Source of the DNA: Nitrosopumilaceae archaeon
Lineage (GTDB): Archaea > Thermoproteota > Nitrososphaeria > Nitrososphaerales > Nitrosopumilaceae
Assembly (NCBI GenBank): GCA_965209085.1
Contig: OZ242376.1
Location: 736,001 to 800,000, forward strand
Length of the DNA: 64,000 nt
Direction: 5' to 3'
The notes under the pieces are model-generated. The model ran no database searches, was not told the DNA's origin, and saw nothing but the letters and a program-made list of their open reading frames with translations. The position numbers were made by a program, and so were the translations under genes. Shown one piece after another: positions 1-64,000 of the stretch (position 1 is its first letter; every line of letters begins with the position of its first letter).

Positions 1-2151
1 AAAATCACATCTTATTTGAACTCATTAAAGGCCAAAAAGGCAAAAGCTGAACGCGATTTGGAGGATTTGGAGATTATACTTGAAAAATCCACCAAAGCTG
101 GAGCCAAATACGACTCAAAGATACAAACGGTACGCAATTTTATGCACGAGGATTATTCGGTTGCAAAGCTAAAAGAGCACGCAACCCGGCTTGGAATACT
201 TGGATTGGTGTACGAGCTTCTTTCATGGGATAAGGAATACGAGCGGGCAATCATGGCTTCTGGCTCTGAGTGGATAAAGGCAATCGTGGTAAAAGATTTT
301 GAAACTTTAGTGGCGTTAGCTGAGCATGTTCGGGCACAAAAACTGCCCAAAGTCAAGATAATCCCTCTTGATGCACTCACCACTATAGGGAATGCAAATT
401 CAGAGGGCGGGCCACACCGGATGCTCTCATCTCATATACGGTGCTCAAATGATCACCGATATTTGGCAGAATTTTTATTTGGAAGTATAGCCGTGGTCAA
501 ATCCAACAAAGAGGCCTTTGAGGCTTCAAACTCTGGATACAAGGTGGTTACGATGGATGGCAACTTTGTACAGCCACACTCGTCCGGCGTTGTAATTGAC
601 ATAAACTCCCGTATCTCAAAAATTGCTAGAATAATCTCAATGAGCATGTCAGTTCAGGGGCTGCTTGAATCAGTATCAGTGCTGAAAAAACATACAATTT
701 CTAAAAAATCTGCCATACAAAAGGCATCTTTGAGAATCTCTGAGAGAGAAGCCCTGCTTCGTACCTTAGTATCTGGAATGGAAAAAGCACAGGGCAGCGG
801 GGCAGACTTGGAAGATAGCATTAAAAACGCCTCCACACTGTACAATTCAATCAAAGAGCGCATGAATGTAATTGATAAAGAGCGCGCCTCCTCTCAGATG
901 CAAATGAGCGAGTGCGCTCCAAAACTGGAGTCATTAAAATCTGAAATTTCATCCTTGAAAGTGAGCCGTACTGGAATTGACATTGAATCAATAGAGGCAG
1001 ATTTGCAAAAAGCAAACAAGGAAAAATCAGTAATTAATGTACAATACTCTGCCATACTTGAAGAGTATGGCAGCATCTTTGCATTATCTGCCAAACTTGA
1101 CGCTGAAATTTTACGGCACGATGAGTCAATATCACTTGCAGAAAAAGAAATGCAATCGCTTGCATCTGAGAAAATAACACTCTCTGAGCGTATCATATCA
1201 CTTGACGTACAATTAATTGATCAAAATAAAATCCTAGTATCGCTGCGCGAGGGCGAGCAGCGGCTCATTGAGGGACAGGGCGGTTCAGCTTCTGAGATTG
1301 AGGTGTATGATGAGCAGACGCAGCAGATGCGCATAAAGGAGAATGAATTTACAGATTCCAAGACAAAGGCTGTGCGGCGCTCAGATGGCCTAAACCGTGA
1401 CATCTCCGAGTTGTCCATAAGAGTTGATGCACTCAAAAAGGCGCTAAACTCATACCGCGGGGAGATTGCATACGATCCAAACTTTGATCCGGAACCTTTG
1501 CTGCGAGGATTGGATGCTGAACTGCGCACCCTTGGGGATTTGAATGCGACAGCTCCTGCCACATACGTGGAGATATCTACTGGATACCGTTCAATGTCCA
1601 TGCGCAAAAATATGCTCGAAGGGGAGCGCAACTCTATAGTGCGGTTTATAGAAGATGTGGAGCGCGACAAAAAACAGACATTTTTGGACGCATTTGACAT
1701 TGTGGACAAACAGGTGCGGGAGACATTCTCAATGATGACCAGCGGGAGCGCGTGGCTGGAACTGCAAAACGAGGATGATATTTTCAATTCGGGCATATCG
1801 TACATGCTCCAGTTTCCAAACAAACCAAAGCGCGAATCAACATCAATCAGCGGAGGCGAGAAAACGCTTGCTGCAATCGTATTTGTTTTGGCGCTGCAAA
1901 AACTCAAACCATCCCCATTTTATTTATTTGATGAAGTTGATGCTCACCTTGATGCTCCAAACGCTGAGCGGCTCTCAAAGATATTGGAGATTCGCTCAAG
2001 GGACAGCCAGTTTATCATGGTCTCGCTAAAAGATTCAGTCGTGTCAAAAGCGTCTCTCATATATGGCGTGTATCCGCGCAAAGGGGATGCTGCCTCCCAG
2101 GTGGTCCGCTACAAGGATAAACGGCTGCCATCAGTTGATAATAACTCTTAA
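1..2151 (+). CDS. smc: Chromosome segregation protein SMC, C-terminal part (gene starts before the window)
   Basis: Hinge-like region, long coiled coil, signature ISGGEKT, Walker B FYLFDEVDAHLD. Confidence 0.95.
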   Translation, partial: KITSYLNSLKAKKAKAERDLEDLEIILEKSTKAGAKYDSKIQTVRNFMHEDYSVAKLKEHATRLGILGLVYELLSWDKEYERAIMASGSEWIKAIVVKDFETLVALAEHVRAQKLPKVKIIPLDALTTIGNANSEGGPHRMLSSHIRCSNDHRYLAEFLFGSIAVVKSNKEAFEASNSGYKVVTMDGNFVQPHSSGVVIDINSRISKIARIISMSMSVQGLLESVSVLKKHTISKKSAIQKASLRISEREALLRTLVSGMEKAQGSGADLEDSIKNASTLYNSIKERMNVIDKERASSQMQMSECAPKLESLKSEISSLKVSRTGIDIESIEADLQKANKEKSVINVQYSAILEEYGSIFALSAKLDAEILRHDESISLAEKEMQSLASEKITLSERIISLDVQLIDQNKILVSLREGEQRLIEGQGGSASEIEVYDEQTQQMRIKENEFTDSKTKAVRRSDGLNRDISELSIRVDALKKALNSYRGEIAYDPNFDPEPLLRGLDAELRTLGDLNATAPATYVEISTGYRSMSMRKNMLEGERNSIVRFIEDVERDKKQTFLDAFDIVDKQVRETFSMMTSGSAWLELQNEDDIFNSGISYMLQFPNKPKRESTSISGGEKTLAAIVFVLALQKLKPSPFYLFDEVDAHLDAPNAERLSKILEIRSRDSQFIMVSLKDSVVSKASLIYGVYPRKGDAASQVVRYKDKRLPSVDNNS

Positions 2152-2438
2152 ATGTACGCGCCGCTCTTATCAGCCTTTAAATCAATATTCAATACAGCGC
2201 CTGTGATAAATGAGTCGTTGCGTATGGTGCGAACTTTACTTACCTCCAAATGGTGGGGCCATATTTTTACGACAATCTCCCCCACTTTGATGTTCTCTGG
2301 CGCATCTGTAATCTTTATGTCATCATTTTTTACCCCGTATTTTTGCAGCTTTTCCATGCTGTGCTTTAAGAGCGGCTCTGGATTGTTGTTATCTATTAGC
2401 CATACTGTTCCCTCATATTTGATACTCTCTGAGCTCAT
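2148..2438 (-). CDS. Hypothetical protein (96 aa)
   Basis: ATG start, overlaps the stop of the upstream Lrp gene by 4 nt; protein-like composition. Confidence 0.7.
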   Translation of the reverse strand: MSSESIKYEGTVWLIDNNNPEPLLKHSMEKLQKYGVKNDDIKITDAPENIKVGEIVVKIWPHHLEVSKVRTIRNDSFITGAVLNIDLKADKSGAYI

Positions 2439-2680
2439 GCTGCCATGTCCGAATTTGTAATGTTTAAAGTCATGGTGCTAACTACTCTGGATAGTGCGCG
2501 CATTTTTTGCGCAACTGTATCATCAAATTTACTTTGATCTTTTGCATGAACTTTAACTATAATATAGTATGCGCCAAAAGTAAGCTGAACTTTTGATACT
2601 TGGGGAATCTTGTGTATCTCATCTACAACACACTCCTCAGCTCCAAGATCGCAATTTACCATGACATACCCTACGTACAT
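2435..2680 (-). CDS. Lrp/AsnC ligand-binding (RAM) domain protein
   Basis: YVMVNCDLG...TFGAYYIIVKV...VVSTMTL pattern of stand-alone AsnC C-terminal domains. Confidence 0.85.
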   Translation of the reverse strand: MYVGYVMVNCDLGAEECVVDEIHKIPQVSKVQLTFGAYYIIVKVHAKDQSKFDDTVAQKMRALSRVVSTMTLNITNSDMAA

Positions 2681-2716
2681 TATGAAAATACTTGCATCTA
2701 ATCCATCTTTAAATCT

Positions 2717-3904
2717 TCATACATTGGGCGTACTATTCCTGCAGTCATCATTGGAATATTTTGTACCCCTCCATGAGACGCTGCCGCCGTTTGGAACAAG
2801 CGAGCCGGCCAAAAATCCAAGAGTGATGATTGCGCCTCCAAGGGGGGCAAATGCCGAATACCATACCCTGCTCTTCATTATCTTTGAGTTTACTGCAGCT
2901 GATACAAACGCTGCCGTAACTGCTGCCATTGATGTTGCAAACAGTACGTATGAGTCAATTCCATACACTAGGAGCGCAAACGCATAAGGGGCAAGAGCAA
3001 ATGGGACCATCATGAGGAATGCGACAGCTATTGTTATTCCCACTGCCTGTTTTTGATTTGATGATGCAATGGGCACCATTAGTCTTTTTATGGCATTCCA
3101 GAGGGTATGAGAGTCGCGTGCCCAGACTGCCGTTACATTCTCAGTACCTGACACTATGAGCATTTTGTATTTTGAATTTTTAACAATCCTGCCCAAAACC
3201 CCATCCTCGACAATCTCCCCACGTGTCCTGTAATGCCCGCCCACATCATCGTATACGTCTGCATTTATGATGAAAAAACTTCCGTAAAAATATCCCGCAC
3301 TCTTTGATGGGTCATTTACCTTTGAGGCCGAATATATGGTGTTTAAAAATACTGTAATCATGGGCATTGTAACAGCAGTCCAAAAATCCAAAGTTAGCAG
3401 CCGGGGCATGATGGTTATTGCGTCAAGTTTTTTCATATCCATGTGCGAGAGAGCCCTTGATAATGCCTGCGGCGAATGCACAGTGTCAGCATCCGTAAAA
3501 AATAACATCTCCCCTGTGGCTCGTTTGCGGCCCTGCGCGCACGGCCAGTTTTTTCCAACCCATCCTTTAGGTTTAGGACCTGCTTGCACGTGTATGATGT
3601 TTTTGTATATTTTTGCCATCTCGTTTATTATCTGCCCTGTTCCATCATCTGATGAATCATCAATGGCGATAATCTCCAAATTTTCATAATCTTGTTCTGC
3701 AAGCGATTTGAGGCATCTTTTGATGTGATCTTTTTCATTGCGTGCCGGCAGTATAACTGAGACTCTCTGCCCTTTTGTGATTTTCTCCTTTGTGAGTTTT
3801 GGCGTTGCTGCATGATCTTTTATCATGGTTTTGCATAAATGCAGCCACGTGAAAAAAACTAGAATCATAAAACCTGCGAGTACATAGTTTATAACATCTA
3901 GCAA
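2717..3904 (-). CDS. Family 2 glycosyltransferase, membrane-bound
   Basis: VSVILPARNE, IDDSSDD, FTDADT, EDG motifs, C-terminal TM helices; start trimmed to TTG at 3904, which overlaps the SRPBCC stop. Confidence 0.9.
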   Translation of the reverse strand: MLDVINYVLAGFMILVFFTWLHLCKTMIKDHAATPKLTKEKITKGQRVSVILPARNEKDHIKRCLKSLAEQDYENLEIIAIDDSSDDGTGQIINEMAKIYKNIIHVQAGPKPKGWVGKNWPCAQGRKRATGEMLFFTDADTVHSPQALSRALSHMDMKKLDAITIMPRLLTLDFWTAVTMPMITVFLNTIYSASKVNDPSKSAGYFYGSFFIINADVYDDVGGHYRTRGEIVEDGVLGRIVKNSKYKMLIVSGTENVTAVWARDSHTLWNAIKRLMVPIASSNQKQAVGITIAVAFLMMVPFALAPYAFALLVYGIDSYVLFATSMAAVTAAFVSAAVNSKIMKSRVWYSAFAPLGGAIITLGFLAGSLVPNGGSVSWRGTKYSNDDCRNSTPNV

Positions 3905-4326
3905 GAACTTTTGCCTTCTGCATCGTTTTTTATCGCGTAAAGAGCCTGTTCGGTACCGCCTTTGATGTGTTTTTTGAGCATACAGGTAAACAATCCAAAC
4001 ATACCTGTCATCTTTATGTCCCATATTACGCCAAGAACTGTCATCTGGCCGCTCTTTTTCACGGTGATGGTTTTTGTTCCAACTATAACTCCGGCAGTAA
4101 ACGTGATTTTTATCGACTCTTCTGGTATAATCTGCACTGTCTGCTCGCATTTTTTGTCCCTGAATGCTATGACTACTTCGCGGCGGATGGTATCTCCATC
4201 AGAAGATACGGTTTTGACGCTTTTTGTACCCTTCCAGTATTTTGGTTCAGCATCCAAATCTGCAACTAAATCCCACACTGTTTTTGGAGGGGCTGCTATC
4301 TTTATTGATGATTCTATGAGTGCCAT
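3898..4326 (-). CDS. SRPBCC/polyketide cyclase-dehydrase family protein
   Basis: IxIAAPPxxVWDLVAD N-terminus and C-terminal helix typical of START/SRPBCC. Confidence 0.85.
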   Translation of the reverse strand: MALIESSIKIAAPPKTVWDLVADLDAEPKYWKGTKSVKTVSSDGDTIRREVVIAFRDKKCEQTVQIIPEESIKITFTAGVIVGTKTITVKKSGQMTVLGVIWDIKMTGMFGLFTCMLKKHIKGGTEQALYAIKNDAEGKSSC

Positions 4327-4553
4327 GGATGTAACCTGTATCAATTATTATATATCATTATGCGCTGTCAGGTTTGCCTATTGGGTAATGTTGCAGGTTT
4401 TATTCATAAACGGGTATTTTTTATGTGAAAATTTGATAAAATCCATTTAAAATCATGCCATATGGCTGATACTTGATAGGAAATTAACCCTCGCAGGTTG
4501 AACCGCGCCAAATATGGATCAACTTATTAATGGATATTTTGTATAGATATAAC

Positions 4554-4646
4554 ATGGCAGATGAAGACGTAAAAAACATCAAAAAGATAGCAGAGAAATG
4601 CATAAAAGATAACGAATTAATCTTTAAAGCACTATCTAAAATATGA
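4554..4646 (+). CDS. 30-aa peptide, putative antitoxin of the Doc protein (not in ORF track)
   Basis: MADEDVKNIKKIAEKCIKDNELIFKALSKI; its TGA overlaps the Doc ATG (ATGA at 4643-4646). Confidence 0.65.
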   Translation: MADEDVKNIKKIAEKCIKDNELIFKALSKI

Positions 4647-5278
4647 TAAAATATCTTACTGTTGACTCGGTACTAGATTTACACTCTGTCGTAAAGGAAC
4701 ATTTTCATGATCATACAACAAGCGGTAAAATTGATGAATATAAGATTCAATCGATTTTAGACAAACCGGGAAGAAAATTTGGAAATAAAGAAATGTATCC
4801 GACAATATATGAAAAGGCAGCATGTATTTTAGAATCATTTTGCAGGGAGCATATATTTACAGATGGCAACAAGCGAACTGCAGTACTTGCAATGTTTGTA
4901 TTTCTTACAATCAATAACCACAATATTGTATTGCCACTTTCTATTACCAAATATGCTGCAGGAATTACAAAATGTATGGATCAAAAACCCGAAGATATTG
5001 AAGCCTTGATAAAAGACATCAGTAAATGGATTGAAAAAAGATCATCTACAAATAGCAAAAACCACAAAAAGAAATTAATACGATATTTATACTTGCCATG
5101 GCTTGGCATGGTTTTATTATTATTTTCAATAATTGGTGCCCCAATACAGTATGTGATAATTCAAGATTGGTTTCAAACCAAAATGCATCCTGAATATGAG
5201 AGCAAGATAAAATTACAATTTGATTTTATTCTTGTAGTCCCTTTTAAACTCAAACAACATTTAAAACAACAGGCATGA
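4643..5278 (+). CDS. Fic/Doc family toxin-like protein with C-terminal hydrophobic segment
   Basis: YPTIYEKAA and HIFTDGNKRTA Doc-type motif. Confidence 0.9.
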   Translation: MIKYLTVDSVLDLHSVVKEHFHDHTTSGKIDEYKIQSILDKPGRKFGNKEMYPTIYEKAACILESFCREHIFTDGNKRTAVLAMFVFLTINNHNIVLPLSITKYAAGITKCMDQKPEDIEALIKDISKWIEKRSSTNSKNHKKKLIRYLYLPWLGMVLLLFSIIGAPIQYVIIQDWFQTKMHPEYESKIKLQFDFILVVPFKLKQHLKQQA

Positions 5279-5604
5279 CATGATTATGGGCAAAAGTCAT
5301 TTCGTGTTGCATAAATAGTAAAATTTTTTGATTGATACAATATCCATTCTGATAAAAACAACAAGCAAACAACTCAAAAACATGTACGATGAAATTCTTG
5401 CGATACACTAGTCTCAAAGCTGAATCTGACTGGCTTTAGCACTCCATCATATGCCATCATTTATCTCCAAAGTATTACGATATTGGATTTTAGGGCATAT
5501 GTGTTTGAATCGTATCTGATACAAACAGTGTCAGAACCATTTTCATCGTTCATGGGCGAAATTTGACAAGGTGTATTTTAATATAAAAATAATGTATCAT
5601 ATTT

Positions 5605-6459
5605 ATGATAAAGTGTCAAATTTTACTCGTAATCATCTTGTCTGTATCATTACTAGTAATTGCAACTGGTGTTGCATCCGCACAGCCCCTGGAGAGCATA
5701 CAGAGTCCAAAACAGCAGCTTGACCGCGGGATTACCCCATATGATGTAATTTGCAGAAACGGACTAATACTTGTGGAAAGATCTAGTGATAAAATCGCAT
5801 GCGTGTATGAAACGACCGCACAAAAAATGGGATGGAATGTAATATCTCTCCCAGCCTCAATTTTGGATAAAACCCCAAATAATCAATTAAACATGGATAA
5901 TTCAAATAAAATAATCCATGAAACATATGGCACTCTTATTACCACTGCTGCCAAACTTAATGCAAGTTTGAGTGCAACAATTCCAAACTCTGTATCCATA
6001 AATGAAACTTTTGATATACAATATGTCTGGACTGAAGATCCCGTCTATGGATATTTTTCAAACACTGTGGAAAACGACTATAATATTTTAAGCATGGCCA
6101 CATCCGAAGTTGAATTTGTTAATGCCAAAAATAATTGGGATTTTGACAATTGCGTTAAAGGGGCACTTGATAAAATCAATCAAACGTCTAAAAATGCATC
6201 TGATAGGACTGGCACTTTTAGTTACAAATTTGTCAAATCCCCCGGAGTTGTTTTCACATATCCGTCAATTATCATATTTGGCACTGATTCATCACACGTT
6301 TCCATATATGCCATTGATGATGGGAACGGAACAATAATCCTAGAAAAGATGAATAATCATGGAAAAATACCGTATGATCCTCCGTGTGCACAAGATGAAA
6401 TGATTCAATCTATAGTTGCAGCATTTGAAAACAATGCACATAATTTAACGGTGCCATAA
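5605..6459 (+). CDS. Secreted protein with an N-terminal SPKQQ...C...C...GW module
   Basis: Signal peptide; module shared with the 2332-aa protein at 35404-42402. Confidence 0.75.
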   Translation: MIKCQILLVIILSVSLLVIATGVASAQPLESIQSPKQQLDRGITPYDVICRNGLILVERSSDKIACVYETTAQKMGWNVISLPASILDKTPNNQLNMDNSNKIIHETYGTLITTAAKLNASLSATIPNSVSINETFDIQYVWTEDPVYGYFSNTVENDYNILSMATSEVEFVNAKNNWDFDNCVKGALDKINQTSKNASDRTGTFSYKFVKSPGVVFTYPSIIIFGTDSSHVSIYAIDDGNGTIILEKMNNHGKIPYDPPCAQDEMIQSIVAAFENNAHNLTVP

Positions 6460-7034
6460 ATACATCCCATTGGATAAAAAAACCTGGTTGTATATGCGGA
6501 CTCGTGTGTAACGAAAATAAATTCAATCCATAATATATTCTGCAGATTATAGTTTATTTCCAGGCCATAAATATTTGAAAAGATCGGGCATGTGTGATAA
6601 TTTGAGTGCGGTACGAGAATTTATAAAACCATGCAAATTTTCGACATGAAATAAATTTATCTGACCGTGACCGTCAATTGTTGTATATCTTTTTTACAGA
6701 TATCTGATCCTCAATTGGTGATTTCTTTTTCATCCATGTCAACATTCACTATTAAATCACAATCGACAGAATTGGGTGTCTCTTTTACAAGTTTAAATCC
6801 GATTTTTGATGATCTTTTAAAACTTTTGAGTAAACTCTGCTACTCAAACATCATACTCTCCATTCTGTTTTCAATTGGCTTACATATTTGCCCCAGCGTT
6901 ATATTTAATAAATTTTTTTAATACTTGCCCCATCCTAAAGGCAGCATTCTCTTATTTGACACCATTCTTCCACAGCTTGTATCAATACTCATTTCACCCT
7001 GTTCTAGTATTTTACTTGGAAATATCTTCATGGA

Positions 7035-7316
7035 TTGAACAATATTGCCAAATACAGCACCGCCCGATTTATTAACCAAACCTTACCATTTACACTCGTA
7101 AGCATCATGAGATCCTCAAGATATCTTCCAAAAATAGAGACATTTAATGCCAATAAATTCTGGGAAAATTCTTTTGCTGATGCGCGCGCAAAACTGCTCA
7201 GGCTAGTTGACATACCTGAAGATAAGATATCTGAGATGATATCTGTAAAATACGCCAAACTTCCATCGGATCTCCGCTACAAGATGGAAACATCTGATAT
7301 TAGAGAAAAATTATAA
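7035..7316 (+). CDS. Hypothetical protein
   Basis: 93-aa ORF co-oriented with the downstream gene. Confidence 0.45.
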   Translation: MNNIAKYSTARFINQTLPFTLVSIMRSSRYLPKIETFNANKFWENSFADARAKLLRLVDIPEDKISEMISVKYAKLPSDLRYKMETSDIREKL

Positions 7317-7360
7317 AATACAAGAAACAGTTTATAGAATGGTGCACATTTGCATACAAT

Positions 7361-7684
7361 GTGACAATAACGTATGATGATTTTGCAAAACTGGAAATCC
7401 GCACCGTCAAAATAACCAATGTTGAAGCAATAGAGGGAAAGTCGCGCATAGCTCTTGGAACAATTAGTGATGGGACACGTACGATGAAAGTTATCATAGG
7501 GGGCGCTGACAAGTTTGATCCTCAAAGTTTGATTGGAGTGCAGGCAATAGCTGTTACAAATTTGGAGCCAAAAAACATTGCGGGTATAAATTCTGAGGCG
7601 ATGCTTCTTGCAGCAGACGTGGATGGAATGCCTTTTTGGCTTGCACCGCGCGGCGAGGTACCTGACGGTACTTTGATTAAATAA
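7361..7684 (+). CDS. tRNA-binding OB-fold protein (Trbp111/CsaA/MetRS-C-like)
   Basis: ITYDDFAKLEIR...VTNLEPKNIAGINSEAMLLAA. Confidence 0.9.
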   Translation: MTITYDDFAKLEIRTVKITNVEAIEGKSRIALGTISDGTRTMKVIIGGADKFDPQSLIGVQAIAVTNLEPKNIAGINSEAMLLAADVDGMPFWLAPRGEVPDGTLIK

Positions 7685-7715
7685 ACAACAATAACAATAA
7701 TTATAATTATATTAT

Positions 7716-7780
7716 ATTTTATTTTATTTTATTTTATTTTATTTTATTTTATTTTATTTTATTTTATTTTATTTTATTTT
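7716..7780. repeat. (ATTTT)13 pentanucleotide tract
   Basis: 13 perfect ATTTT units between convergent genes; last unit overlaps the TBP stop. Confidence 0.95.
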
Positions 7781-8339
7781 ATGTGTATACCATTAGATTC
7801 TTCTCTTCAAGCATTGCATGAAGATTATTTACAGATCTGTACACATCTGGTTCTTTTTTAGCACCAGTGCAGACAAGCTTGCCGGATGAGAATACTAGTA
7901 TCACAGTTTTTGGATCAACCACCCTGTGTATGAGTCCTGGAAACTGTTCAGGCTCGTACATGCTACGGGGTAGGGTTCTTGCAGCATCCTCTAGATGAAT
8001 TTTCCCGCCAAGATTTACCGATGCTACGATATTTTGAATGTCAACTTTGGCATTTTTTTTAATCTTTATCCCTCCTTTACGCAATTTCTCCACGACCGTT
8101 TTTACTGCCTTTCTTGCCAACGCTTCGGATTTTGAGCCTGTACACACCATCTTGCCTGAAGTGAACACCAAAGTGGCAGTTTTTGGAGTCGCCAACCTAA
8201 AGACCAATCCTGGAAACTGATCCGGATGGTATTCCACGTCTGGAAATTTTTTCGTAATCTCATTTAAATCCATTTTTTGATCAACTGACGCTGACGCCAC
8301 CACGTTTTCTATGCTAATAATGGGTTTTGTCTGCGGCAT
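7779..8339 (-). CDS. tbp: TATA-box binding protein
   Basis: Two repeats: IENVVAS...YHPDQFPGLVFR...FTSGKMVCTG and IQNIVAS...YEPEQFPGLIHR...FSSGKLVCTG; start trimmed to MPQTK. Confidence 0.97.
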   Translation of the reverse strand: MPQTKPIISIENVVASASVDQKMDLNEITKKFPDVEYHPDQFPGLVFRLATPKTATLVFTSGKMVCTGSKSEALARKAVKTVVEKLRKGGIKIKKNAKVDIQNIVASVNLGGKIHLEDAARTLPRSMYEPEQFPGLIHRVVDPKTVILVFSSGKLVCTGAKKEPDVYRSVNNLHAMLEEKNLMVYT

Positions 8340-8488
8340 GATCCCACTAATCTGCTCTATAATAAAAAGAATGCACGCACAGATTGAGATAAAACCGCAC
8401 ATTTCAAATGTAATCCTCATTATGGCCATATCCTTGCAAAAGGGGGTAATCTGCGAATAGTTTAATTTGGAATAAACGCCGGCGGCAA

Positions 8489-9604
8489 TTGATGAATTTA
8501 ACCCTTCCTGAATTGGGCGATCTTTTTGGACCCTCCGACTCTGACCTGCTTTTGACGCTCATATGGATTCTCCCTTTGTTCATATTTGTCATGTACGGGC
8601 AGCGCATACAGCTCTCAGTGACATCCAGGGAGCTACAGAAAAACATTAAAAAACTCTCCACCATGCGCAGTAAATCCAGATCATATCTTGTATCATACGC
8701 GCAAAGCATATCCGATGATTGCAATCCAAAAAATGCAGCAATGCTTGCCGATTATTTTACAATCTCTCCAATAAGCTTGGATCCTGCAGGATTGGTTCCA
8801 AAGATTCAGCATATAGTGCGCTCAAAAGAGGATGCAATACGCGCAAAAATCCTTGATATTTTACCAAATGCAAATGATGTGCAGATATCGAAGATACAAA
8901 CGATTGCAGAGCTTGCCGCCACGCTTCAAATGGTGCACAAGATAGTAAACCATTTGTTCCTTACTGCAAAAAAACAGCACAACTATCCGCTCATTTTACC
9001 TTTGCAGATGGTACTGCCCACCATAATGGAGGAGGCTAGTGCAATGTATGATGCCCTTGATGCACTCAAACTTGGCCAGCCGATAGGGGATGGCATAGGA
9101 CCGCTTGTTGCAGCAACACTGATGGACGGTAATGAGAGAATCACATCGATGAGGGAAACTGACATGTGCCGGATGGAGATTGACGGGCGCAAAGTATGCG
9201 TGATAAAGGCGCGCGGGCCCATGTCAACTGTGGGTAGGATTGCCGATGCCTTAGACTTTGCAGTATCTGAATACGGAAAACCTGACGCAATCATAACTAT
9301 AGATGCTGCAAAAAAACTCGAAGGCGAGAATTCTGGCGAAATTGCGGCAGGATTTGGAGTTGCAATGGGCGGGATTGGAACTGAGAGATTTCAAATAGAA
9401 GAGACTGCTGCAAACTTGGGCATCATAACGCATGCAGTGGTGGTAAAACAGTCGGTAAAAGAATCCCTTACACTGATGAGCAAAGAGATTTCAGATAGGA
9501 CCGATGATGCATATGATAGGACAAAGCAGGCCCTGTTTGATGCTGTACCCAAAGGCGGTATGGCCATCATTATAGGTGTCGGGAATACCTCGGGGGTGCC
9601 ATAG
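8489..9604 (+). CDS. DUF1512-like archaeal membrane protein
   Basis: N-terminal TM; PIGDGIGPLVA, KARGP, IDAAKKLEGE, GVGNT motifs. Confidence 0.75.
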   Translation: MMNLTLPELGDLFGPSDSDLLLTLIWILPLFIFVMYGQRIQLSVTSRELQKNIKKLSTMRSKSRSYLVSYAQSISDDCNPKNAAMLADYFTISPISLDPAGLVPKIQHIVRSKEDAIRAKILDILPNANDVQISKIQTIAELAATLQMVHKIVNHLFLTAKKQHNYPLILPLQMVLPTIMEEASAMYDALDALKLGQPIGDGIGPLVAATLMDGNERITSMRETDMCRMEIDGRKVCVIKARGPMSTVGRIADALDFAVSEYGKPDAIITIDAAKKLEGENSGEIAAGFGVAMGGIGTERFQIEETAANLGIITHAVVVKQSVKESLTLMSKEISDRTDDAYDRTKQALFDAVPKGGMAIIIGVGNTSGVP

Positions 9605-9787
9605 ATGTTTTGGAAAAAGAAAAAAATTGTACGCGATGCCAAAACGGTTGAAAAATGTACCGTTTGCAAAACAGAGCGCATACGTGATTATACGGAAGGG
9701 GATGTGATATTTGGTACAGCTGATTTTTGTAAATTATGTAAAAAACCTGCCCGTATTGAGCGAATTTATGCGCAGATTAGAGGGTAG
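9605..9787 (+). CDS. Small Zn-ribbon protein
   Basis: Two CxxC pairs; starts directly after the upstream stop. Confidence 0.7.
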   Translation: MFWKKKKIVRDAKTVEKCTVCKTERIRDYTEGDVIFGTADFCKLCKKPARIERIYAQIRG

Positions 9788-10661
9788 TAATAATTGCACC
9801 ATCAGTTTGCGGAATAAACGTGTGTTCTGCCTGGGCAACTTTTTTGCCGTTTGCCTCCACTAGTATGGGGTATGCCCTCACGCATTTCTTTTTTACAAGA
9901 AACTGCAGCAGATCTCCTGTTTTATCCCATTCTTTTCTGAGCCATCTTTCGGCAAACGGCAGCATGTTGTAATTGTCCCAAATGTACCCTAGCATGCGGT
10001 CAGCGTTTTCATCTTTTGTTTTTTTACGGTTTGATATGGCATAAATGTTTTTGATTTTTCCCTCCTTGACAAATCCCATACCATCCGCATACGTGACAAA
10101 CGGCTCGCATGCATATGCAGCATCCTTTTCAAGGGAAAACGATCCTATGGACCACATGTTTGGTATCGTTCTGCCGGCATGTATGGTATATTTTCCAAGT
10201 GAATGGCCGCTTAGGTTGGCTATGGGTTTGAATCCGGCATTTGTAATTGATTTTTCTATGGTTTTTCCCACATCTTTTGATTTTACATCCTCTGCAACCA
10301 TGGACATTGCCGCCTTTAGGGCGTTCTCTGCTGCATCAAGTAAGGATATGTGGCGGGCATCGGTGCAGACAGTTACTGCAGTATCTGCAATGTATCCGTT
10401 TATCTGTGCACCCATGTCAAGTTTTACAAGATCGCCCTCTTTGATGACTGTCTCATCGTCCGGTTCCGCAGTATAGTGCGCCGCTGTTTCATTTATGCTG
10501 ACATTGACTGGAAACGCGCATTTGGCGCCCATCTTTATTATGGATGATTCTATATGCTCGCACACCTCTAAAACGGTTTTACCGTCATGATCCGTGTTGC
10601 GCGCCTCTTCGCGCACGGTGGCTGCAATTTTCCCCGCCGCCTTGTAATCTTCTATGGACAC
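9777..10661 (-). CDS. map: Methionine aminopeptidase type II
   Basis: AFPVNVSINETAAHYT, KLDMG, GYIADTA, NLSGH, CEPF, AQAEHT; start trimmed to GTG at 10661. Confidence 0.95.
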   Translation of the reverse strand: MSIEDYKAAGKIAATVREEARNTDHDGKTVLEVCEHIESSIIKMGAKCAFPVNVSINETAAHYTAEPDDETVIKEGDLVKLDMGAQINGYIADTAVTVCTDARHISLLDAAENALKAAMSMVAEDVKSKDVGKTIEKSITNAGFKPIANLSGHSLGKYTIHAGRTIPNMWSIGSFSLEKDAAYACEPFVTYADGMGFVKEGKIKNIYAISNRKKTKDENADRMLGYIWDNYNMLPFAERWLRKEWDKTGDLLQFLVKKKCVRAYPILVEANGKKVAQAEHTFIPQTDGAIITTL

Positions 10662-10882
10662 AGACTGTGTATGCGATGTGTCAAATAAAAAGGATGCAGT
10701 GGATTTTACAGTATATGACAGGAACTGATAATCTTTGGCAGGCTGAGATGACGTACGTTTGGCGCGGTCCGGACAGATGGCGTTGCATATTTTACGTATT
10801 GGATGCATTTGCTTGCAAATATGTACACTCTGCAATGGGATGTGTAATGCCATCAGAATTTGGTCTCGCGTGGAGACAAACA

Positions 10883-10950
10883 AAAATGAGTTCTCTGATC
10901 CTTTCACTTTTAATGCAAAAAACGTTCTCCCTCTATAAGGGTCTGCATCA
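10883..10950 (+). mobile_element. Solo right-end remnant of the IS3-family element
   Basis: aaaatgagttctctgatcc...aagggtctgcatca matches the IS3 end at 60165-60231. Confidence 0.8.
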
Positions 10951-11017
10951 TTATGCATAACCTCTATGGATTAAAAACATACAAAATTTATTATGTATAA
11001 TATAAAATTCAAATATT

Positions 11018-12469
11018 ATGCAACTGTTAAAAAATACTCGTAAAACCCATTATGCATTTTTGCTGATCATACTTGTTTTATCAGCATACGTTCACTTGTG
11101 GAATCCTGTTGGATTTCCGGATATATTTTTTGATGAAGGCATTTACATGCGCAGAGCAATGAACATGTTGGAAACTGGTAATCCTCAGGAAGGGTATTTT
11201 TATGATCATCCTTACTTTGGACAGATAATTCTTGCAGGAGTTTTAAAAATTACTGGATTTCCACAATCCGTAGAGCAGTCATTAGATCTGTCTTACATGG
11301 TTCCACGATTGTTTATTGGAATAATTGCGGTTCTGGACACTTTTCTAGTGTTTAAAATAGCGGGAAAAAAATTTAATAATAAAATAGCATTATTGGCTGC
11401 AATATTATTTGCAGTCATGCCTATTACATGGCTGTTGAGAAGAATTCTTCTTGATACGATACTGCTGCCACTTGTACTCTTGTCGATATTATTGGCTCTG
11501 TATTCGGGAAATACACAACGAAAAAATTTACTGATATTTGCATCTTCGATATTTTTAGGACTGGCAATTTTTACAAAAATTACCGCAATTACGATGATAC
11601 CTGTGGTAGCATATGTCATATTCTCAAATCATCAAAGTAAAAAATATCGCATATCATGGTTTGCGCCAATATTTTTGATTCCAATGATATGGCCTGCGGT
11701 CAGTATTAGCCTTGGCCAGTTTGATCTGTGGTTAAAAGACATACTTTGGCAATCAAGTCGTAGCACTGGGGATTTTCTTACAGTAACAGGATACATCTTT
11801 AGTATTGATCCGGTATTTATCGCGCTTGGATTTGTATCGTTTGTATTTGCATCTATTAAAAAGAAATGGTTTCTAGTATTGTGGTTTGCGCCGTTTTTAC
11901 TTTTTGTTTCAAATGTGGGGTTTTTGCAGTATTTTCATTTTGTTTTATTGTTGCCGGTATTTTGTATTGCTGCTGCATTCATGATGTACGATATATTCAA
12001 AAATACAAAAATGTGCAATTATATCCTTGTCGGCATTGGTGCAGGCTTACTCGTATACGGTACCGGCATATCAAGTATTCTAATAAATACGGATGTGAGC
12101 TCTGCTCAGATTGCAGCACTAGAGTTTGCATTGGAGAATTTTGATGACTCTAATTCCACATTGCTTGCAAGTCCTGTTTATTCGTGGATATTCAATTTCG
12201 TATATGATAAAAACAACGTCTCTCCTGATTATTCTGTAATTTTATTCGAGTCAATCAAAACTAAAGACATGATGTTGATTGCTGATCCTCATTTCATGTT
12301 GGACATTCAACGGGGTATTGAACTGCAAAACGCATACGATGATTCACATCTCATATATGAGATAAATGGCTCCATTAATCAAATAAATACAACCATTTTT
12401 CCATTTCAAAGCATGATGTTTACCGGAGAAGGAAAATTTATCGAGATAAAACGGACTAGCATGCCATGA
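11018..12469 (+). CDS. GT-C (ArnT/PMT-like) membrane glycosyltransferase
   Basis: FDEGIY, YDHPYFG, multiple TMs, LAIFTK. Confidence 0.85.
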   Translation: MQLLKNTRKTHYAFLLIILVLSAYVHLWNPVGFPDIFFDEGIYMRRAMNMLETGNPQEGYFYDHPYFGQIILAGVLKITGFPQSVEQSLDLSYMVPRLFIGIIAVLDTFLVFKIAGKKFNNKIALLAAILFAVMPITWLLRRILLDTILLPLVLLSILLALYSGNTQRKNLLIFASSIFLGLAIFTKITAITMIPVVAYVIFSNHQSKKYRISWFAPIFLIPMIWPAVSISLGQFDLWLKDILWQSSRSTGDFLTVTGYIFSIDPVFIALGFVSFVFASIKKKWFLVLWFAPFLLFVSNVGFLQYFHFVLLLPVFCIAAAFMMYDIFKNTKMCNYILVGIGAGLLVYGTGISSILINTDVSSAQIAALEFALENFDDSNSTLLASPVYSWIFNFVYDKNNVSPDYSVILFESIKTKDMMLIADPHFMLDIQRGIELQNAYDDSHLIYEINGSINQINTTIFPFQSMMFTGEGKFIEIKRTSMP

Positions 12470-13572
12470 AAATTAGCATTGTAATTCCCACATATAATGA
12501 GGCAAAAAACATTGTAAATCTTTTAGATCAAATCCTACCGTTGGTTGCAGATGATACGGAAATTATAATTGTAGATGATAACTCGCCTGATGGAACCTCT
12601 GATATTGTACAAAAATACAGTCAGAATATTTCCCCAAAAATACATCTGATTGTGCGTGAGAATAAAGATGGTCTAAGCTCGGCAATACTAAAAGGTGTTT
12701 CAAGCGCATCAAATGAAATTATTGTTGTAATGGATGCAGACAATAGCCACCCCCCTCATGTAATTCCGCAGATGATTCGGGAAATTGCCAATCATGATTT
12801 GGTTATTGCATCAAGATACATGCCTGGCGGATTGATCAGTAATTGGTCTACAAAAAGAAAAATTCTCAGTAAAACTGGAACACTGGTTGCCAAAACCGGA
12901 TTGGGCATAAAACAAAAAGATCCATTGTCCGGCTTTTTTGCTTTTAAAAAAAACATTATACAAAAAATCGATTTTGATGCTATAGGTTACAAAATATTGT
13001 TGGAAATTCTGGTCAAAACGGATGGAATCCGCATAAAAGAAATTCCTTATGAATTCTCTGATAGAAAATTGGGTCAGAGCAAGCTTGGATTTTCCACCGT
13101 ACTTGATTTTATCAAAGCTACATGGAAGCTGTACAGATATGGCAAAACCTATCATGAGAGCAGAACATCTGTCAGATTTATTTCAAAGAGCGCAAGATTT
13201 TTCACCGTTGGTGCTACAGGACTTTTGGTAAATCTTCTTACAATAACTGCAATATTGGAATTGGCACCAATATGGTATATACATGCAAATATAATTGGAA
13301 TATTTGTATCTATGAGTAGCAATTTTCTGCTGAACAAATGCTGGACTTTTGAGGATCTAAGTTTTAAAACGAAAAAAACTTTGCAACAATACGCAAAATT
13401 TTTACTGTTTAGCTCTGCTGGAGCCGCAGTTCAATTATCCCTGATATACTATCTAGTAGACGTACATGAGGTCGATTATACCGTATCTTTGATCTTGGCA
13501 GTACTTGCTGCCGGATTTGGTAATTTTATACTAAACAAGAAATTTACATTTAACGAATTAGTTTGGTCATAA
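12466..13572 (+). CDS. Dolichol-phosphate mannosyltransferase (GT2) with C-terminal GtrA domain
   Basis: IPTYNE, VDDNSPDGT, MDADNSHPP, DPLSGFF, R..GQSK; GtrA-like RFFTVG...NFLLNK. Confidence 0.9.
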   Translation: MKISIVIPTYNEAKNIVNLLDQILPLVADDTEIIIVDDNSPDGTSDIVQKYSQNISPKIHLIVRENKDGLSSAILKGVSSASNEIIVVMDADNSHPPHVIPQMIREIANHDLVIASRYMPGGLISNWSTKRKILSKTGTLVAKTGLGIKQKDPLSGFFAFKKNIIQKIDFDAIGYKILLEILVKTDGIRIKEIPYEFSDRKLGQSKLGFSTVLDFIKATWKLYRYGKTYHESRTSVRFISKSARFFTVGATGLLVNLLTITAILELAPIWYIHANIIGIFVSMSSNFLLNKCWTFEDLSFKTKKTLQQYAKFLLFSSAGAAVQLSLIYYLVDVHEVDYTVSLILAVLAAGFGNFILNKKFTFNELVWS

Positions 13573-13704
13573 TGAATATTGGTATTGCAAAATTTATAGA
13601 AAACTTGCAAAATTACATGAAAGTAAAGTTAGATATCCGGATAAATATAGGTACAGTCAATCGATCCTGTAATATTTGAAGAATTTTGTGGTTATAGTAA
13701 ATCT

Positions 13705-13944
13705 ATGATATCGTATATCAATACAATTCTTAAAAAATCTGGCTATAATGATACTGAATGCAGAGAATTAGCAGACAAATTTGTTTATCAATTTCCAATG
13801 CATGATTTTGTAATTGATAAAAACATGGAAACCGATATTGGATTACATGTTGAATCTTATGATGTGGATGTTGAAGAATGGGATCTTGTGAGAAATTGGT
13901 TCAGTAAATACATTGCAAAAGAAACAGGAAATCATTTCATTTGA
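13705..13944 (+). CDS. Hypothetical protein
   Basis: 79-aa ATG ORF, protein-like composition. Confidence 0.4.
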   Translation: MISYINTILKKSGYNDTECRELADKFVYQFPMHDFVIDKNMETDIGLHVESYDVDVEEWDLVRNWFSKYIAKETGNHFI

Positions 13945-14219
13945 TATTGTATTCCAAACAAAGATGTATTGAACTAAAAAAATACAAAATAATTATTCAG
14001 CGTATGCATCGGATGCCGATGTATCTTTAATACCATCAAATTTTATTATCACTTTAATTGATTCTGACATGTTGAAATTACAACATGGCATAAACATATA
14101 ACATTAGATCGTAGGCTATGATTCATCTGTCCATTTTAATAGAGCTTCTTCAACTGTTATTGACAAATTTCCCCCATAAGCGATCCCTTTAATTGTGGTC
14201 TACTCAAACTCACACCGCT

Positions 14220-14293
14220 GGGGTTGTAGTCTAGCATGGTATGATTCTGGTTTTGGGTACCAGGGGTCGCAGGTTCAAGTCCTGCCAACCCCA
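14220..14293 (+). tRNA. tRNA-Pro(UGG)
   Basis: Acceptor GGGGTTG/CAACCCC, anticodon arm CTGGT-TTTGGGT-ACCAG, T arm GCAGG-TTCAAGT-CCTGC; no encoded CCA. Confidence 0.95.
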
Positions 14294-14633
14294 CTCTTAA
14301 AGATTATAACACTCCTCACCATATAAAACACACAAGCAATGATGATGAGTTAGAGTAAATGATTTATGATTTGATCTAATGGCTCTGAGCTTGATTATAT
14401 CTCTAGCATTAAAATGACACAAACTGCACATAGCTCTGTCCATGAATGAGCATTTTTTATAAAATCCGATCAAATTCATTCAAAATCATGCAACATGTCC
14501 ACCAATTCATCATTATCAAGCCCTGCTCATCTTGTCAGCATTGCAAATATTGGGTTTTAGAGTATAGCATACGCTAGGATCATATCTGACACAAAGTGTC
14601 AGAATCTAGACTACGGCAGCTAGAATGTGAATA

Positions 14634-15039
14634 TTATAACACGACAAAAAAGCCCAATTCAATTTTCTGTGTTGCAAATTTGCGTGTACTTGAAGTGGAA
14701 GAAAACCTTCTCTTCATGGATGAAAACGTGGTCTCTACGTTGCTGCGTTTGTAGTATATGGATAGAAATTCATCAGGATTATCACGATGCCATCTAAGCA
14801 TCTTTCCCATTGCGTCAAATCCACGTACACGAACACCTTTTCTTGGCATTATTACAGGAATTCGTCCAATCTTTTCTACGAATGTGCATATGTTGCATGA
14901 AAGATATGCTGCATCAAGCATCACATGACCGGAACCGTGCGGCAGTGTGTCACATATTTGCTCAAATATTGGTGCATCATGGCATCGTGCATGGGTAATA
15001 TCATATGATATGATTATGCCGTTTTCAGCAGTTACAATA
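14634..15039 (-). pseudogene. C-terminal half of the split DDE transposase
   Basis: HDAP, MLDAAY, YYKRSNVETTFSSMKRRF (YREK-like). Confidence 0.85.
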
Positions 15040-15106
15040 GACTTCATGCATAATGGGCCAAATTCACAATTTTTACGAATAAAAATGATCGATTTGAACG
15101 ATTATG

Positions 15107-15828
15107 TAGGTCATGTCACAACCTGCCTAATTCTGACATTTTGACTAAAACGATATTAAAATATCTAATTTGGCGACAATTTTGATTCCAAAGATTTAGA
15201 TCATCCCACAAAGTAGACGAATTATGAGAAACACCCACGAGATGATCCATTATGAGTAAAAAGCACTAATAAAAATATCGAATGCAGAGACCAAAGAAGC
15301 GGATAAAAAAATGATTGCCGAGAAAAACCTGAAAAGCCTCACTGCATCCATATTGTTTGGCCATCTGAGCTAGTTTGCAGTCCCAAAATAACACAAAAAA
15401 GAACTCAAATGCATGAACAAATGTAAGAACGGCAGATGTTTCAATCTAAAAACGAAAGGAAAATCTAAAAAAATGGAAAAAAGATATAGAGTATGGAAAA
15501 AGATGGCACTCTAAAATTGTTTTTGCAGTATTCAAAGAAAGGTTTGGAGAACATGTACGATCAAGACATATGAAAAACATAAAGCAAGAAATTGGCATGA
15601 AAATCCTAGTGTACAATTTGTTAATATGTGCTGCATACTGACACAAAACTGCAACAAGCCTAGCGGACGCTGTATGCAGATGTGTGAATTTTTGAAGATT
15701 TTTGTGTGAAATTATGGTTTGATAACAAATGGGTCCTGATATCGATGACAGATGTATGTTTTTGGAAGATTTACTGTCATTTTTGATGGAATTTCCAATA
15801 GAATTTTCAATAGTTGTGAAATGACCTA
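15107..15828 (+). mobile_element. Internally deleted copy of the 1434-bp IS5-family element
   Basis: Ends TAGGTCATGTCACAAC / GTTGTGAAATGACCTA; sequence matches both ends of 48135-49568 with the middle removed. Confidence 0.9.
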
Positions 15829-15917
15829 CATAATCTGCAACATTTTTATATGAATGTTCATTATTTACAGCGTTGGATAGTAAGAAATGGACAATGTTGC
15901 CCTTATTTGCATTATTG

Positions 15918-17451
15918 GTAACTGTCTAGAGTTTTGAAGTTAAATTGGATAGATATTCTTCCAAATAATCATGAAAGTTCAGATTCCTCAACCTGCACGT
16001 CTCCTTTATGCTCATCAATATCTTGTGAGCTTTGACACCATCCTCTGAGCGATGACCATTTGTAATTTTACGTATTACGACATTTGGTCGAATCCCCCTC
16101 TCGGCGGTATTGTTGTGCCAGTCAGTACCCGTTTTTAGAAACGTAAAGAGCATATCTTTTTCTCGCCTGATTCTTTTTACAAATCTGATACAGTTTTTCT
16201 CCTTGTACGGCTTTGAGATCAGTCTGTCAATTCTTACCTCTAGATTTTTCTTGATTTTAAGCCTCTTGATCTTGCTTTGTATCTTTGCAGCATCCTGTGA
16301 GTCGTAGAGTATTTTTTGCAGACGTTTTGCAAATGGTTCAAACTCTTTGCCGGGGTTTTTATGATCTATTGTACCCAGGATCTCTCTTTTATAGTGAACA
16401 TGGCAACGCTGATGTGTTTTACCAGCATAATTCCATGCCGGCCCGGAATCGCTTGTAACGTTTCCCTTGTATTCTTTTAATATTTTTTTTGGTACCTCGC
16501 GTCCACGTGATTTGTCAATTTCATATATGATGGTCCATTTTCCAACAAACACCCACAACCAGTGGTTGATGCCATCAATCCGCCAGCTGGTCTCATCTCC
16601 GTGTATGTTTAATTCTTGGTTTAATTCCTTTATCATCTGCTCGTACAGCGAACCAAACGCTGTCGCCATTTTTGTTATCGCATGATTTATGGTGGAAGGT
16701 GTCACGTGTATCGAATACATTGTATTTACCAGTCGTGATATTTTTACATATGAAATTCCCAATAATTTGAGTGAGACGATAAACACTCCCAATCTGATCC
16801 CAAACCTACTGTTTGGAAGTGCGGTGTATATTTTTGGTGTGATTGTCTTTTTACAGTGTTTGCAATATCTTCGATATATCGTATATTCTGTATTGTACGT
16901 CTTTGCTGGAATAATATCCTCCACCGTACGGGTGTATTTGTCGATGATTTTTGAGAGCTTGTTTCCACATCCACTGCACATCTTTTGATCCACATTTGTT
17001 TTATTGTCGATTCTGATGGGTTTTTTTCTGCTGGTTCTTGTATGATCAGAGTATTTTCTTTCTGCTGGTTCTTGTATGATCAGAGTATTTTCTTTCTGTA
17101 AGAGTTTTGGAAATGTTGGGTTTTGCATGGATATTCTTTGCGACAAGTTCTTTTACTGCAAATTTTAGATCATCTATTTCTTTTTGTTGATCTGCAGATT
17201 TTTTTTCAAGCATGGAACATTTTTCCTCAGATGCAGAATATTTGCTTTTCAGATCTGTAATCTCGCTTTTCTGTCGTTTATTGATACGTTGTAACTGCGC
17301 AATTTCTTGCGATACATAATGTGACCTTTGGTTGTGGTCATTTTGGTCACGTTCTGACAACAATTCGTTATGTTTGTGCCCGATCCATAAAGATCACGGT
17401 GGAAAATACTCGATCATATGATCAAATCGCTTCAAAACTCTAGACAGTTAC
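15918..17451 (-). mobile_element. IS66-family element; transposase frameshifted (ORFs 17046-17363 and 15926-17146)
   Basis: TIRs GTAACTGTCTAGAGTTTTGAAG; zinc finger CxxC..CxxC, HGDETSW, QRCHVH, NNTAERGIR. Confidence 0.9.
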
Positions 17452-18126
17452 AATGGATCTAATAGATGGATTCTTACATTACATAAATGTAGTCCGCATG
17501 AATTAAAGAAAATGCCGTATGTTCAAAAACGTATTAAAGCTGTTGTAAAATTCAGAAAAAATAGTAAAAAAAAATCTACACGTGAATTAGCAAAAACCCC
17601 CACAGTATTTGATCATATTATGATTCCTACAATGCCATTTTTATTAATTCCTAGTACATCGTCGATCAGGCGTAATTATGTACCAATGGCATACATGAAA
17701 CCTCCTATTATACCAAGTAAAGCTACAATGATAATAGAAAATGCAACTATAGAATTATTTGGACTTATAACTTCAAAAATGCACATGGTGTGGTTACGAA
17801 CAATTGGTGGAAAGTTAAAGAATGATTTTAGATATTCTGGCGGTATGATTTACAACACATTCCCTGTCCCATCAAATTACACATCTCTCAAACCATATGC
17901 TCAAAAAATCTTGGATGTGAGAACTAACTATACGGATTCAACATTGGCAGATCTATATGATCCAAATACAATGCCGGCAGACCTTCTAAAATCACATCAA
18001 TCCCTAGATCGTGTAGTTGATAAGATGTATACCAAAAAACCATTTAAATCCGATTCAGAACGAATAGAGTTTTTGCTAGAAAAATATGAAGAATTAGTAT
18101 CTAAAAATGAGACACCTATAGGATAA
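17452..18126 (+). pseudogene. C-terminal (target-recognition) fragment of an MmeI-like Type IIL/IIG restriction-modification enzyme
   Basis: MHMVWLRTIGGKLKNDFRYS, YNTFP, TLADLYDP..MP..L..H..LDR.VD..Y; 5' part cut off by IS66. Confidence 0.85.
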
Positions 18127-18127
18127 C

Positions 18128-18272
18128 TAGGGTAATGCGTGTGTTTATTGACTCCATGATGATACGCACCTTTTCATCTGGAGCACGATGTGGTTTTTTC
18201 ATTAACAAATCCACTCCAGAGGGGTAAAATTTGTAACACTTGGAGTGTTCTCCTTTTATGGGGTCCACTCCA
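18128..18272 (-). mobile_element. IS3-family left-end fragment
   Basis: Matches 52737-52881 (IRL plus start of orfA, MKKPHRAPDEKVRI). Confidence 0.9.
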
Positions 18273-18320
18273 GTAAGGGATACAGAAAACCATAAATACA
18301 GCATTTTATAATTAAAATTA

Positions 18321-19616
18321 TTGTTGCTTAACAAATTAACAATAATTGTAATTATAACAATTATAGCTATAACATCTACGCTTGTAATTGTAATTCCTGC
18401 TGACGATATTAACGTACAGTCTACAATCCATCATGAAAAATCCTTGGTTAATCCTACATGGTCATTTAACCAATCAGTTTCTGTTTCAGAGGCAAACAAC
18501 CAAGTAGCCATAAATTTGTTCAAACTGTTGGAAAATGATACACAAAAAAACATCTTTTTTTCACCTTTTAGTATTCTTACGGCCATGACGATAGAGTACG
18601 AGGGGGCACGGAGCAATACTGCATTAGAAATGGAAAAAGCACTGGGCATATCCTCTGATGATAATACACGTAGATTGAGACTGCAAAATATAACGCAAAG
18701 CCTAACGAATGAAAATCTAGATTATGAATTAAACGTGGCAAACGCCCTGTGGATTAGAGATGACTATAAAGTCCGTCCTGAATATGCAGGTATAGTAAAT
18801 ATCCATTATGACGGTGTTGTAGATTCATTTAACAGTAAAAGTGCTGATAAAATCAACAAATGGGCAAATGATTCAACAAGAGGAAAAATATCCAAAATAG
18901 TTGATGATGAAAGATTATTCGATGATGCTTTGAAAGTTATCATAACCAACGCAGTGTATTTTAACGCCTCTTGGATGCATGAATTTGACGTATTAGATAC
19001 CAAAAAAAGTGATTTTTGGGTTAATGATAAAAAAAGTTTGGATGTAGATATGATGAAGCAAGTTATTAGACAAATACATTATGCAAAAATAGATGGCGTG
19101 CAGATATTAAAAATTCCATACAAATCGGATTCGGACAGACTATCAATGATAATAGCACTACCCGAAGACAAGGACGGTATAGAAGATTTAGAGAATAATC
19201 TGACATATGATATGTTTACAGCATGGACTAGAAACACAGAACCTCATCTTGTGCAGATGTATATTCCAAAATTTAAAATAGAAACCAAATATGACGGCTC
19301 TAAAACAATACCCGCATTTAAGAATCTTGGAATATCTGATGCATTTTACCCCAGTAGTGCTAATTTATCAGGCATGGCATTCGATGCTGATGGTTTGTAT
19401 ATTAGCGATATTGTTCACAATGCATTTGTGAATGTAGATGAAATAGGAACCGAAGCTGCAGCTATAACAACAATATTTAATAGGCCAGAAAGTTCCACAG
19501 CATATCTTGGAGATACAATAACATTCAGGGCGGATCATCCATTTATATTTACAATTTGGGATGATGAGACAAATATCATACTATTTATGGGTAGAATCTC
19601 AGATCCAACCGCATAA
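18321..19616 (+). CDS. Serpin (serine protease inhibitor) with N-terminal signal/anchor
   Basis: NIFFSPFSI, INKWA..TRGKI, NAVYF, hinge VDEIGTEAAAIT, FRADHPFIF, ILFMGRI.DP. Confidence 0.95.
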   Translation: MLLNKLTIIVIITIIAITSTLVIVIPADDINVQSTIHHEKSLVNPTWSFNQSVSVSEANNQVAINLFKLLENDTQKNIFFSPFSILTAMTIEYEGARSNTALEMEKALGISSDDNTRRLRLQNITQSLTNENLDYELNVANALWIRDDYKVRPEYAGIVNIHYDGVVDSFNSKSADKINKWANDSTRGKISKIVDDERLFDDALKVIITNAVYFNASWMHEFDVLDTKKSDFWVNDKKSLDVDMMKQVIRQIHYAKIDGVQILKIPYKSDSDRLSMIIALPEDKDGIEDLENNLTYDMFTAWTRNTEPHLVQMYIPKFKIETKYDGSKTIPAFKNLGISDAFYPSSANLSGMAFDADGLYISDIVHNAFVNVDEIGTEAAAITTIFNRPESSTAYLGDTITFRADHPFIFTIWDDETNIILFMGRISDPTA

Positions 19617-19621
19617 TATAG

Positions 19622-20880
19622 TAGATGTCTTGCGTAATAAAAAATTCGGCATAACAATATATTGTGCCTAATAATTAAAGTGTTATGTTAAAAAATCACA
19701 TTCTGGAATATGATTTACAGTTAATCTAAGACAATACGCCACATGTCAATTATGTGATCACCGTTTGCAGTAATTCATGTTGGAACAATGTAGGTTTGCA
19801 AATCCACGCGACAACATGTACATCTGGTCAATATCGGGCGTGCAGTATGATGTTATAATGAGCGTGCCCACTCATTTTTGTAATTTATTAATCCGTTTAC
19901 AACCTGCACGATTCCATCATATTTATCAAATCGTGATCGGAATACATCTCGGCGTATGTTGAATTTCTTAATTCTGCTGTAAACATGTTCTATCCGTACA
20001 CGTACGCTTGAGAGTAATTTATTGTGAAATATTTGTTCGCGGGTTCTCTTTTTATTTTTATATTTTTTACAGGGTATGATCGAATTTGCTTGTGGAAACG
20101 CGTCATGTATTCCCTGATATGCACTATCATAGAGATTTGAAACAGAATTCAACAGATCCTGCGTAATTTTGTTTTCACACTGCAGTGGGTGGTTCTCTTT
20201 TACAATGGCATAATCGTGTACACTGCCAGGATATGACATTGAGCTATACAAGATCATTCCGTTTCCGTTTATGACTTCTGTTGTTTTTCTGGTATGTGTT
20301 TTGTGCTTGCCAGAATAGTTTTTCTTTTGTTCTTCCTTGTCACTTGGACGCCATACCCGTTGTTCGGTAGCATCTGTAACGCAATAATTGTCAGGAAAAT
20401 TCTTTTCAAGATCTTTGGAAGATTTTATTTCTAAAACTTGTTTGTGTAGTTTATGTGGAGTTGGAAGAATATCTGCCAATATCTTTAGAATCATGCCTAT
20501 GTTTCGTTGTACATTACTTTGATCCAAGTCAAACATGTATCCTATTTTTTCATACGACTGGTATTCTCGTAAATAAACAAGCGTCATTATTAACCGATCT
20601 GGCAGTGACAAGTGATGTTTCATGCCTCCTCCTGGACTTCGTTGTCTTTCTGCTGCATTTGCAACATCCAGCTGGCATTCAAGATATTTTTTACGTATGC
20701 CAGGAATCAAGGAATCAAATTCTTCGACCGTAAGACCGGTAAACGCCTTGAATGCACGCGGTTTTTTGCGCATTGTCGTTTCTGAGAACACAAAACACAG
20801 TAAACATGCATGAAAATAGATCGATGTGATCTAAAAGTTTGGACTGCATGATTGAATTTCTTTATTACGCAAGGCATCTA
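19622..20880 (-). mobile_element. IS5-family (ISL2-like) element, transposase 19853-20791
   Basis: TIRs TAGATG(T/C)CTTGCGTAATAA; HTH plus DATE, YSGKHK, DSAYQG, RVRIEH. Confidence 0.9.
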
Positions 20881-21281
20881 ATATGCAATTTGCGATAATC
20901 CCGTCTGGACCTTGATCCATTTTTTGCATAAAGCCATGTGTTATGCCCGTTTATTGCAATTCCTGTAAAATCCCCGTACAATGTACCTTTCATTCCAGGT
21001 CTGCCTGCAGAATTTATCATCCATGTGATGAAATGTACATCAATTCTAGATGCTACATGCAACGCCGACCTTGATGGTACTCTTTTCAAGCCCTGCATTG
21101 ATAGTAAACGTGATGAATCTTCAAGATAATCTCCGAGTTCATTGTATGACAATTGTTGCATTGTTTTTAGGGCAATACACGCAGTCATTCCCAGGGGGTC
21201 AAAGCCGTGTTGTCCTAATGGATTCTGTTTCCATGGCTTTACCCCATGATTTTTTGCTTTCATTATAATCGAGGTTAACAT
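20879..21281 (-). pseudogene. N-terminal half of the split DDE transposase
   Basis: LSYNEL...VPSRSALH, GDFTG, YRKLHI; cut off by the IS5 end. Confidence 0.8.
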
Positions 21282-21499
21282 TTGGTGTGATCTGGCAAGA
21301 TTTCCTCATCGTTTGTGCTTTGTTGATTTCCTTAAATTGGCTCTGATCTACTGATCCAAAGCTTTTTCGGCCATTTACGTTCATGATCTAGAATCTTTAT
21401 GGTATGTTTTGGATTTTATTCGTGGACAGAGCCACCGCACATGAAAGATTTTTAATACAAACACTGCGCAGTTAAAATCTGAGATTTTATAAAAAAGAT

Positions 21500-21700
21500 T
21501 TGGTACTGCTGGCAGGATGCTCCCTTATGGGAGCCGGTTCTGCCATATACCTCCCACCTATACTGGCAGTTGCATTATCTGCTGGAATTTTTCTAGGGAT
21601 AAAGACATTCATGAGTAAAAGCTCACAGGTGTTATTGAATGCATCAAAGGGCGGAATATGTGTCCAATGCGGCCACAAAGCCGACGAATGCTCATGCTAG
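21500..21700 (+). CDS. Small membrane protein with C-terminal Cys cluster
   Basis: Two hydrophobic segments, CVQCGH...CSC; start uncertain. Confidence 0.5.
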   Translation: MVLLAGCSLMGAGSAIYLPPILAVALSAGIFLGIKTFMSKSSQVLLNASKGGICVQCGHKADECSC

Positions 21701-21810
21701 CCGTGATTTTAACCGCCATATCCAATTTACGATTATTTTTAACACTGTGCATGACTATTGGGCACGCATAGTTGATCATTTGATCAGCTTTTACCTCATA
21801 TCAATTTATA

Positions 21811-24657
21811 ATGGCTTTTACTGGCATATTTGGACATAGCATGAACAAAAACTTGCCAGTATTTGCATTCGGCATTCTTCTGATAGCATGCCTTGCTGGA
21901 AATGCGCATGCACAAACCATGGAACTTGCCAATAATGTTGTGATAAACGAGGTGGAAATCGGAGAGGATATGCAAAACGACTGGGTAGAGCTGTACAATC
22001 CAACAGATGAGACAGTAAACATTGGCGGCTGGATAATTACATCATTTGTACTGGGCGGTCCGCCTTTTACAATCCCACTTGATACAATGTTAAATCCTGG
22101 AGAATTTATCGTATATGAGCAGCACGGAGACTGGTTTTCATTTAATGCATCACTGCTGCAACTTCACGACGATGAGATACTTGTGGATTATTCTACACTA
22201 ATCGCTGATAGAGATCTTGATTCACAAACATGGTTTAGATCATATGATGGAGTACACGCCCCGAATGAAGGATATTGGAAGTATGGCAATTCCACAAAGA
22301 ATACATCAAACCACAATACAGACGATGATACCCCACAAGAGATTGAAATTAATACCGATCTTGATTTGTATTCGTTTGGAAATTCGGCACTGATAACTGG
22401 CACGGTTCCTGAAATTGCCGCGGATCCGAACTTTTATGGCGTTCCATCGTCTCTAACACTTGTTGTCTCTAGCCTTGACTTTGAGCGAACAATAAACCTA
22501 TACCCTGATAATAACAATCTTGGATTTACATACGATCTAAATCTGAATCCGGTATTGGGATTTAATGTCGGCACGTATACAATCAATGCCTCTTACGGAC
22601 AATTGTATGCTGTGACATCTTTTAATCTTGTAGAGGCACAAGAGGAACCTGCCCCCGTATCTGCAACAAAATTCCTCCAGATACAAACTGACGCCTCTGT
22701 TTACAATCCCGGTCAAACAGTAATGATGTCTGGTAGTACAAATGTGTATGTCCCATACAAGGCTGTCACGTATTCCATTATTGACCCAAATGGGAGTTTG
22801 TACAAATCCGGAACGCTGTTCCCAAGCGAGGATGGAACGTTTGCAGCTGATTTCCAGATTATACATCTAGATGCCCTGACTGGAATGTATCGTGTGACAT
22901 TTGAGTATTCAGTATATACAGCAGATCATACATTCGAGGTCGCAGAGGTGGACACCTCTGATAACCCAATTGACATATCATTTGACAAAAATGCATACGG
23001 TCTAAGTGATAAAGTAAAGATAACTGGAACCATAAACGATGTGGCACTAACCACCATTGAGATTGTAATACAGCAGATAACTTATGCGCCAGAATCACTT
23101 ACAATGCATCTTGACAAAGTATCTAATTCAATCCGTACGGTAAATTCAAAGGATTTCTCATACGAGTATCTCATACATGATAATACTGACCGACTGGGAA
23201 AATACAAAGTCACATTTACAAGCTCAGATATCCATGAAGAGAGAGTTTTTGCCGTAGTTTTGGATCCTGAAAATTATATCATAGATACAACGCCGTTCAC
23301 AATCGCCTCGGACATGCAGATATACAACGTGGGGGATGATATTACATTTACCGGAGTGATAAACGGAGAAAAAACCGACATTACTGGGGGGCAGGTTGTA
23401 ATAACAATGACGGATCCTGGCGGAAACAAACTCACCACGGCATCAGCAAAGGAAGGATCTGATCATGTAACTAAAACTGTCGATTATGCACTCACCGTCA
23501 TTCCAAACGGAGTTGGAGAATACACCATATCTGGCACACTGCACCGCTCTCTTTTCACCTCTGGCATATACGAGGCAACGGCAAACTATGCTGATAATCT
23601 GTACGTTGCAACCATGACATTTGAAGTGGTTGACCCGATACAGGACGGATCCCCGTTTGTACTGCATGTGGATAAGAGCATCCATGATGAAGGCTCGACT
23701 GTACTGATAACTGCAGAGGCGCCCGGACTTGAGCTTGGCAGCAAAGTTACAATTGAACTGCAAAAACCCGACGGTGAAATAGAATCATTTGAAATACTCT
23801 CAGATGAATCCTCCTTTGACTGGTCGTGGATCACGCCAAATCTGATTGATGATTCAAACCGCGGAGTGTACAGTGCCGCATTTACAAACAGACTGGGAAC
23901 AGAATCTGTAGAATTTACCGTGGGTGCAGAACCTGTAATGCAGCCTCTGAGTGTTGCAATAGATGCCAGTTTTGAATCCGGCAGCATTGCGAAAATAACT
24001 GGATTCACACCAGATGGTGGGCAATCTGTTGCAATTACCATACATGATGTAGAAAATTCTGAAAACATACTATACATGAATTCTGTTACAGCCGATGGAC
24101 AGGGCGCGTTTGCATTAGATATTCCTCTTGTATCAGCATTATGGGGTGAGGGATCTTACATGGTGAGCGCATCAAATGGGGATGAATCTGCAATTGCAGA
24201 ATTTGAATTACTCTCCGGGGCTGATGAGATACGGCATACTGCAAAGTTTCCAAACATACGCCAAACAAGCGTCATGATTGATACTGCCGCAATTGATCGT
24301 ACAGGGGAGGCATACCCTAGAATTATCCAAGGTACTTTGGTGGCAGGTCCCTACGGTACAGGGCAGGCTGCAGGAATATCCTTATCCACTCCAAGCGGCA
24401 TATGCATTGTAGGATATGATGATTCATGTATCGTACATGATATGACAGTGGTTACATCCGATGGTCCGTACGTAATAGCGGACGTTGATGGTACATCATA
24501 CAAAGTCCGGTACAGCGGTCCTGATGCAAACATTGAGACATTCACCGTACTTTCAGCATTTGCGGGCCAGGTTTTTGATGATTCATCATGGAATGCTGAA
24601 ATATATGATGCAGGATTGCCAACAAAATTCCATTATGAAATAACATACGTGGGATGA
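21811..24657 (+). CDS. Large secreted protein: lamin-tail domain plus repeated Ig-like/MG2-like domains
   Basis: Signal peptide, VVINEVE...DWVELYNPT..VNIGGW, repeated TD..Y..G..V.I.G units; start may be 21841. Confidence 0.85.
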   Translation: MAFTGIFGHSMNKNLPVFAFGILLIACLAGNAHAQTMELANNVVINEVEIGEDMQNDWVELYNPTDETVNIGGWIITSFVLGGPPFTIPLDTMLNPGEFIVYEQHGDWFSFNASLLQLHDDEILVDYSTLIADRDLDSQTWFRSYDGVHAPNEGYWKYGNSTKNTSNHNTDDDTPQEIEINTDLDLYSFGNSALITGTVPEIAADPNFYGVPSSLTLVVSSLDFERTINLYPDNNNLGFTYDLNLNPVLGFNVGTYTINASYGQLYAVTSFNLVEAQEEPAPVSATKFLQIQTDASVYNPGQTVMMSGSTNVYVPYKAVTYSIIDPNGSLYKSGTLFPSEDGTFAADFQIIHLDALTGMYRVTFEYSVYTADHTFEVAEVDTSDNPIDISFDKNAYGLSDKVKITGTINDVALTTIEIVIQQITYAPESLTMHLDKVSNSIRTVNSKDFSYEYLIHDNTDRLGKYKVTFTSSDIHEERVFAVVLDPENYIIDTTPFTIASDMQIYNVGDDITFTGVINGEKTDITGGQVVITMTDPGGNKLTTASAKEGSDHVTKTVDYALTVIPNGVGEYTISGTLHRSLFTSGIYEATANYADNLYVATMTFEVVDPIQDGSPFVLHVDKSIHDEGSTVLITAEAPGLELGSKVTIELQKPDGEIESFEILSDESSFDWSWITPNLIDDSNRGVYSAAFTNRLGTESVEFTVGAEPVMQPLSVAIDASFESGSIAKITGFTPDGGQSVAITIHDVENSENILYMNSVTADGQGAFALDIPLVSALWGEGSYMVSASNGDESAIAEFELLSGADEIRHTAKFPNIRQTSVMIDTAAIDRTGEAYPRIIQGTLVAGPYGTGQAAGISLSTPSGICIVGYDDSCIVHDMTVVTSDGPYVIADVDGTSYKVRYSGPDANIETFTVLSAFAGQVFDDSSWNAEIYDAGLPTKFHYEITYVG

Positions 24658-24759
24658 TCATATCATATGCTCCATCTTGCACAAATCATGCATAATATGG
24701 TGTACAATTTTACGTTAAATCCTGTCAGTCTTGATTATGCCTAACTAGACTTATTTAAC

Positions 24760-25887
24760 GTGGTTTTTGAGCCTAAAGGCATGGGCAGAATAAAATTCGG
24801 CATACAAAACGGGTTAAACATAGCGCGGGCCGGCTATTCTGAAGAGCAGATATTCACCTCGTGCATACTTGCCGATAGGGTAGGGTATGATTCCATATGG
24901 TATATGGATCATACCAACGTTCCACAATGGCCAAAGGCAACCGTGGTAGATCCCTGGGTGATGCTTCCGGCAATAGCTGCGCAGACACGACACGTGGAGC
25001 TTGGAACATGCGTTACTGATGCAATCCGGCGCCATCCATCAAACATTGCACTTGCAACTATAACACTTGATAGAATATCCGGAGGCCGGGCGATTCTTGG
25101 CATAGGAGCTGGAGAGGCGCAAAACCTCAAGGAATTTTGCATTCCGTTTGAAAAACCCGTTGGAAAGTGGGAAGAGCAGATACACGTAATCAAAAAATGT
25201 TTTGAATCATCCCCTGAAAATCCCGTCGATTACGAGGGCAAATACTATAAACTGGAAAAAGCATGTTTGCAGGCAAAATCTGTCAGAAAACCGCACCCTC
25301 CGATATACATGGCAGCTGGCGGCAAGCGCACGCTTGCAATGTGTGGAAAATACGGCGATGGGTGGCTGCCGATAGGATACACGCCGGAACTGTTTGAGGA
25401 TCACAAGTCGATTATAGAAAAATCCCGCAAGGAAAACAACAGAAACGATTCTGATTACGGGTATGGTTTGGATATAGACGTGTACTTTTCAGAGGATGCT
25501 GAAGCCTCGTGGGCAAGAATGAAGGAAGCTGTAAAGGTGAGCCTCTTTAAACCGGAAATACTGCGGGTTCACGGATTAAAAGAGATTGAAGGATTTGATT
25601 TTAGAAAATACTTTACAGAATATTCAATGTCCAATCAGGACTGGATTGTAAAGATGCGCGAGGCGGCAACAAAGATACCTGACATCATAGCGCGCTCTTC
25701 CGTTGCAGTCGGAACACCTGATGATGTAATTCCAGTATTTGAGCGGTTTATGAAATCTGGCGTCAACCACTTTGTCATACGGTTTTGGGGCAAAAACATC
25801 TTTGGCAGCATTGATTCGTTTGCAAGCAAGGTAATGCCATACTTGAAGGAAAAATCAGACCAGTGCGATACTGCCTTTAAGGATTAG
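24760..25887 (+). CDS. LLM-class (luciferase-like, probably F420-dependent) oxidoreductase
   Basis: GYDSIWYMDH, DPWV, LGTCVT, TLDRISGGRAILGIGAG, DGWLP. Confidence 0.9.
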   Translation: MVFEPKGMGRIKFGIQNGLNIARAGYSEEQIFTSCILADRVGYDSIWYMDHTNVPQWPKATVVDPWVMLPAIAAQTRHVELGTCVTDAIRRHPSNIALATITLDRISGGRAILGIGAGEAQNLKEFCIPFEKPVGKWEEQIHVIKKCFESSPENPVDYEGKYYKLEKACLQAKSVRKPHPPIYMAAGGKRTLAMCGKYGDGWLPIGYTPELFEDHKSIIEKSRKENNRNDSDYGYGLDIDVYFSEDAEASWARMKEAVKVSLFKPEILRVHGLKEIEGFDFRKYFTEYSMSNQDWIVKMREAATKIPDIIARSSVAVGTPDDVIPVFERFMKSGVNHFVIRFWGKNIFGSIDSFASKVMPYLKEKSDQCDTAFKD

Positions 25888-26110
25888 ATTGTGAGCTTTT
25901 TCTTGTATTCTCCTCAATGCGTTTGAGAATCTCGTATATATCGTCAATCTTTGAGATTTTTGTCTTTATCTCATCTAGTGCGCCATCTATGCTCTCGACA
26001 GATTCTGCAATCTCATCCAACGTATCTGCAATATCATCTAGCACATCCTCCTCTTCATCCTCATCCTCTTCATCTAATTCATCATCAATTTTCTCAATCT
26101 CATCTGGCAT
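25877..26110 (-). CDS. Small acidic coiled-coil protein
   Basis: D/E-rich N-terminus, heptad pattern. Confidence 0.7.
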   Translation of the reverse strand: MPDEIEKIDDELDEEDEDEEEDVLDDIADTLDEIAESVESIDGALDEIKTKISKIDDIYEILKRIEENTRKSSQSNP

Positions 26111-26219
26111 GAATCAAATGCACCCATGATGTATTTATGACTGTTGTAAAAATTCAAAACCGCCCATGATCGCACATTTTGCATTTTATATTTATAACGC
26201 CATTTGAAAACCTGCACTG

Positions 26220-27887
26220 TTGAATTTACTAGAACACTTTCCAACAGGGTTTACACCAAGGGTTGCACAAAAGGAGATACTACAAGAGATCGGCGAATAT
26301 CTTGATTCTGGATATAAAAAAATCATACTCTCTGCACCCACCGGAATTGGAAAATCCCTTGTGGCAGTGGCATTGGCTCGATCGCTTGAAACCTCGTTTA
26401 TAGTTACAAATTCAAAACATCTGCAGGATCAATACGTGCAGGATATCCCATACCTTGTCTCAGTTAAGGGCAAGTCAAATTATGCGTGCCTTAAAATCAT
26501 GAAAAAACAGGGAATGGAGGGGGATAGGACAGGTGCAATACGCATGGGCATGACGTGCGAGAAAGGCGAATGCGTTGAAAATATAACAAAGAATGGAAAA
26601 AAAATACAGCAAAACTGCATGTATAAACCAACGATAAAAGAATACGCGGAGAAAAAATTCGAAGGTACGGTATGCCCGTATTACGAGCAAAAGTATTCCG
26701 GATTGATAGAGCCGCATTCGATATGGAATTACGCATCATACCTGCAGATAATGAAGTACAATCAGAAAAACTATGGGCATTATCTGAACAAACAGGTTGT
26801 CATATTTGATGAGGCGCACAAACTTGAGGATCAAATCGTGGATTTTGTGGGCGTGGATTTGTACGAGGGGGCGCTGCGCGAATGCCATATACAGCCTGAC
26901 GAGTTCAAGCTTGACGATATAGGTGAAATTATATCTTTGCTTGATTCAATGTGCAATCATTATGCAGCAGAACTGCGCCGCATGGAAGAATCCGGATTAG
27001 AGACTGAAGTTGAAAAACGCGCGCACGCTGAGTCGCGCTACAAATCACTGGCAAACTCTAAAACCGACATTGAAGAGTCAAAGGGTAATTTTGTCGTAAA
27101 CCGGCCGGAAACTGACGGGGATGGCAATTTTAAAAAAATCTCGGTAAAACCTGTGGCAATATCAAAATACATCCAGTCGTTCATACGGTCCCCGTACCAG
27201 TTTTTCATGTCAGCTACAATCTCAAAAAAACCATTTTGTGCAAATATCGGTCTTGATCCTGAAGAGGTGGCAATAGTGGACGTGCCCCACTCGCCATTCA
27301 AACCTGAAAACCGCCAGGTGGAATTTTGCAACACGCGCTGGCTAAGCTACAAAAGCGGCCCCGATGATGAGCTAGCGGTAATAAAAGAGATTGACCGTAT
27401 AATGAGCCATCATGCAAAAGAAAAAGGACTAATCCTAACCTCATCAAAGAACAGGTGCTATCAGATATTAAACAACCTCTCAGAGGAGAACTCGCAGCGC
27501 ATCATCGTATGCCATTCAAAAAACCCGGGGGGTAAAACGCAGGATGATATGATTAAAAAACACGCAGAGCCGGGAAATTCAGTCCTCTTATCATCCTCTT
27601 TGTGGGAGGGTGTGGATTTAAAAGATGATTTGTCCAGGTTTCAAATAATCGCAAAGGTCCCGTATCCAAACTCGACTGAAAACTGGGTGAAAAAAAAGAT
27701 GAACCTTTTTCCATTTTGGTACCGCTCTGTTGCCATGACAAAACTTTTGCAGGGGACCGGCAGATCCGTTCGCAACATGGATGATTGGGCAAAAACTTAC
27801 ATGCTTGATTCAAACATTGAGCACATGCTTTTGCACAACAAACATCTTGTCCCAAAAGCATACTGTGACATGCTAAATCTCGTTTAG
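26220..27887 (+). CDS. DinG/XPD-family SF2 helicase
   Basis: APTGIGKS, Cys cluster, DEAH, MSAT, EGVD, QGTGRSVR. Confidence 0.9.
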   Translation: MNLLEHFPTGFTPRVAQKEILQEIGEYLDSGYKKIILSAPTGIGKSLVAVALARSLETSFIVTNSKHLQDQYVQDIPYLVSVKGKSNYACLKIMKKQGMEGDRTGAIRMGMTCEKGECVENITKNGKKIQQNCMYKPTIKEYAEKKFEGTVCPYYEQKYSGLIEPHSIWNYASYLQIMKYNQKNYGHYLNKQVVIFDEAHKLEDQIVDFVGVDLYEGALRECHIQPDEFKLDDIGEIISLLDSMCNHYAAELRRMEESGLETEVEKRAHAESRYKSLANSKTDIEESKGNFVVNRPETDGDGNFKKISVKPVAISKYIQSFIRSPYQFFMSATISKKPFCANIGLDPEEVAIVDVPHSPFKPENRQVEFCNTRWLSYKSGPDDELAVIKEIDRIMSHHAKEKGLILTSSKNRCYQILNNLSEENSQRIIVCHSKNPGGKTQDDMIKKHAEPGNSVLLSSSLWEGVDLKDDLSRFQIIAKVPYPNSTENWVKKKMNLFPFWYRSVAMTKLLQGTGRSVRNMDDWAKTYMLDSNIEHMLLHNKHLVPKAYCDMLNLV

Positions 27888-27917
27888 GCTTTAAATTCTG
27901 CCATAATCTTATCACAC

Positions 27918-29867
27918 ATGATGCAGTCAAAGTATGAAATATTCTCTGAATTTGCACCTGCCGGTGATCAGCCGCAGGCCATAGCAAAGCTTCTCAAAGG
28001 TGAAAAGCGGGGAATTGCACAGACCCTTCTTGGCGTGACCGGCTCCGGAAAGACGTTTTCGATGGCAAATGTTATTGCAAAAACTGGTAAAAACGCACTA
28101 ATAATCTCACACAACAAGACTCTTGCAGCGCAACTGTACGCTGAATTAAAACAGTTTTTCCCAAAAAACAACGTTGGATACTTTGTATCATACTATGACT
28201 ATTACCAGCCGGAAAGTTACATGCCACAGTCTGACACGTATATAGAAAAAGACACGCAGATCAATGAAAAAATAGAGAGATTAAGACTGCAGGCTACTGC
28301 GATGATACTCTCAGGTCAGCCTACGATTATAATCTCAACTGTATCGTGCATTTACTCGCTTGGAAATCCAGAAGACTGGTATGATATGGCAATACGCCTC
28401 AAGGTGGGCCAAAATATCGATAGGATGCAGCTGGTAAAGGCGTTAATTGACGCCCGCTATGAGCGAAACGACACTGAAGTTGCGCCTGGAAAATTCAGAG
28501 TGAGGGGTGGGACAATTGATGTAACGGAGGCGTATTCGGAAGATGTCATACGCATAGTGCTGTATGAGGATGTGGTTGAATCAGTATCCAGACTTTATCA
28601 TCCAAGTATGAATGAGAAAGACTCGATTCAAAATGTGATAATATTTCCGGCAAAACACTATCTTGTAGCCAAAGATGTCAGAGGTAAAGCCGTAAAGTCT
28701 ATAAAAAAAGAGCTCAAAGAGTGCCTTGCAAAACTCCCAGAGCTTGAAAAGCAGAGGTTGAAGACTAGAACGGCGCACGATTTGGAGATGATTGAGGAGC
28801 TAGGATACTGTTCGGGAATTGAAAATTATTCGCGGCACTTTGATGGGCGCGCGCGGGGAGAAAAGGCGTTTTGTCTTTTGGATTTTTTCAAGTCTGAGAA
28901 CTTTATGCTAATTATTGATGAATCACACGTTACACTGCCTCAATTGAGGGCAATGTACAAGGGGGATCATTCAAGAAAAACACAGCTAATCGATTACGGA
29001 TTCCGGCTCCCAAGCGCGTACGATAATAGGCCATTGATGTTTGAAGAGTTTGAAGAGTATGCAAAATGTGCAATATTTGTCTCAGCTACTCCCGGCGAAT
29101 ATGAAAAATCACATTCGGGGCAGATTGTAGAGCAGTTGGTGCGCCCCACAGGTTTGGTTGACCCATCTGTTGAGGTGCGTCAAAGTGCCGGCCAGATGGA
29201 TGCACTTGTAAAGGATATTCAGGCGAGGGCAAAACGCAAAGAGCGCACCCTAGTTACCGTATTGACTAAAAGAATGGCCGAAGATGTAGCTGAATACCTC
29301 TCAAAGCGGGGCGTTGCAGTACGGTATATGCATTCAGAGATAGTCGGTTTGCAAAGAACGGAGCTGATTAGGCAGATGCGCCTTGGCGAATTTGATGCAA
29401 TGGTTGGAATAAACCTGCTCCGGGAGGGCCTTGACATCCCAGAGGTATCGCTTGTCTGCATACTAGATGCTGACAAGGAGGGATTTTTGCGCAACGCGAC
29501 AAGCCTCATACAGACGTTTGGGCGCGCCGCTAGAAATTCATCAGGTTCTGTCGTACTGTATGCAGATAAAATGACTGATTCAATAAAGACTGCAATATCT
29601 GAAACAAACAGACGCCGAATACGCCAAGAGGCATACAATAAGCGCCACAATATAACCCCATGTACAATAGTAAAGGCTGTCCCTGCCGGAGAGACAAGAC
29701 TTGATGAGGTGAAAAACATGTCGGTGCACGATTTGAATACCATGAGCATAACTTTGGATGCGCAGATGAAAGATTATGCGCATGATTTGGATTTTGAGCG
29801 GGCCATTGAATGCCGCGATAGAATAAAATCAATAGGCAGGGAGATTGAATACAAGAATGAAAAATGA
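27918..29867 (+). CDS. uvrB: Excinuclease ABC subunit B
   Basis: GDQPQAI, GVTGSGKT, YYDYYQPE, DESH, NLLREGLD, C-terminal UVR domain. Confidence 0.97.
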   Translation: MMQSKYEIFSEFAPAGDQPQAIAKLLKGEKRGIAQTLLGVTGSGKTFSMANVIAKTGKNALIISHNKTLAAQLYAELKQFFPKNNVGYFVSYYDYYQPESYMPQSDTYIEKDTQINEKIERLRLQATAMILSGQPTIIISTVSCIYSLGNPEDWYDMAIRLKVGQNIDRMQLVKALIDARYERNDTEVAPGKFRVRGGTIDVTEAYSEDVIRIVLYEDVVESVSRLYHPSMNEKDSIQNVIIFPAKHYLVAKDVRGKAVKSIKKELKECLAKLPELEKQRLKTRTAHDLEMIEELGYCSGIENYSRHFDGRARGEKAFCLLDFFKSENFMLIIDESHVTLPQLRAMYKGDHSRKTQLIDYGFRLPSAYDNRPLMFEEFEEYAKCAIFVSATPGEYEKSHSGQIVEQLVRPTGLVDPSVEVRQSAGQMDALVKDIQARAKRKERTLVTVLTKRMAEDVAEYLSKRGVAVRYMHSEIVGLQRTELIRQMRLGEFDAMVGINLLREGLDIPEVSLVCILDADKEGFLRNATSLIQTFGRAARNSSGSVVLYADKMTDSIKTAISETNRRRIRQEAYNKRHNITPCTIVKAVPAGETRLDEVKNMSVHDLNTMSITLDAQMKDYAHDLDFERAIECRDRIKSIGREIEYKNEK

Positions 29868-32688
29868 TATTTTAAAGATAAGGGGTGCGCGGCAACACAA
29901 TCTTGCGGGAATCAACGTTGATTTGCCAAAAAACCGCATTGTTGTGATAACAGGATTATCCGGTTCCGGCAAATCCACGCTTGCATTTGATACAATTTAC
30001 GCTGAAGGGCAGCGCCGCTATGTTGAATCACTTTCAGCGTATGCTAGGCAATTCCTTGACATGATGGACAAGCCTGACCTTGATTCAATCGAAGGTTTGT
30101 CTCCGGCAATATCCATACAGCAAAAGACAACGAGCAAAAACCCGCGCTCAACTGTGGGGACCATTACTGAAATATACGACTATATGCGCCTGCTTTATGC
30201 GCGTGTGGGAAAAATGCACTGCCCAAAATGCAACCGCAGCATATCAAGTCAGTCAGTTGATGCAATATGCCTCTTAATTTTGCGTGATTTTGCCTCAAAG
30301 CCGATTGTAATCTTGTCCCCAATGGTGCGCCGTAAAAAAGGCACGCACGAGAAGATTTTTGAGAAAATGCGGCAGGATGGATACTCCAAAGTGCGCGTAA
30401 ATGGTGAAATTCTTGCATTAAATGATAAAATGGATGCACTTGACAGGCAAAAATGGCACAATATTGAGACCGTAGTTGATTCAATACGGGTGAATGTTGC
30501 GCAAAAACCGCGGCTCTTTGAGGCATTACAAACTGCATTATCTGCATCTGACGGATACGTTACAGTACTGTACAGTGAACATGAGACTGTATTTTCACAA
30601 AATAACGCATGCCCGCACTGTAACATTACCATAGGTGAGATGGAGCCTAGGGTGTTTTCATTCAACTCCCCCTTTGGAATGTGCCCCTCTTGCAGCGGGC
30701 TTGGGGTAAAGATGGAGTTTGATGCAGATCTTGTAATCCCGGACAAGTCAAAATCAATCCTTGATGGCGCCATTGTTCCATGGAATGGAAGGTTTGCATC
30801 ATTTCGCAGACAGTCTTTGCGTTCTGTTGGAAAAAAATTCGGATTTGACTTGATGACTTTGATATCGGATTTGAGTAAAAAACAGCTTGATGTGATTTTA
30901 TACGGTACTAAGACACTTGTGGATTTTAATTATGAATCACGCTCCGGCAGTACATGGGGGAGAACTGATTCCTTTGAGGGAGTCATTGCAAGTTTGCAGA
31001 GGCATTTTTCAGAGACTGAATCTGAATCAAAAAGAGAGTGGCTTGGCAGGTTTATGCGCGATACTCCGTGCATAAAGTGCAGGGGTAGAAAACTAAAACC
31101 TGAATCCTTGGCGGTAAGAATTGACAATATGGGGATAATGGATGTGTGCGATTTGTCGATAAACGCATGCTGGAAGTTTTTCAAAGAGATAAAACTCTCT
31201 AAAACTGAACAGTACATTGCAAAGGATGTATTCAAGGAGATACGCGCAAGACTTGATTTTCTCTTAAACGTCGGGTTGGGATATTTAACACTCAACCGGT
31301 CAAGTGCAACCCTCTCTGGCGGTGAATCACAAAGAATACGGCTTGCAACGCAGATTGGATCAAATCTTACAGGCGTACTGTACGTGCTTGATGAGCCTAC
31401 AGTAGGATTGCACCAGAGGGATAATGACCGTTTAATTTCAACACTTGAGAGGCTGCGGGATTTGGGAAATACCGTCATAGTTGTAGAGCATGATGAGGAG
31501 ATTATACGCAGCTCTGACTGGCTGCTTGATCTTGGACCCGGAGCCGGCGTTCACGGGGGTAAAGTGGTATTTGAGGGAACCCCATCGATGATTTTAAAAT
31601 CAAAAAAATCAATTACCGGCGCATACCTTGCAAAGAGGCTGAAAATTACACTAGATGGGAAGATACGCAAACAGTACGGCTGGCTAGAGGTGCACGGGGC
31701 ATCTGAGAACAATCTTAAAAATATAGACGTGAAATTTCCCCTTGGATTATTCACTGCCGTAACTGGAGTTTCCGGTTCTGGAAAATCCACCCTGGTAAAT
31801 CAGATATTATTGCAGGCAATGGCTGCGAAAATTTACAAATCACAAACAAGGCCGGGCAAACATGATAAAATCAAAGGGGCATCTGGCATTGACAAAGTTG
31901 TGGCAATAGATCAGTCCCCGATAGGGCGCACGCCCCGATCAAATCCGGCAACATACATTGGAGTCTTTGCCCCCATACGGGACCTGTATGCCTCAACTGA
32001 TGCCTCGCGCCAGCGCGGATACGGGCCGGGGAGGTTTTCATTCAACGTCTCAGAGGGGAGGTGTTTTTCATGCGAGGGTGATGGTGTAAAGCAGATAGAG
32101 ATGCAGTTTCTCTCCGATGTCTTTATCACATGCGATGAATGCAAGGGGAGGCGCTACAACAGTGAGACACTCTCCATTGTATTTAAAATGAAAAATATCT
32201 CAGATATTCTTGCAATGACAGTAGAGGAGGCGCTTGAATTTTTTAAAAACCATCCGGCAATAGCCCGCAAACTGCAGACAATTTATGATGTCGGGCTTGG
32301 GTACATAAAATTGGGACAGTCATCAACTACATTATCTGGCGGTGAGGCGCAGAGGGTGAAATTGGCCTCTGAGCTCTCAAAGAGGGATACTGGCAGAACT
32401 TTATACATACTTGATGAGCCAACCACGGGTCTGCATTTTGCCGATGTTCAAAAACTCTTGGATGTTTTAAACCGTCTGGCAAACAAACAAAATACAATAA
32501 TCGTAATAGAGCATAATCTTGATGTGATACGATGCTCTGATTGGATAATAGATTTGGGTCCTGAAGGCGGGGAGATGGGCGGTAAGATTGTTGCATGCGG
32601 TACGCCCAAAGATGTGGCAAAATCCATGGGGCATACTGGCAGATATCTTGGGGGTGCAAATAAAGATGCAAAAAAACGCCGGGTATAG
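29857..32688 (+). CDS. uvrA: Excinuclease ABC subunit A
   Basis: Two ABC cassettes (GLSGSGKS, GVSGSGKS, LSGGE twice), zinc fingers, EGQRRYVESLS. Confidence 0.97.
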   Translation: MKNDILKIRGARQHNLAGINVDLPKNRIVVITGLSGSGKSTLAFDTIYAEGQRRYVESLSAYARQFLDMMDKPDLDSIEGLSPAISIQQKTTSKNPRSTVGTITEIYDYMRLLYARVGKMHCPKCNRSISSQSVDAICLLILRDFASKPIVILSPMVRRKKGTHEKIFEKMRQDGYSKVRVNGEILALNDKMDALDRQKWHNIETVVDSIRVNVAQKPRLFEALQTALSASDGYVTVLYSEHETVFSQNNACPHCNITIGEMEPRVFSFNSPFGMCPSCSGLGVKMEFDADLVIPDKSKSILDGAIVPWNGRFASFRRQSLRSVGKKFGFDLMTLISDLSKKQLDVILYGTKTLVDFNYESRSGSTWGRTDSFEGVIASLQRHFSETESESKREWLGRFMRDTPCIKCRGRKLKPESLAVRIDNMGIMDVCDLSINACWKFFKEIKLSKTEQYIAKDVFKEIRARLDFLLNVGLGYLTLNRSSATLSGGESQRIRLATQIGSNLTGVLYVLDEPTVGLHQRDNDRLISTLERLRDLGNTVIVVEHDEEIIRSSDWLLDLGPGAGVHGGKVVFEGTPSMILKSKKSITGAYLAKRLKITLDGKIRKQYGWLEVHGASENNLKNIDVKFPLGLFTAVTGVSGSGKSTLVNQILLQAMAAKIYKSQTRPGKHDKIKGASGIDKVVAIDQSPIGRTPRSNPATYIGVFAPIRDLYASTDASRQRGYGPGRFSFNVSEGRCFSCEGDGVKQIEMQFLSDVFITCDECKGRRYNSETLSIVFKMKNISDILAMTVEEALEFFKNHPAIARKLQTIYDVGLGYIKLGQSSTTLSGGEAQRVKLASELSKRDTGRTLYILDEPTTGLHFADVQKLLDVLNRLANKQNTIIVIEHNLDVIRCSDWIIDLGPEGGEMGGKIVACGTPKDVAKSMGHTGRYLGGANKDAKKRRV

Positions 32689-34288
32689 CATAAAACCTGA
32701 TTCCATACCAAAGGATCCGGGCGTGTATATAATGATGGATTCTGCAAACTCGGCAATTTACGTGGGCAAGGCTAAAAATCTTCAAAACCGTGTTCGCACG
32801 TATTTTGCAAAAAACCGCGATTACAAGACGCAGAAATTAGTTGAAAAAATAGCCGACATTGAATTTGTAATAACTGATACTGAAGAGGAGGCGTTTTTGC
32901 TTGAATCAAATTTGATAAAAAGATACCGGCCGCACTATAACATTGAGTTGAGGGATCAGCAAAAATACACATATTTGAGAATTACTGATGAGAAATATCC
33001 CCGGCTGCTTGTCGCGCGGCGCACAAGGTCTGGAAAATTTATGGGTACTGGGAAAACGTACGGGCCGTTTACGCACGGTACATCAAAGCTTTTAACAATT
33101 GGAATGCTTCGAAAATCATTCAAAGTGCGCATATGCAAAACTTTGCCAAAAAAAGCGTGCCTTGAATACCATATTGGAAATTGCGATGCCCCATGTGAGT
33201 TTGCATCGGGGGGAGAAAAATATGCCGGACACATAAAAGAGCTGCATAATGTATTAAGTGGCAGGAAGGACATGGTACGGTACGAGCGCACACTTGATAA
33301 AATGATGCGCGAGGCATCAAATGATGGCCGCTTTGAGGATGCAATACAGATACGGGAAACTCTCCGCCGGCTTCAAAGCCTAAAGGGGAGGCAAAACATG
33401 GAGAGATCCTCATCCATACCTGATGAGGATTATGTGGGGATTTTGACTGTATGTGATAGCGCGCATGTTATGAGTTTGACGCAGTCTAATGGAATAATCC
33501 GCGACAGGGAGCGATTCTCATACGATGAGATTGCAGATAATACGTTTTCAAATTTCCTCTACCAGTATTATACGACGCGTAAAGTGCCCTCTGTAATTTT
33601 GACAAATATTGCACCTGCACGAAAGATTACCTTGGAGAGGATGCTCTCAAAGCAATCCGGGTATGAGGTGCGCATAAGGACTCCTGGGAGGGGGCGGCAG
33701 AGGCAGATAATGGATCTTGTAATGCGCAACATTGCCCTTGCAGTATCTGGTGGTGTGGAACCGGCAATAGCTGAGATGCAAAAGATGCTCGGGCTTGATA
33801 CCATACCCCACAGTATGGAATGCTTTGATATATCAAATCATGGATTCGATTATGCCGTAGGGTCAATGTCCAGGTTTGTTGACGGACAGCCAGATAAATC
33901 CGGATACAGGAAATTTATGATAAAAACTGTGAGTTCACCTGATGATTATGCAATGATTGCTGAGATTGTACATCGCCGGTATTCCCGTCTGAGTTTGGAG
34001 AAAAAACCCCTGCCGGACCTTGTTTTAATAGATGGAGGAAAAGGGCAGCTTGGCGCAGCATATAGGGAGATAAAACGTCTTGGTTTGAAAATACCGTGCG
34101 CCTCGCTTGCAAAAGAATTCGAACACGTATTTGTTTATGGCAAGTCTGCGCCGATAATAATGCCGCACAGCAACAAGGCGTTAAAAATTCTCCAGTATGC
34201 CCGAGATGAGGCTCACAGGTTTGGAGTTGCGTATAATAGAAATGTGCTAAAAAGGAAAACTTTGGGTAAGACTAGTTTACAGAGATAG
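32666..34288 (+). CDS. uvrC: Excinuclease ABC subunit C
   Basis: GIY-YIG PGVY...YVGKAKNL, FDISN, DDYAM, IDGGKGQL, RDEAHRF. Confidence 0.95.
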   Translation: MQKNAGYSIKPDSIPKDPGVYIMMDSANSAIYVGKAKNLQNRVRTYFAKNRDYKTQKLVEKIADIEFVITDTEEEAFLLESNLIKRYRPHYNIELRDQQKYTYLRITDEKYPRLLVARRTRSGKFMGTGKTYGPFTHGTSKLLTIGMLRKSFKVRICKTLPKKACLEYHIGNCDAPCEFASGGEKYAGHIKELHNVLSGRKDMVRYERTLDKMMREASNDGRFEDAIQIRETLRRLQSLKGRQNMERSSSIPDEDYVGILTVCDSAHVMSLTQSNGIIRDRERFSYDEIADNTFSNFLYQYYTTRKVPSVILTNIAPARKITLERMLSKQSGYEVRIRTPGRGRQRQIMDLVMRNIALAVSGGVEPAIAEMQKMLGLDTIPHSMECFDISNHGFDYAVGSMSRFVDGQPDKSGYRKFMIKTVSSPDDYAMIAEIVHRRYSRLSLEKKPLPDLVLIDGGKGQLGAAYREIKRLGLKIPCASLAKEFEHVFVYGKSAPIIMPHSNKALKILQYARDEAHRFGVAYNRNVLKRKTLGKTSLQR

Positions 34289-34928
34289 TGCCGCTCATCC
34301 ACGGATGAACTATGCAAAAGTATTCAAATGATCCTGCATCATAAAAGGTATATTCGAACGTGGCACCACTTGAGATTAGACCGCTGTTAAAAGTGCCGCT
34401 TTCACCTGATGTAATGCTGCCACCGGTTGCAGTATGCGCTGCAGTATCATCATTTGACCATACGATACGGTCGCCGGCATTGATTGATATGCTATATGGG
34501 ATAAAGCACTCGTTTGTCTCATCACATCCTTGAACAAACGTACCTGATGGTATTGAAACGGATTTTGTTACAGGTCCGGTTTCTTTTTCCATCATCATCA
34601 TCTCCTCTTCCATCATCATCATCTCTTTTTCCATCATCATCATCTCCTCTTCCATCATCATCATTTCTCTGTCAGCATTCATCATTTTCTCCATATCTGT
34701 CATCTCATCTCCCATCATTTCTCTGTCAGCATTCATCATTTTCTCCATATCTGTCATCTCCTCTTCCATCATCATCATCTTATCATACATCATCTCCTCC
34801 TCATCCATCATCATTGCATCCTGATTTGATTCGGATTGATCAATGGTAGTACCTATAACGGCTATACTTGCACCAAATAGAACGATGACCATGGTCCAAA
34901 CAATTGCTGCTTTGTCTACTGATCCCAT
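34272..34928 (-). CDS. Membrane-anchored blue-copper (cupredoxin) protein with Met/Glu-rich linker
   Basis: N-terminal TM; WSNDDTAAHT and YFCIVHPWM type-1 Cu ligands. Confidence 0.9.
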   Translation of the reverse strand: MGSVDKAAIVWTMVIVLFGASIAVIGTTIDQSESNQDAMMMDEEEMMYDKMMMMEEEMTDMEKMMNADREMMGDEMTDMEKMMNADREMMMMEEEMMMMEKEMMMMEEEMMMMEKETGPVTKSVSIPSGTFVQGCDETNECFIPYSISINAGDRIVWSNDDTAAHTATGGSITSGESGTFNSGLISSGATFEYTFYDAGSFEYFCIVHPWMSGTISVN

Positions 34929-34962
34929 GATTTGACCCGATCAGATGTGAATATAAGCGTTT

Positions 34963-35060
34963 TTTGACCGGGTTCTGTGTAGAATACGGGAGCTTGACTA
35001 GAGTGTGTAATTTCGGGAGTTTTTTGGACGATTTGCGATCAGAATGCGACATACTCACGA
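34963..35060 (+). repeat. Arm repeat, copy 1 (island left border)
   Basis: TTTGACCG-GGTTCTGTGTA...GTGTGTAATTTCGGGAGTT...TTTGCGATCAGAAT; reverse-complement homologue of the arm ending at 46075. Confidence 0.85.
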
Positions 35061-35084
35061 ATATCCGAATAAATTCTGTTCAAA

Positions 35085-35284
35085 TCACTATTGGGTAAAG
35101 GATGTAGGATTTATGTTGTGGTTGCAGCACAGTTCTGCAAGAGTGATGTGCGTGTTTATTGACTCCATGATGATACGCACCTTTTCGTCTGGAGCATGAT
35201 GTGATCTTTTCATTGATGAATACCTCCAAGACTGGATAAAATTTGTTCCACTTTGGGCGTTCTCATTTTATGGGGCCCACTCCA
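35085..35284 (-). mobile_element. IS3-family left-end fragment (variant like 58907)
   Basis: Reverse complement matches 58907-59100. Confidence 0.85.
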
Positions 35285-35403
35285 CACAGCAGCACGGATA
35301 CTCCCACTCACTCCAAAGGTCTCACGAACCACGAACTCAGGGATTTGCCAACACTTCAAGTGTATCGGACTTGCATGTTTTCAGTCCAGTCCAAATTCTA
35401 AGA

Positions 35404-38400
35404 CTAGGTATCATCGTATATGATTATAGTTCTAATTTTGCTCTCAGGCATGTTGCCGGCCGCATCGGGGGGCGCAATGTATTCTATAAAATACATTCCA
35501 GGCTGTAAAGTGCTCAGAGCAGTAGAGTTTTCACGCGTCGTACCCTGATACGTTGGATCATTATCGTGTACAGAGGCGCCAGCATCCGTATACTCGGATC
35601 CTGCAGGAATTCTCGCTGTAAGATTTCCGTCCAGTTGGATTGTAGGCGCATCCATGTCCACAAAGACGTTTGGTGAGTCAAGATCTGATTCGATTGCAAA
35701 TACGGTTCTGCCAGCAGAGTCAACGGCGGTAATGGCAAAGGTTGCATGACCGGCATCGCCTGCCAGTACGGATGCGCTTGCATATACTATATTCTCTGTA
35801 AAGACAACATTTGCATCCCTTCCCATAATGGTTGCAGATGCATCCGCAATATCTTCACCCAAAACCCATCTTATGGTGAGCAGATCGCCGGCATTTGCGT
35901 ATTCATAGTTTGGATTGTTGGATTTTATAATCAGACCTTGCTCGTGTTTTGGGTCTTTGAAATTGGCAGCAGCTACTCTGATTGAATCAAGCATTGATTC
36001 GTATGATTTGTCACCGTGCGCCGGAGTGCCACCCTGCGACGAGATTGGGTTTGCAGACGGACCAAGACTGACTGTCTGAATTCCCTCACCGTTGCTGCCT
36101 ATAACAGCATACAGGTCTGAATTGATTTGTACTGCCGAGACGCTTGTAGCAAGACCTGTGGATACAAAGCCGCCATAGCCATCACGGATTCCTGCAGCAG
36201 GTGTAGGATTGGAAGGATCTGTAATGTTTAATATCTGCACGCCGTCATCCTCGTGACTTGCCACAAGTGCATACACAAGTTGCCCTGATTTTACAATATC
36301 AACACCCATTGGAGCCTGCAGTGATTCAAAGATTGTTGGATGACGCTCAAAGCTGTCTCTGGGCGAAGATAAAACGCTCGGTGCGGTGGGGTTTGTAATT
36401 TCTATTATGTATACCTTGTTGTAATATGTGGAAGATATGACCGAAAAGGTTCTGCCATCATTCTGCACTATGTCGTTTGTGTTGAAATGGTATGGAAAGT
36501 ATACATAGTAAAATGGATTGGCGTTTATAATTAGTGTTACAAATGGGTTTGCAGGATCTGAAATGTTTATGAATAAATTCGAACCCCAGCCGGTTGAACC
36601 CAAAACGATAGCAAACGTTTCAGTACCGATTCGTACCGTATCTACATGGTAGGGGTCACCGCCAGTGAACGCAAATGTGGCTGTCGGATTTGTCGGATCG
36701 GTAATGTTTATGATTTGAAGTCCGTCATTCTCGCTTGCAATTATTGCAAACGTGTCATCGCCTATCTCAAAGGCGTCCACATCAAAGGCTCCATCAAGCG
36801 CTGTAAACGGTGTTGGGTTTTCATCCGTACTGTCAGTTATGCCCGCCACTGCGATGGGGTTTGTCGGATCTGTAATGTTTATGATTTGCAATCCGTCATC
36901 ATCATAGCTTGCAATTAGGGCATACGTGTTTGTGCCTATCCTTGTCGTATCCACGTTGCGAGGACCCTGCAGTTCCGTAAAGCTGTCCGTCCCATCGACC
37001 ATGGAGCTGATGGCAGCAGGGTTTGCAGGATCGGTAATGTCAGTTATTCTGGCATTACTTGAATGCCAATCCACGGTTATGGCATATGTTCCAAAACCGA
37101 TCTTTACAGTCTCTACATTATATACAGGATCAAATGCAAACTGACCGCCAATGCGTAGATTACCCAAAGCTACAGGATTGTCCATTGCTGCCGGATCTGA
37201 ATTTGTCGTGCCAGTTATGTTTACGGTGCGGGTTGTACCAACTAGTCTGTTACCACTATTGTCTCCGCCTCTGTTTCCGCTTGGATCTGGGGTTATATGA
37301 TATACGATCGTGTATGTTCCTACTTTGCTCGTGTCAATAAGGTTGGCATTGGATGTAACGGTTCCCACGTATGTGGGATCGTTATCGCGTGCTTCCACAC
37401 CTTGTTCATAATACTGGGTGCCGCGAATTATCACAATATTCAGATCTCCTGTTAGGTGTAATGTTGGAGGGGTTGTATCCACGAATACGTTTTCGGAGAT
37501 TAGATTTGATTCAGTTACGTTTAGCATGTTGCCTAGTCCATCTTGTACTATAATCTCAAAGGTAGTATTGCCGTTTGTATCATTCCACCATACGGGAATG
37601 CTTGCAATAATGGATGTTACATTGGATGATATGCTGGCATTTTTGTCCAGTATTGTGGCAGTTACAAGATTAATCTCCATGCCTGCGTGCAATACGACGG
37701 TTATAATATCATCTGCCCTTGCGCGGTGTACGTTTGGATTGCTACTGTATATGTCCAGACTGTACGAGATTGATTCGGTAATGGTGATTGGTTCCTCCCC
37801 TGTCACGTTCACGATGCGGGTTATGATCGGTGCCTGGTTTCCTGCAAGATCTGCGTCTGCGGTGTATTCTATGATGTGTATGTCGGGTACGGAGGTGCTC
37901 ACATCCGTGGCATTTGAGGTAATATTGCCTTTGTATGATGGATCATTGTCGGATAATAATGCTCCCGGGTCTACATATTCTTGTCCTATCTCTATATGAA
38001 CAATTGGCATGCCAATTAGGGTCAGATTGGGCGCGATTGTATCAACGTAGACGTTTGTATCTGTCAGATCGTGTTCTGATATTTTGAGTCTAGAGAGTAT
38101 GTCTATTAGTGAAATCGCAAATGTGAGATTACCGTTTGTATGATTTTCATGTATGGTAAAAGTTGCAGTCAATGTGTTGTTGTTTATGATCGGCAGGATG
38201 GTTTTATTCAAGACGGTCATTTCTGCACCGTATATGAGTCTGTTTGTTTGCAGTTCAAGTGTAACGTCATCTCCAGTTTTGGCATATGCGTGATTTTGCC
38301 CGTTGGATGTGGCACTAAACAAAGTTATCGCATACGGGACTGGATCAAATACTGTTACGGTTCGCGTTTTATTTTCAGGTATATTTCCTGCCTGATCTGC

Positions 38401-41400
38401 ATCAGCTGAACATTGTATGGTTTGATTTCCCAGTTTGGATGTGTCAATCAGTGTGTGATTTGAGGTTACAATGCTGGCATAGGATGGATTGTTTGCATCA
38501 GATACTGAACATCCCAGATCAAAGTAAAAGCTGTTATGCACTTGAGTTACGGGGTTGTCTCCTATTATGTCGATGATTGGTTTTACTGTGTCCACTATGA
38601 TATTGGCGGATGTTAAGTTGTCATGAGTTGCAAGCAATATTTTATTTCCGGGTGCATTTGCCATGATTGTAAATGATACAGGACCGTTTGTATCCTCAGT
38701 CATTACAGTCTGTACCGCACTTATTGAACCATTTTGTATTAGAATTGTGGCGTTGCGATCCAGTATCATGGCAGTAATGTTTGATATGGGTCCTGTTACA
38801 TTCATTGTTGCGGTAATATTGTCTCCAGTTTTTGCGTAGAGGTTATTGGTATTGGAATTTGATATTGTAGGAATTATGAATTTAGTTTCGTAGTTTATTT
38901 TAAGATCACCATATATATGAATGTCATTCAAATATACATGTTCGTTATGACTGTCGCTAGCGACTGTAAAGCGCAGTGTAAGACTGTCACTGTAGATATA
39001 TTTGCCAATATCTATATTATCACTAGACCATTCTATACCGAAACGTTCCTCGTTATTGTGGCGCTCCGTATAATTTGCCACCTGCTGCCAGCTGCCATTT
39101 CCGTCATTTGCTTCAATTTTTAATCCCTCATCGTTATAGTCATCAACATTTGTCATACGATATGAGAAATTAAGATGAACTTTTTCATAAGGGGTCATAT
39201 TCAAACCGTTTTTCATAACAAGTATACAATCTTGATCACAGTCAACCGCATGAAAGACAGTATCATCAACATTGTTTTGGTTTGTGGTGTTTGTGATTAG
39301 CCAATCTTCTCCTGAGCGATCCCACTCTTGGAACGTATCTGCATGATCTTGGAAAATTGTCACATTTTTGGATTTTATTTTTATTTCTATTGTTTCTGTT
39401 CCTGTAATGTTTGCATCGTTTATGCGTATAATTTCATCACTCTTACTACTAATGGCCGTTACGCGCACGTTAAAATTCTCACTGGATGAATATTCATCCA
39501 AATTCATGTTCATTTCAGTCCATGTGAATGAATCTGTGTTTACATCATCAAAAAATGCAATCTCGTGCCACGAGTTAGATACGTTGGATACTTCTATTCT
39601 GAGACCTTCATTTTGGTATGCATCTATTCTGCTTGATAGATAATACCAGAGATTCAAGTTGGCATTATCATACTCTGTTAGATTCATACTTTGTATCGTA
39701 ACTAGTTCGCACTCGTTATCGCAATCACTTGCCTCCAGCACCTCGTCCATTACGCCGTACTGGTTTATAACTGACTCATCTGTCCATGGGGAATTTGAGT
39801 TCCATAATATTTCAGCAAGTTTAGTTATCTCTTTTATGATATAATGACCATCATCATCATCATGATACAAATAGATGAAATCTCGGGCTATATTCCCTTG
39901 TGCATCTTCTGCCATTGCAGTGACCGTATTGGTAGAACGGGATAATGATATTGTGGTAGACCAGATGTGCAAATTATTTGTCAGATTGGAATTGAGCACA
40001 TCATTAACAAAAATCGTTATAGAAGTGACATTAATGTTATCTGATGATGTTCCATTAATGACAATGTTTTTACTTTGGAATGTGGATCTATGTGACGGAT
40101 GCGTGATTTCAATTTGTGGATTGGTTTTGTCCACATAATATCGGATGTTATTATGATGAAAGTTTAATCCTAGTGATGGATATCCCAAATTGTTCCAATT
40201 ATTTTCAAAGTCAAAGATTGTTGATGAATTATCATATTTAAATGCGCGCCATAACTGGGATTCAGTAGAAAGTGTGTCGTTGATTTCATTGGCATCATCA
40301 TATATATCCCATAAAGAGGCTGCCACCCATGATTCATATTTGCTGCCAGTAATGTTAAATCGATCAGAAAAAGGATATTCTGTAGTAGTACCAGCGTTGA
40401 AAGTTGCATACTCAAAATCAATTGGATCAACATAAAACCCAGGATACAATATGGGCGAATCCCTCATCCATATTGTAAAAAACCAAGCCCAACCTTCAAC
40501 CCATCCGCATTTATCGGTGTAATGGCTATCAATATTATGACCACGACATATGGGTATTTCTGAATTTAAATTTATATAAATTTGATCTTGAATATGATGG
40601 GCGTATTCATGTGGGAGTACAGCAGTAATGTTATAATTCAGCACATATGGAATATAGATTGTCGCATTTAGATAGGATGCCGGTCTAATATCATTTAATG
40701 TTACGTTAACGGTAGGTGCATCATACGACACCTTTGAGTATAATAAATCATGCATGGATGTCACATCAGCATACATTTGATGTGTAATTGGATAATTCAT
40801 CGGATATTGGTTTACGGTACCTACGTAAATTATTCTATCTTGTATGCCATAACGTATATTTGCAAGTGATTCATAAAATTCCACAGGTTTGTTATTGTTT
40901 ATAATTTTAACTGCATCATTTACTAATGATACACCAATAAGTAAATCCATGTATCCCCCACCAGGATTTGGATCCTCATTTATTCCTATTAATTTAAAGA
41001 AGCCATTAGAATATGATCGAGTACAAACATCACGGTCGCCACTTTTTAATATAGTCATATCACTATTATTGTGTATATTAACATCGAATGCACATATGAG
41101 ATAATCATCTGCTGGAACATGATTTAGATCCTCATTTATGGTATTATAATACCCATATACATAAAATTGAAGCGGAGCTGCTGCTGTCACCTTGGGTAAA
41201 AAAAAATCATTAAATATTGTATTTTGTGTTGAAAATTCCGGATATGCGTTAAAAAAATCATCTACAAAATCTTCTGAAAGATTTTCATCCATCAGCCAAT
41301 TTTTAGTAATTTGAATACCTTCATTTTTTTCCACTGATCTTAAAAATTCGGCAAGGCCTTCCCAACCTGGTTGAGGCACATATCCGGGTTCTTTAACTAC

Positions 41401-42402
41401 ATTTGGCGGCGGAGTAAATTGTTGGACAGGTTGAGGTTTTGGTATGTAATCAGGCAGACCACTTGGCAATGTTTCAAATTCCCGATCGCCACTAAACCAT
41501 TTTTGTGTTGTATGATTAAAGGACAATCCGAAATATTGTGTGGTATCGCGATAACTAGATACTCTAAATTCCGGATCTGTGTTGGATATAGCTTTTACTC
41601 CATGTTCAGTAGGGGTTAGTTGTAAATCCAATCCCACATCATGCACCCCTACACTAAAGATACTATCTGTATGCACCAGTGGTCTTGTTAATTGAAACTT
41701 TATGGAACCGTGGACAGTTTCATTAGTAAAAAATATGGGCTCTCCATGATAAACTACTTTCAGATATCTTATATGAGGACTTGCTGCGATTGATTTAGGT
41801 TTGAATGAATCAGTCAGCATGATAAATTCAGAGTGTAATATAATCTTAGGAACAACCATCACATCGTTTCCATGTATATCGAGATATCGAATATTACCAT
41901 TTTCATCAATACGATGAGGTCTACCATCAGGTACAGCATATTGAGGAGTGCCATCCTCATCAAGCCAATCCACGGTATAATTTATTATAGATGTTTCATT
42001 AATTTTGATATCTCGTGAAACTTCTAATGAAATAAATGGACTCACAAGATTTATAAAAGATTGATGTGATCCGCTAGTGATGGTAATTTTTCCATCATTG
42101 GCATTTGTTTCTCTAGATGTATTTACGGCAGGATATTTTATTTCAGTATGTTGTGTATTGGTCAATACCGACCATCCGAGTTTTTGAGCGGTTTTTTCTG
42201 ATACGCATGCAATTTTATCCATTCCTCGATCAACGAGTAAAAGATCGTCTCGGCATACTATATTATGCGGCATCGTTCCACTATCAAGCTGTTTTTTTGG
42301 ACTTTGAACATAATCTGAGGGTTGCGCGTATGTGGTAGAGATTGTGACAGTTGATAATATTATAATTAATGTGAGAATGAATAAAATTTGATAGTTTGGC
42401 AT
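35404..42402 (-). CDS. Giant secreted multidomain protein (2332 aa): HExxH metallopeptidase-like, Ig-like/DUF5011-like and LVIVD-like repeats
   Basis: Signal peptide, HEYAH...EGWA, repeated YAKTGD and VDT..P units, repeated GLQIINITDP.NP. Confidence 0.85.
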   Translation of the reverse strand: MPNYQILFILTLIIILSTVTISTTYAQPSDYVQSPKKQLDSGTMPHNIVCRDDLLLVDRGMDKIACVSEKTAQKLGWSVLTNTQHTEIKYPAVNTSRETNANDGKITITSGSHQSFINLVSPFISLEVSRDIKINETSIINYTVDWLDEDGTPQYAVPDGRPHRIDENGNIRYLDIHGNDVMVVPKIILHSEFIMLTDSFKPKSIAASPHIRYLKVVYHGEPIFFTNETVHGSIKFQLTRPLVHTDSIFSVGVHDVGLDLQLTPTEHGVKAISNTDPEFRVSSYRDTTQYFGLSFNHTTQKWFSGDREFETLPSGLPDYIPKPQPVQQFTPPPNVVKEPGYVPQPGWEGLAEFLRSVEKNEGIQITKNWLMDENLSEDFVDDFFNAYPEFSTQNTIFNDFFLPKVTAAAPLQFYVYGYYNTINEDLNHVPADDYLICAFDVNIHNNSDMTILKSGDRDVCTRSYSNGFFKLIGINEDPNPGGGYMDLLIGVSLVNDAVKIINNNKPVEFYESLANIRYGIQDRIIYVGTVNQYPMNYPITHQMYADVTSMHDLLYSKVSYDAPTVNVTLNDIRPASYLNATIYIPYVLNYNITAVLPHEYAHHIQDQIYINLNSEIPICRGHNIDSHYTDKCGWVEGWAWFFTIWMRDSPILYPGFYVDPIDFEYATFNAGTTTEYPFSDRFNITGSKYESWVAASLWDIYDDANEINDTLSTESQLWRAFKYDNSSTIFDFENNWNNLGYPSLGLNFHHNNIRYYVDKTNPQIEITHPSHRSTFQSKNIVINGTSSDNINVTSITIFVNDVLNSNLTNNLHIWSTTISLSRSTNTVTAMAEDAQGNIARDFIYLYHDDDDGHYIIKEITKLAEILWNSNSPWTDESVINQYGVMDEVLEASDCDNECELVTIQSMNLTEYDNANLNLWYYLSSRIDAYQNEGLRIEVSNVSNSWHEIAFFDDVNTDSFTWTEMNMNLDEYSSSENFNVRVTAISSKSDEIIRINDANITGTETIEIKIKSKNVTIFQDHADTFQEWDRSGEDWLITNTTNQNNVDDTVFHAVDCDQDCILVMKNGLNMTPYEKVHLNFSYRMTNVDDYNDEGLKIEANDGNGSWQQVANYTERHNNEERFGIEWSSDNIDIGKYIYSDSLTLRFTVASDSHNEHVYLNDIHIYGDLKINYETKFIIPTISNSNTNNLYAKTGDNITATMNVTGPISNITAMILDRNATILIQNGSISAVQTVMTEDTNGPVSFTIMANAPGNKILLATHDNLTSANIIVDTVKPIIDIIGDNPVTQVHNSFYFDLGCSVSDANNPSYASIVTSNHTLIDTSKLGNQTIQCSADADQAGNIPENKTRTVTVFDPVPYAITLFSATSNGQNHAYAKTGDDVTLELQTNRLIYGAEMTVLNKTILPIINNNTLTATFTIHENHTNGNLTFAISLIDILSRLKISEHDLTDTNVYVDTIAPNLTLIGMPIVHIEIGQEYVDPGALLSDNDPSYKGNITSNATDVSTSVPDIHIIEYTADADLAGNQAPIITRIVNVTGEEPITITESISYSLDIYSSNPNVHRARADDIITVVLHAGMEINLVTATILDKNASISSNVTSIIASIPVWWNDTNGNTTFEIIVQDGLGNMLNVTESNLISENVFVDTTPPTLHLTGDLNIVIIRGTQYYEQGVEARDNDPTYVGTVTSNANLIDTSKVGTYTIVYHITPDPSGNRGGDNSGNRLVGTTRTVNITGTTNSDPAAMDNPVALGNLRIGGQFAFDPVYNVETVKIGFGTYAITVDWHSSNARITDITDPANPAAISSMVDGTDSFTELQGPRNVDTTRIGTNTYALIASYDDDGLQIINITDPTNPIAVAGITDSTDENPTPFTALDGAFDVDAFEIGDDTFAIIASENDGLQIINITDPTNPTATFAFTGGDPYHVDTVRIGTETFAIVLGSTGWGSNLFINISDPANPFVTLIINANPFYYVYFPYHFNTNDIVQNDGRTFSVISSTYYNKVYIIEITNPTAPSVLSSPRDSFERHPTIFESLQAPMGVDIVKSGQLVYALVASHEDDGVQILNITDPSNPTPAAGIRDGYGGFVSTGLATSVSAVQINSDLYAVIGSNGEGIQTVSLGPSANPISSQGGTPAHGDKSYESMLDSIRVAAANFKDPKHEQGLIIKSNNPNYEYANAGDLLTIRWVLGEDIADASATIMGRDANVVFTENIVYASASVLAGDAGHATFAITAVDSAGRTVFAIESDLDSPNVFVDMDAPTIQLDGNLTARIPAGSEYTDAGASVHDNDPTYQGTTRENSTALSTLQPGMYFIEYIAPPDAAGNMPESKIRTIIIYDDT

Positions 42403-42437
42403 AATATTATATATATTTCATAATATTAATACATATC

Positions 42438-42522
42438 GGTTGTTTACTCTGTTAACTCTTATGTCTTTTCCACTATTTCAGACCTGCTGTTAATTTAGAG
42501 TGTTTTTCTGTTAACTTGGGGA
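42438..42522 (+). repeat. 85-bp perfect direct repeat, copy 1
   Basis: Identical to 49571-49655. Confidence 0.95.
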
Positions 42523-42652
42523 GGTGAGATAAAATTGGATCGTAATATGTCCATCTATTGTTAACATCCGAGAAAATCTAGCAGGCATATTCCATAACGT
42601 GGTAGAATTTCATATAATAGCACATTTATAATCATGCCACAATAATATCAAT

Positions 42653-42970
42653 ATGCAGTACATGATAATAACTCATTATCAAATATTAAAAATACTGTAT
42701 ACCAAATGGCCATACGGCATAACTGGCACTGAAATCTTGAAATATCTTCATGATAACAGTAACACTACGATTGATAATGGTGCTTTGAAAAAATATATGC
42801 TACAACTTGAAAAGGTTGGCCATATCAAGATAGGCGACTCGCCTTCATCATTAAATATTGACGACACACGTTATTTCTTAACACCAATCACGTTTTTGGC
42901 GATTTCTGAAAAATCAAAACATCCAAATTTACCATTTCCTGATGTGGAAAATAAACGCATACTTACATAG
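42653..42970 (+). CDS. Putative winged-HTH protein, possibly truncated by the IS
   Basis: ILKIL...GITGTEI...LKKYMLQLEKVGHI...YFLT; stop TAG is formed at the IS end. Confidence 0.55.
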   Translation: MQYMIITHYQILKILYTKWPYGITGTEILKYLHDNSNTTIDNGALKKYMLQLEKVGHIKIGDSPSSLNIDDTRYFLTPITFLAISEKSKHPNLPFPDVENKRILT

Positions 42971-44403
42971 GTCATGTCACAACTATTGAAAATTCTATTG
43001 GAAATTCCATCCAAAATGACAGTAAATATTTCAAAAACACACATCTGTCATCGATATCCGGACCCATTTGTTATCAAACCGTAATTTTACACAAAAATCT
43101 TCCAAAATTCACACATCTGCATACAGCGTCCGCTAGGCTTATTGCAGTTTGTGTCAGTGTACGGCACATATTAACAAATTGTACACTAGGATTTTCATGC
43201 CAATTTCTTGCTTTATGTTTTTCATATGTCTTGATCATACATGTTCTCCAAACCTTTCTTTGAATATTGCAAAAACAATTTCAGAGTGCCATCTTTTTCC
43301 ATACTCTATATCTTTTTTCCATTTTTTCAGATTTTCCTTTCGTTTTTGTATTGAAACATCATCCATTGTACGCTTGCTTGCATCTCCTCCAAGCTGATCT
43401 TGCACCGCCGTATTGCGTTCATGACTGCCGCCTGACAGTGCTGAATTGATACGCACCTTTAACAGACCAGACATGCAAAGTTTGTCACACACGTTGTAAT
43501 TTTCTTTTGTACCGTATGCCCCATCGCCAAGAATTTTCATCATTGTGTTTTTGTATTTGGCAGTCTCTTCAGTTGAATCCATCTCAGATATCATGTGCGC
43601 AAGCTGCCATCTGATCTTTTTGCGTGCCTTTCTTATCATCTGTGGAAACTGTGATGCATCCCCCTTGTTGCTTTTTGTTATCTTAAAATCGAGTATTTCA
43701 AGCGTTTCTACGTTTATGATAAGATGCAGTTTTAGAAACGGACTTGATATGCCCCATTTTTCTTTTATCCATGATCCAAGTTTTGATAGTTTCAGTCCGC
43801 TTGAATCAATAGAGATGAGCATCGTAGGCTGTCCGTTCATGCGCCTTGTCGGATCAAGTGTTTTTAAAGACAGACCACACATGCGGGCCATCTTTTCCAA
43901 TCCGTTATCAGAAATGTCCAATCTCTGTATGCGTTTGTATATCGTACTGCTAGATGGAGATGCATCATCCATTACTTTTCTAACCATCCCTTCAATAGTG
44001 CAGCTTGAGTAACTTGTGCACGCTTGGATTACCGATAATACCCAAAAAAGCTTGTCCGGATACATGTAACGTCTGCCGTTCTTACATTTGTTCATGCATT
44101 TGAGTTCTTTTTTGTATTCTTTTGGGACTGCAAACTGGCTCAGATGGCCAAACAGCATGGATGCAGCACGGCTTTTCAGGTTTTTCTCGGCAATTCTTTT
44201 TTATCCGCCTCTTTGGTTTCTGCATTCGATATTTTTATTACACAGTGCTTTCTACTCATAGTGGATCATCTCCGTGGGTGTTTCTCATAATTCGTCCACT
44301 TTGTGGGATGATCTAAATCTATGGAATCAAAATTGTCGCCAACTTGGATATTTTAATATCGTTTTAGTCAAAATGTCAGAATTAGGCAGGTTGTGATATG
44401 ACC
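42970..44403 (-). mobile_element. IS5-family element, copy 1 (1434 bp, TA flanks); transposase has a premature stop
   Basis: TIRs GGTCATGTCACAAC / GTTGTGATATGACC; IDSSG, GDGAY, YGKRWHSE; CGA>TGA relative to copy 2. Confidence 0.92.
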
Positions 44404-44629
44404 TATGACTCGGTGCCCGTTATTATTTAATAGATGAATTCATACAGGCACAGATTTCATATATAAAACAAAGTTTAGTTTAAATGTATGAGGCAACATT
44501 GCCAAATTGATTCTGGTACGATCAATCCCATCATGTTACGATAGTTAGGATTATTACACGAGTTCACTCTTGCTTAGCCTCAACTTATAATGGTCATAAC
44601 GTGCATTTAAACTTTTCTAATAGAATTAT

Positions 44630-44708
44630 GTATGAGGTCAGCACCTCGTGCTATTTTATGCCTACATCTTCATTTATTGCATAAATTCTAGGCATGACGT
44701 GACCTCAC
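44630..44708 (+). mobile_element. ~80-bp MITE, copy 1
   Basis: GTATGAGGTCA...GTGACCTCAC; near-identical to 59690-59767 and rc 51459-51539. Confidence 0.85.
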
Positions 44709-44757
44709 CATGAAATTAAAGTTAATATTCACAATTCATCTATAATTATAGTATATA

Positions 44758-45708
44758 TTGAAAATCCTAATAATTGGTACCTCCAGCGTTATTGGTTCTG
44801 CATTAACTGAGAGATTCCTAAAGATGGGAATTGATGTAACATGCTTGGATATTTGCCGAATAGATGAAGCTTGGAGACTAAACAACGTATGAGATCAGAT
44901 AAAATACATCTGGAAGGCCTCAAACGACCTATTGTTAGACGATATTAGAGGAATTGATGTAATAGTAGACAGCGGGGTAGGGGTGGCAGATCGACCACTT
45001 GGAACATCTAGCCCAACACATACGTTTACTGCAAACCTCGCCCCATCATTTCGGATTTTGGAAACGGTCAGCAAGATGGATGCAAAAAAACCCACAATAA
45101 TCTATCCAAGCTCCTTTAATACGCTGTATGGACATCCTGCAGGATCCGTATATGTTTCAAAAATGCTCCCAAACCCCTCTTCTGTATATGGCTGGACCAA
45201 GGCTGCCGCAGAACTACTTTACAGTACATACCACAAAGCTCATGGAGTACCCTGCGTGATAACACGGGTAGGTAGTGGATATGGGGCTAGAATGAGAAGT
45301 GATGAATTTCCGGCCCAGTTGATATTGAATGTGTTAAAAGGCAGGGATATAACCGTCAGATCTCCAAATGCCAAGAGATTGTGGACATTTGGAGATGACA
45401 TTATTGAATTTTATGCAAAATTAATAGAAAATCTAGACCAGTACATAGGTCAAACACTGCACTGTGCAGGAAATGCTGGAAACAATATTGTCAAGAATAC
45501 GACTCTAGCAAAAATGGTTACAAAAATTGGTAAAAGTGACATCAATATCAAATCTGGCGAATATGAACCGGGCGAGCTGGTCGATGGCAAACCCATATCA
45601 TTTGACATTGAGAGTCAATCCCCAATGTGGAAGCCAAAATTTACCCTGGAAGAAGGATTGACAATGACATACAAGTGGTTTGAGCAGAATTTATTTAGAT
45701 ATTCATAG
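44758..45708 (+). pseudogene. NAD-dependent epimerase/dehydratase with in-frame TGA at 44890
   Basis: MKILIIGTSSVIG (degenerate GxxGxxG), YGWTK catalytic motif, same frame on both sides of the stop. Confidence 0.8.
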
Positions 45709-45829
45709 TATACCATACCATACTCTGATCGAAAATCTTCCAAAATCACATACTTCGATCTAATATATGAAAAAATCTCTCAAAATTGATACTTTCGTAG
45801 GCATATTGTTAAACAGATCTCATAACCAA

Positions 45830-46250
45830 ATGGTGAATTCATACCTTTCTGATCGCAGATTCTGTAAAAACCCTGAAATTTCACATCTAATGATTTTCGT
45901 AAGAGTTTGACTCGTCTAAAACTAGATCGCTATTTCAAAAAAACCCTGATCGCAAATATCCACGTGATGCTTGTACCAACCCCCGAATTTACACACTATT
46001 TTGTATATAAAGCAAAAACCCCCGAAATTACACACTCAGGCATAACCCCCGTGGATTACACAGAACCCGGTCAAAGGTTCTGTGAAGTTGGCGGGGGTTG
46101 TGGCTAGGTGTGAAGTTTCGGGGGTTGTTTCTTTATATACAAAATGGTGTGAAATTTCGGGGGTTAATGTAGTATGTTGAGGTATTATTATGGATATTTG
46201 CGATCAGAATTTTTCTAGAATAGCGATCTAATTTTAGATGGGCAGAATTC
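45830..46250. repeat. Long imperfect palindrome of two arms around an 8-bp spacer (46068-46075)
   Basis: CACAGAACC-CGGTCAAA-GGTTCTGTG core; mirror-spaced AACCCCCGAAATTACACAC and CTGATCGCAAAT motifs. Confidence 0.9.
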
Positions 46251-46252
46251 AA

Positions 46253-46876
46253 TGGTGCGGACCCCTGTAGAGGGAGAATGATTTTTGTATTAAAAATGAT
46301 AGGATCAGAGGGCTCATTTTATCATTGCCCTCCGTGCGGTGCCAAATTCTGATGGCGTCGCATATCCTATTGCAGTGTACCCGGTTCTGATTGTAATCCT
46401 CAAAGGCGTATGATATTGTAGCCTCTGCGTCCTGGAACGTCTCAAAGTCGCGCGGCCAGACATACTCTTTCTTGAGACTCTTATGGAAGGATTCCACATA
46501 ACCGTTTTGCTCTGGCGTGTGATAGTGGATGAATTCCTGCCTCACACCGTATGCTTTTACAGCCTTGCCAAATTGCGCTAAAATATACTGGGAACCGTTA
46601 TCTGTTCTTAGGGTAAGATTTGAGCAATCCGGTTTCTTGGATGCCAAGGCTTAAGTTAATGCTGCAATGGCACCGTCCGTGACCGCTCTTGGCTCAAACG
46701 CATATCCTACCCATTCGCGGGTAAATGCAAAGGATGTTGAATAGGTAACACCATCTGTCCTGACCGCACCAAATGTACATCATGTCAGCCTGCCAAAGTT
46801 GATCAGGTCCTGTGGGTTTTGGGCGCTTCCTTGAGCGAATGATCTCTTTTTTGGGCTTTGCAGGCGTACTCCAGCC
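46253..46876 (-). mobile_element. IS3-family 3' fragment
   Basis: Matches 51639-52265; LRTDNGSQY, PEQNG.VESFH. Confidence 0.9.
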
Positions 46877-46912
46877 CCCCGAGTGTGGATGTTTTTTGTG
46901 TATGCGTTGATA

Positions 46913-48130
46913 TAGTATAAGAATTTATAATTTACATTTTATCACAAACACACCGAATACAATCTCCATAGTAACAATTACCCCACATTATTGTTTCTAA
47001 AAAATTAGATAATCGTGCAGTTTGACAAGTTTCATCTGATTAGACAATATGACCCGGTCAATTTTCTTTTTCAGGTGTCTGATCGATTCAAAATGCCCAT
47101 TTGATATGCATTTTCGTAAAACACGCCACTGGATTTCTATTGGGTTCAGCTCTGGCGTATACGGTGGAAGATAAATTAAACTGATTCGTCCTTTTCTAGA
47201 TTTGATGTATTCAAATACGTCACGGTGACGATGATAAGATGCATTATCATGCACTATTGTCACACGGCCAAACTCTTTTTCCAGGATTTTTATAAAATCC
47301 AAATGACTGTCTTTGTTTGCTTTATCGTAAAACTCGAATATGAAAGAATCCTTGCTTAAAGCTCCAAACATGGTTATTCTGTGTCTGGTCGGATCTAATG
47401 GAACTTGGGGTTTGCTGCCTATGAGGTACCATGCGTTACGGATATTGGTTGTTGGGTAAAGATGAATCTCATCCATGGATACAGTTACTGCTCCGTGTGC
47501 CTCTCTTTGTGCCAATATGTGCCTAGCTTTTTTTTAAAGCGTTCCTGTTCACTCTTTGATGCAGCTTTGGGATGGTACTGACGGGGTTTTTGAATTGTAA
47601 ATCCAAGACGTTTGAGTAAATTTTGTACAGAACGTGGGACATATTGTACCTTGAATTTTTTCCAAATGTGATCCGTTACCATTACAGTAGACCATGCGGA
47701 CTGACTATATCCGCATTTTTCAGGTCCGGCAATCAGATCCTTTGTTAGTTTTTCAAGCTGTTTTTCTGAAAGATGGCATTCCCTGCCAAGACGTTTTATG
47801 TTGTATCTTGAGGCTAGTCCATCCTCCATTACCCGTATGAGCCATTTGCATACTGTTGTCTCTTTTACGCCAAGCTCCTCGCCAATCTTCTCCATTGTTT
47901 TGTCCTGTTTTCTTTTAATCCATGAGAGAAGACGCTGTTTTGCAACTGGAATCTTTTCTTTTGCATAACAATTTCTAAGATATGTGATGCTCATGTTTGG
48001 CATGAACTCGATGCCTGTCGGAATTCTGTTCTGTCGCGTCATATTTGCTCTTAAATCTGGTGCGATCTAAACGTAGCGATTAAATTTTTGTTACAGAGTG
48101 GTTAAACGTAATTAATAACTTCTTATACTA
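46913..48130 (-). mobile_element. IS630-family element (ORFs 47485-48042 and 46997-47515, -1 frameshift at T TTA AAA AAA)
   Basis: TIR TAGTATAAGAA, TA flanks, MDE, HDNASYH, LPPYTPELNPIE. Confidence 0.93.
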
Positions 48131-48134
48131 TATA

Positions 48135-49568
48135 GGTCATGTCACAACTATTGAAAATTCTATTGGAAATTCCATCAAAAATGACAGTAAATCTTCCAAA
48201 AACACACACCTGTCATCGATATCCGGACCCATTTGTTATCAAACCGTAATTTTACACAAAAATCTTCCAAAATTCACACATCTGCATACAGCGTCCGCTA
48301 GGCTTATTGCAGTTTGTGTCAGTGTACGGCACATATTAACAAATTGTACACTAGGATTTTCATGCCAATTTCTTGCTTTATGTTTTTCATATATCTTGAT
48401 CGTACATGTTCTCCAAACCTTTCTTTGAATATTGCAAAAACAATTTCAGAGTGCCATCTTTTTCCATACTCTATATCTTTTTTCCATTTTTTCAGATTTT
48501 CCTTTCGTTTTTGTATTGAAACATCATTCATTGTACGCTTGCTTGCATCTCCTCCAAGCTGATCTTGCACCGCCGTATTGCGTTCATGACTGCCGCCTGA
48601 CAGTGCTGAATTGATACGCACCTTTAACAGACCAGACATGCAAAGTTTGTCACACACGTTGTAATTTTCTTTTGTACCGTATGCCCCATCGCCAAGAATT
48701 TTCATCATTGTGTTTTTGTATTTGGCAGTCTCTTCAGTTGAATCCATCTCAGATATCATGTGCGCAAGCTGCCATCTGATCTTTTTGCGTGCATGTCTGA
48801 TCATCTGTGGGAACTGTGATGCATCCCCCTTGTTGCTTTTTGTTATCTTAAAATCGAGTATTTCAAGCGTTTCTACGTTTATGACAAGATGCAGTTTTAG
48901 AAACGGACTTGATATGCCCCATTTTTCTTTTATCCATGATCCAAGTTTTGATAGTTTCAGTCCGCTTGAATCAATAGAGATGAGCATCGTAGGCTGTCCG
49001 TTCATGCGCCTTGTCGGATCAAGTGTTTTTAAAGACAGACCACACATGCGGGCCATCTTTTCCAATCCGTTATCAGAAATGTCCAATCTCTGTATGCGTT
49101 TGTATATCGTACTGCTAGATGGAGATGCATCATCCATTACTTTTCTAACCATCCCTTCAATAGTGCAGCTTGAGTAACTTGTGCACGCTTGGATTACCGA
49201 TAATACCCAAAAAAGCTTGTCCGGATACATGTAACGTCTGCCGTTCTTACATTTGTTCATGCATTTGAGTTCTTTTTTGTATTCTTTTGGGACTGCAAAC
49301 TGGCTCAGATGGCCAAACAGCATGGATGCAGCACGGCTTTTCAGGTTTTTCTCGGCAATTCTTTTTTATCCGCCTCTTTGGTTTCTGCATTCGATATTTT
49401 TATTACACAGTGCTTTCTACTCATAGTGGATCATCTCCGTGGGTGTTTCTCATAATTCGTCCACTTTGTGGGATGATCTAAATCTATGGAATCAAAATTG
49501 TCGCCAACTTGGATATTTTAATATCGTTTTAGTCAAAATGTCAGAATTAGGCAGGTTGTGATATGACC
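48135..49568 (-). mobile_element. IS5-family element, copy 2 (transposase 48319-49323)
   Basis: Near-identical to 42970-44403, same length, TA flanks. Confidence 0.93.
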
Positions 49569-49570
49569 TA

Positions 49571-49655
49571 GGTTGTTTACTCTGTTAACTCTTATGTCTT
49601 TTCCACTATTTCAGACCTGCTGTTAATTTAGAGTGTTTTTCTGTTAACTTGGGGA
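49571..49655 (+). repeat. 85-bp perfect direct repeat, copy 2
   Basis: Identical to 42438-42522. Confidence 0.95.
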
Positions 49656-49755
49656 TGTGGAGACTATTCTGATCGCAATATGTCGTAAAATATGATGTAA
49701 TTTATGCCAGTTTTCTTAAAATCTACTTATGTGGTAGCCCGAACCAAATTTAGTT

Positions 49756-49989
49756 CTACTTTGATGATCTTCTGAGAGTAAAAGATATGACTGCAAATAA
49801 TGCGCATATCGTCATTATTATGACTCCAGATTTGTCCAAGTATGGATTACATTGCATGCAATGATCTATAGCAGGAATGGATGCGATGATCAACACAATA
49901 CCAAAAAACATCACACCAAATGAGACTATCACATATTTGATGCCTGGACAAATGTTATCGGTCATAATGAACAAAACATATGGGTTCAT
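49756..49989 (-). CDS. Small two-TM membrane protein
   Basis: Two hydrophobic helices with a CxxC loop. Confidence 0.5.
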   Translation of the reverse strand: MNPYVLFIMTDNICPGIKYVIVSFGVMFFGIVLIIASIPAIDHCMQCNPYLDKSGVIIMTICALFAVISFTLRRSSK

Positions 49990-50005
49990 AAAATAATCAA
50001 TTTAC

Positions 50006-50185
50006 GTAACTGTCTAGAGTTTTGAAGTTAAATTGAATAAATATTCTTCCAAATAATCATGAAAGTCCAGATTCCTCAGCCTGCACGTCTCCTTTATATT
50101 CATCAATATCTTGTGAGCTTTGGCGCCGTCCTCTGAGCGGTGACCATTTGTAATCTTGCATATTACTACATTTGGTAGAATCCCC
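50006..50185 (-). mobile_element. IS66 3'-end fragment
   Basis: Matches 15918-16097. Confidence 0.9.
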
Positions 50186-50330
50186 TTGAGCATATTCTGT
50201 TATGTAACATGTTACAATTTTTATCATATTATAGATATTTTGTTGTAAATATGCTAATTTGTGGTATATTGTTATTTGTACTAAATTGTTACAAATACCA
50301 CACCCCTATTTTGCCACGATACGAATGGTG

Positions 50331-50576
50331 TTAAGGTATGTATTTTGTGATTTTTTCTGTCATAATGCGGCAGAGTAAATATAATAAACTAAATAATATG
50401 AACACCAAAAGCATATTTACGTATGGTGGTATGTCACCTAGACCAAAAAAATCAATCTCCCACCAGGTTATTTCTGGAATGTCGGATTGTGTGAATATAC
50501 TCATAGCCATAATAAGTGTCAATATGGAACAAAAATTTTTATTATTAACGTATTTTATAATTCCAGTACCGACCAA
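50331..50576 (-). CDS. Small membrane protein
   Basis: Hydrophobic segments; overlaps the upstream ORF; start uncertain. Confidence 0.45.
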   Translation of the reverse strand: MVGTGIIKYVNNKNFCSILTLIMAMSIFTQSDIPEITWWEIDFFGLGDIPPYVNMLLVFILFSLLYLLCRIMTEKITKYIP

Positions 50577-50919
50577 TATTATATACGATGGGAATTATAA
50601 ACCCAACTGCTAAGATCAAATTATATGGTTCTGGAAGAAGTATATTAGCTGTAAAAGACATAAAAATCATTGCAATGCTGATGATGATAATATTTAATGA
50701 CATATTCACTTGTTTCATATATCGTTGTTTTTTCTTTTTTTTGGCGATTTGTGATCGTAATTTAATTAGTGTTAATTCAATTTCAGCGGATAATTCTATC
50801 TCAACTCTGTCATTCAGTTTTATTTGTGATGATTTTAACTGATCTAATATTTTTGAGTTTTTTACTTCTCTCATACATACTGCATTAAAATTAGAGATTT
50901 CTTCTGTTTTACTCATCAA
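50545..50919 (-). CDS. Membrane protein (coiled coil plus two C-terminal TMs)
   Basis: Starts 1 nt after the upstream stop. Confidence 0.65.
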   Translation of the reverse strand: MMSKTEEISNFNAVCMREVKNSKILDQLKSSQIKLNDRVEIELSAEIELTLIKLRSQIAKKKKKQRYMKQVNMSLNIIIISIAMIFMSFTANILLPEPYNLILAVGFIIPIVYNIGRYWNYKIR

Positions 50920-50920
50920 C

Positions 50921-51412
50921 TTACACTCGTCCTACAATGTTATATTTGTAAAGCTCGTCCCACATGTGTTCACAATCACTAACGTCAAAATACGACTTCA
51001 CAACATTGACCATATCTACTGTCTCTTTCTTGGTAGTTTTTATACGAACCCAATAACATATTGAAGATGAAAGCTCCAGTACATCAGCATTCGATTTTTT
51101 ATCGTTCATGAATTTCAGGAAAGAATTGAATTGTAATTGTGTCTCCTTGGATTTATATTCCATATTTATTTTGGGGATTTCTTGATAAATATCCATCAAA
51201 TCAAATCCATCAGATGTCAGATCTGGTGAATATACTCCATAACGATACCAGTTGTATTCATATCCTAAATCAATACCAAATGATTTTAGGATATATATTG
51301 TTTTTTGAAGTATTAGTCGATCATCAAACTTATTCATGTTGAAATAGTCGATATTCTTCAATATTATGCCCAAATGATAGATTCTCTTCTCGTCTTGATT
51401 CATTTTTATCAC
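50921..51412 (-). CDS. YwgA/Panacea(DUF4065)-like protein
   Basis: RLILQKTIYI...YEYNWYRYGVYSPDL...LELSSSI. Confidence 0.65.
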   Translation of the reverse strand: MIKMNQDEKRIYHLGIILKNIDYFNMNKFDDRLILQKTIYILKSFGIDLGYEYNWYRYGVYSPDLTSDGFDLMDIYQEIPKINMEYKSKETQLQFNSFLKFMNDKKSNADVLELSSSICYWVRIKTTKKETVDMVNVVKSYFDVSDCEHMWDELYKYNIVGRV

Positions 51413-51458
51413 TTATACTATGGTTGACATCATAATTAAGTATTCGATGGTTGTTAAT

Positions 51459-51539
51459 GTGCGAGGTCACGCCATGCCTAGAATTTATGCAATAAATGAA
51501 GATGTATGCACAAAATAGCACGAGGTGCTGACATCATAC
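51459..51539 (-). mobile_element. ~80-bp MITE, copy 2
   Basis: Reverse complement of the 44630/59690 copies. Confidence 0.85.
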
Positions 51540-51638
51540 CATAGAACCGAAATGTTTGTAAATGTCTAGAGTTTTGAAGTTGCATGCGTATTTGATCCTA
51601 AAATATGATAAATTTTAACATATTTTAAGCGTGTAGCT

Positions 51639-52881
51639 TGGTGCGGACCCCTGTAGAAGGAGAACGTTTTTTGCATTAAAAATGATAGGATCAGAGGGCT
51701 CATTTTATCATTGCCCTCCGTGCGGTGCCAAATTCTGATGGCGTCGCGTATCCTATTGCAGTGTACACGGTTCTGATTGTAATCCTCAAAGGCGTATGAT
51801 ATTGCAGCCTCTGCGTCCTGGAACGTCTCAAAGTCGCGCGGCCAGACATACTCTTTCTTGAGACTCTTGTGGAAGGATTCCACATGACCGTTTTGCTCTG
51901 GCGTGTGATAGTGGATGAATTCCTGCCGTACACCGTATGCTTTTACGGCTTTGCCAAACTGTAATGAAACATACTGGGAACCGTTATCTGTTCTTAGAGT
52001 AAGATTTGAGCAATCCGGTTTCTTGGAGGCCAAAGCTTCAGTTAATGCTGCAATGGCACCGTCCGTCACCGCTCTTGGCTCAAACGCATATCCTACCCAT
52101 TCACGGGTAAATGCATCAAGGACGTTGAATAGGTAACACCATCTGTCCTGACCGCACCAAATGTACGTCATGTCAGCTTGCCAAAGCTGATCCGGTCTTG
52201 TGGGCTTTGGGCGCTTCCTTGAGCGTATGATCTCTTTTTTGGGTTTTGCAGGCGTATTCCAGCCTAGATAATGGTATATTTTCTTAATCTTTTTGCGGTT
52301 TACGGGTTTGCCTGTAATACGAGACATGGTGGTTGCCATTCTTCGTGTTCCATACGTGGGTCTGTTCGAAGCAACCTGTTGCACTAGTTTTGAGATTTCT
52401 TTATCAATTCCGATAACGCGTGGTTTTTTGACAGCATACAGTCTCTTGTTGGACGCTCCAGTATAGCGTGCGGATTTGCGAAGACTCAAACCTTGCTCCT
52501 GCATGAGTGTAACGGCTTTCATTTTATACTCCCCAGTAACGTTTTTTTTAAAACATCATTGGCGATGGTCAGCTCACCAATGAGCTTTTTGAGGGATTCA
52601 TTTTCACTTGTAAGCGTCTTGACTGCATTGTCTCTGGGCTTGCCTGAAAGAGCAGCTTTGCCAGATTCAATGAATGACTCCCTCCAACGACTGAATGTTA
52701 TCGGACTGATGTTGTGTCTACGGCACAGCTCAGCTGGGGTAATGTGTGTGTTTATTGACTCCATGATGATACGCACCTTTTCATCTGGAGCACGATGTGG
52801 TTTTTTCATTGACAAATCCACTCCAGAGGGGGTAAAATTTGTAACACTTTGAGTGTTCTCATTTTATGGGGGCCCACTCCA
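51639..52881 (-). mobile_element. IS3-family element, full length (orfA 52519-52821, orfB from 52522)
   Basis: TGG...CCA ends, HTH orfA, YGTRR, WQADMTY, TDNGSQY, ESFH; 2-bp deletion near the orfB C-terminus relative to 60100. Confidence 0.93.
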
Positions 52882-53019
52882 ATCCTCGCAATGAACATGT
52901 AATTCAATTATTTTTATTTTTTATTCAATATTATGACATTCTAGTTATGTGATATTGGCAATTGATCTCTGTTACCTTGACGTAGACTAGCTTTGGCAGG
53001 TACCTGTCGTTCGTTACAT

Positions 53020-53187
53020 CCAGGGCATACGGTGTATAGCTAGAATTCATCCACTATTACACGTTAGAGCGGAATACCATCTTTGGTAGGTGAATACGAC
53101 GTATGTTTGAGGAGGTCTAGACAGATGGTGTCCCACGTTAAACGTACTGGACGCGTTTATCCGTGAATGTGTTGGATATGCGTTCCG
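53020..53187 (+). pseudogene. Old, scrambled IS3 integrase remnants
   Basis: Translates to AYGV*LEFIHYYT and LDRWCPTLNVLDAFIRECVGYAF, homologous to orfB. Confidence 0.7.
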
Positions 53188-53310
53188 TCTAAAAATCATG
53201 ACATAAGGTATCATTATTGTACTTACAAAAGATTTGGCATCTGTATGACATATTTATTTTTAGAATTCTAGATCGATAGATTTAAAGAAAACATTTATGC
53301 AGTATAAAAA

Positions 53311-54795
53311 ATGGATTATGAGGACATACTACAAATATGTATGAATAAAAAAACAAATTATACACTATCTGCAACCGACATAAGCCGATATGTGGAATCT
53401 CCATTCTTTCTATATTGTCATAATTTTGTATCTGAATCAGAAAAGGACACGATATTAGATCTCTATCTCGAAAAGCTTATTGAAATAGGAAATATGCACG
53501 AATCACGAATAAATAATGAAATGTTTCCAAATTTAGCACCACTGGTTTTTAAAACTCCAAAAGAAGGATTTAGTGATGTACTTCAGCAGATGATATCTGG
53601 AGCTCCAGCTATCCTTAACGCGCCATTATATTTTCTACCTAAAGGATTGTATGGTACAACAGATCAGCTTGTAAAAGAGAACGGTTCGTCAAGTTTTGGC
53701 GAGTACCATTATATTGTAAAAGAAATAAAATCTGCAAAAACTATAAAGGAAGGGCACAAATTACAAGCCGCTTTGTATAATTATGTTATTGGTAAAATAC
53801 AAAATTATATTCCAGAGACATTTTATATCATAAACATGGAAAAACAAGTATTTCCATTTAAATTTACAGAATACGAAGATAAATTATCTGATATAATCGA
53901 AAAAGTGTTTCAACTCAAGGGTGGGGAACGGCCAACTCCTACATTTGATTCGTGTAGATATCCATGGAAAGATTACTGTAATAGGATGGCAATTGAAGAA
54001 AAAGATGTTTCAATACTTCCAAATGTGGGTCCTAAAATGAAATCTAAACTTGTTGAAGCTGGATATCCAAAACTTGATGATGTTGTTAGAATCGGAAAAC
54101 AAAAACTTTTGGAAATAAAAGGGATTGGTGGAAAAACTGGAAATGTCATGTTCAATTCTGCTAAAGCGATACTTTCCAATGAAATATTGTGTATTGGACC
54201 GCCTAAATCACTACCACATAGATCGACTGAGATATTCTTTGATTTGGAAGGCATTGATCCCATAACCATAATGCATCATAAATTAGACATGACAGACTAT
54301 CTTATAGGAACTCTTGTGCGTAAAGATGATGGAGAAGAATATTTTCCGTTTATTGCAAAGGATGTTAATTCGGAAGAAGAGATGATGCATAAATTTATAG
54401 AATTCATTAAAAAACAAGAAGATTACATCCTATACCACTGGCATCATTATGAAAAAACACATATGAAAAAAATGATGGACAAGTATAACATATCTGATGA
54501 TGAACAATGTATTATACTGCACCCTGATGTATTATGTGATTTACACCCTGTAGTAACATCTTCGTACGTATTTCCTATACCGGGCACCAGCATCAAATCA
54601 ATAGCAAAATTGTTGGGATATGAGTGGAAACATCAGGATGTTGGAGCAATGTCTTCAATAGGCCTATATTTTCAATACATAAACGATCCAGTTGGAAGCT
54701 CAAAATCTCTGGATATGATATTGGATTACAACAAGGACGATTGTGTTGCAACTAGAGTCATAAAAGATTGGTATGTGAAACAAAATAATAAATAA
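53311..54795 (+). CDS. TM0106-family RecB-like nuclease with HhH and RNase_H_2 (DEDD) domains
   Basis: LSATDI, G..D.L...EIKS, QAALY, C..PW..YC, FFDLEG, SIKSIA..LGY.W, YNKDDC.AT. Confidence 0.88.
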   Translation: MDYEDILQICMNKKTNYTLSATDISRYVESPFFLYCHNFVSESEKDTILDLYLEKLIEIGNMHESRINNEMFPNLAPLVFKTPKEGFSDVLQQMISGAPAILNAPLYFLPKGLYGTTDQLVKENGSSSFGEYHYIVKEIKSAKTIKEGHKLQAALYNYVIGKIQNYIPETFYIINMEKQVFPFKFTEYEDKLSDIIEKVFQLKGGERPTPTFDSCRYPWKDYCNRMAIEEKDVSILPNVGPKMKSKLVEAGYPKLDDVVRIGKQKLLEIKGIGGKTGNVMFNSAKAILSNEILCIGPPKSLPHRSTEIFFDLEGIDPITIMHHKLDMTDYLIGTLVRKDDGEEYFPFIAKDVNSEEEMMHKFIEFIKKQEDYILYHWHHYEKTHMKKMMDKYNISDDEQCIILHPDVLCDLHPVVTSSYVFPIPGTSIKSIAKLLGYEWKHQDVGAMSSIGLYFQYINDPVGSSKSLDMILDYNKDDCVATRVIKDWYVKQNNK

Positions 54796-54925
54796 ATCGC
54801 ATGTTGAACCAAACCTAATTAAATCCGAACACTGACTCAATGCGTAACTTGAGCAGTCAGATTATGCCTCGTTTGTCACAAATGCCACAATTTTCTTTGC
54901 ATCTTACGTTCGTGATTCCTTCGGC

Positions 54926-55912
54926 CTAATGATCTGCAGGATATATTTTAGACATTTGAATATTTGTCCGGACAGAATTATTAATCAAAATTAACATATA
55001 AAATGAAAGTGTAGCGATATTTTTATCACTGTTATAATATGGATTTGGATGGGCACTATCATCTCTGTATTTCTTAATTTTAATAAATGCCTCTTTAAAT
55101 TGATCATCAAAAATTATATCGAAATGACGATTTTCTGACAACATATTTAATTTATTAGCAATTGTTTTAGGTTTCACATTTTTTTTCATATGTTTTAAAT
55201 TTATATTTAATAATCCTTCGATAACTACAATACATTGTATTGCTGATGAGGAGAAATAACCATCACAGTATAATTCTCGCATTTCTTTAACATGATTTTT
55301 TAGATTTAAAAATGGAGACTCATCAAATGAATCTAGATTTGGTGTCATATCGAATATAAATTCATGTAATGCGTCATCTATATGTAAATTTTTAGCGTTA
55401 TATGATGCAGGTTTTTCTAATTGATATAATGTCTCGTCCATGATATATTTAAAAATACCAAATGATTCTAAAACCTTTTGTAATAAATAGGTTATACGAG
55501 AAATTAACTGAGTAACCGGTTCTTGTTTTAATTTTGGCAATAATATTACATATCTGTTCATAGATTTTTTAAAACGCAATATGGATTGTTTCAATTTATT
55601 AGATATGACAAAATTCTTATCTCTAACATATTTTTTGTCTAATTCATTAATTATTTCTTGTATAAATAATAAAAATTTATTAATTATATTGATTATTACT
55701 TCCAACATCGGTTCATTTGAATTATGTTTTAAATATGGACTGTCAGTAAAGAATGTTAATGTTTTTTGGAGTGGCACAAATATATTTTTTATGGCTGCAT
55801 TGGACATATTTTCAGTTTCTGTTGAAGCACCATCCAACATTTTTGTAAGTAAATCATCGGACATTTTGAAATATTTCATTTTTTGATCGTCTGAAGAATG
55901 ATGTGATATCAT
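54926..55912 (-). CDS. Helical protein with C-terminal DUF4145/HEPN-like domain
   Basis: Y..GYFSSSAI.C...IEGLL and R-x4-H motif RDDSAH. Confidence 0.65.
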   Translation of the reverse strand: MISHHSSDDQKMKYFKMSDDLLTKMLDGASTETENMSNAAIKNIFVPLQKTLTFFTDSPYLKHNSNEPMLEVIINIINKFLLFIQEIINELDKKYVRDKNFVISNKLKQSILRFKKSMNRYVILLPKLKQEPVTQLISRITYLLQKVLESFGIFKYIMDETLYQLEKPASYNAKNLHIDDALHEFIFDMTPNLDSFDESPFLNLKNHVKEMRELYCDGYFSSSAIQCIVVIEGLLNINLKHMKKNVKPKTIANKLNMLSENRHFDIIFDDQFKEAFIKIKKYRDDSAHPNPYYNSDKNIATLSFYMLILINNSVRTNIQMSKIYPADH

Positions 55913-55965
55913 ATATCATATAAGAAATGAGAATATAAAAATTGTATCGTAATAATAACTAGATA

Positions 55966-57060
55966 TATAGCGGCGATCAAAAGTTCATGAGTATTTTTGG
56001 AGATTTTCTAAATATATAATTTGCAATCTCCAGATTGAATTTTATCATCCTTAAATATTCCGACACCACATTCTGCATAATGGTAAACGTTGGATAATAT
56101 TCTGATATCACCAATGCATATTTGCTAATCTTCCAGCACAGTTTGATCATGTTCAAATATGGTGATCCCTTTGGCAACCAAATTAATTTGACATTGGAAT
56201 TGTCTGTTAGAAATTCTTTGACTTTTTTTGATGTGCACCGAAGCGCGATCCAACATTATTGAGATTTTTCCATACCTGTATTGCAACTCTTTCAAATATT
56301 TCACAAATGTTACAGAATTGAATTTTTTGTAAATTCTAAACATTTGATTCCCATTCTCCAACATGGTTCCGTATACTGCAAAATTTTCATGTTTTCCAAC
56401 ATGTGGTAAAAATATTCGTTTTGTAACAAGTGACCAATATTTACGTCCTGCTTTTACATCTCTAACAAAGAACGCCTCATCCAACATTGCAATGGTAAAT
56501 CCATTCTTTTTTAGGCGTGAAATTTTCTTTTTCATATATTGTTGCCAGTTGCGTACTGATGCAGTACTTGCATGATTTATGTGGCATTTCTGTGCAGTCT
56601 TGGCAAACATGCCATACTGATGCATGATCTTTCTAACATATGTAATATGAAATTTTTCTCCAGTAACATCAGCTATTCTTTGTTGTACTGATACAGGCGT
56701 TGCTATAGAAGATGTTATTTTGAGCATTATGGAATCCATTTGTTTCTTTGAGACAATTCTTGGTCATCCACTTCTTGGGCGATCGCGGAGGCCATCAAGA
56801 CCATCCGCATCAAAACGATCCACCCACATGCGTACTCAATTCGGGTAATGCCGCAGCATATTTGCAGTTTCTTGCACTTGTTTACCATCTTTGCGAACCA
56901 TGAGTACTGCAAGCATTCGTTTTGTTACTATATTGGAACGTTCTTTCTTGTACGCTTTTTCAAGCTGTTTTAATTTGTTCATGTGTATTGCAATAATTTG
57001 GCGATCCAAATACTTTTCGGTTCGATAAATTTATCTCATGAATTTTGGCGTGTGACTATA
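55966..57060 (-). mobile_element. Degenerate IS630-family element
   Basis: TATAG...CAAAAGTTCATGAG TIRs; MLDEA, LDRAS.H, PKGSPYLN; several frameshifts. Confidence 0.85.
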
Positions 57061-57100
57061 TGTGATATTCCCAAGAATAAAATAAAACCAATTACATGTT

Positions 57101-58579
57101 TTATGAAAAATGTTTAAAAAAAGTTTTATGTGAAATTATGTTCACGTTAAAACATCTATTGATAATTGGTGTAAATTTTGTTATGACAAATCCTTGTATT
57201 GTATATTCTGAAAATTTATGTTGTAATTTAAACGGAAAAGATTTAAAATTTTTGATAAAATATTTTTTACGTTCATTATGCCTATATGCAATATCCATTA
57301 ATCCACTTCTTTTCTCCAATATTAAATCTTTAATAAAATTTTTTGTTATAATTGATGCAGCTGACATGTCTTCAAATTTTGCTTCAATCAACATTATGGT
57401 TTTTTCTTTTTCGTTAATTGCGATACAATCATATTCATATTTTATTTTTAATTTATTATTTTTGTCAGGGTATGTCATAAATCCTTTTTCTATCAACCGT
57501 TTTCTAATATCTATTTCAAATAAAGCTCCAGATTTTTGTCTTTCGTTAGATAACGCATTTTTTCCTGTTAATTTTTGTTGTTTAATACATTTTTCATTTC
57601 TTGTGTAAATATACAGAATATACATGTATAAAGTTTCAAAACTCGTTAAATATTTTTCCCCATCAAAAATTAATACGGGGACGTATTTATTAGAACAATA
57701 ATTTTTTTCAAATTTTAAAAAATTACCATTTAAATTATACTCCAACATAAATGCATCATATGTTTGTTTAAGTTCAGAACGTGTCAACGATATGTATTCT
57801 TTTTTATTTAAGTTACATAATAGCCCATATAACATTATCAAATCTTGTGTGTCTCCAGGATGATCATGCATGTTTGCAACGGTTTTAATATATCGAAATG
57901 CATAGATCAATGATATTACTATAAGATAATTTTTACAAAAGATTCCATGTATATCATATAACCCTGCGGGATTATTAGTTGATCTTTGATTTATTATCTC
58001 AGAATAATTATTTTTATCTATATCTTCAATTGTGTTTTTTCCATCCTCGATTATACCTAAATTTACTTTAAATTCATCATTTATGGTTTTTGAGTATTTC
58101 GACGTATATTTATTTGCGGAATAATTTTCAATAATTCCAATAGATTGTTTTGTCGGTATATCCTCTTCCATGTACATTATTTGGTCAAATTTTTCAAAAG
58201 ACTGATGAAGAATTTTTTCAAATTGAACATCATTCACAGACGTTCCCCATTTTTTATAATCACCCATTTTTATTATAATATAATTAATATGTATTAATTT
58301 TTTAAAATTAAATTTACCATCATTGAAATAATTTGATATAATATTATGACGTATTTTAAATAGATGTTTGAAAAAATATTTTTTTGGAAAATCTAAAAAT
58401 TTTTTTAAATATTTTTCATGCTCGATTTTCATATTTTCTAACGATTGTGTTGAATAATTATATGATACAATAGTTGATCTTCGTACACAATTTGGACAAT
58501 TTGTATTTACACATATCTCATTTTTATTTATATCAACATAAATTGGATCATAACATAACATACATAAATAATCTGACAC
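57101..58579 (-). CDS. Protein with N-terminal Cys cluster and C-terminal PD-(D/E)xK nuclease-like domain
   Basis: CMLC...CVNTNCPNC; GALFE...EYDCIA...MLIEAK. Confidence 0.7.
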   Translation of the reverse strand: MSDYLCMLCYDPIYVDINKNEICVNTNCPNCVRRSTIVSYNYSTQSLENMKIEHEKYLKKFLDFPKKYFFKHLFKIRHNIISNYFNDGKFNFKKLIHINYIIIKMGDYKKWGTSVNDVQFEKILHQSFEKFDQIMYMEEDIPTKQSIGIIENYSANKYTSKYSKTINDEFKVNLGIIEDGKNTIEDIDKNNYSEIINQRSTNNPAGLYDIHGIFCKNYLIVISLIYAFRYIKTVANMHDHPGDTQDLIMLYGLLCNLNKKEYISLTRSELKQTYDAFMLEYNLNGNFLKFEKNYCSNKYVPVLIFDGEKYLTSFETLYMYILYIYTRNEKCIKQQKLTGKNALSNERQKSGALFEIDIRKRLIEKGFMTYPDKNNKLKIKYEYDCIAINEKEKTIMLIEAKFEDMSAASIITKNFIKDLILEKRSGLMDIAYRHNERKKYFIKNFKSFPFKLQHKFSEYTIQGFVITKFTPIINRCFNVNIISHKTFFKHFS

Positions 58580-58738
58580 AATACCAATTAGACCATGATT
58601 TATGTAATTTGGATCTCTGCGGAATAATTTGGGATTTTGTTTAAATGATGTAATAAATGAAAAATCTGATATGTCTTGTCACCACACTCACAATATGAAT
58701 CTAATACCACATTATTTATTTTTTATGTTATTTTTGTG

Positions 58739-58832
58739 TATAACCACACGCAAAAGTTCGTGAGCTAAAAATAGTCTCAATTCGATAGTACATAGACGGT
58801 CAAACGCTTATGAACTTTGGCGTGTCGCTATA
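58739..58832. mobile_element. 94-bp MITE with the TIRs of the IS630 at 55966
   Basis: TATAACCACACGCAAAAGTTCGTGAG...CTTATGAACTTTGGCGTGTCGCTATA. Confidence 0.8.
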
Positions 58833-58906
58833 TGCCTATAATAGACCTTATCCATGTGAATATTTTTTAAAGGTTTCTTGATTTTTTGTGTCATGCGGTA
58901 TGGCTT

Positions 58907-60231
58907 TGGAGTGGACCCAATAAAATGAGAACACCCAAAGTGAAACAAATTTTACCCAGTCTTGGAGGTATCCATCAATGAAAAGACCCCATCATGTTCC
59001 AGACGAAAAGGTGCGTATCGTCATGGAGTCAATAAACACGCACATCACTCCTGCAGAACTGTGCCGCAAACATAACATAAATCCTGCATCCTTTACCTGG
59101 TGGAGGGACATATTCTTTGAATGTGGCAAGGCAGGCATAAAAAAACCGTATAATCGTAATGAGAGTAAAAAGCACGATCACGAGATGGACAAGTTGAAGA
59201 GAATCATTGGAGATATAACCATAGCCAATGATGTTTTAAAAAAACGTTAGAGGAGAGCACAAAATGAAAGCATTGACCCTCATGCAAAAACAAGGTTTCA
59301 GTGTCCGCAAATCCATACGTTATACCGGAATATCCAACAATATGCTGTACGCTCCGAAAAAACCACGCATTATTCAAATCGACAAGGAAATCTCAAAGAT
59401 GGTGTAACAGGTTGGTCCGAGCAGACCCACATATGGAACATGAAGAATGGCTACCACCATGTCCCGTATTACTGGCAAGCCTGTAAACTGCAAAAAAGTG
59501 AAGAAAATATACCATTATCTGGGCTGGAGTGTACCTGCAAAACCCAAAAAAGAGATCATTCGCTCAAGGAAGCGCCCAAAACCTGCAGGACCTGATCAGC
59601 TCTGGCAAGCTGACATGACGTACATTTGGTGCGGTTAGGACAGATGGTGTTATCTGTTTAACGTCCTTGATGCATTCACACGCGAATGGGTATGAGGTCA
59701 GCACCTCGTGCTATTTTGTGCCTACATCTTCATTTATTGCATAAATTCTAGGCATGACGTGACATACGCGAATGGGTGTGATATGCGTTTAAGCTCAGAG
59801 CAGTTACGGACGGTACCATTGCAGCATTAACTGAAGCATTGGCATCAAAGAAACCAGACTGCTCAAAGCTTGTTTTAAGAACCGACAACGGTTCCAAGTA
59901 TGTTCATTACAGTTTGACAAGCCGTAAAAGCATACGGTGTACGGCAGGAATTCATCCACTACCATACGCCAAAGCAAAATGCTCATGTGGAATCCTATCA
60001 TAAGAGCCTCAAGAAAGAATATCTCTGCCGCGCGACTTGAGACGTTCCAGGACGCAGAGGCTGCAATATCATACGCCTTTGAGGATTACAATCAGAACCG
60101 AGTACACTCTGCAATAGGATATGCGACGCCATCAGAATTTGGCACCGCACGGAGGGCAATGATAAAATGAGCCCTCTGATCCTATCATTTTTAATGCAAA
60201 AAACGTTCTCCTTCTACAGGGGTCCGCACCA
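58907..60231 (+). mobile_element. Degenerate IS3-family element containing a MITE
   Basis: TGGAGTGGACCC...GGTCCGCACCA ends; orfA 58978-59250 intact, orfB with several stops. Confidence 0.9.
59690..59767 (+). mobile_element. ~80-bp MITE, copy 3, with 8-bp TSD GCGAATGG
   Basis: Interrupts IS3 orfB; duplication at 59682-59689 and 59768-59775. Confidence 0.9.
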
Positions 60232-60276
60232 AATCTACATCATAAAAAAACCAATGACCAACAGATCAGATCTTTG

Positions 60277-62157
60277 TTATGTATGATTGTTTTTAATAAT
60301 ATATTTTAAATGGTTCCACATATAATAAAAATCTGTTATTTTACTATCCTTTGAAAACTCTCTTATAAAATGATATGCTAATGCTGGCTTATGATTATGT
60401 TGTTTTTTTATCTTGTAAAATAATGATCCATTTAAATTTTCCATATATGCTTCCAAATCCTTTTTTAATTCATACATGATATTTTTATCATGAAAATCTG
60501 TTTCATCGATTTTTAAATCTGATGGCAATTTTGTTATTTTTGCACGATCAAATTTCCCAGGAGCACCGTTATCCATTAATAATAAACATGGGATTTTAAA
60601 TGCATCCATAAATTTTTTAAATTTTGGCATAGATGTACTTCCATATGTACTAATAATCATAACATCATCTGTAAAATAATTTGAATCATTAATGCTATTT
60701 AATAATGCATTGAAAAATATTTCGTCTGATGCACCTTCTACAAGAATAACGCCTTTTGAAAATAGTACATCTAATTTTAATAAATGAAAAGTTGGTAATT
60801 CTCTAGTTATCCATATTTTGTCATCATCAGATGGTTGAGTTATCATACTTGTATTATTTTTGAATATTCTGATAATATTTGACATGGATAATAATTTAGT
60901 ATTTGATACAATCACAGAGGAATGAGTAATAATGACAAGTTGATTTTGTTCATATTGTTCAGAAAATATTTCAATCATTAATTTTTTAATCAATGTAGGA
61001 TGTAAATTTATTGCAGGTTCATCCATAAAAATTATTGATTGTTTGGTATCAAAATATTTTGTAATTAAAAACAATATTTCTCTAATTCCAGCACCCGATT
61101 CCATGAATTTTATGGGATCATCTGGCGAACTATGTTCATTTCGAAATGTAACAGATACTTTATCACGTTGTGTTGATGATTGTCCAGTATCATTGTTACT
61201 AGGATTCTGCATTGATACATCAAATGACATATTTTCACTCTTCATAATTTTTGAAAACGTACATTGAATTTTCTTAAATAATTCACGATTATATAGATCT
61301 TGACTATTTTGTAACCGATATAGATAACTATGTAAATTGTCACCATTATTTAGCAATGGTGACGTGTTTGGAATATTTTCAGGAACAAAATGTCTTTCTT
61401 CCGACATGAATGACATTTTTTGACCAAATAAATAACCTAACATATGTAAAAATGATAATTCTCTGCCGGGGCTTATTGATTGATTAGATAAAGATAATAT
61501 GAATTTTATTCTTTCTGAAATATAAGGATCGCGATTATCTTGAAATAATCCTTCATGTCTAAAACCATATACTATGCACTTTGAATTAAATTTATTCAGA
61601 AAAGCAGATTTTGTAAATTGTTCTATTCCAACAGATTCAATTATTGAAACAAATGTTGGATTATCATTATTTAATGTTTCAATATCAAATTTATGGATGA
61701 ATGGGCCATGATTTTTATCATATGTGATTTCTATGTCCAAATCCAGAATTTTCATTGAAAAATTATCTATATCGGCATCATCACCATAGGGATTATCATC
61801 CCATTGCATAGTTATTTCTATATTTTTAAATTTATCAATAAGTAATTCAATTATGTGTGATGAAGCCAATGTGTATTTATCTCCAGTTTTATAGATAGTT
61901 AACAATTCAACTATATATTTACTTTCTAAATCAGTTAATGATATTTCTAAGGTCAATTTGTGATTAGATTGCGATTTCCATTGTTTTGGTAACCTATAGT
62001 GTTGTGTTAATGACTTTATAAAAAAATTAATTGCTTTAAATATTGAAGATTTTCCAGAATTATTGTGTCCAACTATAAAATTTTTACCATTCAAATAAAT
62101 CGTTTGTTTAGATTTATACGAATACATCCCTTCAATATCAATACGATTAATTTTCAA
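60277..62157 (-). CDS. OLD-family ATP-dependent nuclease (ABC ATPase plus TOPRIM)
   Basis: GHNNSGKS, ESGAG, IFMDEP, IITHS, VILVEGASDE, LMDNG, DLEAY. Confidence 0.88.
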   Translation of the reverse strand: MKINRIDIEGMYSYKSKQTIYLNGKNFIVGHNNSGKSSIFKAINFFIKSLTQHYRLPKQWKSQSNHKLTLEISLTDLESKYIVELLTIYKTGDKYTLASSHIIELLIDKFKNIEITMQWDDNPYGDDADIDNFSMKILDLDIEITYDKNHGPFIHKFDIETLNNDNPTFVSIIESVGIEQFTKSAFLNKFNSKCIVYGFRHEGLFQDNRDPYISERIKFILSLSNQSISPGRELSFLHMLGYLFGQKMSFMSEERHFVPENIPNTSPLLNNGDNLHSYLYRLQNSQDLYNRELFKKIQCTFSKIMKSENMSFDVSMQNPSNNDTGQSSTQRDKVSVTFRNEHSSPDDPIKFMESGAGIREILFLITKYFDTKQSIIFMDEPAINLHPTLIKKLMIEIFSEQYEQNQLVIITHSSVIVSNTKLLSMSNIIRIFKNNTSMITQPSDDDKIWITRELPTFHLLKLDVLFSKGVILVEGASDEIFFNALLNSINDSNYFTDDVMIISTYGSTSMPKFKKFMDAFKIPCLLLMDNGAPGKFDRAKITKLPSDLKIDETDFHDKNIMYELKKDLEAYMENLNGSLFYKIKKQHNHKPALAYHFIREFSKDSKITDFYYMWNHLKYIIKNNHT

Positions 62158-62251
62158 TGCGTTTTTTGATCAATCGCTTTATATAAATTAGTAGCGGATA
62201 TTTGTATGAGGTCATATATTAAATGATGTCGAGTACGCATATTGGCATATT

Positions 62252-62476
62252 TTATTGGAATTCATCAGGTGCTTTTATGAAGTCATATTCCGAGTGAATT
62301 TTTTTAAATATTATCCACATCTTTCCTTCAAAAAAAACTACTTGTTTTCCTCCACTTGGCAATCTTTGCACACAATTGTCAACATCAGTACGGGTATTCA
62401 TTGGTAGTATTTCGTGAAATGGTTTCTCGTATTTATACGGGATTATGTCAAAATCCTCCGAATCAGGCATATCCAT
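62252..62476 (-). CDS. Hypothetical protein (74 aa, MDMPDSEDF...)
   Basis: C-terminal part of ORF 62252-62686; the upstream part is translated arm repeat. Confidence 0.4.
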   Translation of the reverse strand: MDMPDSEDFDIIPYKYEKPFHEILPMNTRTDVDNCVQRLPSGGKQVVFFEGKMWIIFKKIHSEYDFIKAPDEFQ

Positions 62477-62494
62477 GATACAGTTTATTGGGCA

Positions 62495-62750
62495 TAATTC
62501 ATAAAATTTATGTTTGATGGCTCTGAAATCCGTGGAGGTTGTGACTAGGTATGAAGTTTCGGGGGTTTTTCTATATGTACTATAAAGTGTGTAAAATTTG
62601 GGGTTGGTGCAACATGCCGAAGTATTATTTGGGATATATACGATCAAAATTTTTCTAAAATGACGATATAATTTTAGATGTGTCAAATTCTTATAACACA
62701 GATCAAATATGATGTTTCAGGGTTTTTTGGAGGATCCACGATCATAATGG
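62495..62750 (+). repeat. Arm repeat, copy 4 (diverged)
   Basis: Colinear with 46076-46250 and with rc 45830-46067. Confidence 0.85.
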
Positions 62751-62951
62751 TGTGGGTAAGCAGGTTAGTCTTGGTAACCACTGCTATGTAATAGAAGATT
62801 ACCCTCACCCATAGTGGGATATTTTTGTTCTGATAGGAATGATCATTTTTGTACAAAATTCCTTTTTCCACATCCAATACATTAAAATCAATTCTCCGAT
62901 CTAACCAACTGCCATTTTTGGATTTTTTCTAGTGATTTACTCCAGCATTTA

Positions 62952-64000
62952 TAGTATAAGAAGTTATTAATTACGTTTAACCACTCTGTAACAAAAATTT
63001 AATCGCTACGTTTAGATCGCACCAGATTTAAGAGCAAATATGACGCGACAGAACAGAATTCCGACAGGCATCGAGTTCATGCCAAACATGAGCATCACAT
63101 ATCTTAGAAATTGTTATGCAAAAGAAAAGATTCCAGTTGCAAAACAGCGTCTTCTGTCATGGATTAAAAGAAAACAGGACAAAACAATGGAGAAGATTGG
63201 CGAGGAGCTTGGCGTAAAAGAGACAACAGTATGCAAATGGCTCATACGGGTAATGGAGGATGGACTAGCCTCAAGATACAACATAAAACGTCTTGGCAGG
63301 GAATGCCATCTTTCAGAAAAACAGCTTGAAAAACTAACAAAGGATCTGATTGCCGGACCTGAAAAATGCGGATATAGTCAGTCCGCATGGTCTACTGTAA
63401 TGGTAACGGATCACATTTGGAAAAAATTCAAGGTACAATATGTCCCACGTTCTGTACAAAATTTACTCAAACGTCTTGGATTTACAATTCAAAAACCCCG
63501 TCAGTACCATCCCAAAGCTGCATCAAAGAGTGAACAGGAACGCTTTAAAAAAAAACTAGGCACATATTGGCACAAAGAGAGGCACACGGAGCAGTAACTG
63601 TATCCATGGATGAGATTCATCTTTACCCAACAACCAATATCCGTAACGCATGGTACCTCATAGGCAGCAAACCCCAAGTTCCATTAGATCCGACCAGACA
63701 CAGAATAACCATGTTTGGAGCTTTAAGCAAGGATTCTTTCATATTCGAGTTTTACGATAAAGCAAACAAAGACAGTCATTTGGATTTTATAAAAATCCTG
63801 GAAAAAGAGTTTGGCCGTGTGACAATAGTGCATGATAATGCATCTTATCATCGCCACCGTGACGTATTTGAATACATCAAATCTAGAAAAGGACGAATCA
63901 GTTTAATTTATCTTCCACCGTATACGCCAGAGCTGAACCCAATAGAAATCCAGTGGCGTGTTTTACGAAAATGCATATCAAATGGGCATTTTGAATCGAT
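62952..64000 (+). mobile_element. IS630-family element, second copy (runs off the window)
   Basis: orfA 63040-63597 identical in protein to 47485-48042. Confidence 0.93.

Follow-up and report, generated by a model that had tools for sequence, protein, structure and literature searches.

The cupredoxin border and the island beyond it

The window, which is the whole stretch of 64,000 nucleotides analysed here, contains a cupredoxin gene whose promoter region borders on an island riddled with other insertion sequences (ISs) (Table 1). At this border, the 19 bp at 34963-34981 and those at 46057-46075 are exact reverse complements of each other, with zero extension of the match on either flank; by base composition, 4e-7 chance copies would be expected in the window and 1e-5 in the genome. 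The initial annotation had described the border as an 8-mer, TTTGACCG, followed by a shortened arm. That description was borne out, with A motifs at 34976-34992 and 35004-35019 and a B motif at 35032-35043. As also proposed there, the arm is nearer to the left arm of the palindrome at 46 kb (42/54 identities over the first 54 nt) than to the right arm (35/54), and the DNA to the left of the 8-mer is the cupredoxin promoter rather than an arm, since CTTATATT is found there on the minus strand, reading from 34957 to 34950.

Table 1. Features of the border and the island in the window.
Feature	Position	Strand	Remarks
Cupredoxin gene (plastocyanin/azurin-type), its promoter the proposed docking site	34272..34928	-	Pfam Copper-bind; orthologue adjoins uvrC in the same-genus genome G001
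TATA box CTTATATT	34950..34957	-	Starts 14 nt outside the element end, 29 nt before the ATG
5-nt spacer AAACG from target to TATA box	34958..34962	-	On what we take to be the BRE side; A at -3
Target 8-mer T (TTTGACCG), promoter-proximal copy	34963..34970	+	
Transposon end a1	34971..35093	+	GGTTCTGT tip, two A motifs, B motif, then epimerase gene-tail remnant
IS3-type element, 5' fragment fused to a1	35094..35284	-	Fusion recurs at genome 805865-806059
2332-aa surface protein gene	35404..42402	-	Ig-like domains; within the island
Variant family end	42437..42551	+	TACTCTGT tip at 42445; TATTAATA at offset 14; duplicate at 49571-49684
IS5-like copy 1	42968..44405	-	Pfam DDE_Tnp_1, IS5 label from the initial annotation; direct repeat of copy 2
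Truncated NAD-dependent epimerase cargo gene	44932..45708	+	95.6% copy with the same end at genome 661076-662349
Transposon end a2	45724..46067	-	Three A and three B motifs; 22 diagnostic bases in common with the end at genome 805708
Inverted target 8-mer T'	46068..46075	-	Loop of a strong hairpin, -69.5 kcal/mol over 90-bp arms
Transposon end a3	46076..46251	+	TGTGAAG motif variant
IS5-like copy 2	48134..49570	-	IS630-type element inserted at left tip
Decayed transposon end a4	62517..62754	+	No adjoining 8-mer

Two further proposals, that the 8-mer is a chromosomal target duplicated upon insertion and that the ancestral layout was a tandem stack of the form target-E1-target-E2-target, were upheld: three copies of TTTGACCG were found, each abutting GGTTCTGT ends, and one inner copy is now inverted. 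A search past 64 kb recovered the predicted CACAGAACC-TTTGACCG sequence, but a third arm comes next and not the core genes that had been expected. This third copy lies in direct orientation between two more arms at genome 805709-805716 (window-equivalent 69709-69716), 5.7 kb past the window. The arm-8-arm junction there (genome 805701-805724) has its 8-mer oriented as at 34963 and was present in 3/3 sequencing runs. The layout is thus promoter-T-a1 ... a2-T'-a3 ... a5-T-a6 ..., with direct TTTGACCG copies on either side of the 34,738-bp segment 770971-805708. GGTTCTG tips were seen at a1, a2, a3, and both ends outside the window. The inner part of a1 and the end at genome 805717 are 91% alike. 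Genome-wide, 11 such arms were detected, the whole set lying within 661-843 kb.

In G001, the only same-genus genome (~72% identity), the 8-mer is matched at 4/8 bases and both the arm and the 46.6-kb interval are absent. The interval is replaced there by 86 bp, and the genes are syntenic on both flanks. At such divergence, G001 does not provide a clean empty site. A search for the arm DNA in 40 relatives gave no match outside this genome.

Several other features were observed in or near the island. An armless copy of the 8-mer at window 58797-58811 is followed by CGCTTAT, like the cupredoxin promoter junction minus three bases, and may be due to chance. A miniature inverted-repeat element of ~77-85 bp has ~30 copies in the genome, including those at window 44630-44706, 51463-51539, and 59690-59763. 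Genes for an OLD/GajA-like ATPase-TOPRIM nuclease (window 60277-62157), an RNase_H_2 protein with a weak Cas4 match (window 53311-54795), and two serpins (window 18321-19616; L001 10403-11824) are also located within the island or close to it. Immediately after IS5-like copy 2, the first 115 bp of the variant family end occur a second time. The IS5-like element is often found inside TATGCATAA-type sequence that also ends another IS (genome 919144, 546378, 804309, and 751828), and such sequence is possibly an insertion hot spot for it. The interval absent from G001 also contains, at genome 812700-817500, a NurA fragment and a gene for deoxyhypusine synthase; no closing arm was found, and the right border of the island is thus undefined. 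In sequencing run X1, low-depth contigs carried variants of the arm at window 35002-35045 that are absent from the assembly (depths 208 and 29), pointing to more family ends in a subpopulation or a co-occurring strain.

Transposase and ends of the element family

No transposase gene of the family was found between the island arms. The enzyme may have been supplied in trans by relatives elsewhere in the genome, where four IS6-type DDE genes were found. One element served as a control within the genome: 570889-575328 carries a transposase, has GGTTCTGT ends that are inverted at 20/20 bases, and is flanked by a perfect 8-bp direct repeat, showing that GGTTCTGT ends make 8-bp target duplications.

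In the transposase, a SWIM-like CxC..CxH module is combined with a zinc ribbon, an HTH, and a DDE core whose D205, D264, and E299 are invariant. The best NCBIfam match was IS6 in 5/5 proteins, at 106-120 bits against a cut-off of 125, and Pfam DDE_Tnp_IS240 scored above its cut-off. A structural model (pLDDT 83) matched integrase and transposase cores with Z of 13-14 over ~150 residues. For the N-terminal 86 residues on their own, the model was of low confidence (pLDDT 59.5) and had no Foldseek match at E <= 0.001. Transposase relatives were found in 75/201 family genomes. Among the matches listed were records titled Bathyarchaeia, Methanoperedens, and Promethearchaeati. Close relatives were among those titled Nitrosopumilus and Nitrosopumilaceae, which points to an ammonia-oxidising archaeon as the host. 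A longer family transposase of 541 aa, with two tandem SWIM modules and a C-terminal extension, was seen at genome 1308423-1310048 (L036 4423-6048).

These elements were compared with IS26, IS257, the long zinc-finger clades, the passenger-carrying ISDsp3, and the archaeal ISH14/ISC735 clades of the IS6/IS26 systems (PMC6807381, PMC7986276). The likeness lies in a terminal repeat of the form GG...G7, in keeping with the IS6/IS26 consensus of a GG start and a G at position 7 (PMC6807381), in the 8-bp target duplication, and in an HTH plus DDE transposase with IS6 as its best profile match. The differences are also clear. The elements here are 1.9-6.9 kb long with cargo, compared to ~0.7-0.9 kb for most IS6 members. 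Their ends span 55-165 bp and are imperfect with repeated, predicted binding motifs, whereas IS6 elements have short, near-perfect 14-bp repeats. The 370-aa transposase has an extra N-terminal SWIM module. In addition, unlike IS6 elements, they keep a fixed register to TATA boxes, and differing elements are stacked end to end at one 8-mer. Given that the tips and the duplication length agree, the profile score is borderline, and the size and end structure do not agree, the family is IS6-like and not a member of IS6. In the literature, archaeal and long zinc-finger elements are argued to fall outside IS6/IS26 (PMC6807381), and one passenger-carrying member is listed (PMC7986276). The word SWIM is absent from the accessible part of PMC6807381, and that of PMC11529989 mentions neither IS6, TATA, nor promoter.

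Position of the TATA box relative to element ends

The sample consisted of DNA around 80 of the 150 family matches listed plus 77 GTDB loci. An exact 8-bp direct repeat together with matched ends, meaning at least 14/20 identical bases, was present for 72 of the 181 transposase hits (67 distinct), and 104 gave no repeat-bounded element in the DNA sampled. The 67 distinct elements were 1,855-6,893 bp in length. TATA boxes were scored as YTTAWA, which we take to be the archaeal TATA consensus, with at most one mismatch and reading outward from the element ends.

The motif started at position 14 in 45/103 pooled flanks, compared to 0-7 at offsets 20-30. Among single elements, a TATA box was found at offset 14 in 28/42, and on both sides in only one of them; relative to the transposase gene, it lay on the 5' side in 15 cases and on the 3' side in 14. 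The background was 6.2% of 157,748 intergenic positions in the same loci. After homologous targets were merged, 25/39 were positive, against a mean of 3.4 and a maximum of 9 in 1,000 shuffles of the flanks. The peak was one base wide, with 28 elements at offset 14 and 5 each at offsets 13 and 15; the 13 at offset 16 overlap the same AT-rich box. Six other IS families in this genome, with borders taken from BLAST edges, had the motif at this position in only 4/139 flanks. An A occurred at the same spacer position as at the cupredoxin promoter, within what is presumably the BRE, in 61/103 pooled flanks and 38/66 host promoters. The consensus was absent at offset 14 in 14/42 single sites.

Where elements were stacked, a TATA box lay on the free side of the terminal intact one in 16/18 cases, which suggests that the newest element sits beside the promoter. 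Two other sets were scored. A metagenome scan gave 9/16 free ends with a TATA box at offset 14, one of the nine being a decayed end and not a promoter; a transposase relative was present in only 22/80 of the scanned loci, and many of the pattern matches are probably unrelated palindromes. A held-out set of 30 regions was picked by the junction pattern alone (31/43 junctions, the other 12 being already in the earlier sets), and its stack ends had a TATA box at offset 14 in 10/16.

The host's own genes were used to place the motif. It lay 29-31 nt before the ATG in 41/634 genes, with the three distances summed, and each other distance had 0-6. Two entries of a hand-compiled list, 1625967 (set on the wrong strand) and 1312896 (a junction), were disregarded. 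An ATG at 29-34 nt was found in 13/45 TATA-positive flanks compared to 5/58 negative ones, and the distance at cupredoxin is 29. A further 13/45 TATA-positive flanks had no reading frame with an ATG inside ~250 nt. At the variant family end in the window, TATTAATA lies 29 nt before the ATG of the giant surface-protein gene. It has two mismatches to the TATA consensus and was, therefore, excluded from the hit counts; the promoter of this gene was probably also a target (window 42424-42551).

The register is scattered across the whole GGTTCTGT clade and several archaeal phyla; the clade tree is a quick version, and sites were tested in 2 of its 7 outgroup-labelled rows. In distant SWIM-bearing relatives with other tips, no TATA box was found at offset 14 in 6/6 usable sites, while 14/20 loci gave none usable. 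The SWIM domain was considered as the targeting domain, and this idea was weakened by the same 6/6 sites: because these relatives bear SWIM and show no register, SWIM alone is not the determinant. Among multi-copy SWIM-bearing ISs, those at L426-L429 and L435-L436 have GATTCTCC or GGTTCTTC tips and 8- or 9-bp duplications and lie outside the TATA register, providing a natural negative control.

Other target sites were also noted. The radA promoter was hit time and again, with 8-mers that differ between genomes (L049, L159, L180, L188, L197, L200, L046, L476, L478, and others). Further promoters hit include those of tfb, thermosome, Lsm-type, and sufB-like genes, with names read from translations. 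In this genome, a 1.2-kb arm-bounded element at 824176-825407 has a decayed repeat (6/8) and a TATA box at offset 14, which lies 30 nt before an Mrp/NBP35-type gene. At the cupredoxin promoter of G001 (L028 ~1492), an end-like GATACTGT remnant is found 13 nt from the orthologous TATA box, one base off register, an indication that this promoter was a target in the sister species as well. A recurring palindrome with the spacer GTGACGGC was seen in high-GC metagenome contigs (L243, L272, L277, L297, L307, and L314); a transposase relative is absent nearby, and it is probably unrelated to the GGTTCTGT family.

Proposed growth of the stack and inversion of its inner spacer

We hold with considerable confidence that 34963 is the promoter-proximal border of a decayed stack of IS6-like transposons, that this stack likely grew by insertion at a constant short distance upstream of TATA boxes, with TBP/TFB as the probable guide, and that an unspecific event likely turned its inner spacer round afterwards. 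The transpososome would be placed by a TATA-bound protein, or would read the box itself, and would cut at bases -13 to -6. Duplication of these bases would leave intact both the TATA box and the 5-nt spacer that precedes it, with its conserved A at -3, so that the gene would keep its promoter and the same 8-mer would be offered again. The next element would then land beside the promoter with the older ones displaced outward, and repeated landing at one promoter would produce a stack. Neither the enzyme family nor its promoter-register targeting figured in the initial annotation; the targeting would explain the repeated hits on one 8-mer. Stacks of differing elements split by one 8-mer occur in many genomes. 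We somewhat favor a TBP/TFB tether as what positions the insertion, and the host genome encodes both TBP and TFB. The register is one-sided while the elements are randomly oriented, which fits a tether. Alternatively, the transposase may read the TATA box itself. As a family-level rule, targeting is well supported computationally and experimentally unproven; the sites are genome survivors that have been filtered by selection, with no fresh insertions among them.

Flipped spacers were found in 3/51 other stacks with at least two copies, and the short-read cases may include misassembly. Because they are rare, flipped spacers are secondary events, and the inverted spacer here is most likely an accident. 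A flip of the segment that holds the junction and a flip of the 8-base loop are about equally likely as its cause.

In the first case, which comes close to an even chance, the segment holding the junction a3-T-a2 was inverted or moved via other repeats, for example as a circle between IS5-like copies that re-integrated reversed. The a2 end and the 69708 end would then have once belonged to one element. This is consistent with the diagnostic bases, of which 22 are common to a2 and the 69708 end, compared to 8 for a3 and the 69708 end and 6 for a2 and a3; 10 gap columns, however, group a3 with the 69708 end. The epimerase tail is present on a1, a2, and the 69717 end and not on a3 or the 69708 end, a distribution that one inversion explains. 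The unit 44406-48133 is bracketed by a direct IS5-like pair. The initial annotation had suggested a flip via the flanking IS5 pair, but this proposal is weak, as the pair in the window is a direct repeat and simple recombination between its copies cannot invert the DNA. The IS5-like copies may have acted through a translocated circle. A third IS5-like copy, at genome 802870-804309, is inverted and straddles the junction, but no reciprocal swap was seen between its flanks and those of copy 1. In fact, 0/3 island IS5-like copies have matching or swapped flanks, while 5/5 full copies elsewhere keep their 8-bp repeats (by eye). No breakpoint was pinned, and the IS3 fragments and the 77-bp miniature element were examined with nothing decisive found. 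In a relative (L482), a flipped junction with a weak hairpin lies between 167-bp inverted homologous segments, which resembles a naturally occurring example of such a segment flip.

Another explanation, which is realistic but less than an even prospect, is that only the 8-base loop, with maybe a few stem bases, was flipped by inter-strand template switching or cruciform processing while the elements stayed unmoved. Inversion of hairpin loops by template switching is known (PMC10710096), and the accessible part of PMC5941160 covers general template switching only. Over 30-bp arms, the junction here has a hairpin energy of -21.6 kcal/mol and that of L483 has -20.4, each matched by 1/59 direct junctions. 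The orthologous stack of L483 in L485 has a direct spacer and a weaker hairpin. At both L046 and L483, an intact element with matched ends lies between T and T'. The hairpin effect over all four flipped junctions is, however, borderline (one-sided P 0.054), with L482 being weak, and two extra deletions would be needed to account for the epimerase tail at both ends of the 11-kb segment.

An improbable third source of the inverted spacer is replicative transposition in trans of a stack member into the promoter-side target, which would duplicate the target in inverted form. Such an outcome is known for IS6 elements (PMC7986276, Fig. 6 legend) and would fit cases such as L046, in which T and T' flank an intact element. 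It predicts two inverted whole-element copies, but none were found in the island or in the fragmented assembly of G191, and the likeness of a1 to the 69708 end covers only 54 nt.

For the growth of the stack, it is unlikely that a preference for resident ends, or selective purging elsewhere, produced such arrays with no guiding role for promoters. IS26 does have a reaction aimed at resident copies (PMC6807381, PMC7986276), and 23/67 elements abut another end. Single elements with no resident neighbor nevertheless keep the register in 28/42 cases, selection would permit any upstream distance whereas the TATA peak is one base wide, and the other IS families in the same genome have no such peak.

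The initial annotation's alternative, an invertible 11-kb segment at 34963-46075 carrying the giant surface-protein gene, is very improbable as a site-specific switch of that gene: the segment is bounded by exact 19-bp inverted repeats and its arm-8-arm shape is like that of lox-type sites, but a search of the 98.35%-complete genome gave no tyrosine (PF00589) or serine (PF00239) recombinase (with positive controls in 14/14 and 12/14), such ends elsewhere enclose transposase genes and come with direct repeats, and the giant gene has its own promoter-like site within the segment, so that flipping would not switch it. Contigs of 3/3 runs contained only the window junction at 34963 and the 69.7-kb junction, with no joint of the promoter to the other arm; contigs can drop rare variants, although one run, at a depth of ~1,800, kept variants at depths of 29 and 3, and the best run may be the source of this assembly.

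Insertion beside the promoter, with the older elements pushed outward, is the reading we prefer for this island. Tn7-like transposons and casposons likewise have repeated binding sites in long ends and insert in tandem at one safe site. Tn7-like elements have a TniQ/TnsD target selector, a 5-bp duplication, and TG tips. In contrast, the duplication here is 8 bp, the tips are GG, and neither Cas1 (PF01867) nor TniQ (PF06527) was found in this genome, the control for TniQ being weak (0/14 over cut-off). The target here is also a promoter register at many unrelated genes and not one attachment sequence.

The yeast element Ty3 provides a closer parallel. Its integrase contacts TBP and Brf1 of TFIIIB and is placed at a precise distance from the TATA box, which spares the gene (PMC8632968). 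As with Ty3, a DDE enzyme acts here at a fixed TATA distance, with offset 14 found in 28/42, 16/18, 9/16, and 10/16 of the sites in the four sets. It differs in being an archaeal DNA transposon that inserts upstream of the TATA box at protein-coding genes, with a presumed contact to TBP/TFB. By analogy, the element would work like an IS6-type DDE transposon with Ty3-like positional targeting.

The wider reading, to which we give an even chance, is that an archaeal DNA transposon family docks on TBP/TFB at core promoters as a prokaryotic counterpart of Ty3. It would build polarised, integron-like stacks of cargo, such as defence, surface, and sugar-modifying genes, before housekeeping promoters, with the palindromic junctions being hot spots for later flips and inversions. 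To our knowledge, prokaryotic transposons choose their sites by sequence, by a dedicated DNA-binding protein, or by a guide RNA. Targeting by the geometry of basal transcription is established for yeast Ty3 (PMC8632968). In a literature search of article texts, we found no description of promoter or TATA targeting by archaeal transposons; ISfinder-based accounts may exist.

The locus itself is a decayed example, and its own contribution is a three-copy series of spacers with one inversion, an arrangement that is rare among the other stacks. If the wider reading is true, it would account for the build-up of cargo islands next to radA, tfb, the thermosome gene, this cupredoxin gene, and other core genes, and the elements would mark TATA positions in the genomes of uncultured lineages. 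It would also offer a one-protein, safe-harbour insertion tool for archaea and would allow a direct test of whether tethering of transposons to TBP/TFIIB predates eukaryotes.

Follow-up and report, generated by a model that had tools for sequence, protein, structure and literature searches.

A palindromic end-to-end junction in an ammonia-oxidising archaeon and its probable origin from two IS6-like transposon relics

The window analysed here, a 64,000-nt stretch of DNA corresponding to positions 736001-800000 of a single 1.69-Mb contig (41% GC, 98% complete), contains an imperfect palindrome at 45915-46238. This palindrome most likely comprises the termini of two decayed, non-autonomous transposons of an archaeal IS6-like family, which lie 8 bp apart, the duplication length of that family. 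Our reading draws on direct observation of the anatomy of the palindrome, of the terminus at which its arms stop, of the link to the family through relatives, and of the frequency of such junctions in other genomes. In this genome the palindrome amounts to debris of mobile elements, and nothing points to a function for the cell. It is not a new kind of element, and what is unusual about it is a multi-site end together with an apparent family-wide habit of end-to-end insertion. Neither trait appears in the excerpts of PMC7986276, PMC6807381 and PMC6563490 consulted here, and the supplements of these papers may list such elements.

Anatomy of the palindrome

The core of the palindrome consists of CACAGAACC (46059-46067), the 8-bp spacer CGGTCAAA (46068-46075), and GGTTCTGTG (46076-46084). 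Around this core the two arms are ~80% alike and hold three copies of motif A each, with mirror-image spacing of 39 + 28 nt on the left and 28 + 39 nt on the right. A repeat finder resolves an inner inverted repeat (45978-46067 and 46076-46165), with 90-nt arms that are 82% complementary across an 8-nt gap, and an outer inverted repeat (45915-45962 and 46191-46238), which is 88% complementary and contains motif B and a GCGATCTA..TTTTAGA box. With up to three mismatches, motif A matches seven times in the window versus 0.03 expected, and seven matches were reached in none of 100 shuffles. The left arm carries an additional A+B pair at 45868-45886 and 45847-45860. Each of these elements, namely the palindrome, its core, the motif spacing and the extra pair, is present where an earlier note on this DNA had placed it. 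The centre of the palindrome is GC-rich and not AT-rich.

The left arm (45722-46067, minus strand) reads as the end of a transposon relic, here B1, with its terminus at 46067 and its body extending leftward, and it contains four motif-A sites, three motif-B copies and the box. Its terminal 9-mer (46059-46067, minus strand), which is GGTTCTGTG when read inward, is an IS6-type tip (GG...cTGT; PMC7986276, in excerpt). The terminal motif-A site, A1 (46040-46062, minus strand), overlaps this terminus and is in register with the terminal site of relatives described below, followed on the same strand by A2 (46017-46035, one mismatch), A3 (45978-45996, two mismatches), and a degenerate distal A4 (45868-45886, three mismatches). 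Measured from the tip, A2 lies at ~32 nt, A3 at ~71 nt, and A4 at ~180 nt. The right arm (46076-46252, plus strand) appears to be the end of a second, more diverged relic, whose terminus is at 46076 and whose body extends rightward until it is truncated at 46252. On this side, A1 (46079-46098) was located by the repeat finder, and A2 (46108-46126) and A3 (46147-46165) match with one and zero mismatches, all on the plus strand. The spacer at 46068-46075 is a sequence of target length that is common to both termini, and for at least 177 nt the arms are built alike.

Between the motif-A sites and beyond them, the arms hold further mirrored blocks. Motif B (CTGATCGCAAAT, 45944-45957, minus strand) has more copies at 45847-45860 and 45724-45736 and a mirror copy at 46196-46209, and the box TAGCGATCTAATTTTAGA (46221-46238, plus strand) is mirrored at 45915-45932. 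Between left A2 and A3 is an AT-rich block, TATATAAA (46004-46011, plus strand), with its mirror TTTATATA at 46132-46139 and a mean pairwise identity of 0.71 among arms. The block TATATAAA resembles the archaeal TATA-box consensus, and is a possible promoter.

The palindrome is not an assembly fold-back, because its arms are only ~80% alike and because its centre is bridged by 323-nt contigs from two public runs of two studies, which cover 45996-46318 with zero differences (one of the two runs may be the source sample). Both points answer a concern that the earlier note had raised. An RNA hairpin was also considered and rejected, as the arms also exist as solitary halves, and an Rfam search of window 45400-46700 at permissive thresholds returned only a chance snoRNA match (E = 0.95).

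The surrounding region is dense in IS3-, IS5-, IS630- and IS66-like elements. As had been proposed, the right arm is interrupted at 46253 by an IS3-like insertion, a multicopy element represented here by a fragment (46253-46877, minus strand). The IS3 family is the best match for the partial protein it encodes, at 82.4 bits, which is under the 160-bit cut-off owing to the incompleteness of the protein. An IS630-like insertion (46909-48130, minus strand) is nested beside it. The stretch at 48125-48325, which is arm-like in appearance, proved to be the end of an IS5-like element. The IS load is very high for a 1.69-Mb ammonia oxidiser, with ~20 IS3-like copies or fragments and at least eight IS5-like ones in addition to IS630- and IS66-like elements. 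A single cdc6/orc1 gene and an archaeal amoA gene were identified in the genome, and the host is an ammonia-oxidising archaeon; genomes of its relatives measure 0.8-4.3 Mb. Upstream of cdc6/orc1, at genome ~85.5-85.8 kb, is an AT-rich stretch flanked by AGAGTGGAAA...GGGT repeats, which is likely the chromosomal origin with its recognition boxes.

Arm copies and their termini across the genome

The genome contains eight arms of this kind. Two make up the window palindrome, two make up a second palindrome at genome 805701-805724, and four are solitary (genome 661077, 770971, 798520 and 825407, of which the second and third are window 34971 and 62520). The solitary arms at 661077, 770971 and 825407 break off exactly at GGTTCTGTG and are followed by unrelated DNA, which identifies GGTTCTGTG as the terminus of mobile DNA. 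The tip is exact in six of the eight arms and degenerate in the other two, and GGTTCTGTGTA occurs six times in the genome versus 0.8 expected. The solitary arm at window 34963-35090 (plus strand) has its terminus at 34971, preceded by TTTGACCG, and runs through an internal deletion into an IS3-like end fragment. The degenerate solitary arm at 62520-62754 (plus strand) has a terminus that reads GGCTCTG... A separate "left-type" class of arm, suggested by the copies at genome 805717 and 770971, was discarded, as these are arms of the same kind with an internal deletion between motif-B copies, followed by the IS3-like end fragment. Two neighbouring genes were noted in passing. A 2332-aa open frame (window 35404-42402, minus strand) starts ~300 nt past the solitary arm at 34971, and a serpin gene (Pfam Serpin, E = 1.7e-98) at genome 806403-807824 lies ~0.7 kb from the second palindrome with IS debris between them.

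Conservation among the eight arms is concentrated in the motifs. The mean pairwise identity is 0.74-0.83 for the terminus and A2/A3, and 0.42-0.51 for the stretches between them. This conservation of motifs and tip amid drifting sequence supports a candidate protein-binding role for the motifs, in line with the protein-binding arrays that the earlier note had envisaged. The arms also differ in their relationships. Over the first 180 nt, the left arm of the window palindrome is 95% identical to the arm at 661077 and 93% identical to the arm at 805708, whereas it shares 80% identity with its own partner over the same length, indicating that the partners in the palindrome are different copies.

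The spacer and its surroundings recur in the genome. In opposite orientation relative to the near-identical B1 arms, the 8-mer CGGTCAAA separates the termini of the second palindrome (at genome 805709-16), and it also precedes the solitary arm at window 34971. Between the two palindromes, 25 of the central 26 bp are identical. The only 8/8 flank match among motif-A arms involves a pair 34.7 kb apart. The pair at 824176 and 825407 is flanked by ATGCGCTA and ATGTGCCA, which are identical at six of eight positions and provide a weak case for a decayed target duplication.

Inside the left element is a pseudogene of an NAD-dependent epimerase (44760-45708, plus strand; Pfam Epimerase, E = 2.7e-19), the 3′ end of which faces the terminus. 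Window 44788-46068 is duplicated, together with the arm, at genome 662349-661076 (1281 nt, 95.6%), and the epimerase is present in these two copies only, with a 57-nt remnant of its 3′ end also found after the arms at genome 805717 and 770971. The pseudogene reads as cargo of the left element. Just upstream of it, at 44628-44707, is an ~80-nt MITE-like repeat with more than 25 copies genome-wide at 80-99% identity.

IS6-like relatives and abutted ends in other genomes

The terminus connects the window arms to transposase-bearing elements in other archaea. A search for the exact core with any spacer in one genome per prokaryotic species returned 15 stretches, of which 11 are bacterial and were set aside as chance (~9 expected; several look like terminator hairpins). 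The other four are archaeal loci, and all continue as GGTTCTGTGTAA, as does the window. In one Nitrosopumilaceae MAG, GGTTCTGTGTAA occurs 34 times versus once for the reversed control and bounds elements in inward-facing pairs. By comparison of coordinates, 10 of these 34 tips lie within 3 kb of a transposase match, and a clear tip is found within 3 kb of only one of the five full-length transposase loci of this MAG. Two of the archaeal loci, L023 and L026, turn out to be one sequence, carried on a contig with mirror symmetry about position ~9725. The two transposase copies there differ in stop codons, and the symmetry reflects either a genuine inverted duplication of large size or a fold-back of long reads.

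Bounded elements with the same terminus measure ~2.5-7.2 kb in other archaea, and the transposase is 370-394 aa long in all six that were checked. A Euryarchaeota MAG contains two of them, a 7.2-kb element (L064) with a perfect 8-bp duplication, CACCCCAA, and a protein of 394 aa, and a 4.5-kb element (L065) with a perfect 8-bp duplication, CCTATTGG, and a protein of 392 aa. Both proteins combine SWIM and DDE_Tnp_IS240 domains. Four Nitrosopumilaceae loci each hold a 2.5-3.0-kb element between two junctions that encodes a transposase of 370-385 aa, and the flanking 8-mers are identical in three of them (L095, L096 and L097) and reverse complements in the fourth (L098). In this family the transposase joins a SWIM zinc finger and a zinc ribbon to a DDE domain of the IS6 type. 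The NCBIfam model NF033587, "IS6 family transposase", was the best match for all nine transposases tested, with four above its cut-off of 125 bits and the other five at 110-123 bits. The L064 and L065 proteins are above the cut-off and cover the model over its full length. In three of the Nitrosopumilaceae loci (L095:1342-2412, L097:3954-4943 and L098:1297-2238), the transposase gene has a neighbouring open frame of 313-356 aa, for which NCBIfam gave no significant match and which could be a conserved accessory gene. Relatives also carry defence-type cargo, including an Eco57I/MmeI-like restriction-modification fusion and a PIN-domain protein (L064, 4125-6950 and 6947-7495) and an Mrr-type nuclease (L063, 880-2469).

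The genome under study itself encodes three diverged lineages of SWIM/IS6-type transposase, which are 32-35% identical to those of L064 and L065. One lineage sits in an element with the tip GGTTCTGTAAAC, and a sister copy at genome 570889-575328 shares this tip and is bordered on both sides by the 8-mer TGTGATAA, a perfect duplication. This sister subfamily has a terminal repeat of 27 nt only. An intact transposase of the family is encoded by a 371-aa frame at genome 1313912-1315027. Two more intact SWIM/IS6-type homologues lie at genome 1308.4-1310.0 kb and 660-1880, one of which is 543 aa long with two SWIM-like N-terminal modules. Around these two loci we found no recognisable ends, and the homologues may be domesticated, or their ends may have diverged past recognition.

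The window arms align in register with the ends of these relatives at the tip, at the terminal site, and at a second copy ~31 nt inward. Past the first 9 nt, identity to transposase-bearing relatives reaches 16-19 of 36 positions versus ~9 for shuffles. The window arms hold three to four sites over ~200 nt, versus two sites in ~50 nt in relatives, and they look like ends of the family with one or two extra site copies that belong to relics or to non-autonomous elements. This status reflects the fact that no transposase accompanies motif-A arms in the searched data. Motif-A arms and a transposase do not occur together in the host genome, and there is no IS6-like match in or near the window, consistent with the earlier note, which had seen no cognate enzyme there. 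By BLAST against 40 related genomes, the arms had no match outside their own genome. Pattern scans for the A2-A3 pair gave one match in metagenome contigs, in a high-GC bacterial coding region and read as chance, and none in viral contigs. The link between motif-A arms and this enzyme would therefore be one of family resemblance.

The arms and their relatives can be compared with the IS6 family feature by feature. No IS6-type DDE transposase lies between the window ends, and one is present in relatives with the same tip. The 8-bp duplication is found in the sister element at 570889-575328 and in L064, L065, L095, L096 and L097. The GG tip and cTGTt motif are recognisable in GGTTCTGTG, with G and not T at position 9. 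Terminal repeats of 15-20 bp and a length of ~700-900 bp are not features of these elements, as the similarity of the arms extends for at least 177 nt and relatives measure 2.5-7.2 kb. The earlier note had set IS6 aside on the grounds that its members are without long subterminal arrays. Relatives with the same terminus, 8-bp duplications and two-site ends nevertheless carry transposases that best match IS6. Such transposases are found in other archaea and, in the host genome, in the sister subfamily.

Abutted ends are not confined to this genome. Allowing no more than one mismatch, the pattern ACAGAACC-N8-GGTTCTGT was present in 40 of the 401 genomes in a sample of the class (own genome included), versus 5 of 401 for a reversed control pattern (count from the table). 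Leaving out two unpublished genomes, the counts are 38 of 399 and 4 of 399, and within the host's own family the junction pattern is present in 28 of 223 genomes. When spacers of 0-20 were scanned with up to two mismatches in the host genome only, exact matches were obtained only at N8, at the two junctions, and the other lengths gave zero to two mismatched chance matches each. In three cases the spacer equals the duplication of the adjacent element, and in L048 and L064 it represents one copy of that duplication. The abutted arms in other genomes usually come from different subfamilies. Random insertion would yield ~10^-4 to 10^-3 junctions per genome, by simple arithmetic for a few dozen ends in millions of bases. 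At that rate ends would almost never come to lie flush by chance, from which we infer that insertion is directed at the 8 bp next to an end already in place. The pattern suggests that IS6-like transposons favour landing flush against a resident copy.

Origin of the junction and comparison with known systems

We propose that the transposase would bind the terminal site, A1, which overlaps the tip, and the repeated subterminal motif-A sites. By analogy with IS26, it would then cleave at the tip and join it to a target cut with an 8-bp stagger. The chemistry is argued by analogy because the authors of PMC6807381, in the excerpt consulted, report having found no experimental data for archaeal IS6-like elements. 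In the probable order of events, one element was already resident and the other inserted precisely into the 8 bp next to its end, giving the arrangement of end, 8 bp and end. Later insertions of IS3-, IS630- and IS5-like elements, along with rearrangements, would have disrupted both elements, and parts would have been copied elsewhere in the genome. The earlier note had described the palindrome as the right-end/left-end junction of two elements integrated in tandem at one 8-bp target. Two element ends and a single 8-bp target remain in our account, and the tandem orientation becomes one possibility, because both arms have the same end architecture and the elements could also be arranged head to head.

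A single simple insertion does not account for the finding that two junctions carry one 8-mer in opposite orientations. One scenario is that the B1 transposon, with long similar ends and the epimerase, entered the spacer of an older junction and duplicated it, after which an inversion with one breakpoint inside B1 would have separated the halves, which fits the present order of parts. More simply, the 8-bp loop that lies between the inverted arms could have flipped.

Other origins of the palindrome can be weighed against this one. The same family could have generated it in place, through IS26-style intramolecular replicative transposition of an element into its own 8-bp flank, with the arms diverging later. 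An inverted duplication would explain why both arms share one end architecture over at least 177 nt, and the 8-mer is reverse-complemented both at the two junctions of the genome and around the L098 element, a signature of IS26 intramolecular events. However, the two arms share only 80% identity, against 93-95% between the left arm and arms elsewhere, abutted arms in other genomes are from visibly different subfamilies, and a perfect long palindrome would be unstable, so that we consider duplication in place unlikely. An origin from a different family, ISL3, is very improbable. ISL3 elements have GGCTCTTTG-type tips and 8-bp duplications, to which the tips and duplication length here are similar, as the earlier note had pointed out, but DDE_Tnp_ISL3 has no match in the genome and elements with the same tip carry IS6-type transposases.

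Readings that invoke something other than a DDE transposon fare no better. The earlier note saw in the palindrome a candidate junction of an undescribed site-specific element and likened its layout to that of a tyrosine-recombinase att site, which would make it the attachment site or tandem junction of an integrative element, recognised by a tyrosine or serine recombinase, with inverted half-sites around an 8-bp overlap and motif A as arm sites. Its layout does resemble loxP/FRT-type cores with arm sites, and 25 of the 26 central bp are the same in both palindromes. We regard such a site as very improbable nonetheless, given that Phage_integrase (PF00589) has no match in the genome (the control was positive in 14 of 14 reference genomes) and that bounded relatives have variable 8-bp duplications and DDE transposases. 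Moreover, the solitary arms end at the tip beside unrelated, differing 8-mers, which leaves no constant overlap. A replication origin of an integrated extrachromosomal element, in which motif A, with its GAAATTTC dyad and G run, would be an ORB-like initiator box in an inverted array, is about as improbable. It would draw on the resemblance of motif A to archaeal origin recognition boxes and on the AT-rich block in the arms, but the repeats beside the single cdc6/orc1 gene (84 kb) are unlike motif A, the palindrome centre is not AT-rich, and the arms end at a transposon tip, exist as solitary halves, and have a site layout that matches the transposon ends of relatives. The chance that the palindrome represents the terminal repeats of casposons in a tandem array, another suggestion of the earlier note, is slimmer still. 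Casposons and tandem casposon integrations are reported from Thaumarchaeota (PMC6563490, in excerpt), yet the genome has no Cas1 match, in a search whose control was positive in seven reference genomes. The 8-bp duplication length and the DDE transposases of relatives also argue against casposons.

With two abutted IS6-like relics as the preferred explanation, the tangle of duplications around 661-825 kb can be understood. Our analysis suggests that ammonia-oxidising and other archaea harbour an IS6-like lineage that has been little described, with long zinc-finger transposases, two- or multi-site ends, passenger genes (restriction-modification, PIN, epimerase), and apparent flush insertion against resident ends. 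We put forward more tentatively, as somewhat short of an even chance, that SWIM-type IS6-like transposases use a resident end, even that of another subfamily, as a landing beacon with a normal 8-bp duplication, producing end-to-end arrays. If this were true, the three- to four-site arms found here could be especially strong landing pads, the targeting mode would be distinct from the duplication-free targeted route of IS26, and the junctions in roughly one in ten sampled genomes of ammonia-oxidising archaea would be accounted for. These observations bear on target choice by IS6/IS26-type elements, an open question according to the excerpt of PMC7986276, and on how nested transposon arrays build up in small archaeal genomes.

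Several known systems share parts of this organisation. In Mu, Tn7 and IS21, further copies of the terminal binding site follow subterminally at fixed intervals, as in the window arms, and the target duplication is ~5 bp. The window arms differ in belonging with another transposase family, in the 8-bp duplication, and in that no accessory ATPase was seen here. In the circle junctions and (IS)2 dimers of the copy-out-paste-in families IS3, IS21, IS30, IS256 and ISL3, the two ends of one element are joined and highly reactive. Here, by contrast, the arms are diverged (80%), and the junction has persisted and was duplicated. We rejected a circle junction or tandem dimer, given the 80% identity between the arms over 180 nt and the location of the left arm's nearest relatives elsewhere.

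The closest parallels in target choice are systems of targeted insertion. The targeted route of IS26 leaves the IS unduplicated and is not known to create a fresh 8-bp target repeat, whereas the incoming element here has a normal 8-bp duplication that becomes the spacer, and the partners here, unlike those in targeted-insertion systems, are often from different subfamilies. What is shared with the conservative route of IS26, with IS30 and with IS3-family members is that the incoming element lands at the boundary of the resident end: integration of IS26 is targeted beside resident copies, and members of IS3 and IS30 insert into terminal repeats (PMC7986276, in excerpt).

The family as a whole is most similar to IS6/IS26, which is characterised by 8-bp repeats, GG tips and a cTGTt motif (PMC7986276, in excerpt). 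Relatives of the window arms have the GG tips with a CTGT core, the 8-bp duplications, and a DDE transposase that best matches the full-length IS6 model. They differ in that the transposase is 370-394 aa long with SWIM and zinc-ribbon N-terminal domains, whereas the same excerpt mentions zinc-finger IS6 forms from Clostridia only and describes archaeal members as the smaller ones. They also span 2.5-7 kb with extra genes and have ends with two repeated sites (three to four in the window), versus the 15-20-bp terminal repeats and ~800-bp length of classical IS6 (PMC7986276, in excerpt). Consistently, it has been noted that the archaeal "IS6" elements may merit a family of their own (PMC6807381, in excerpt). 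Finally, the ends of the relatives are often abutted 8 bp apart, whereas ends abutted a few bases apart are described as typical of other families and not of IS26 (PMC7986276, in excerpt).
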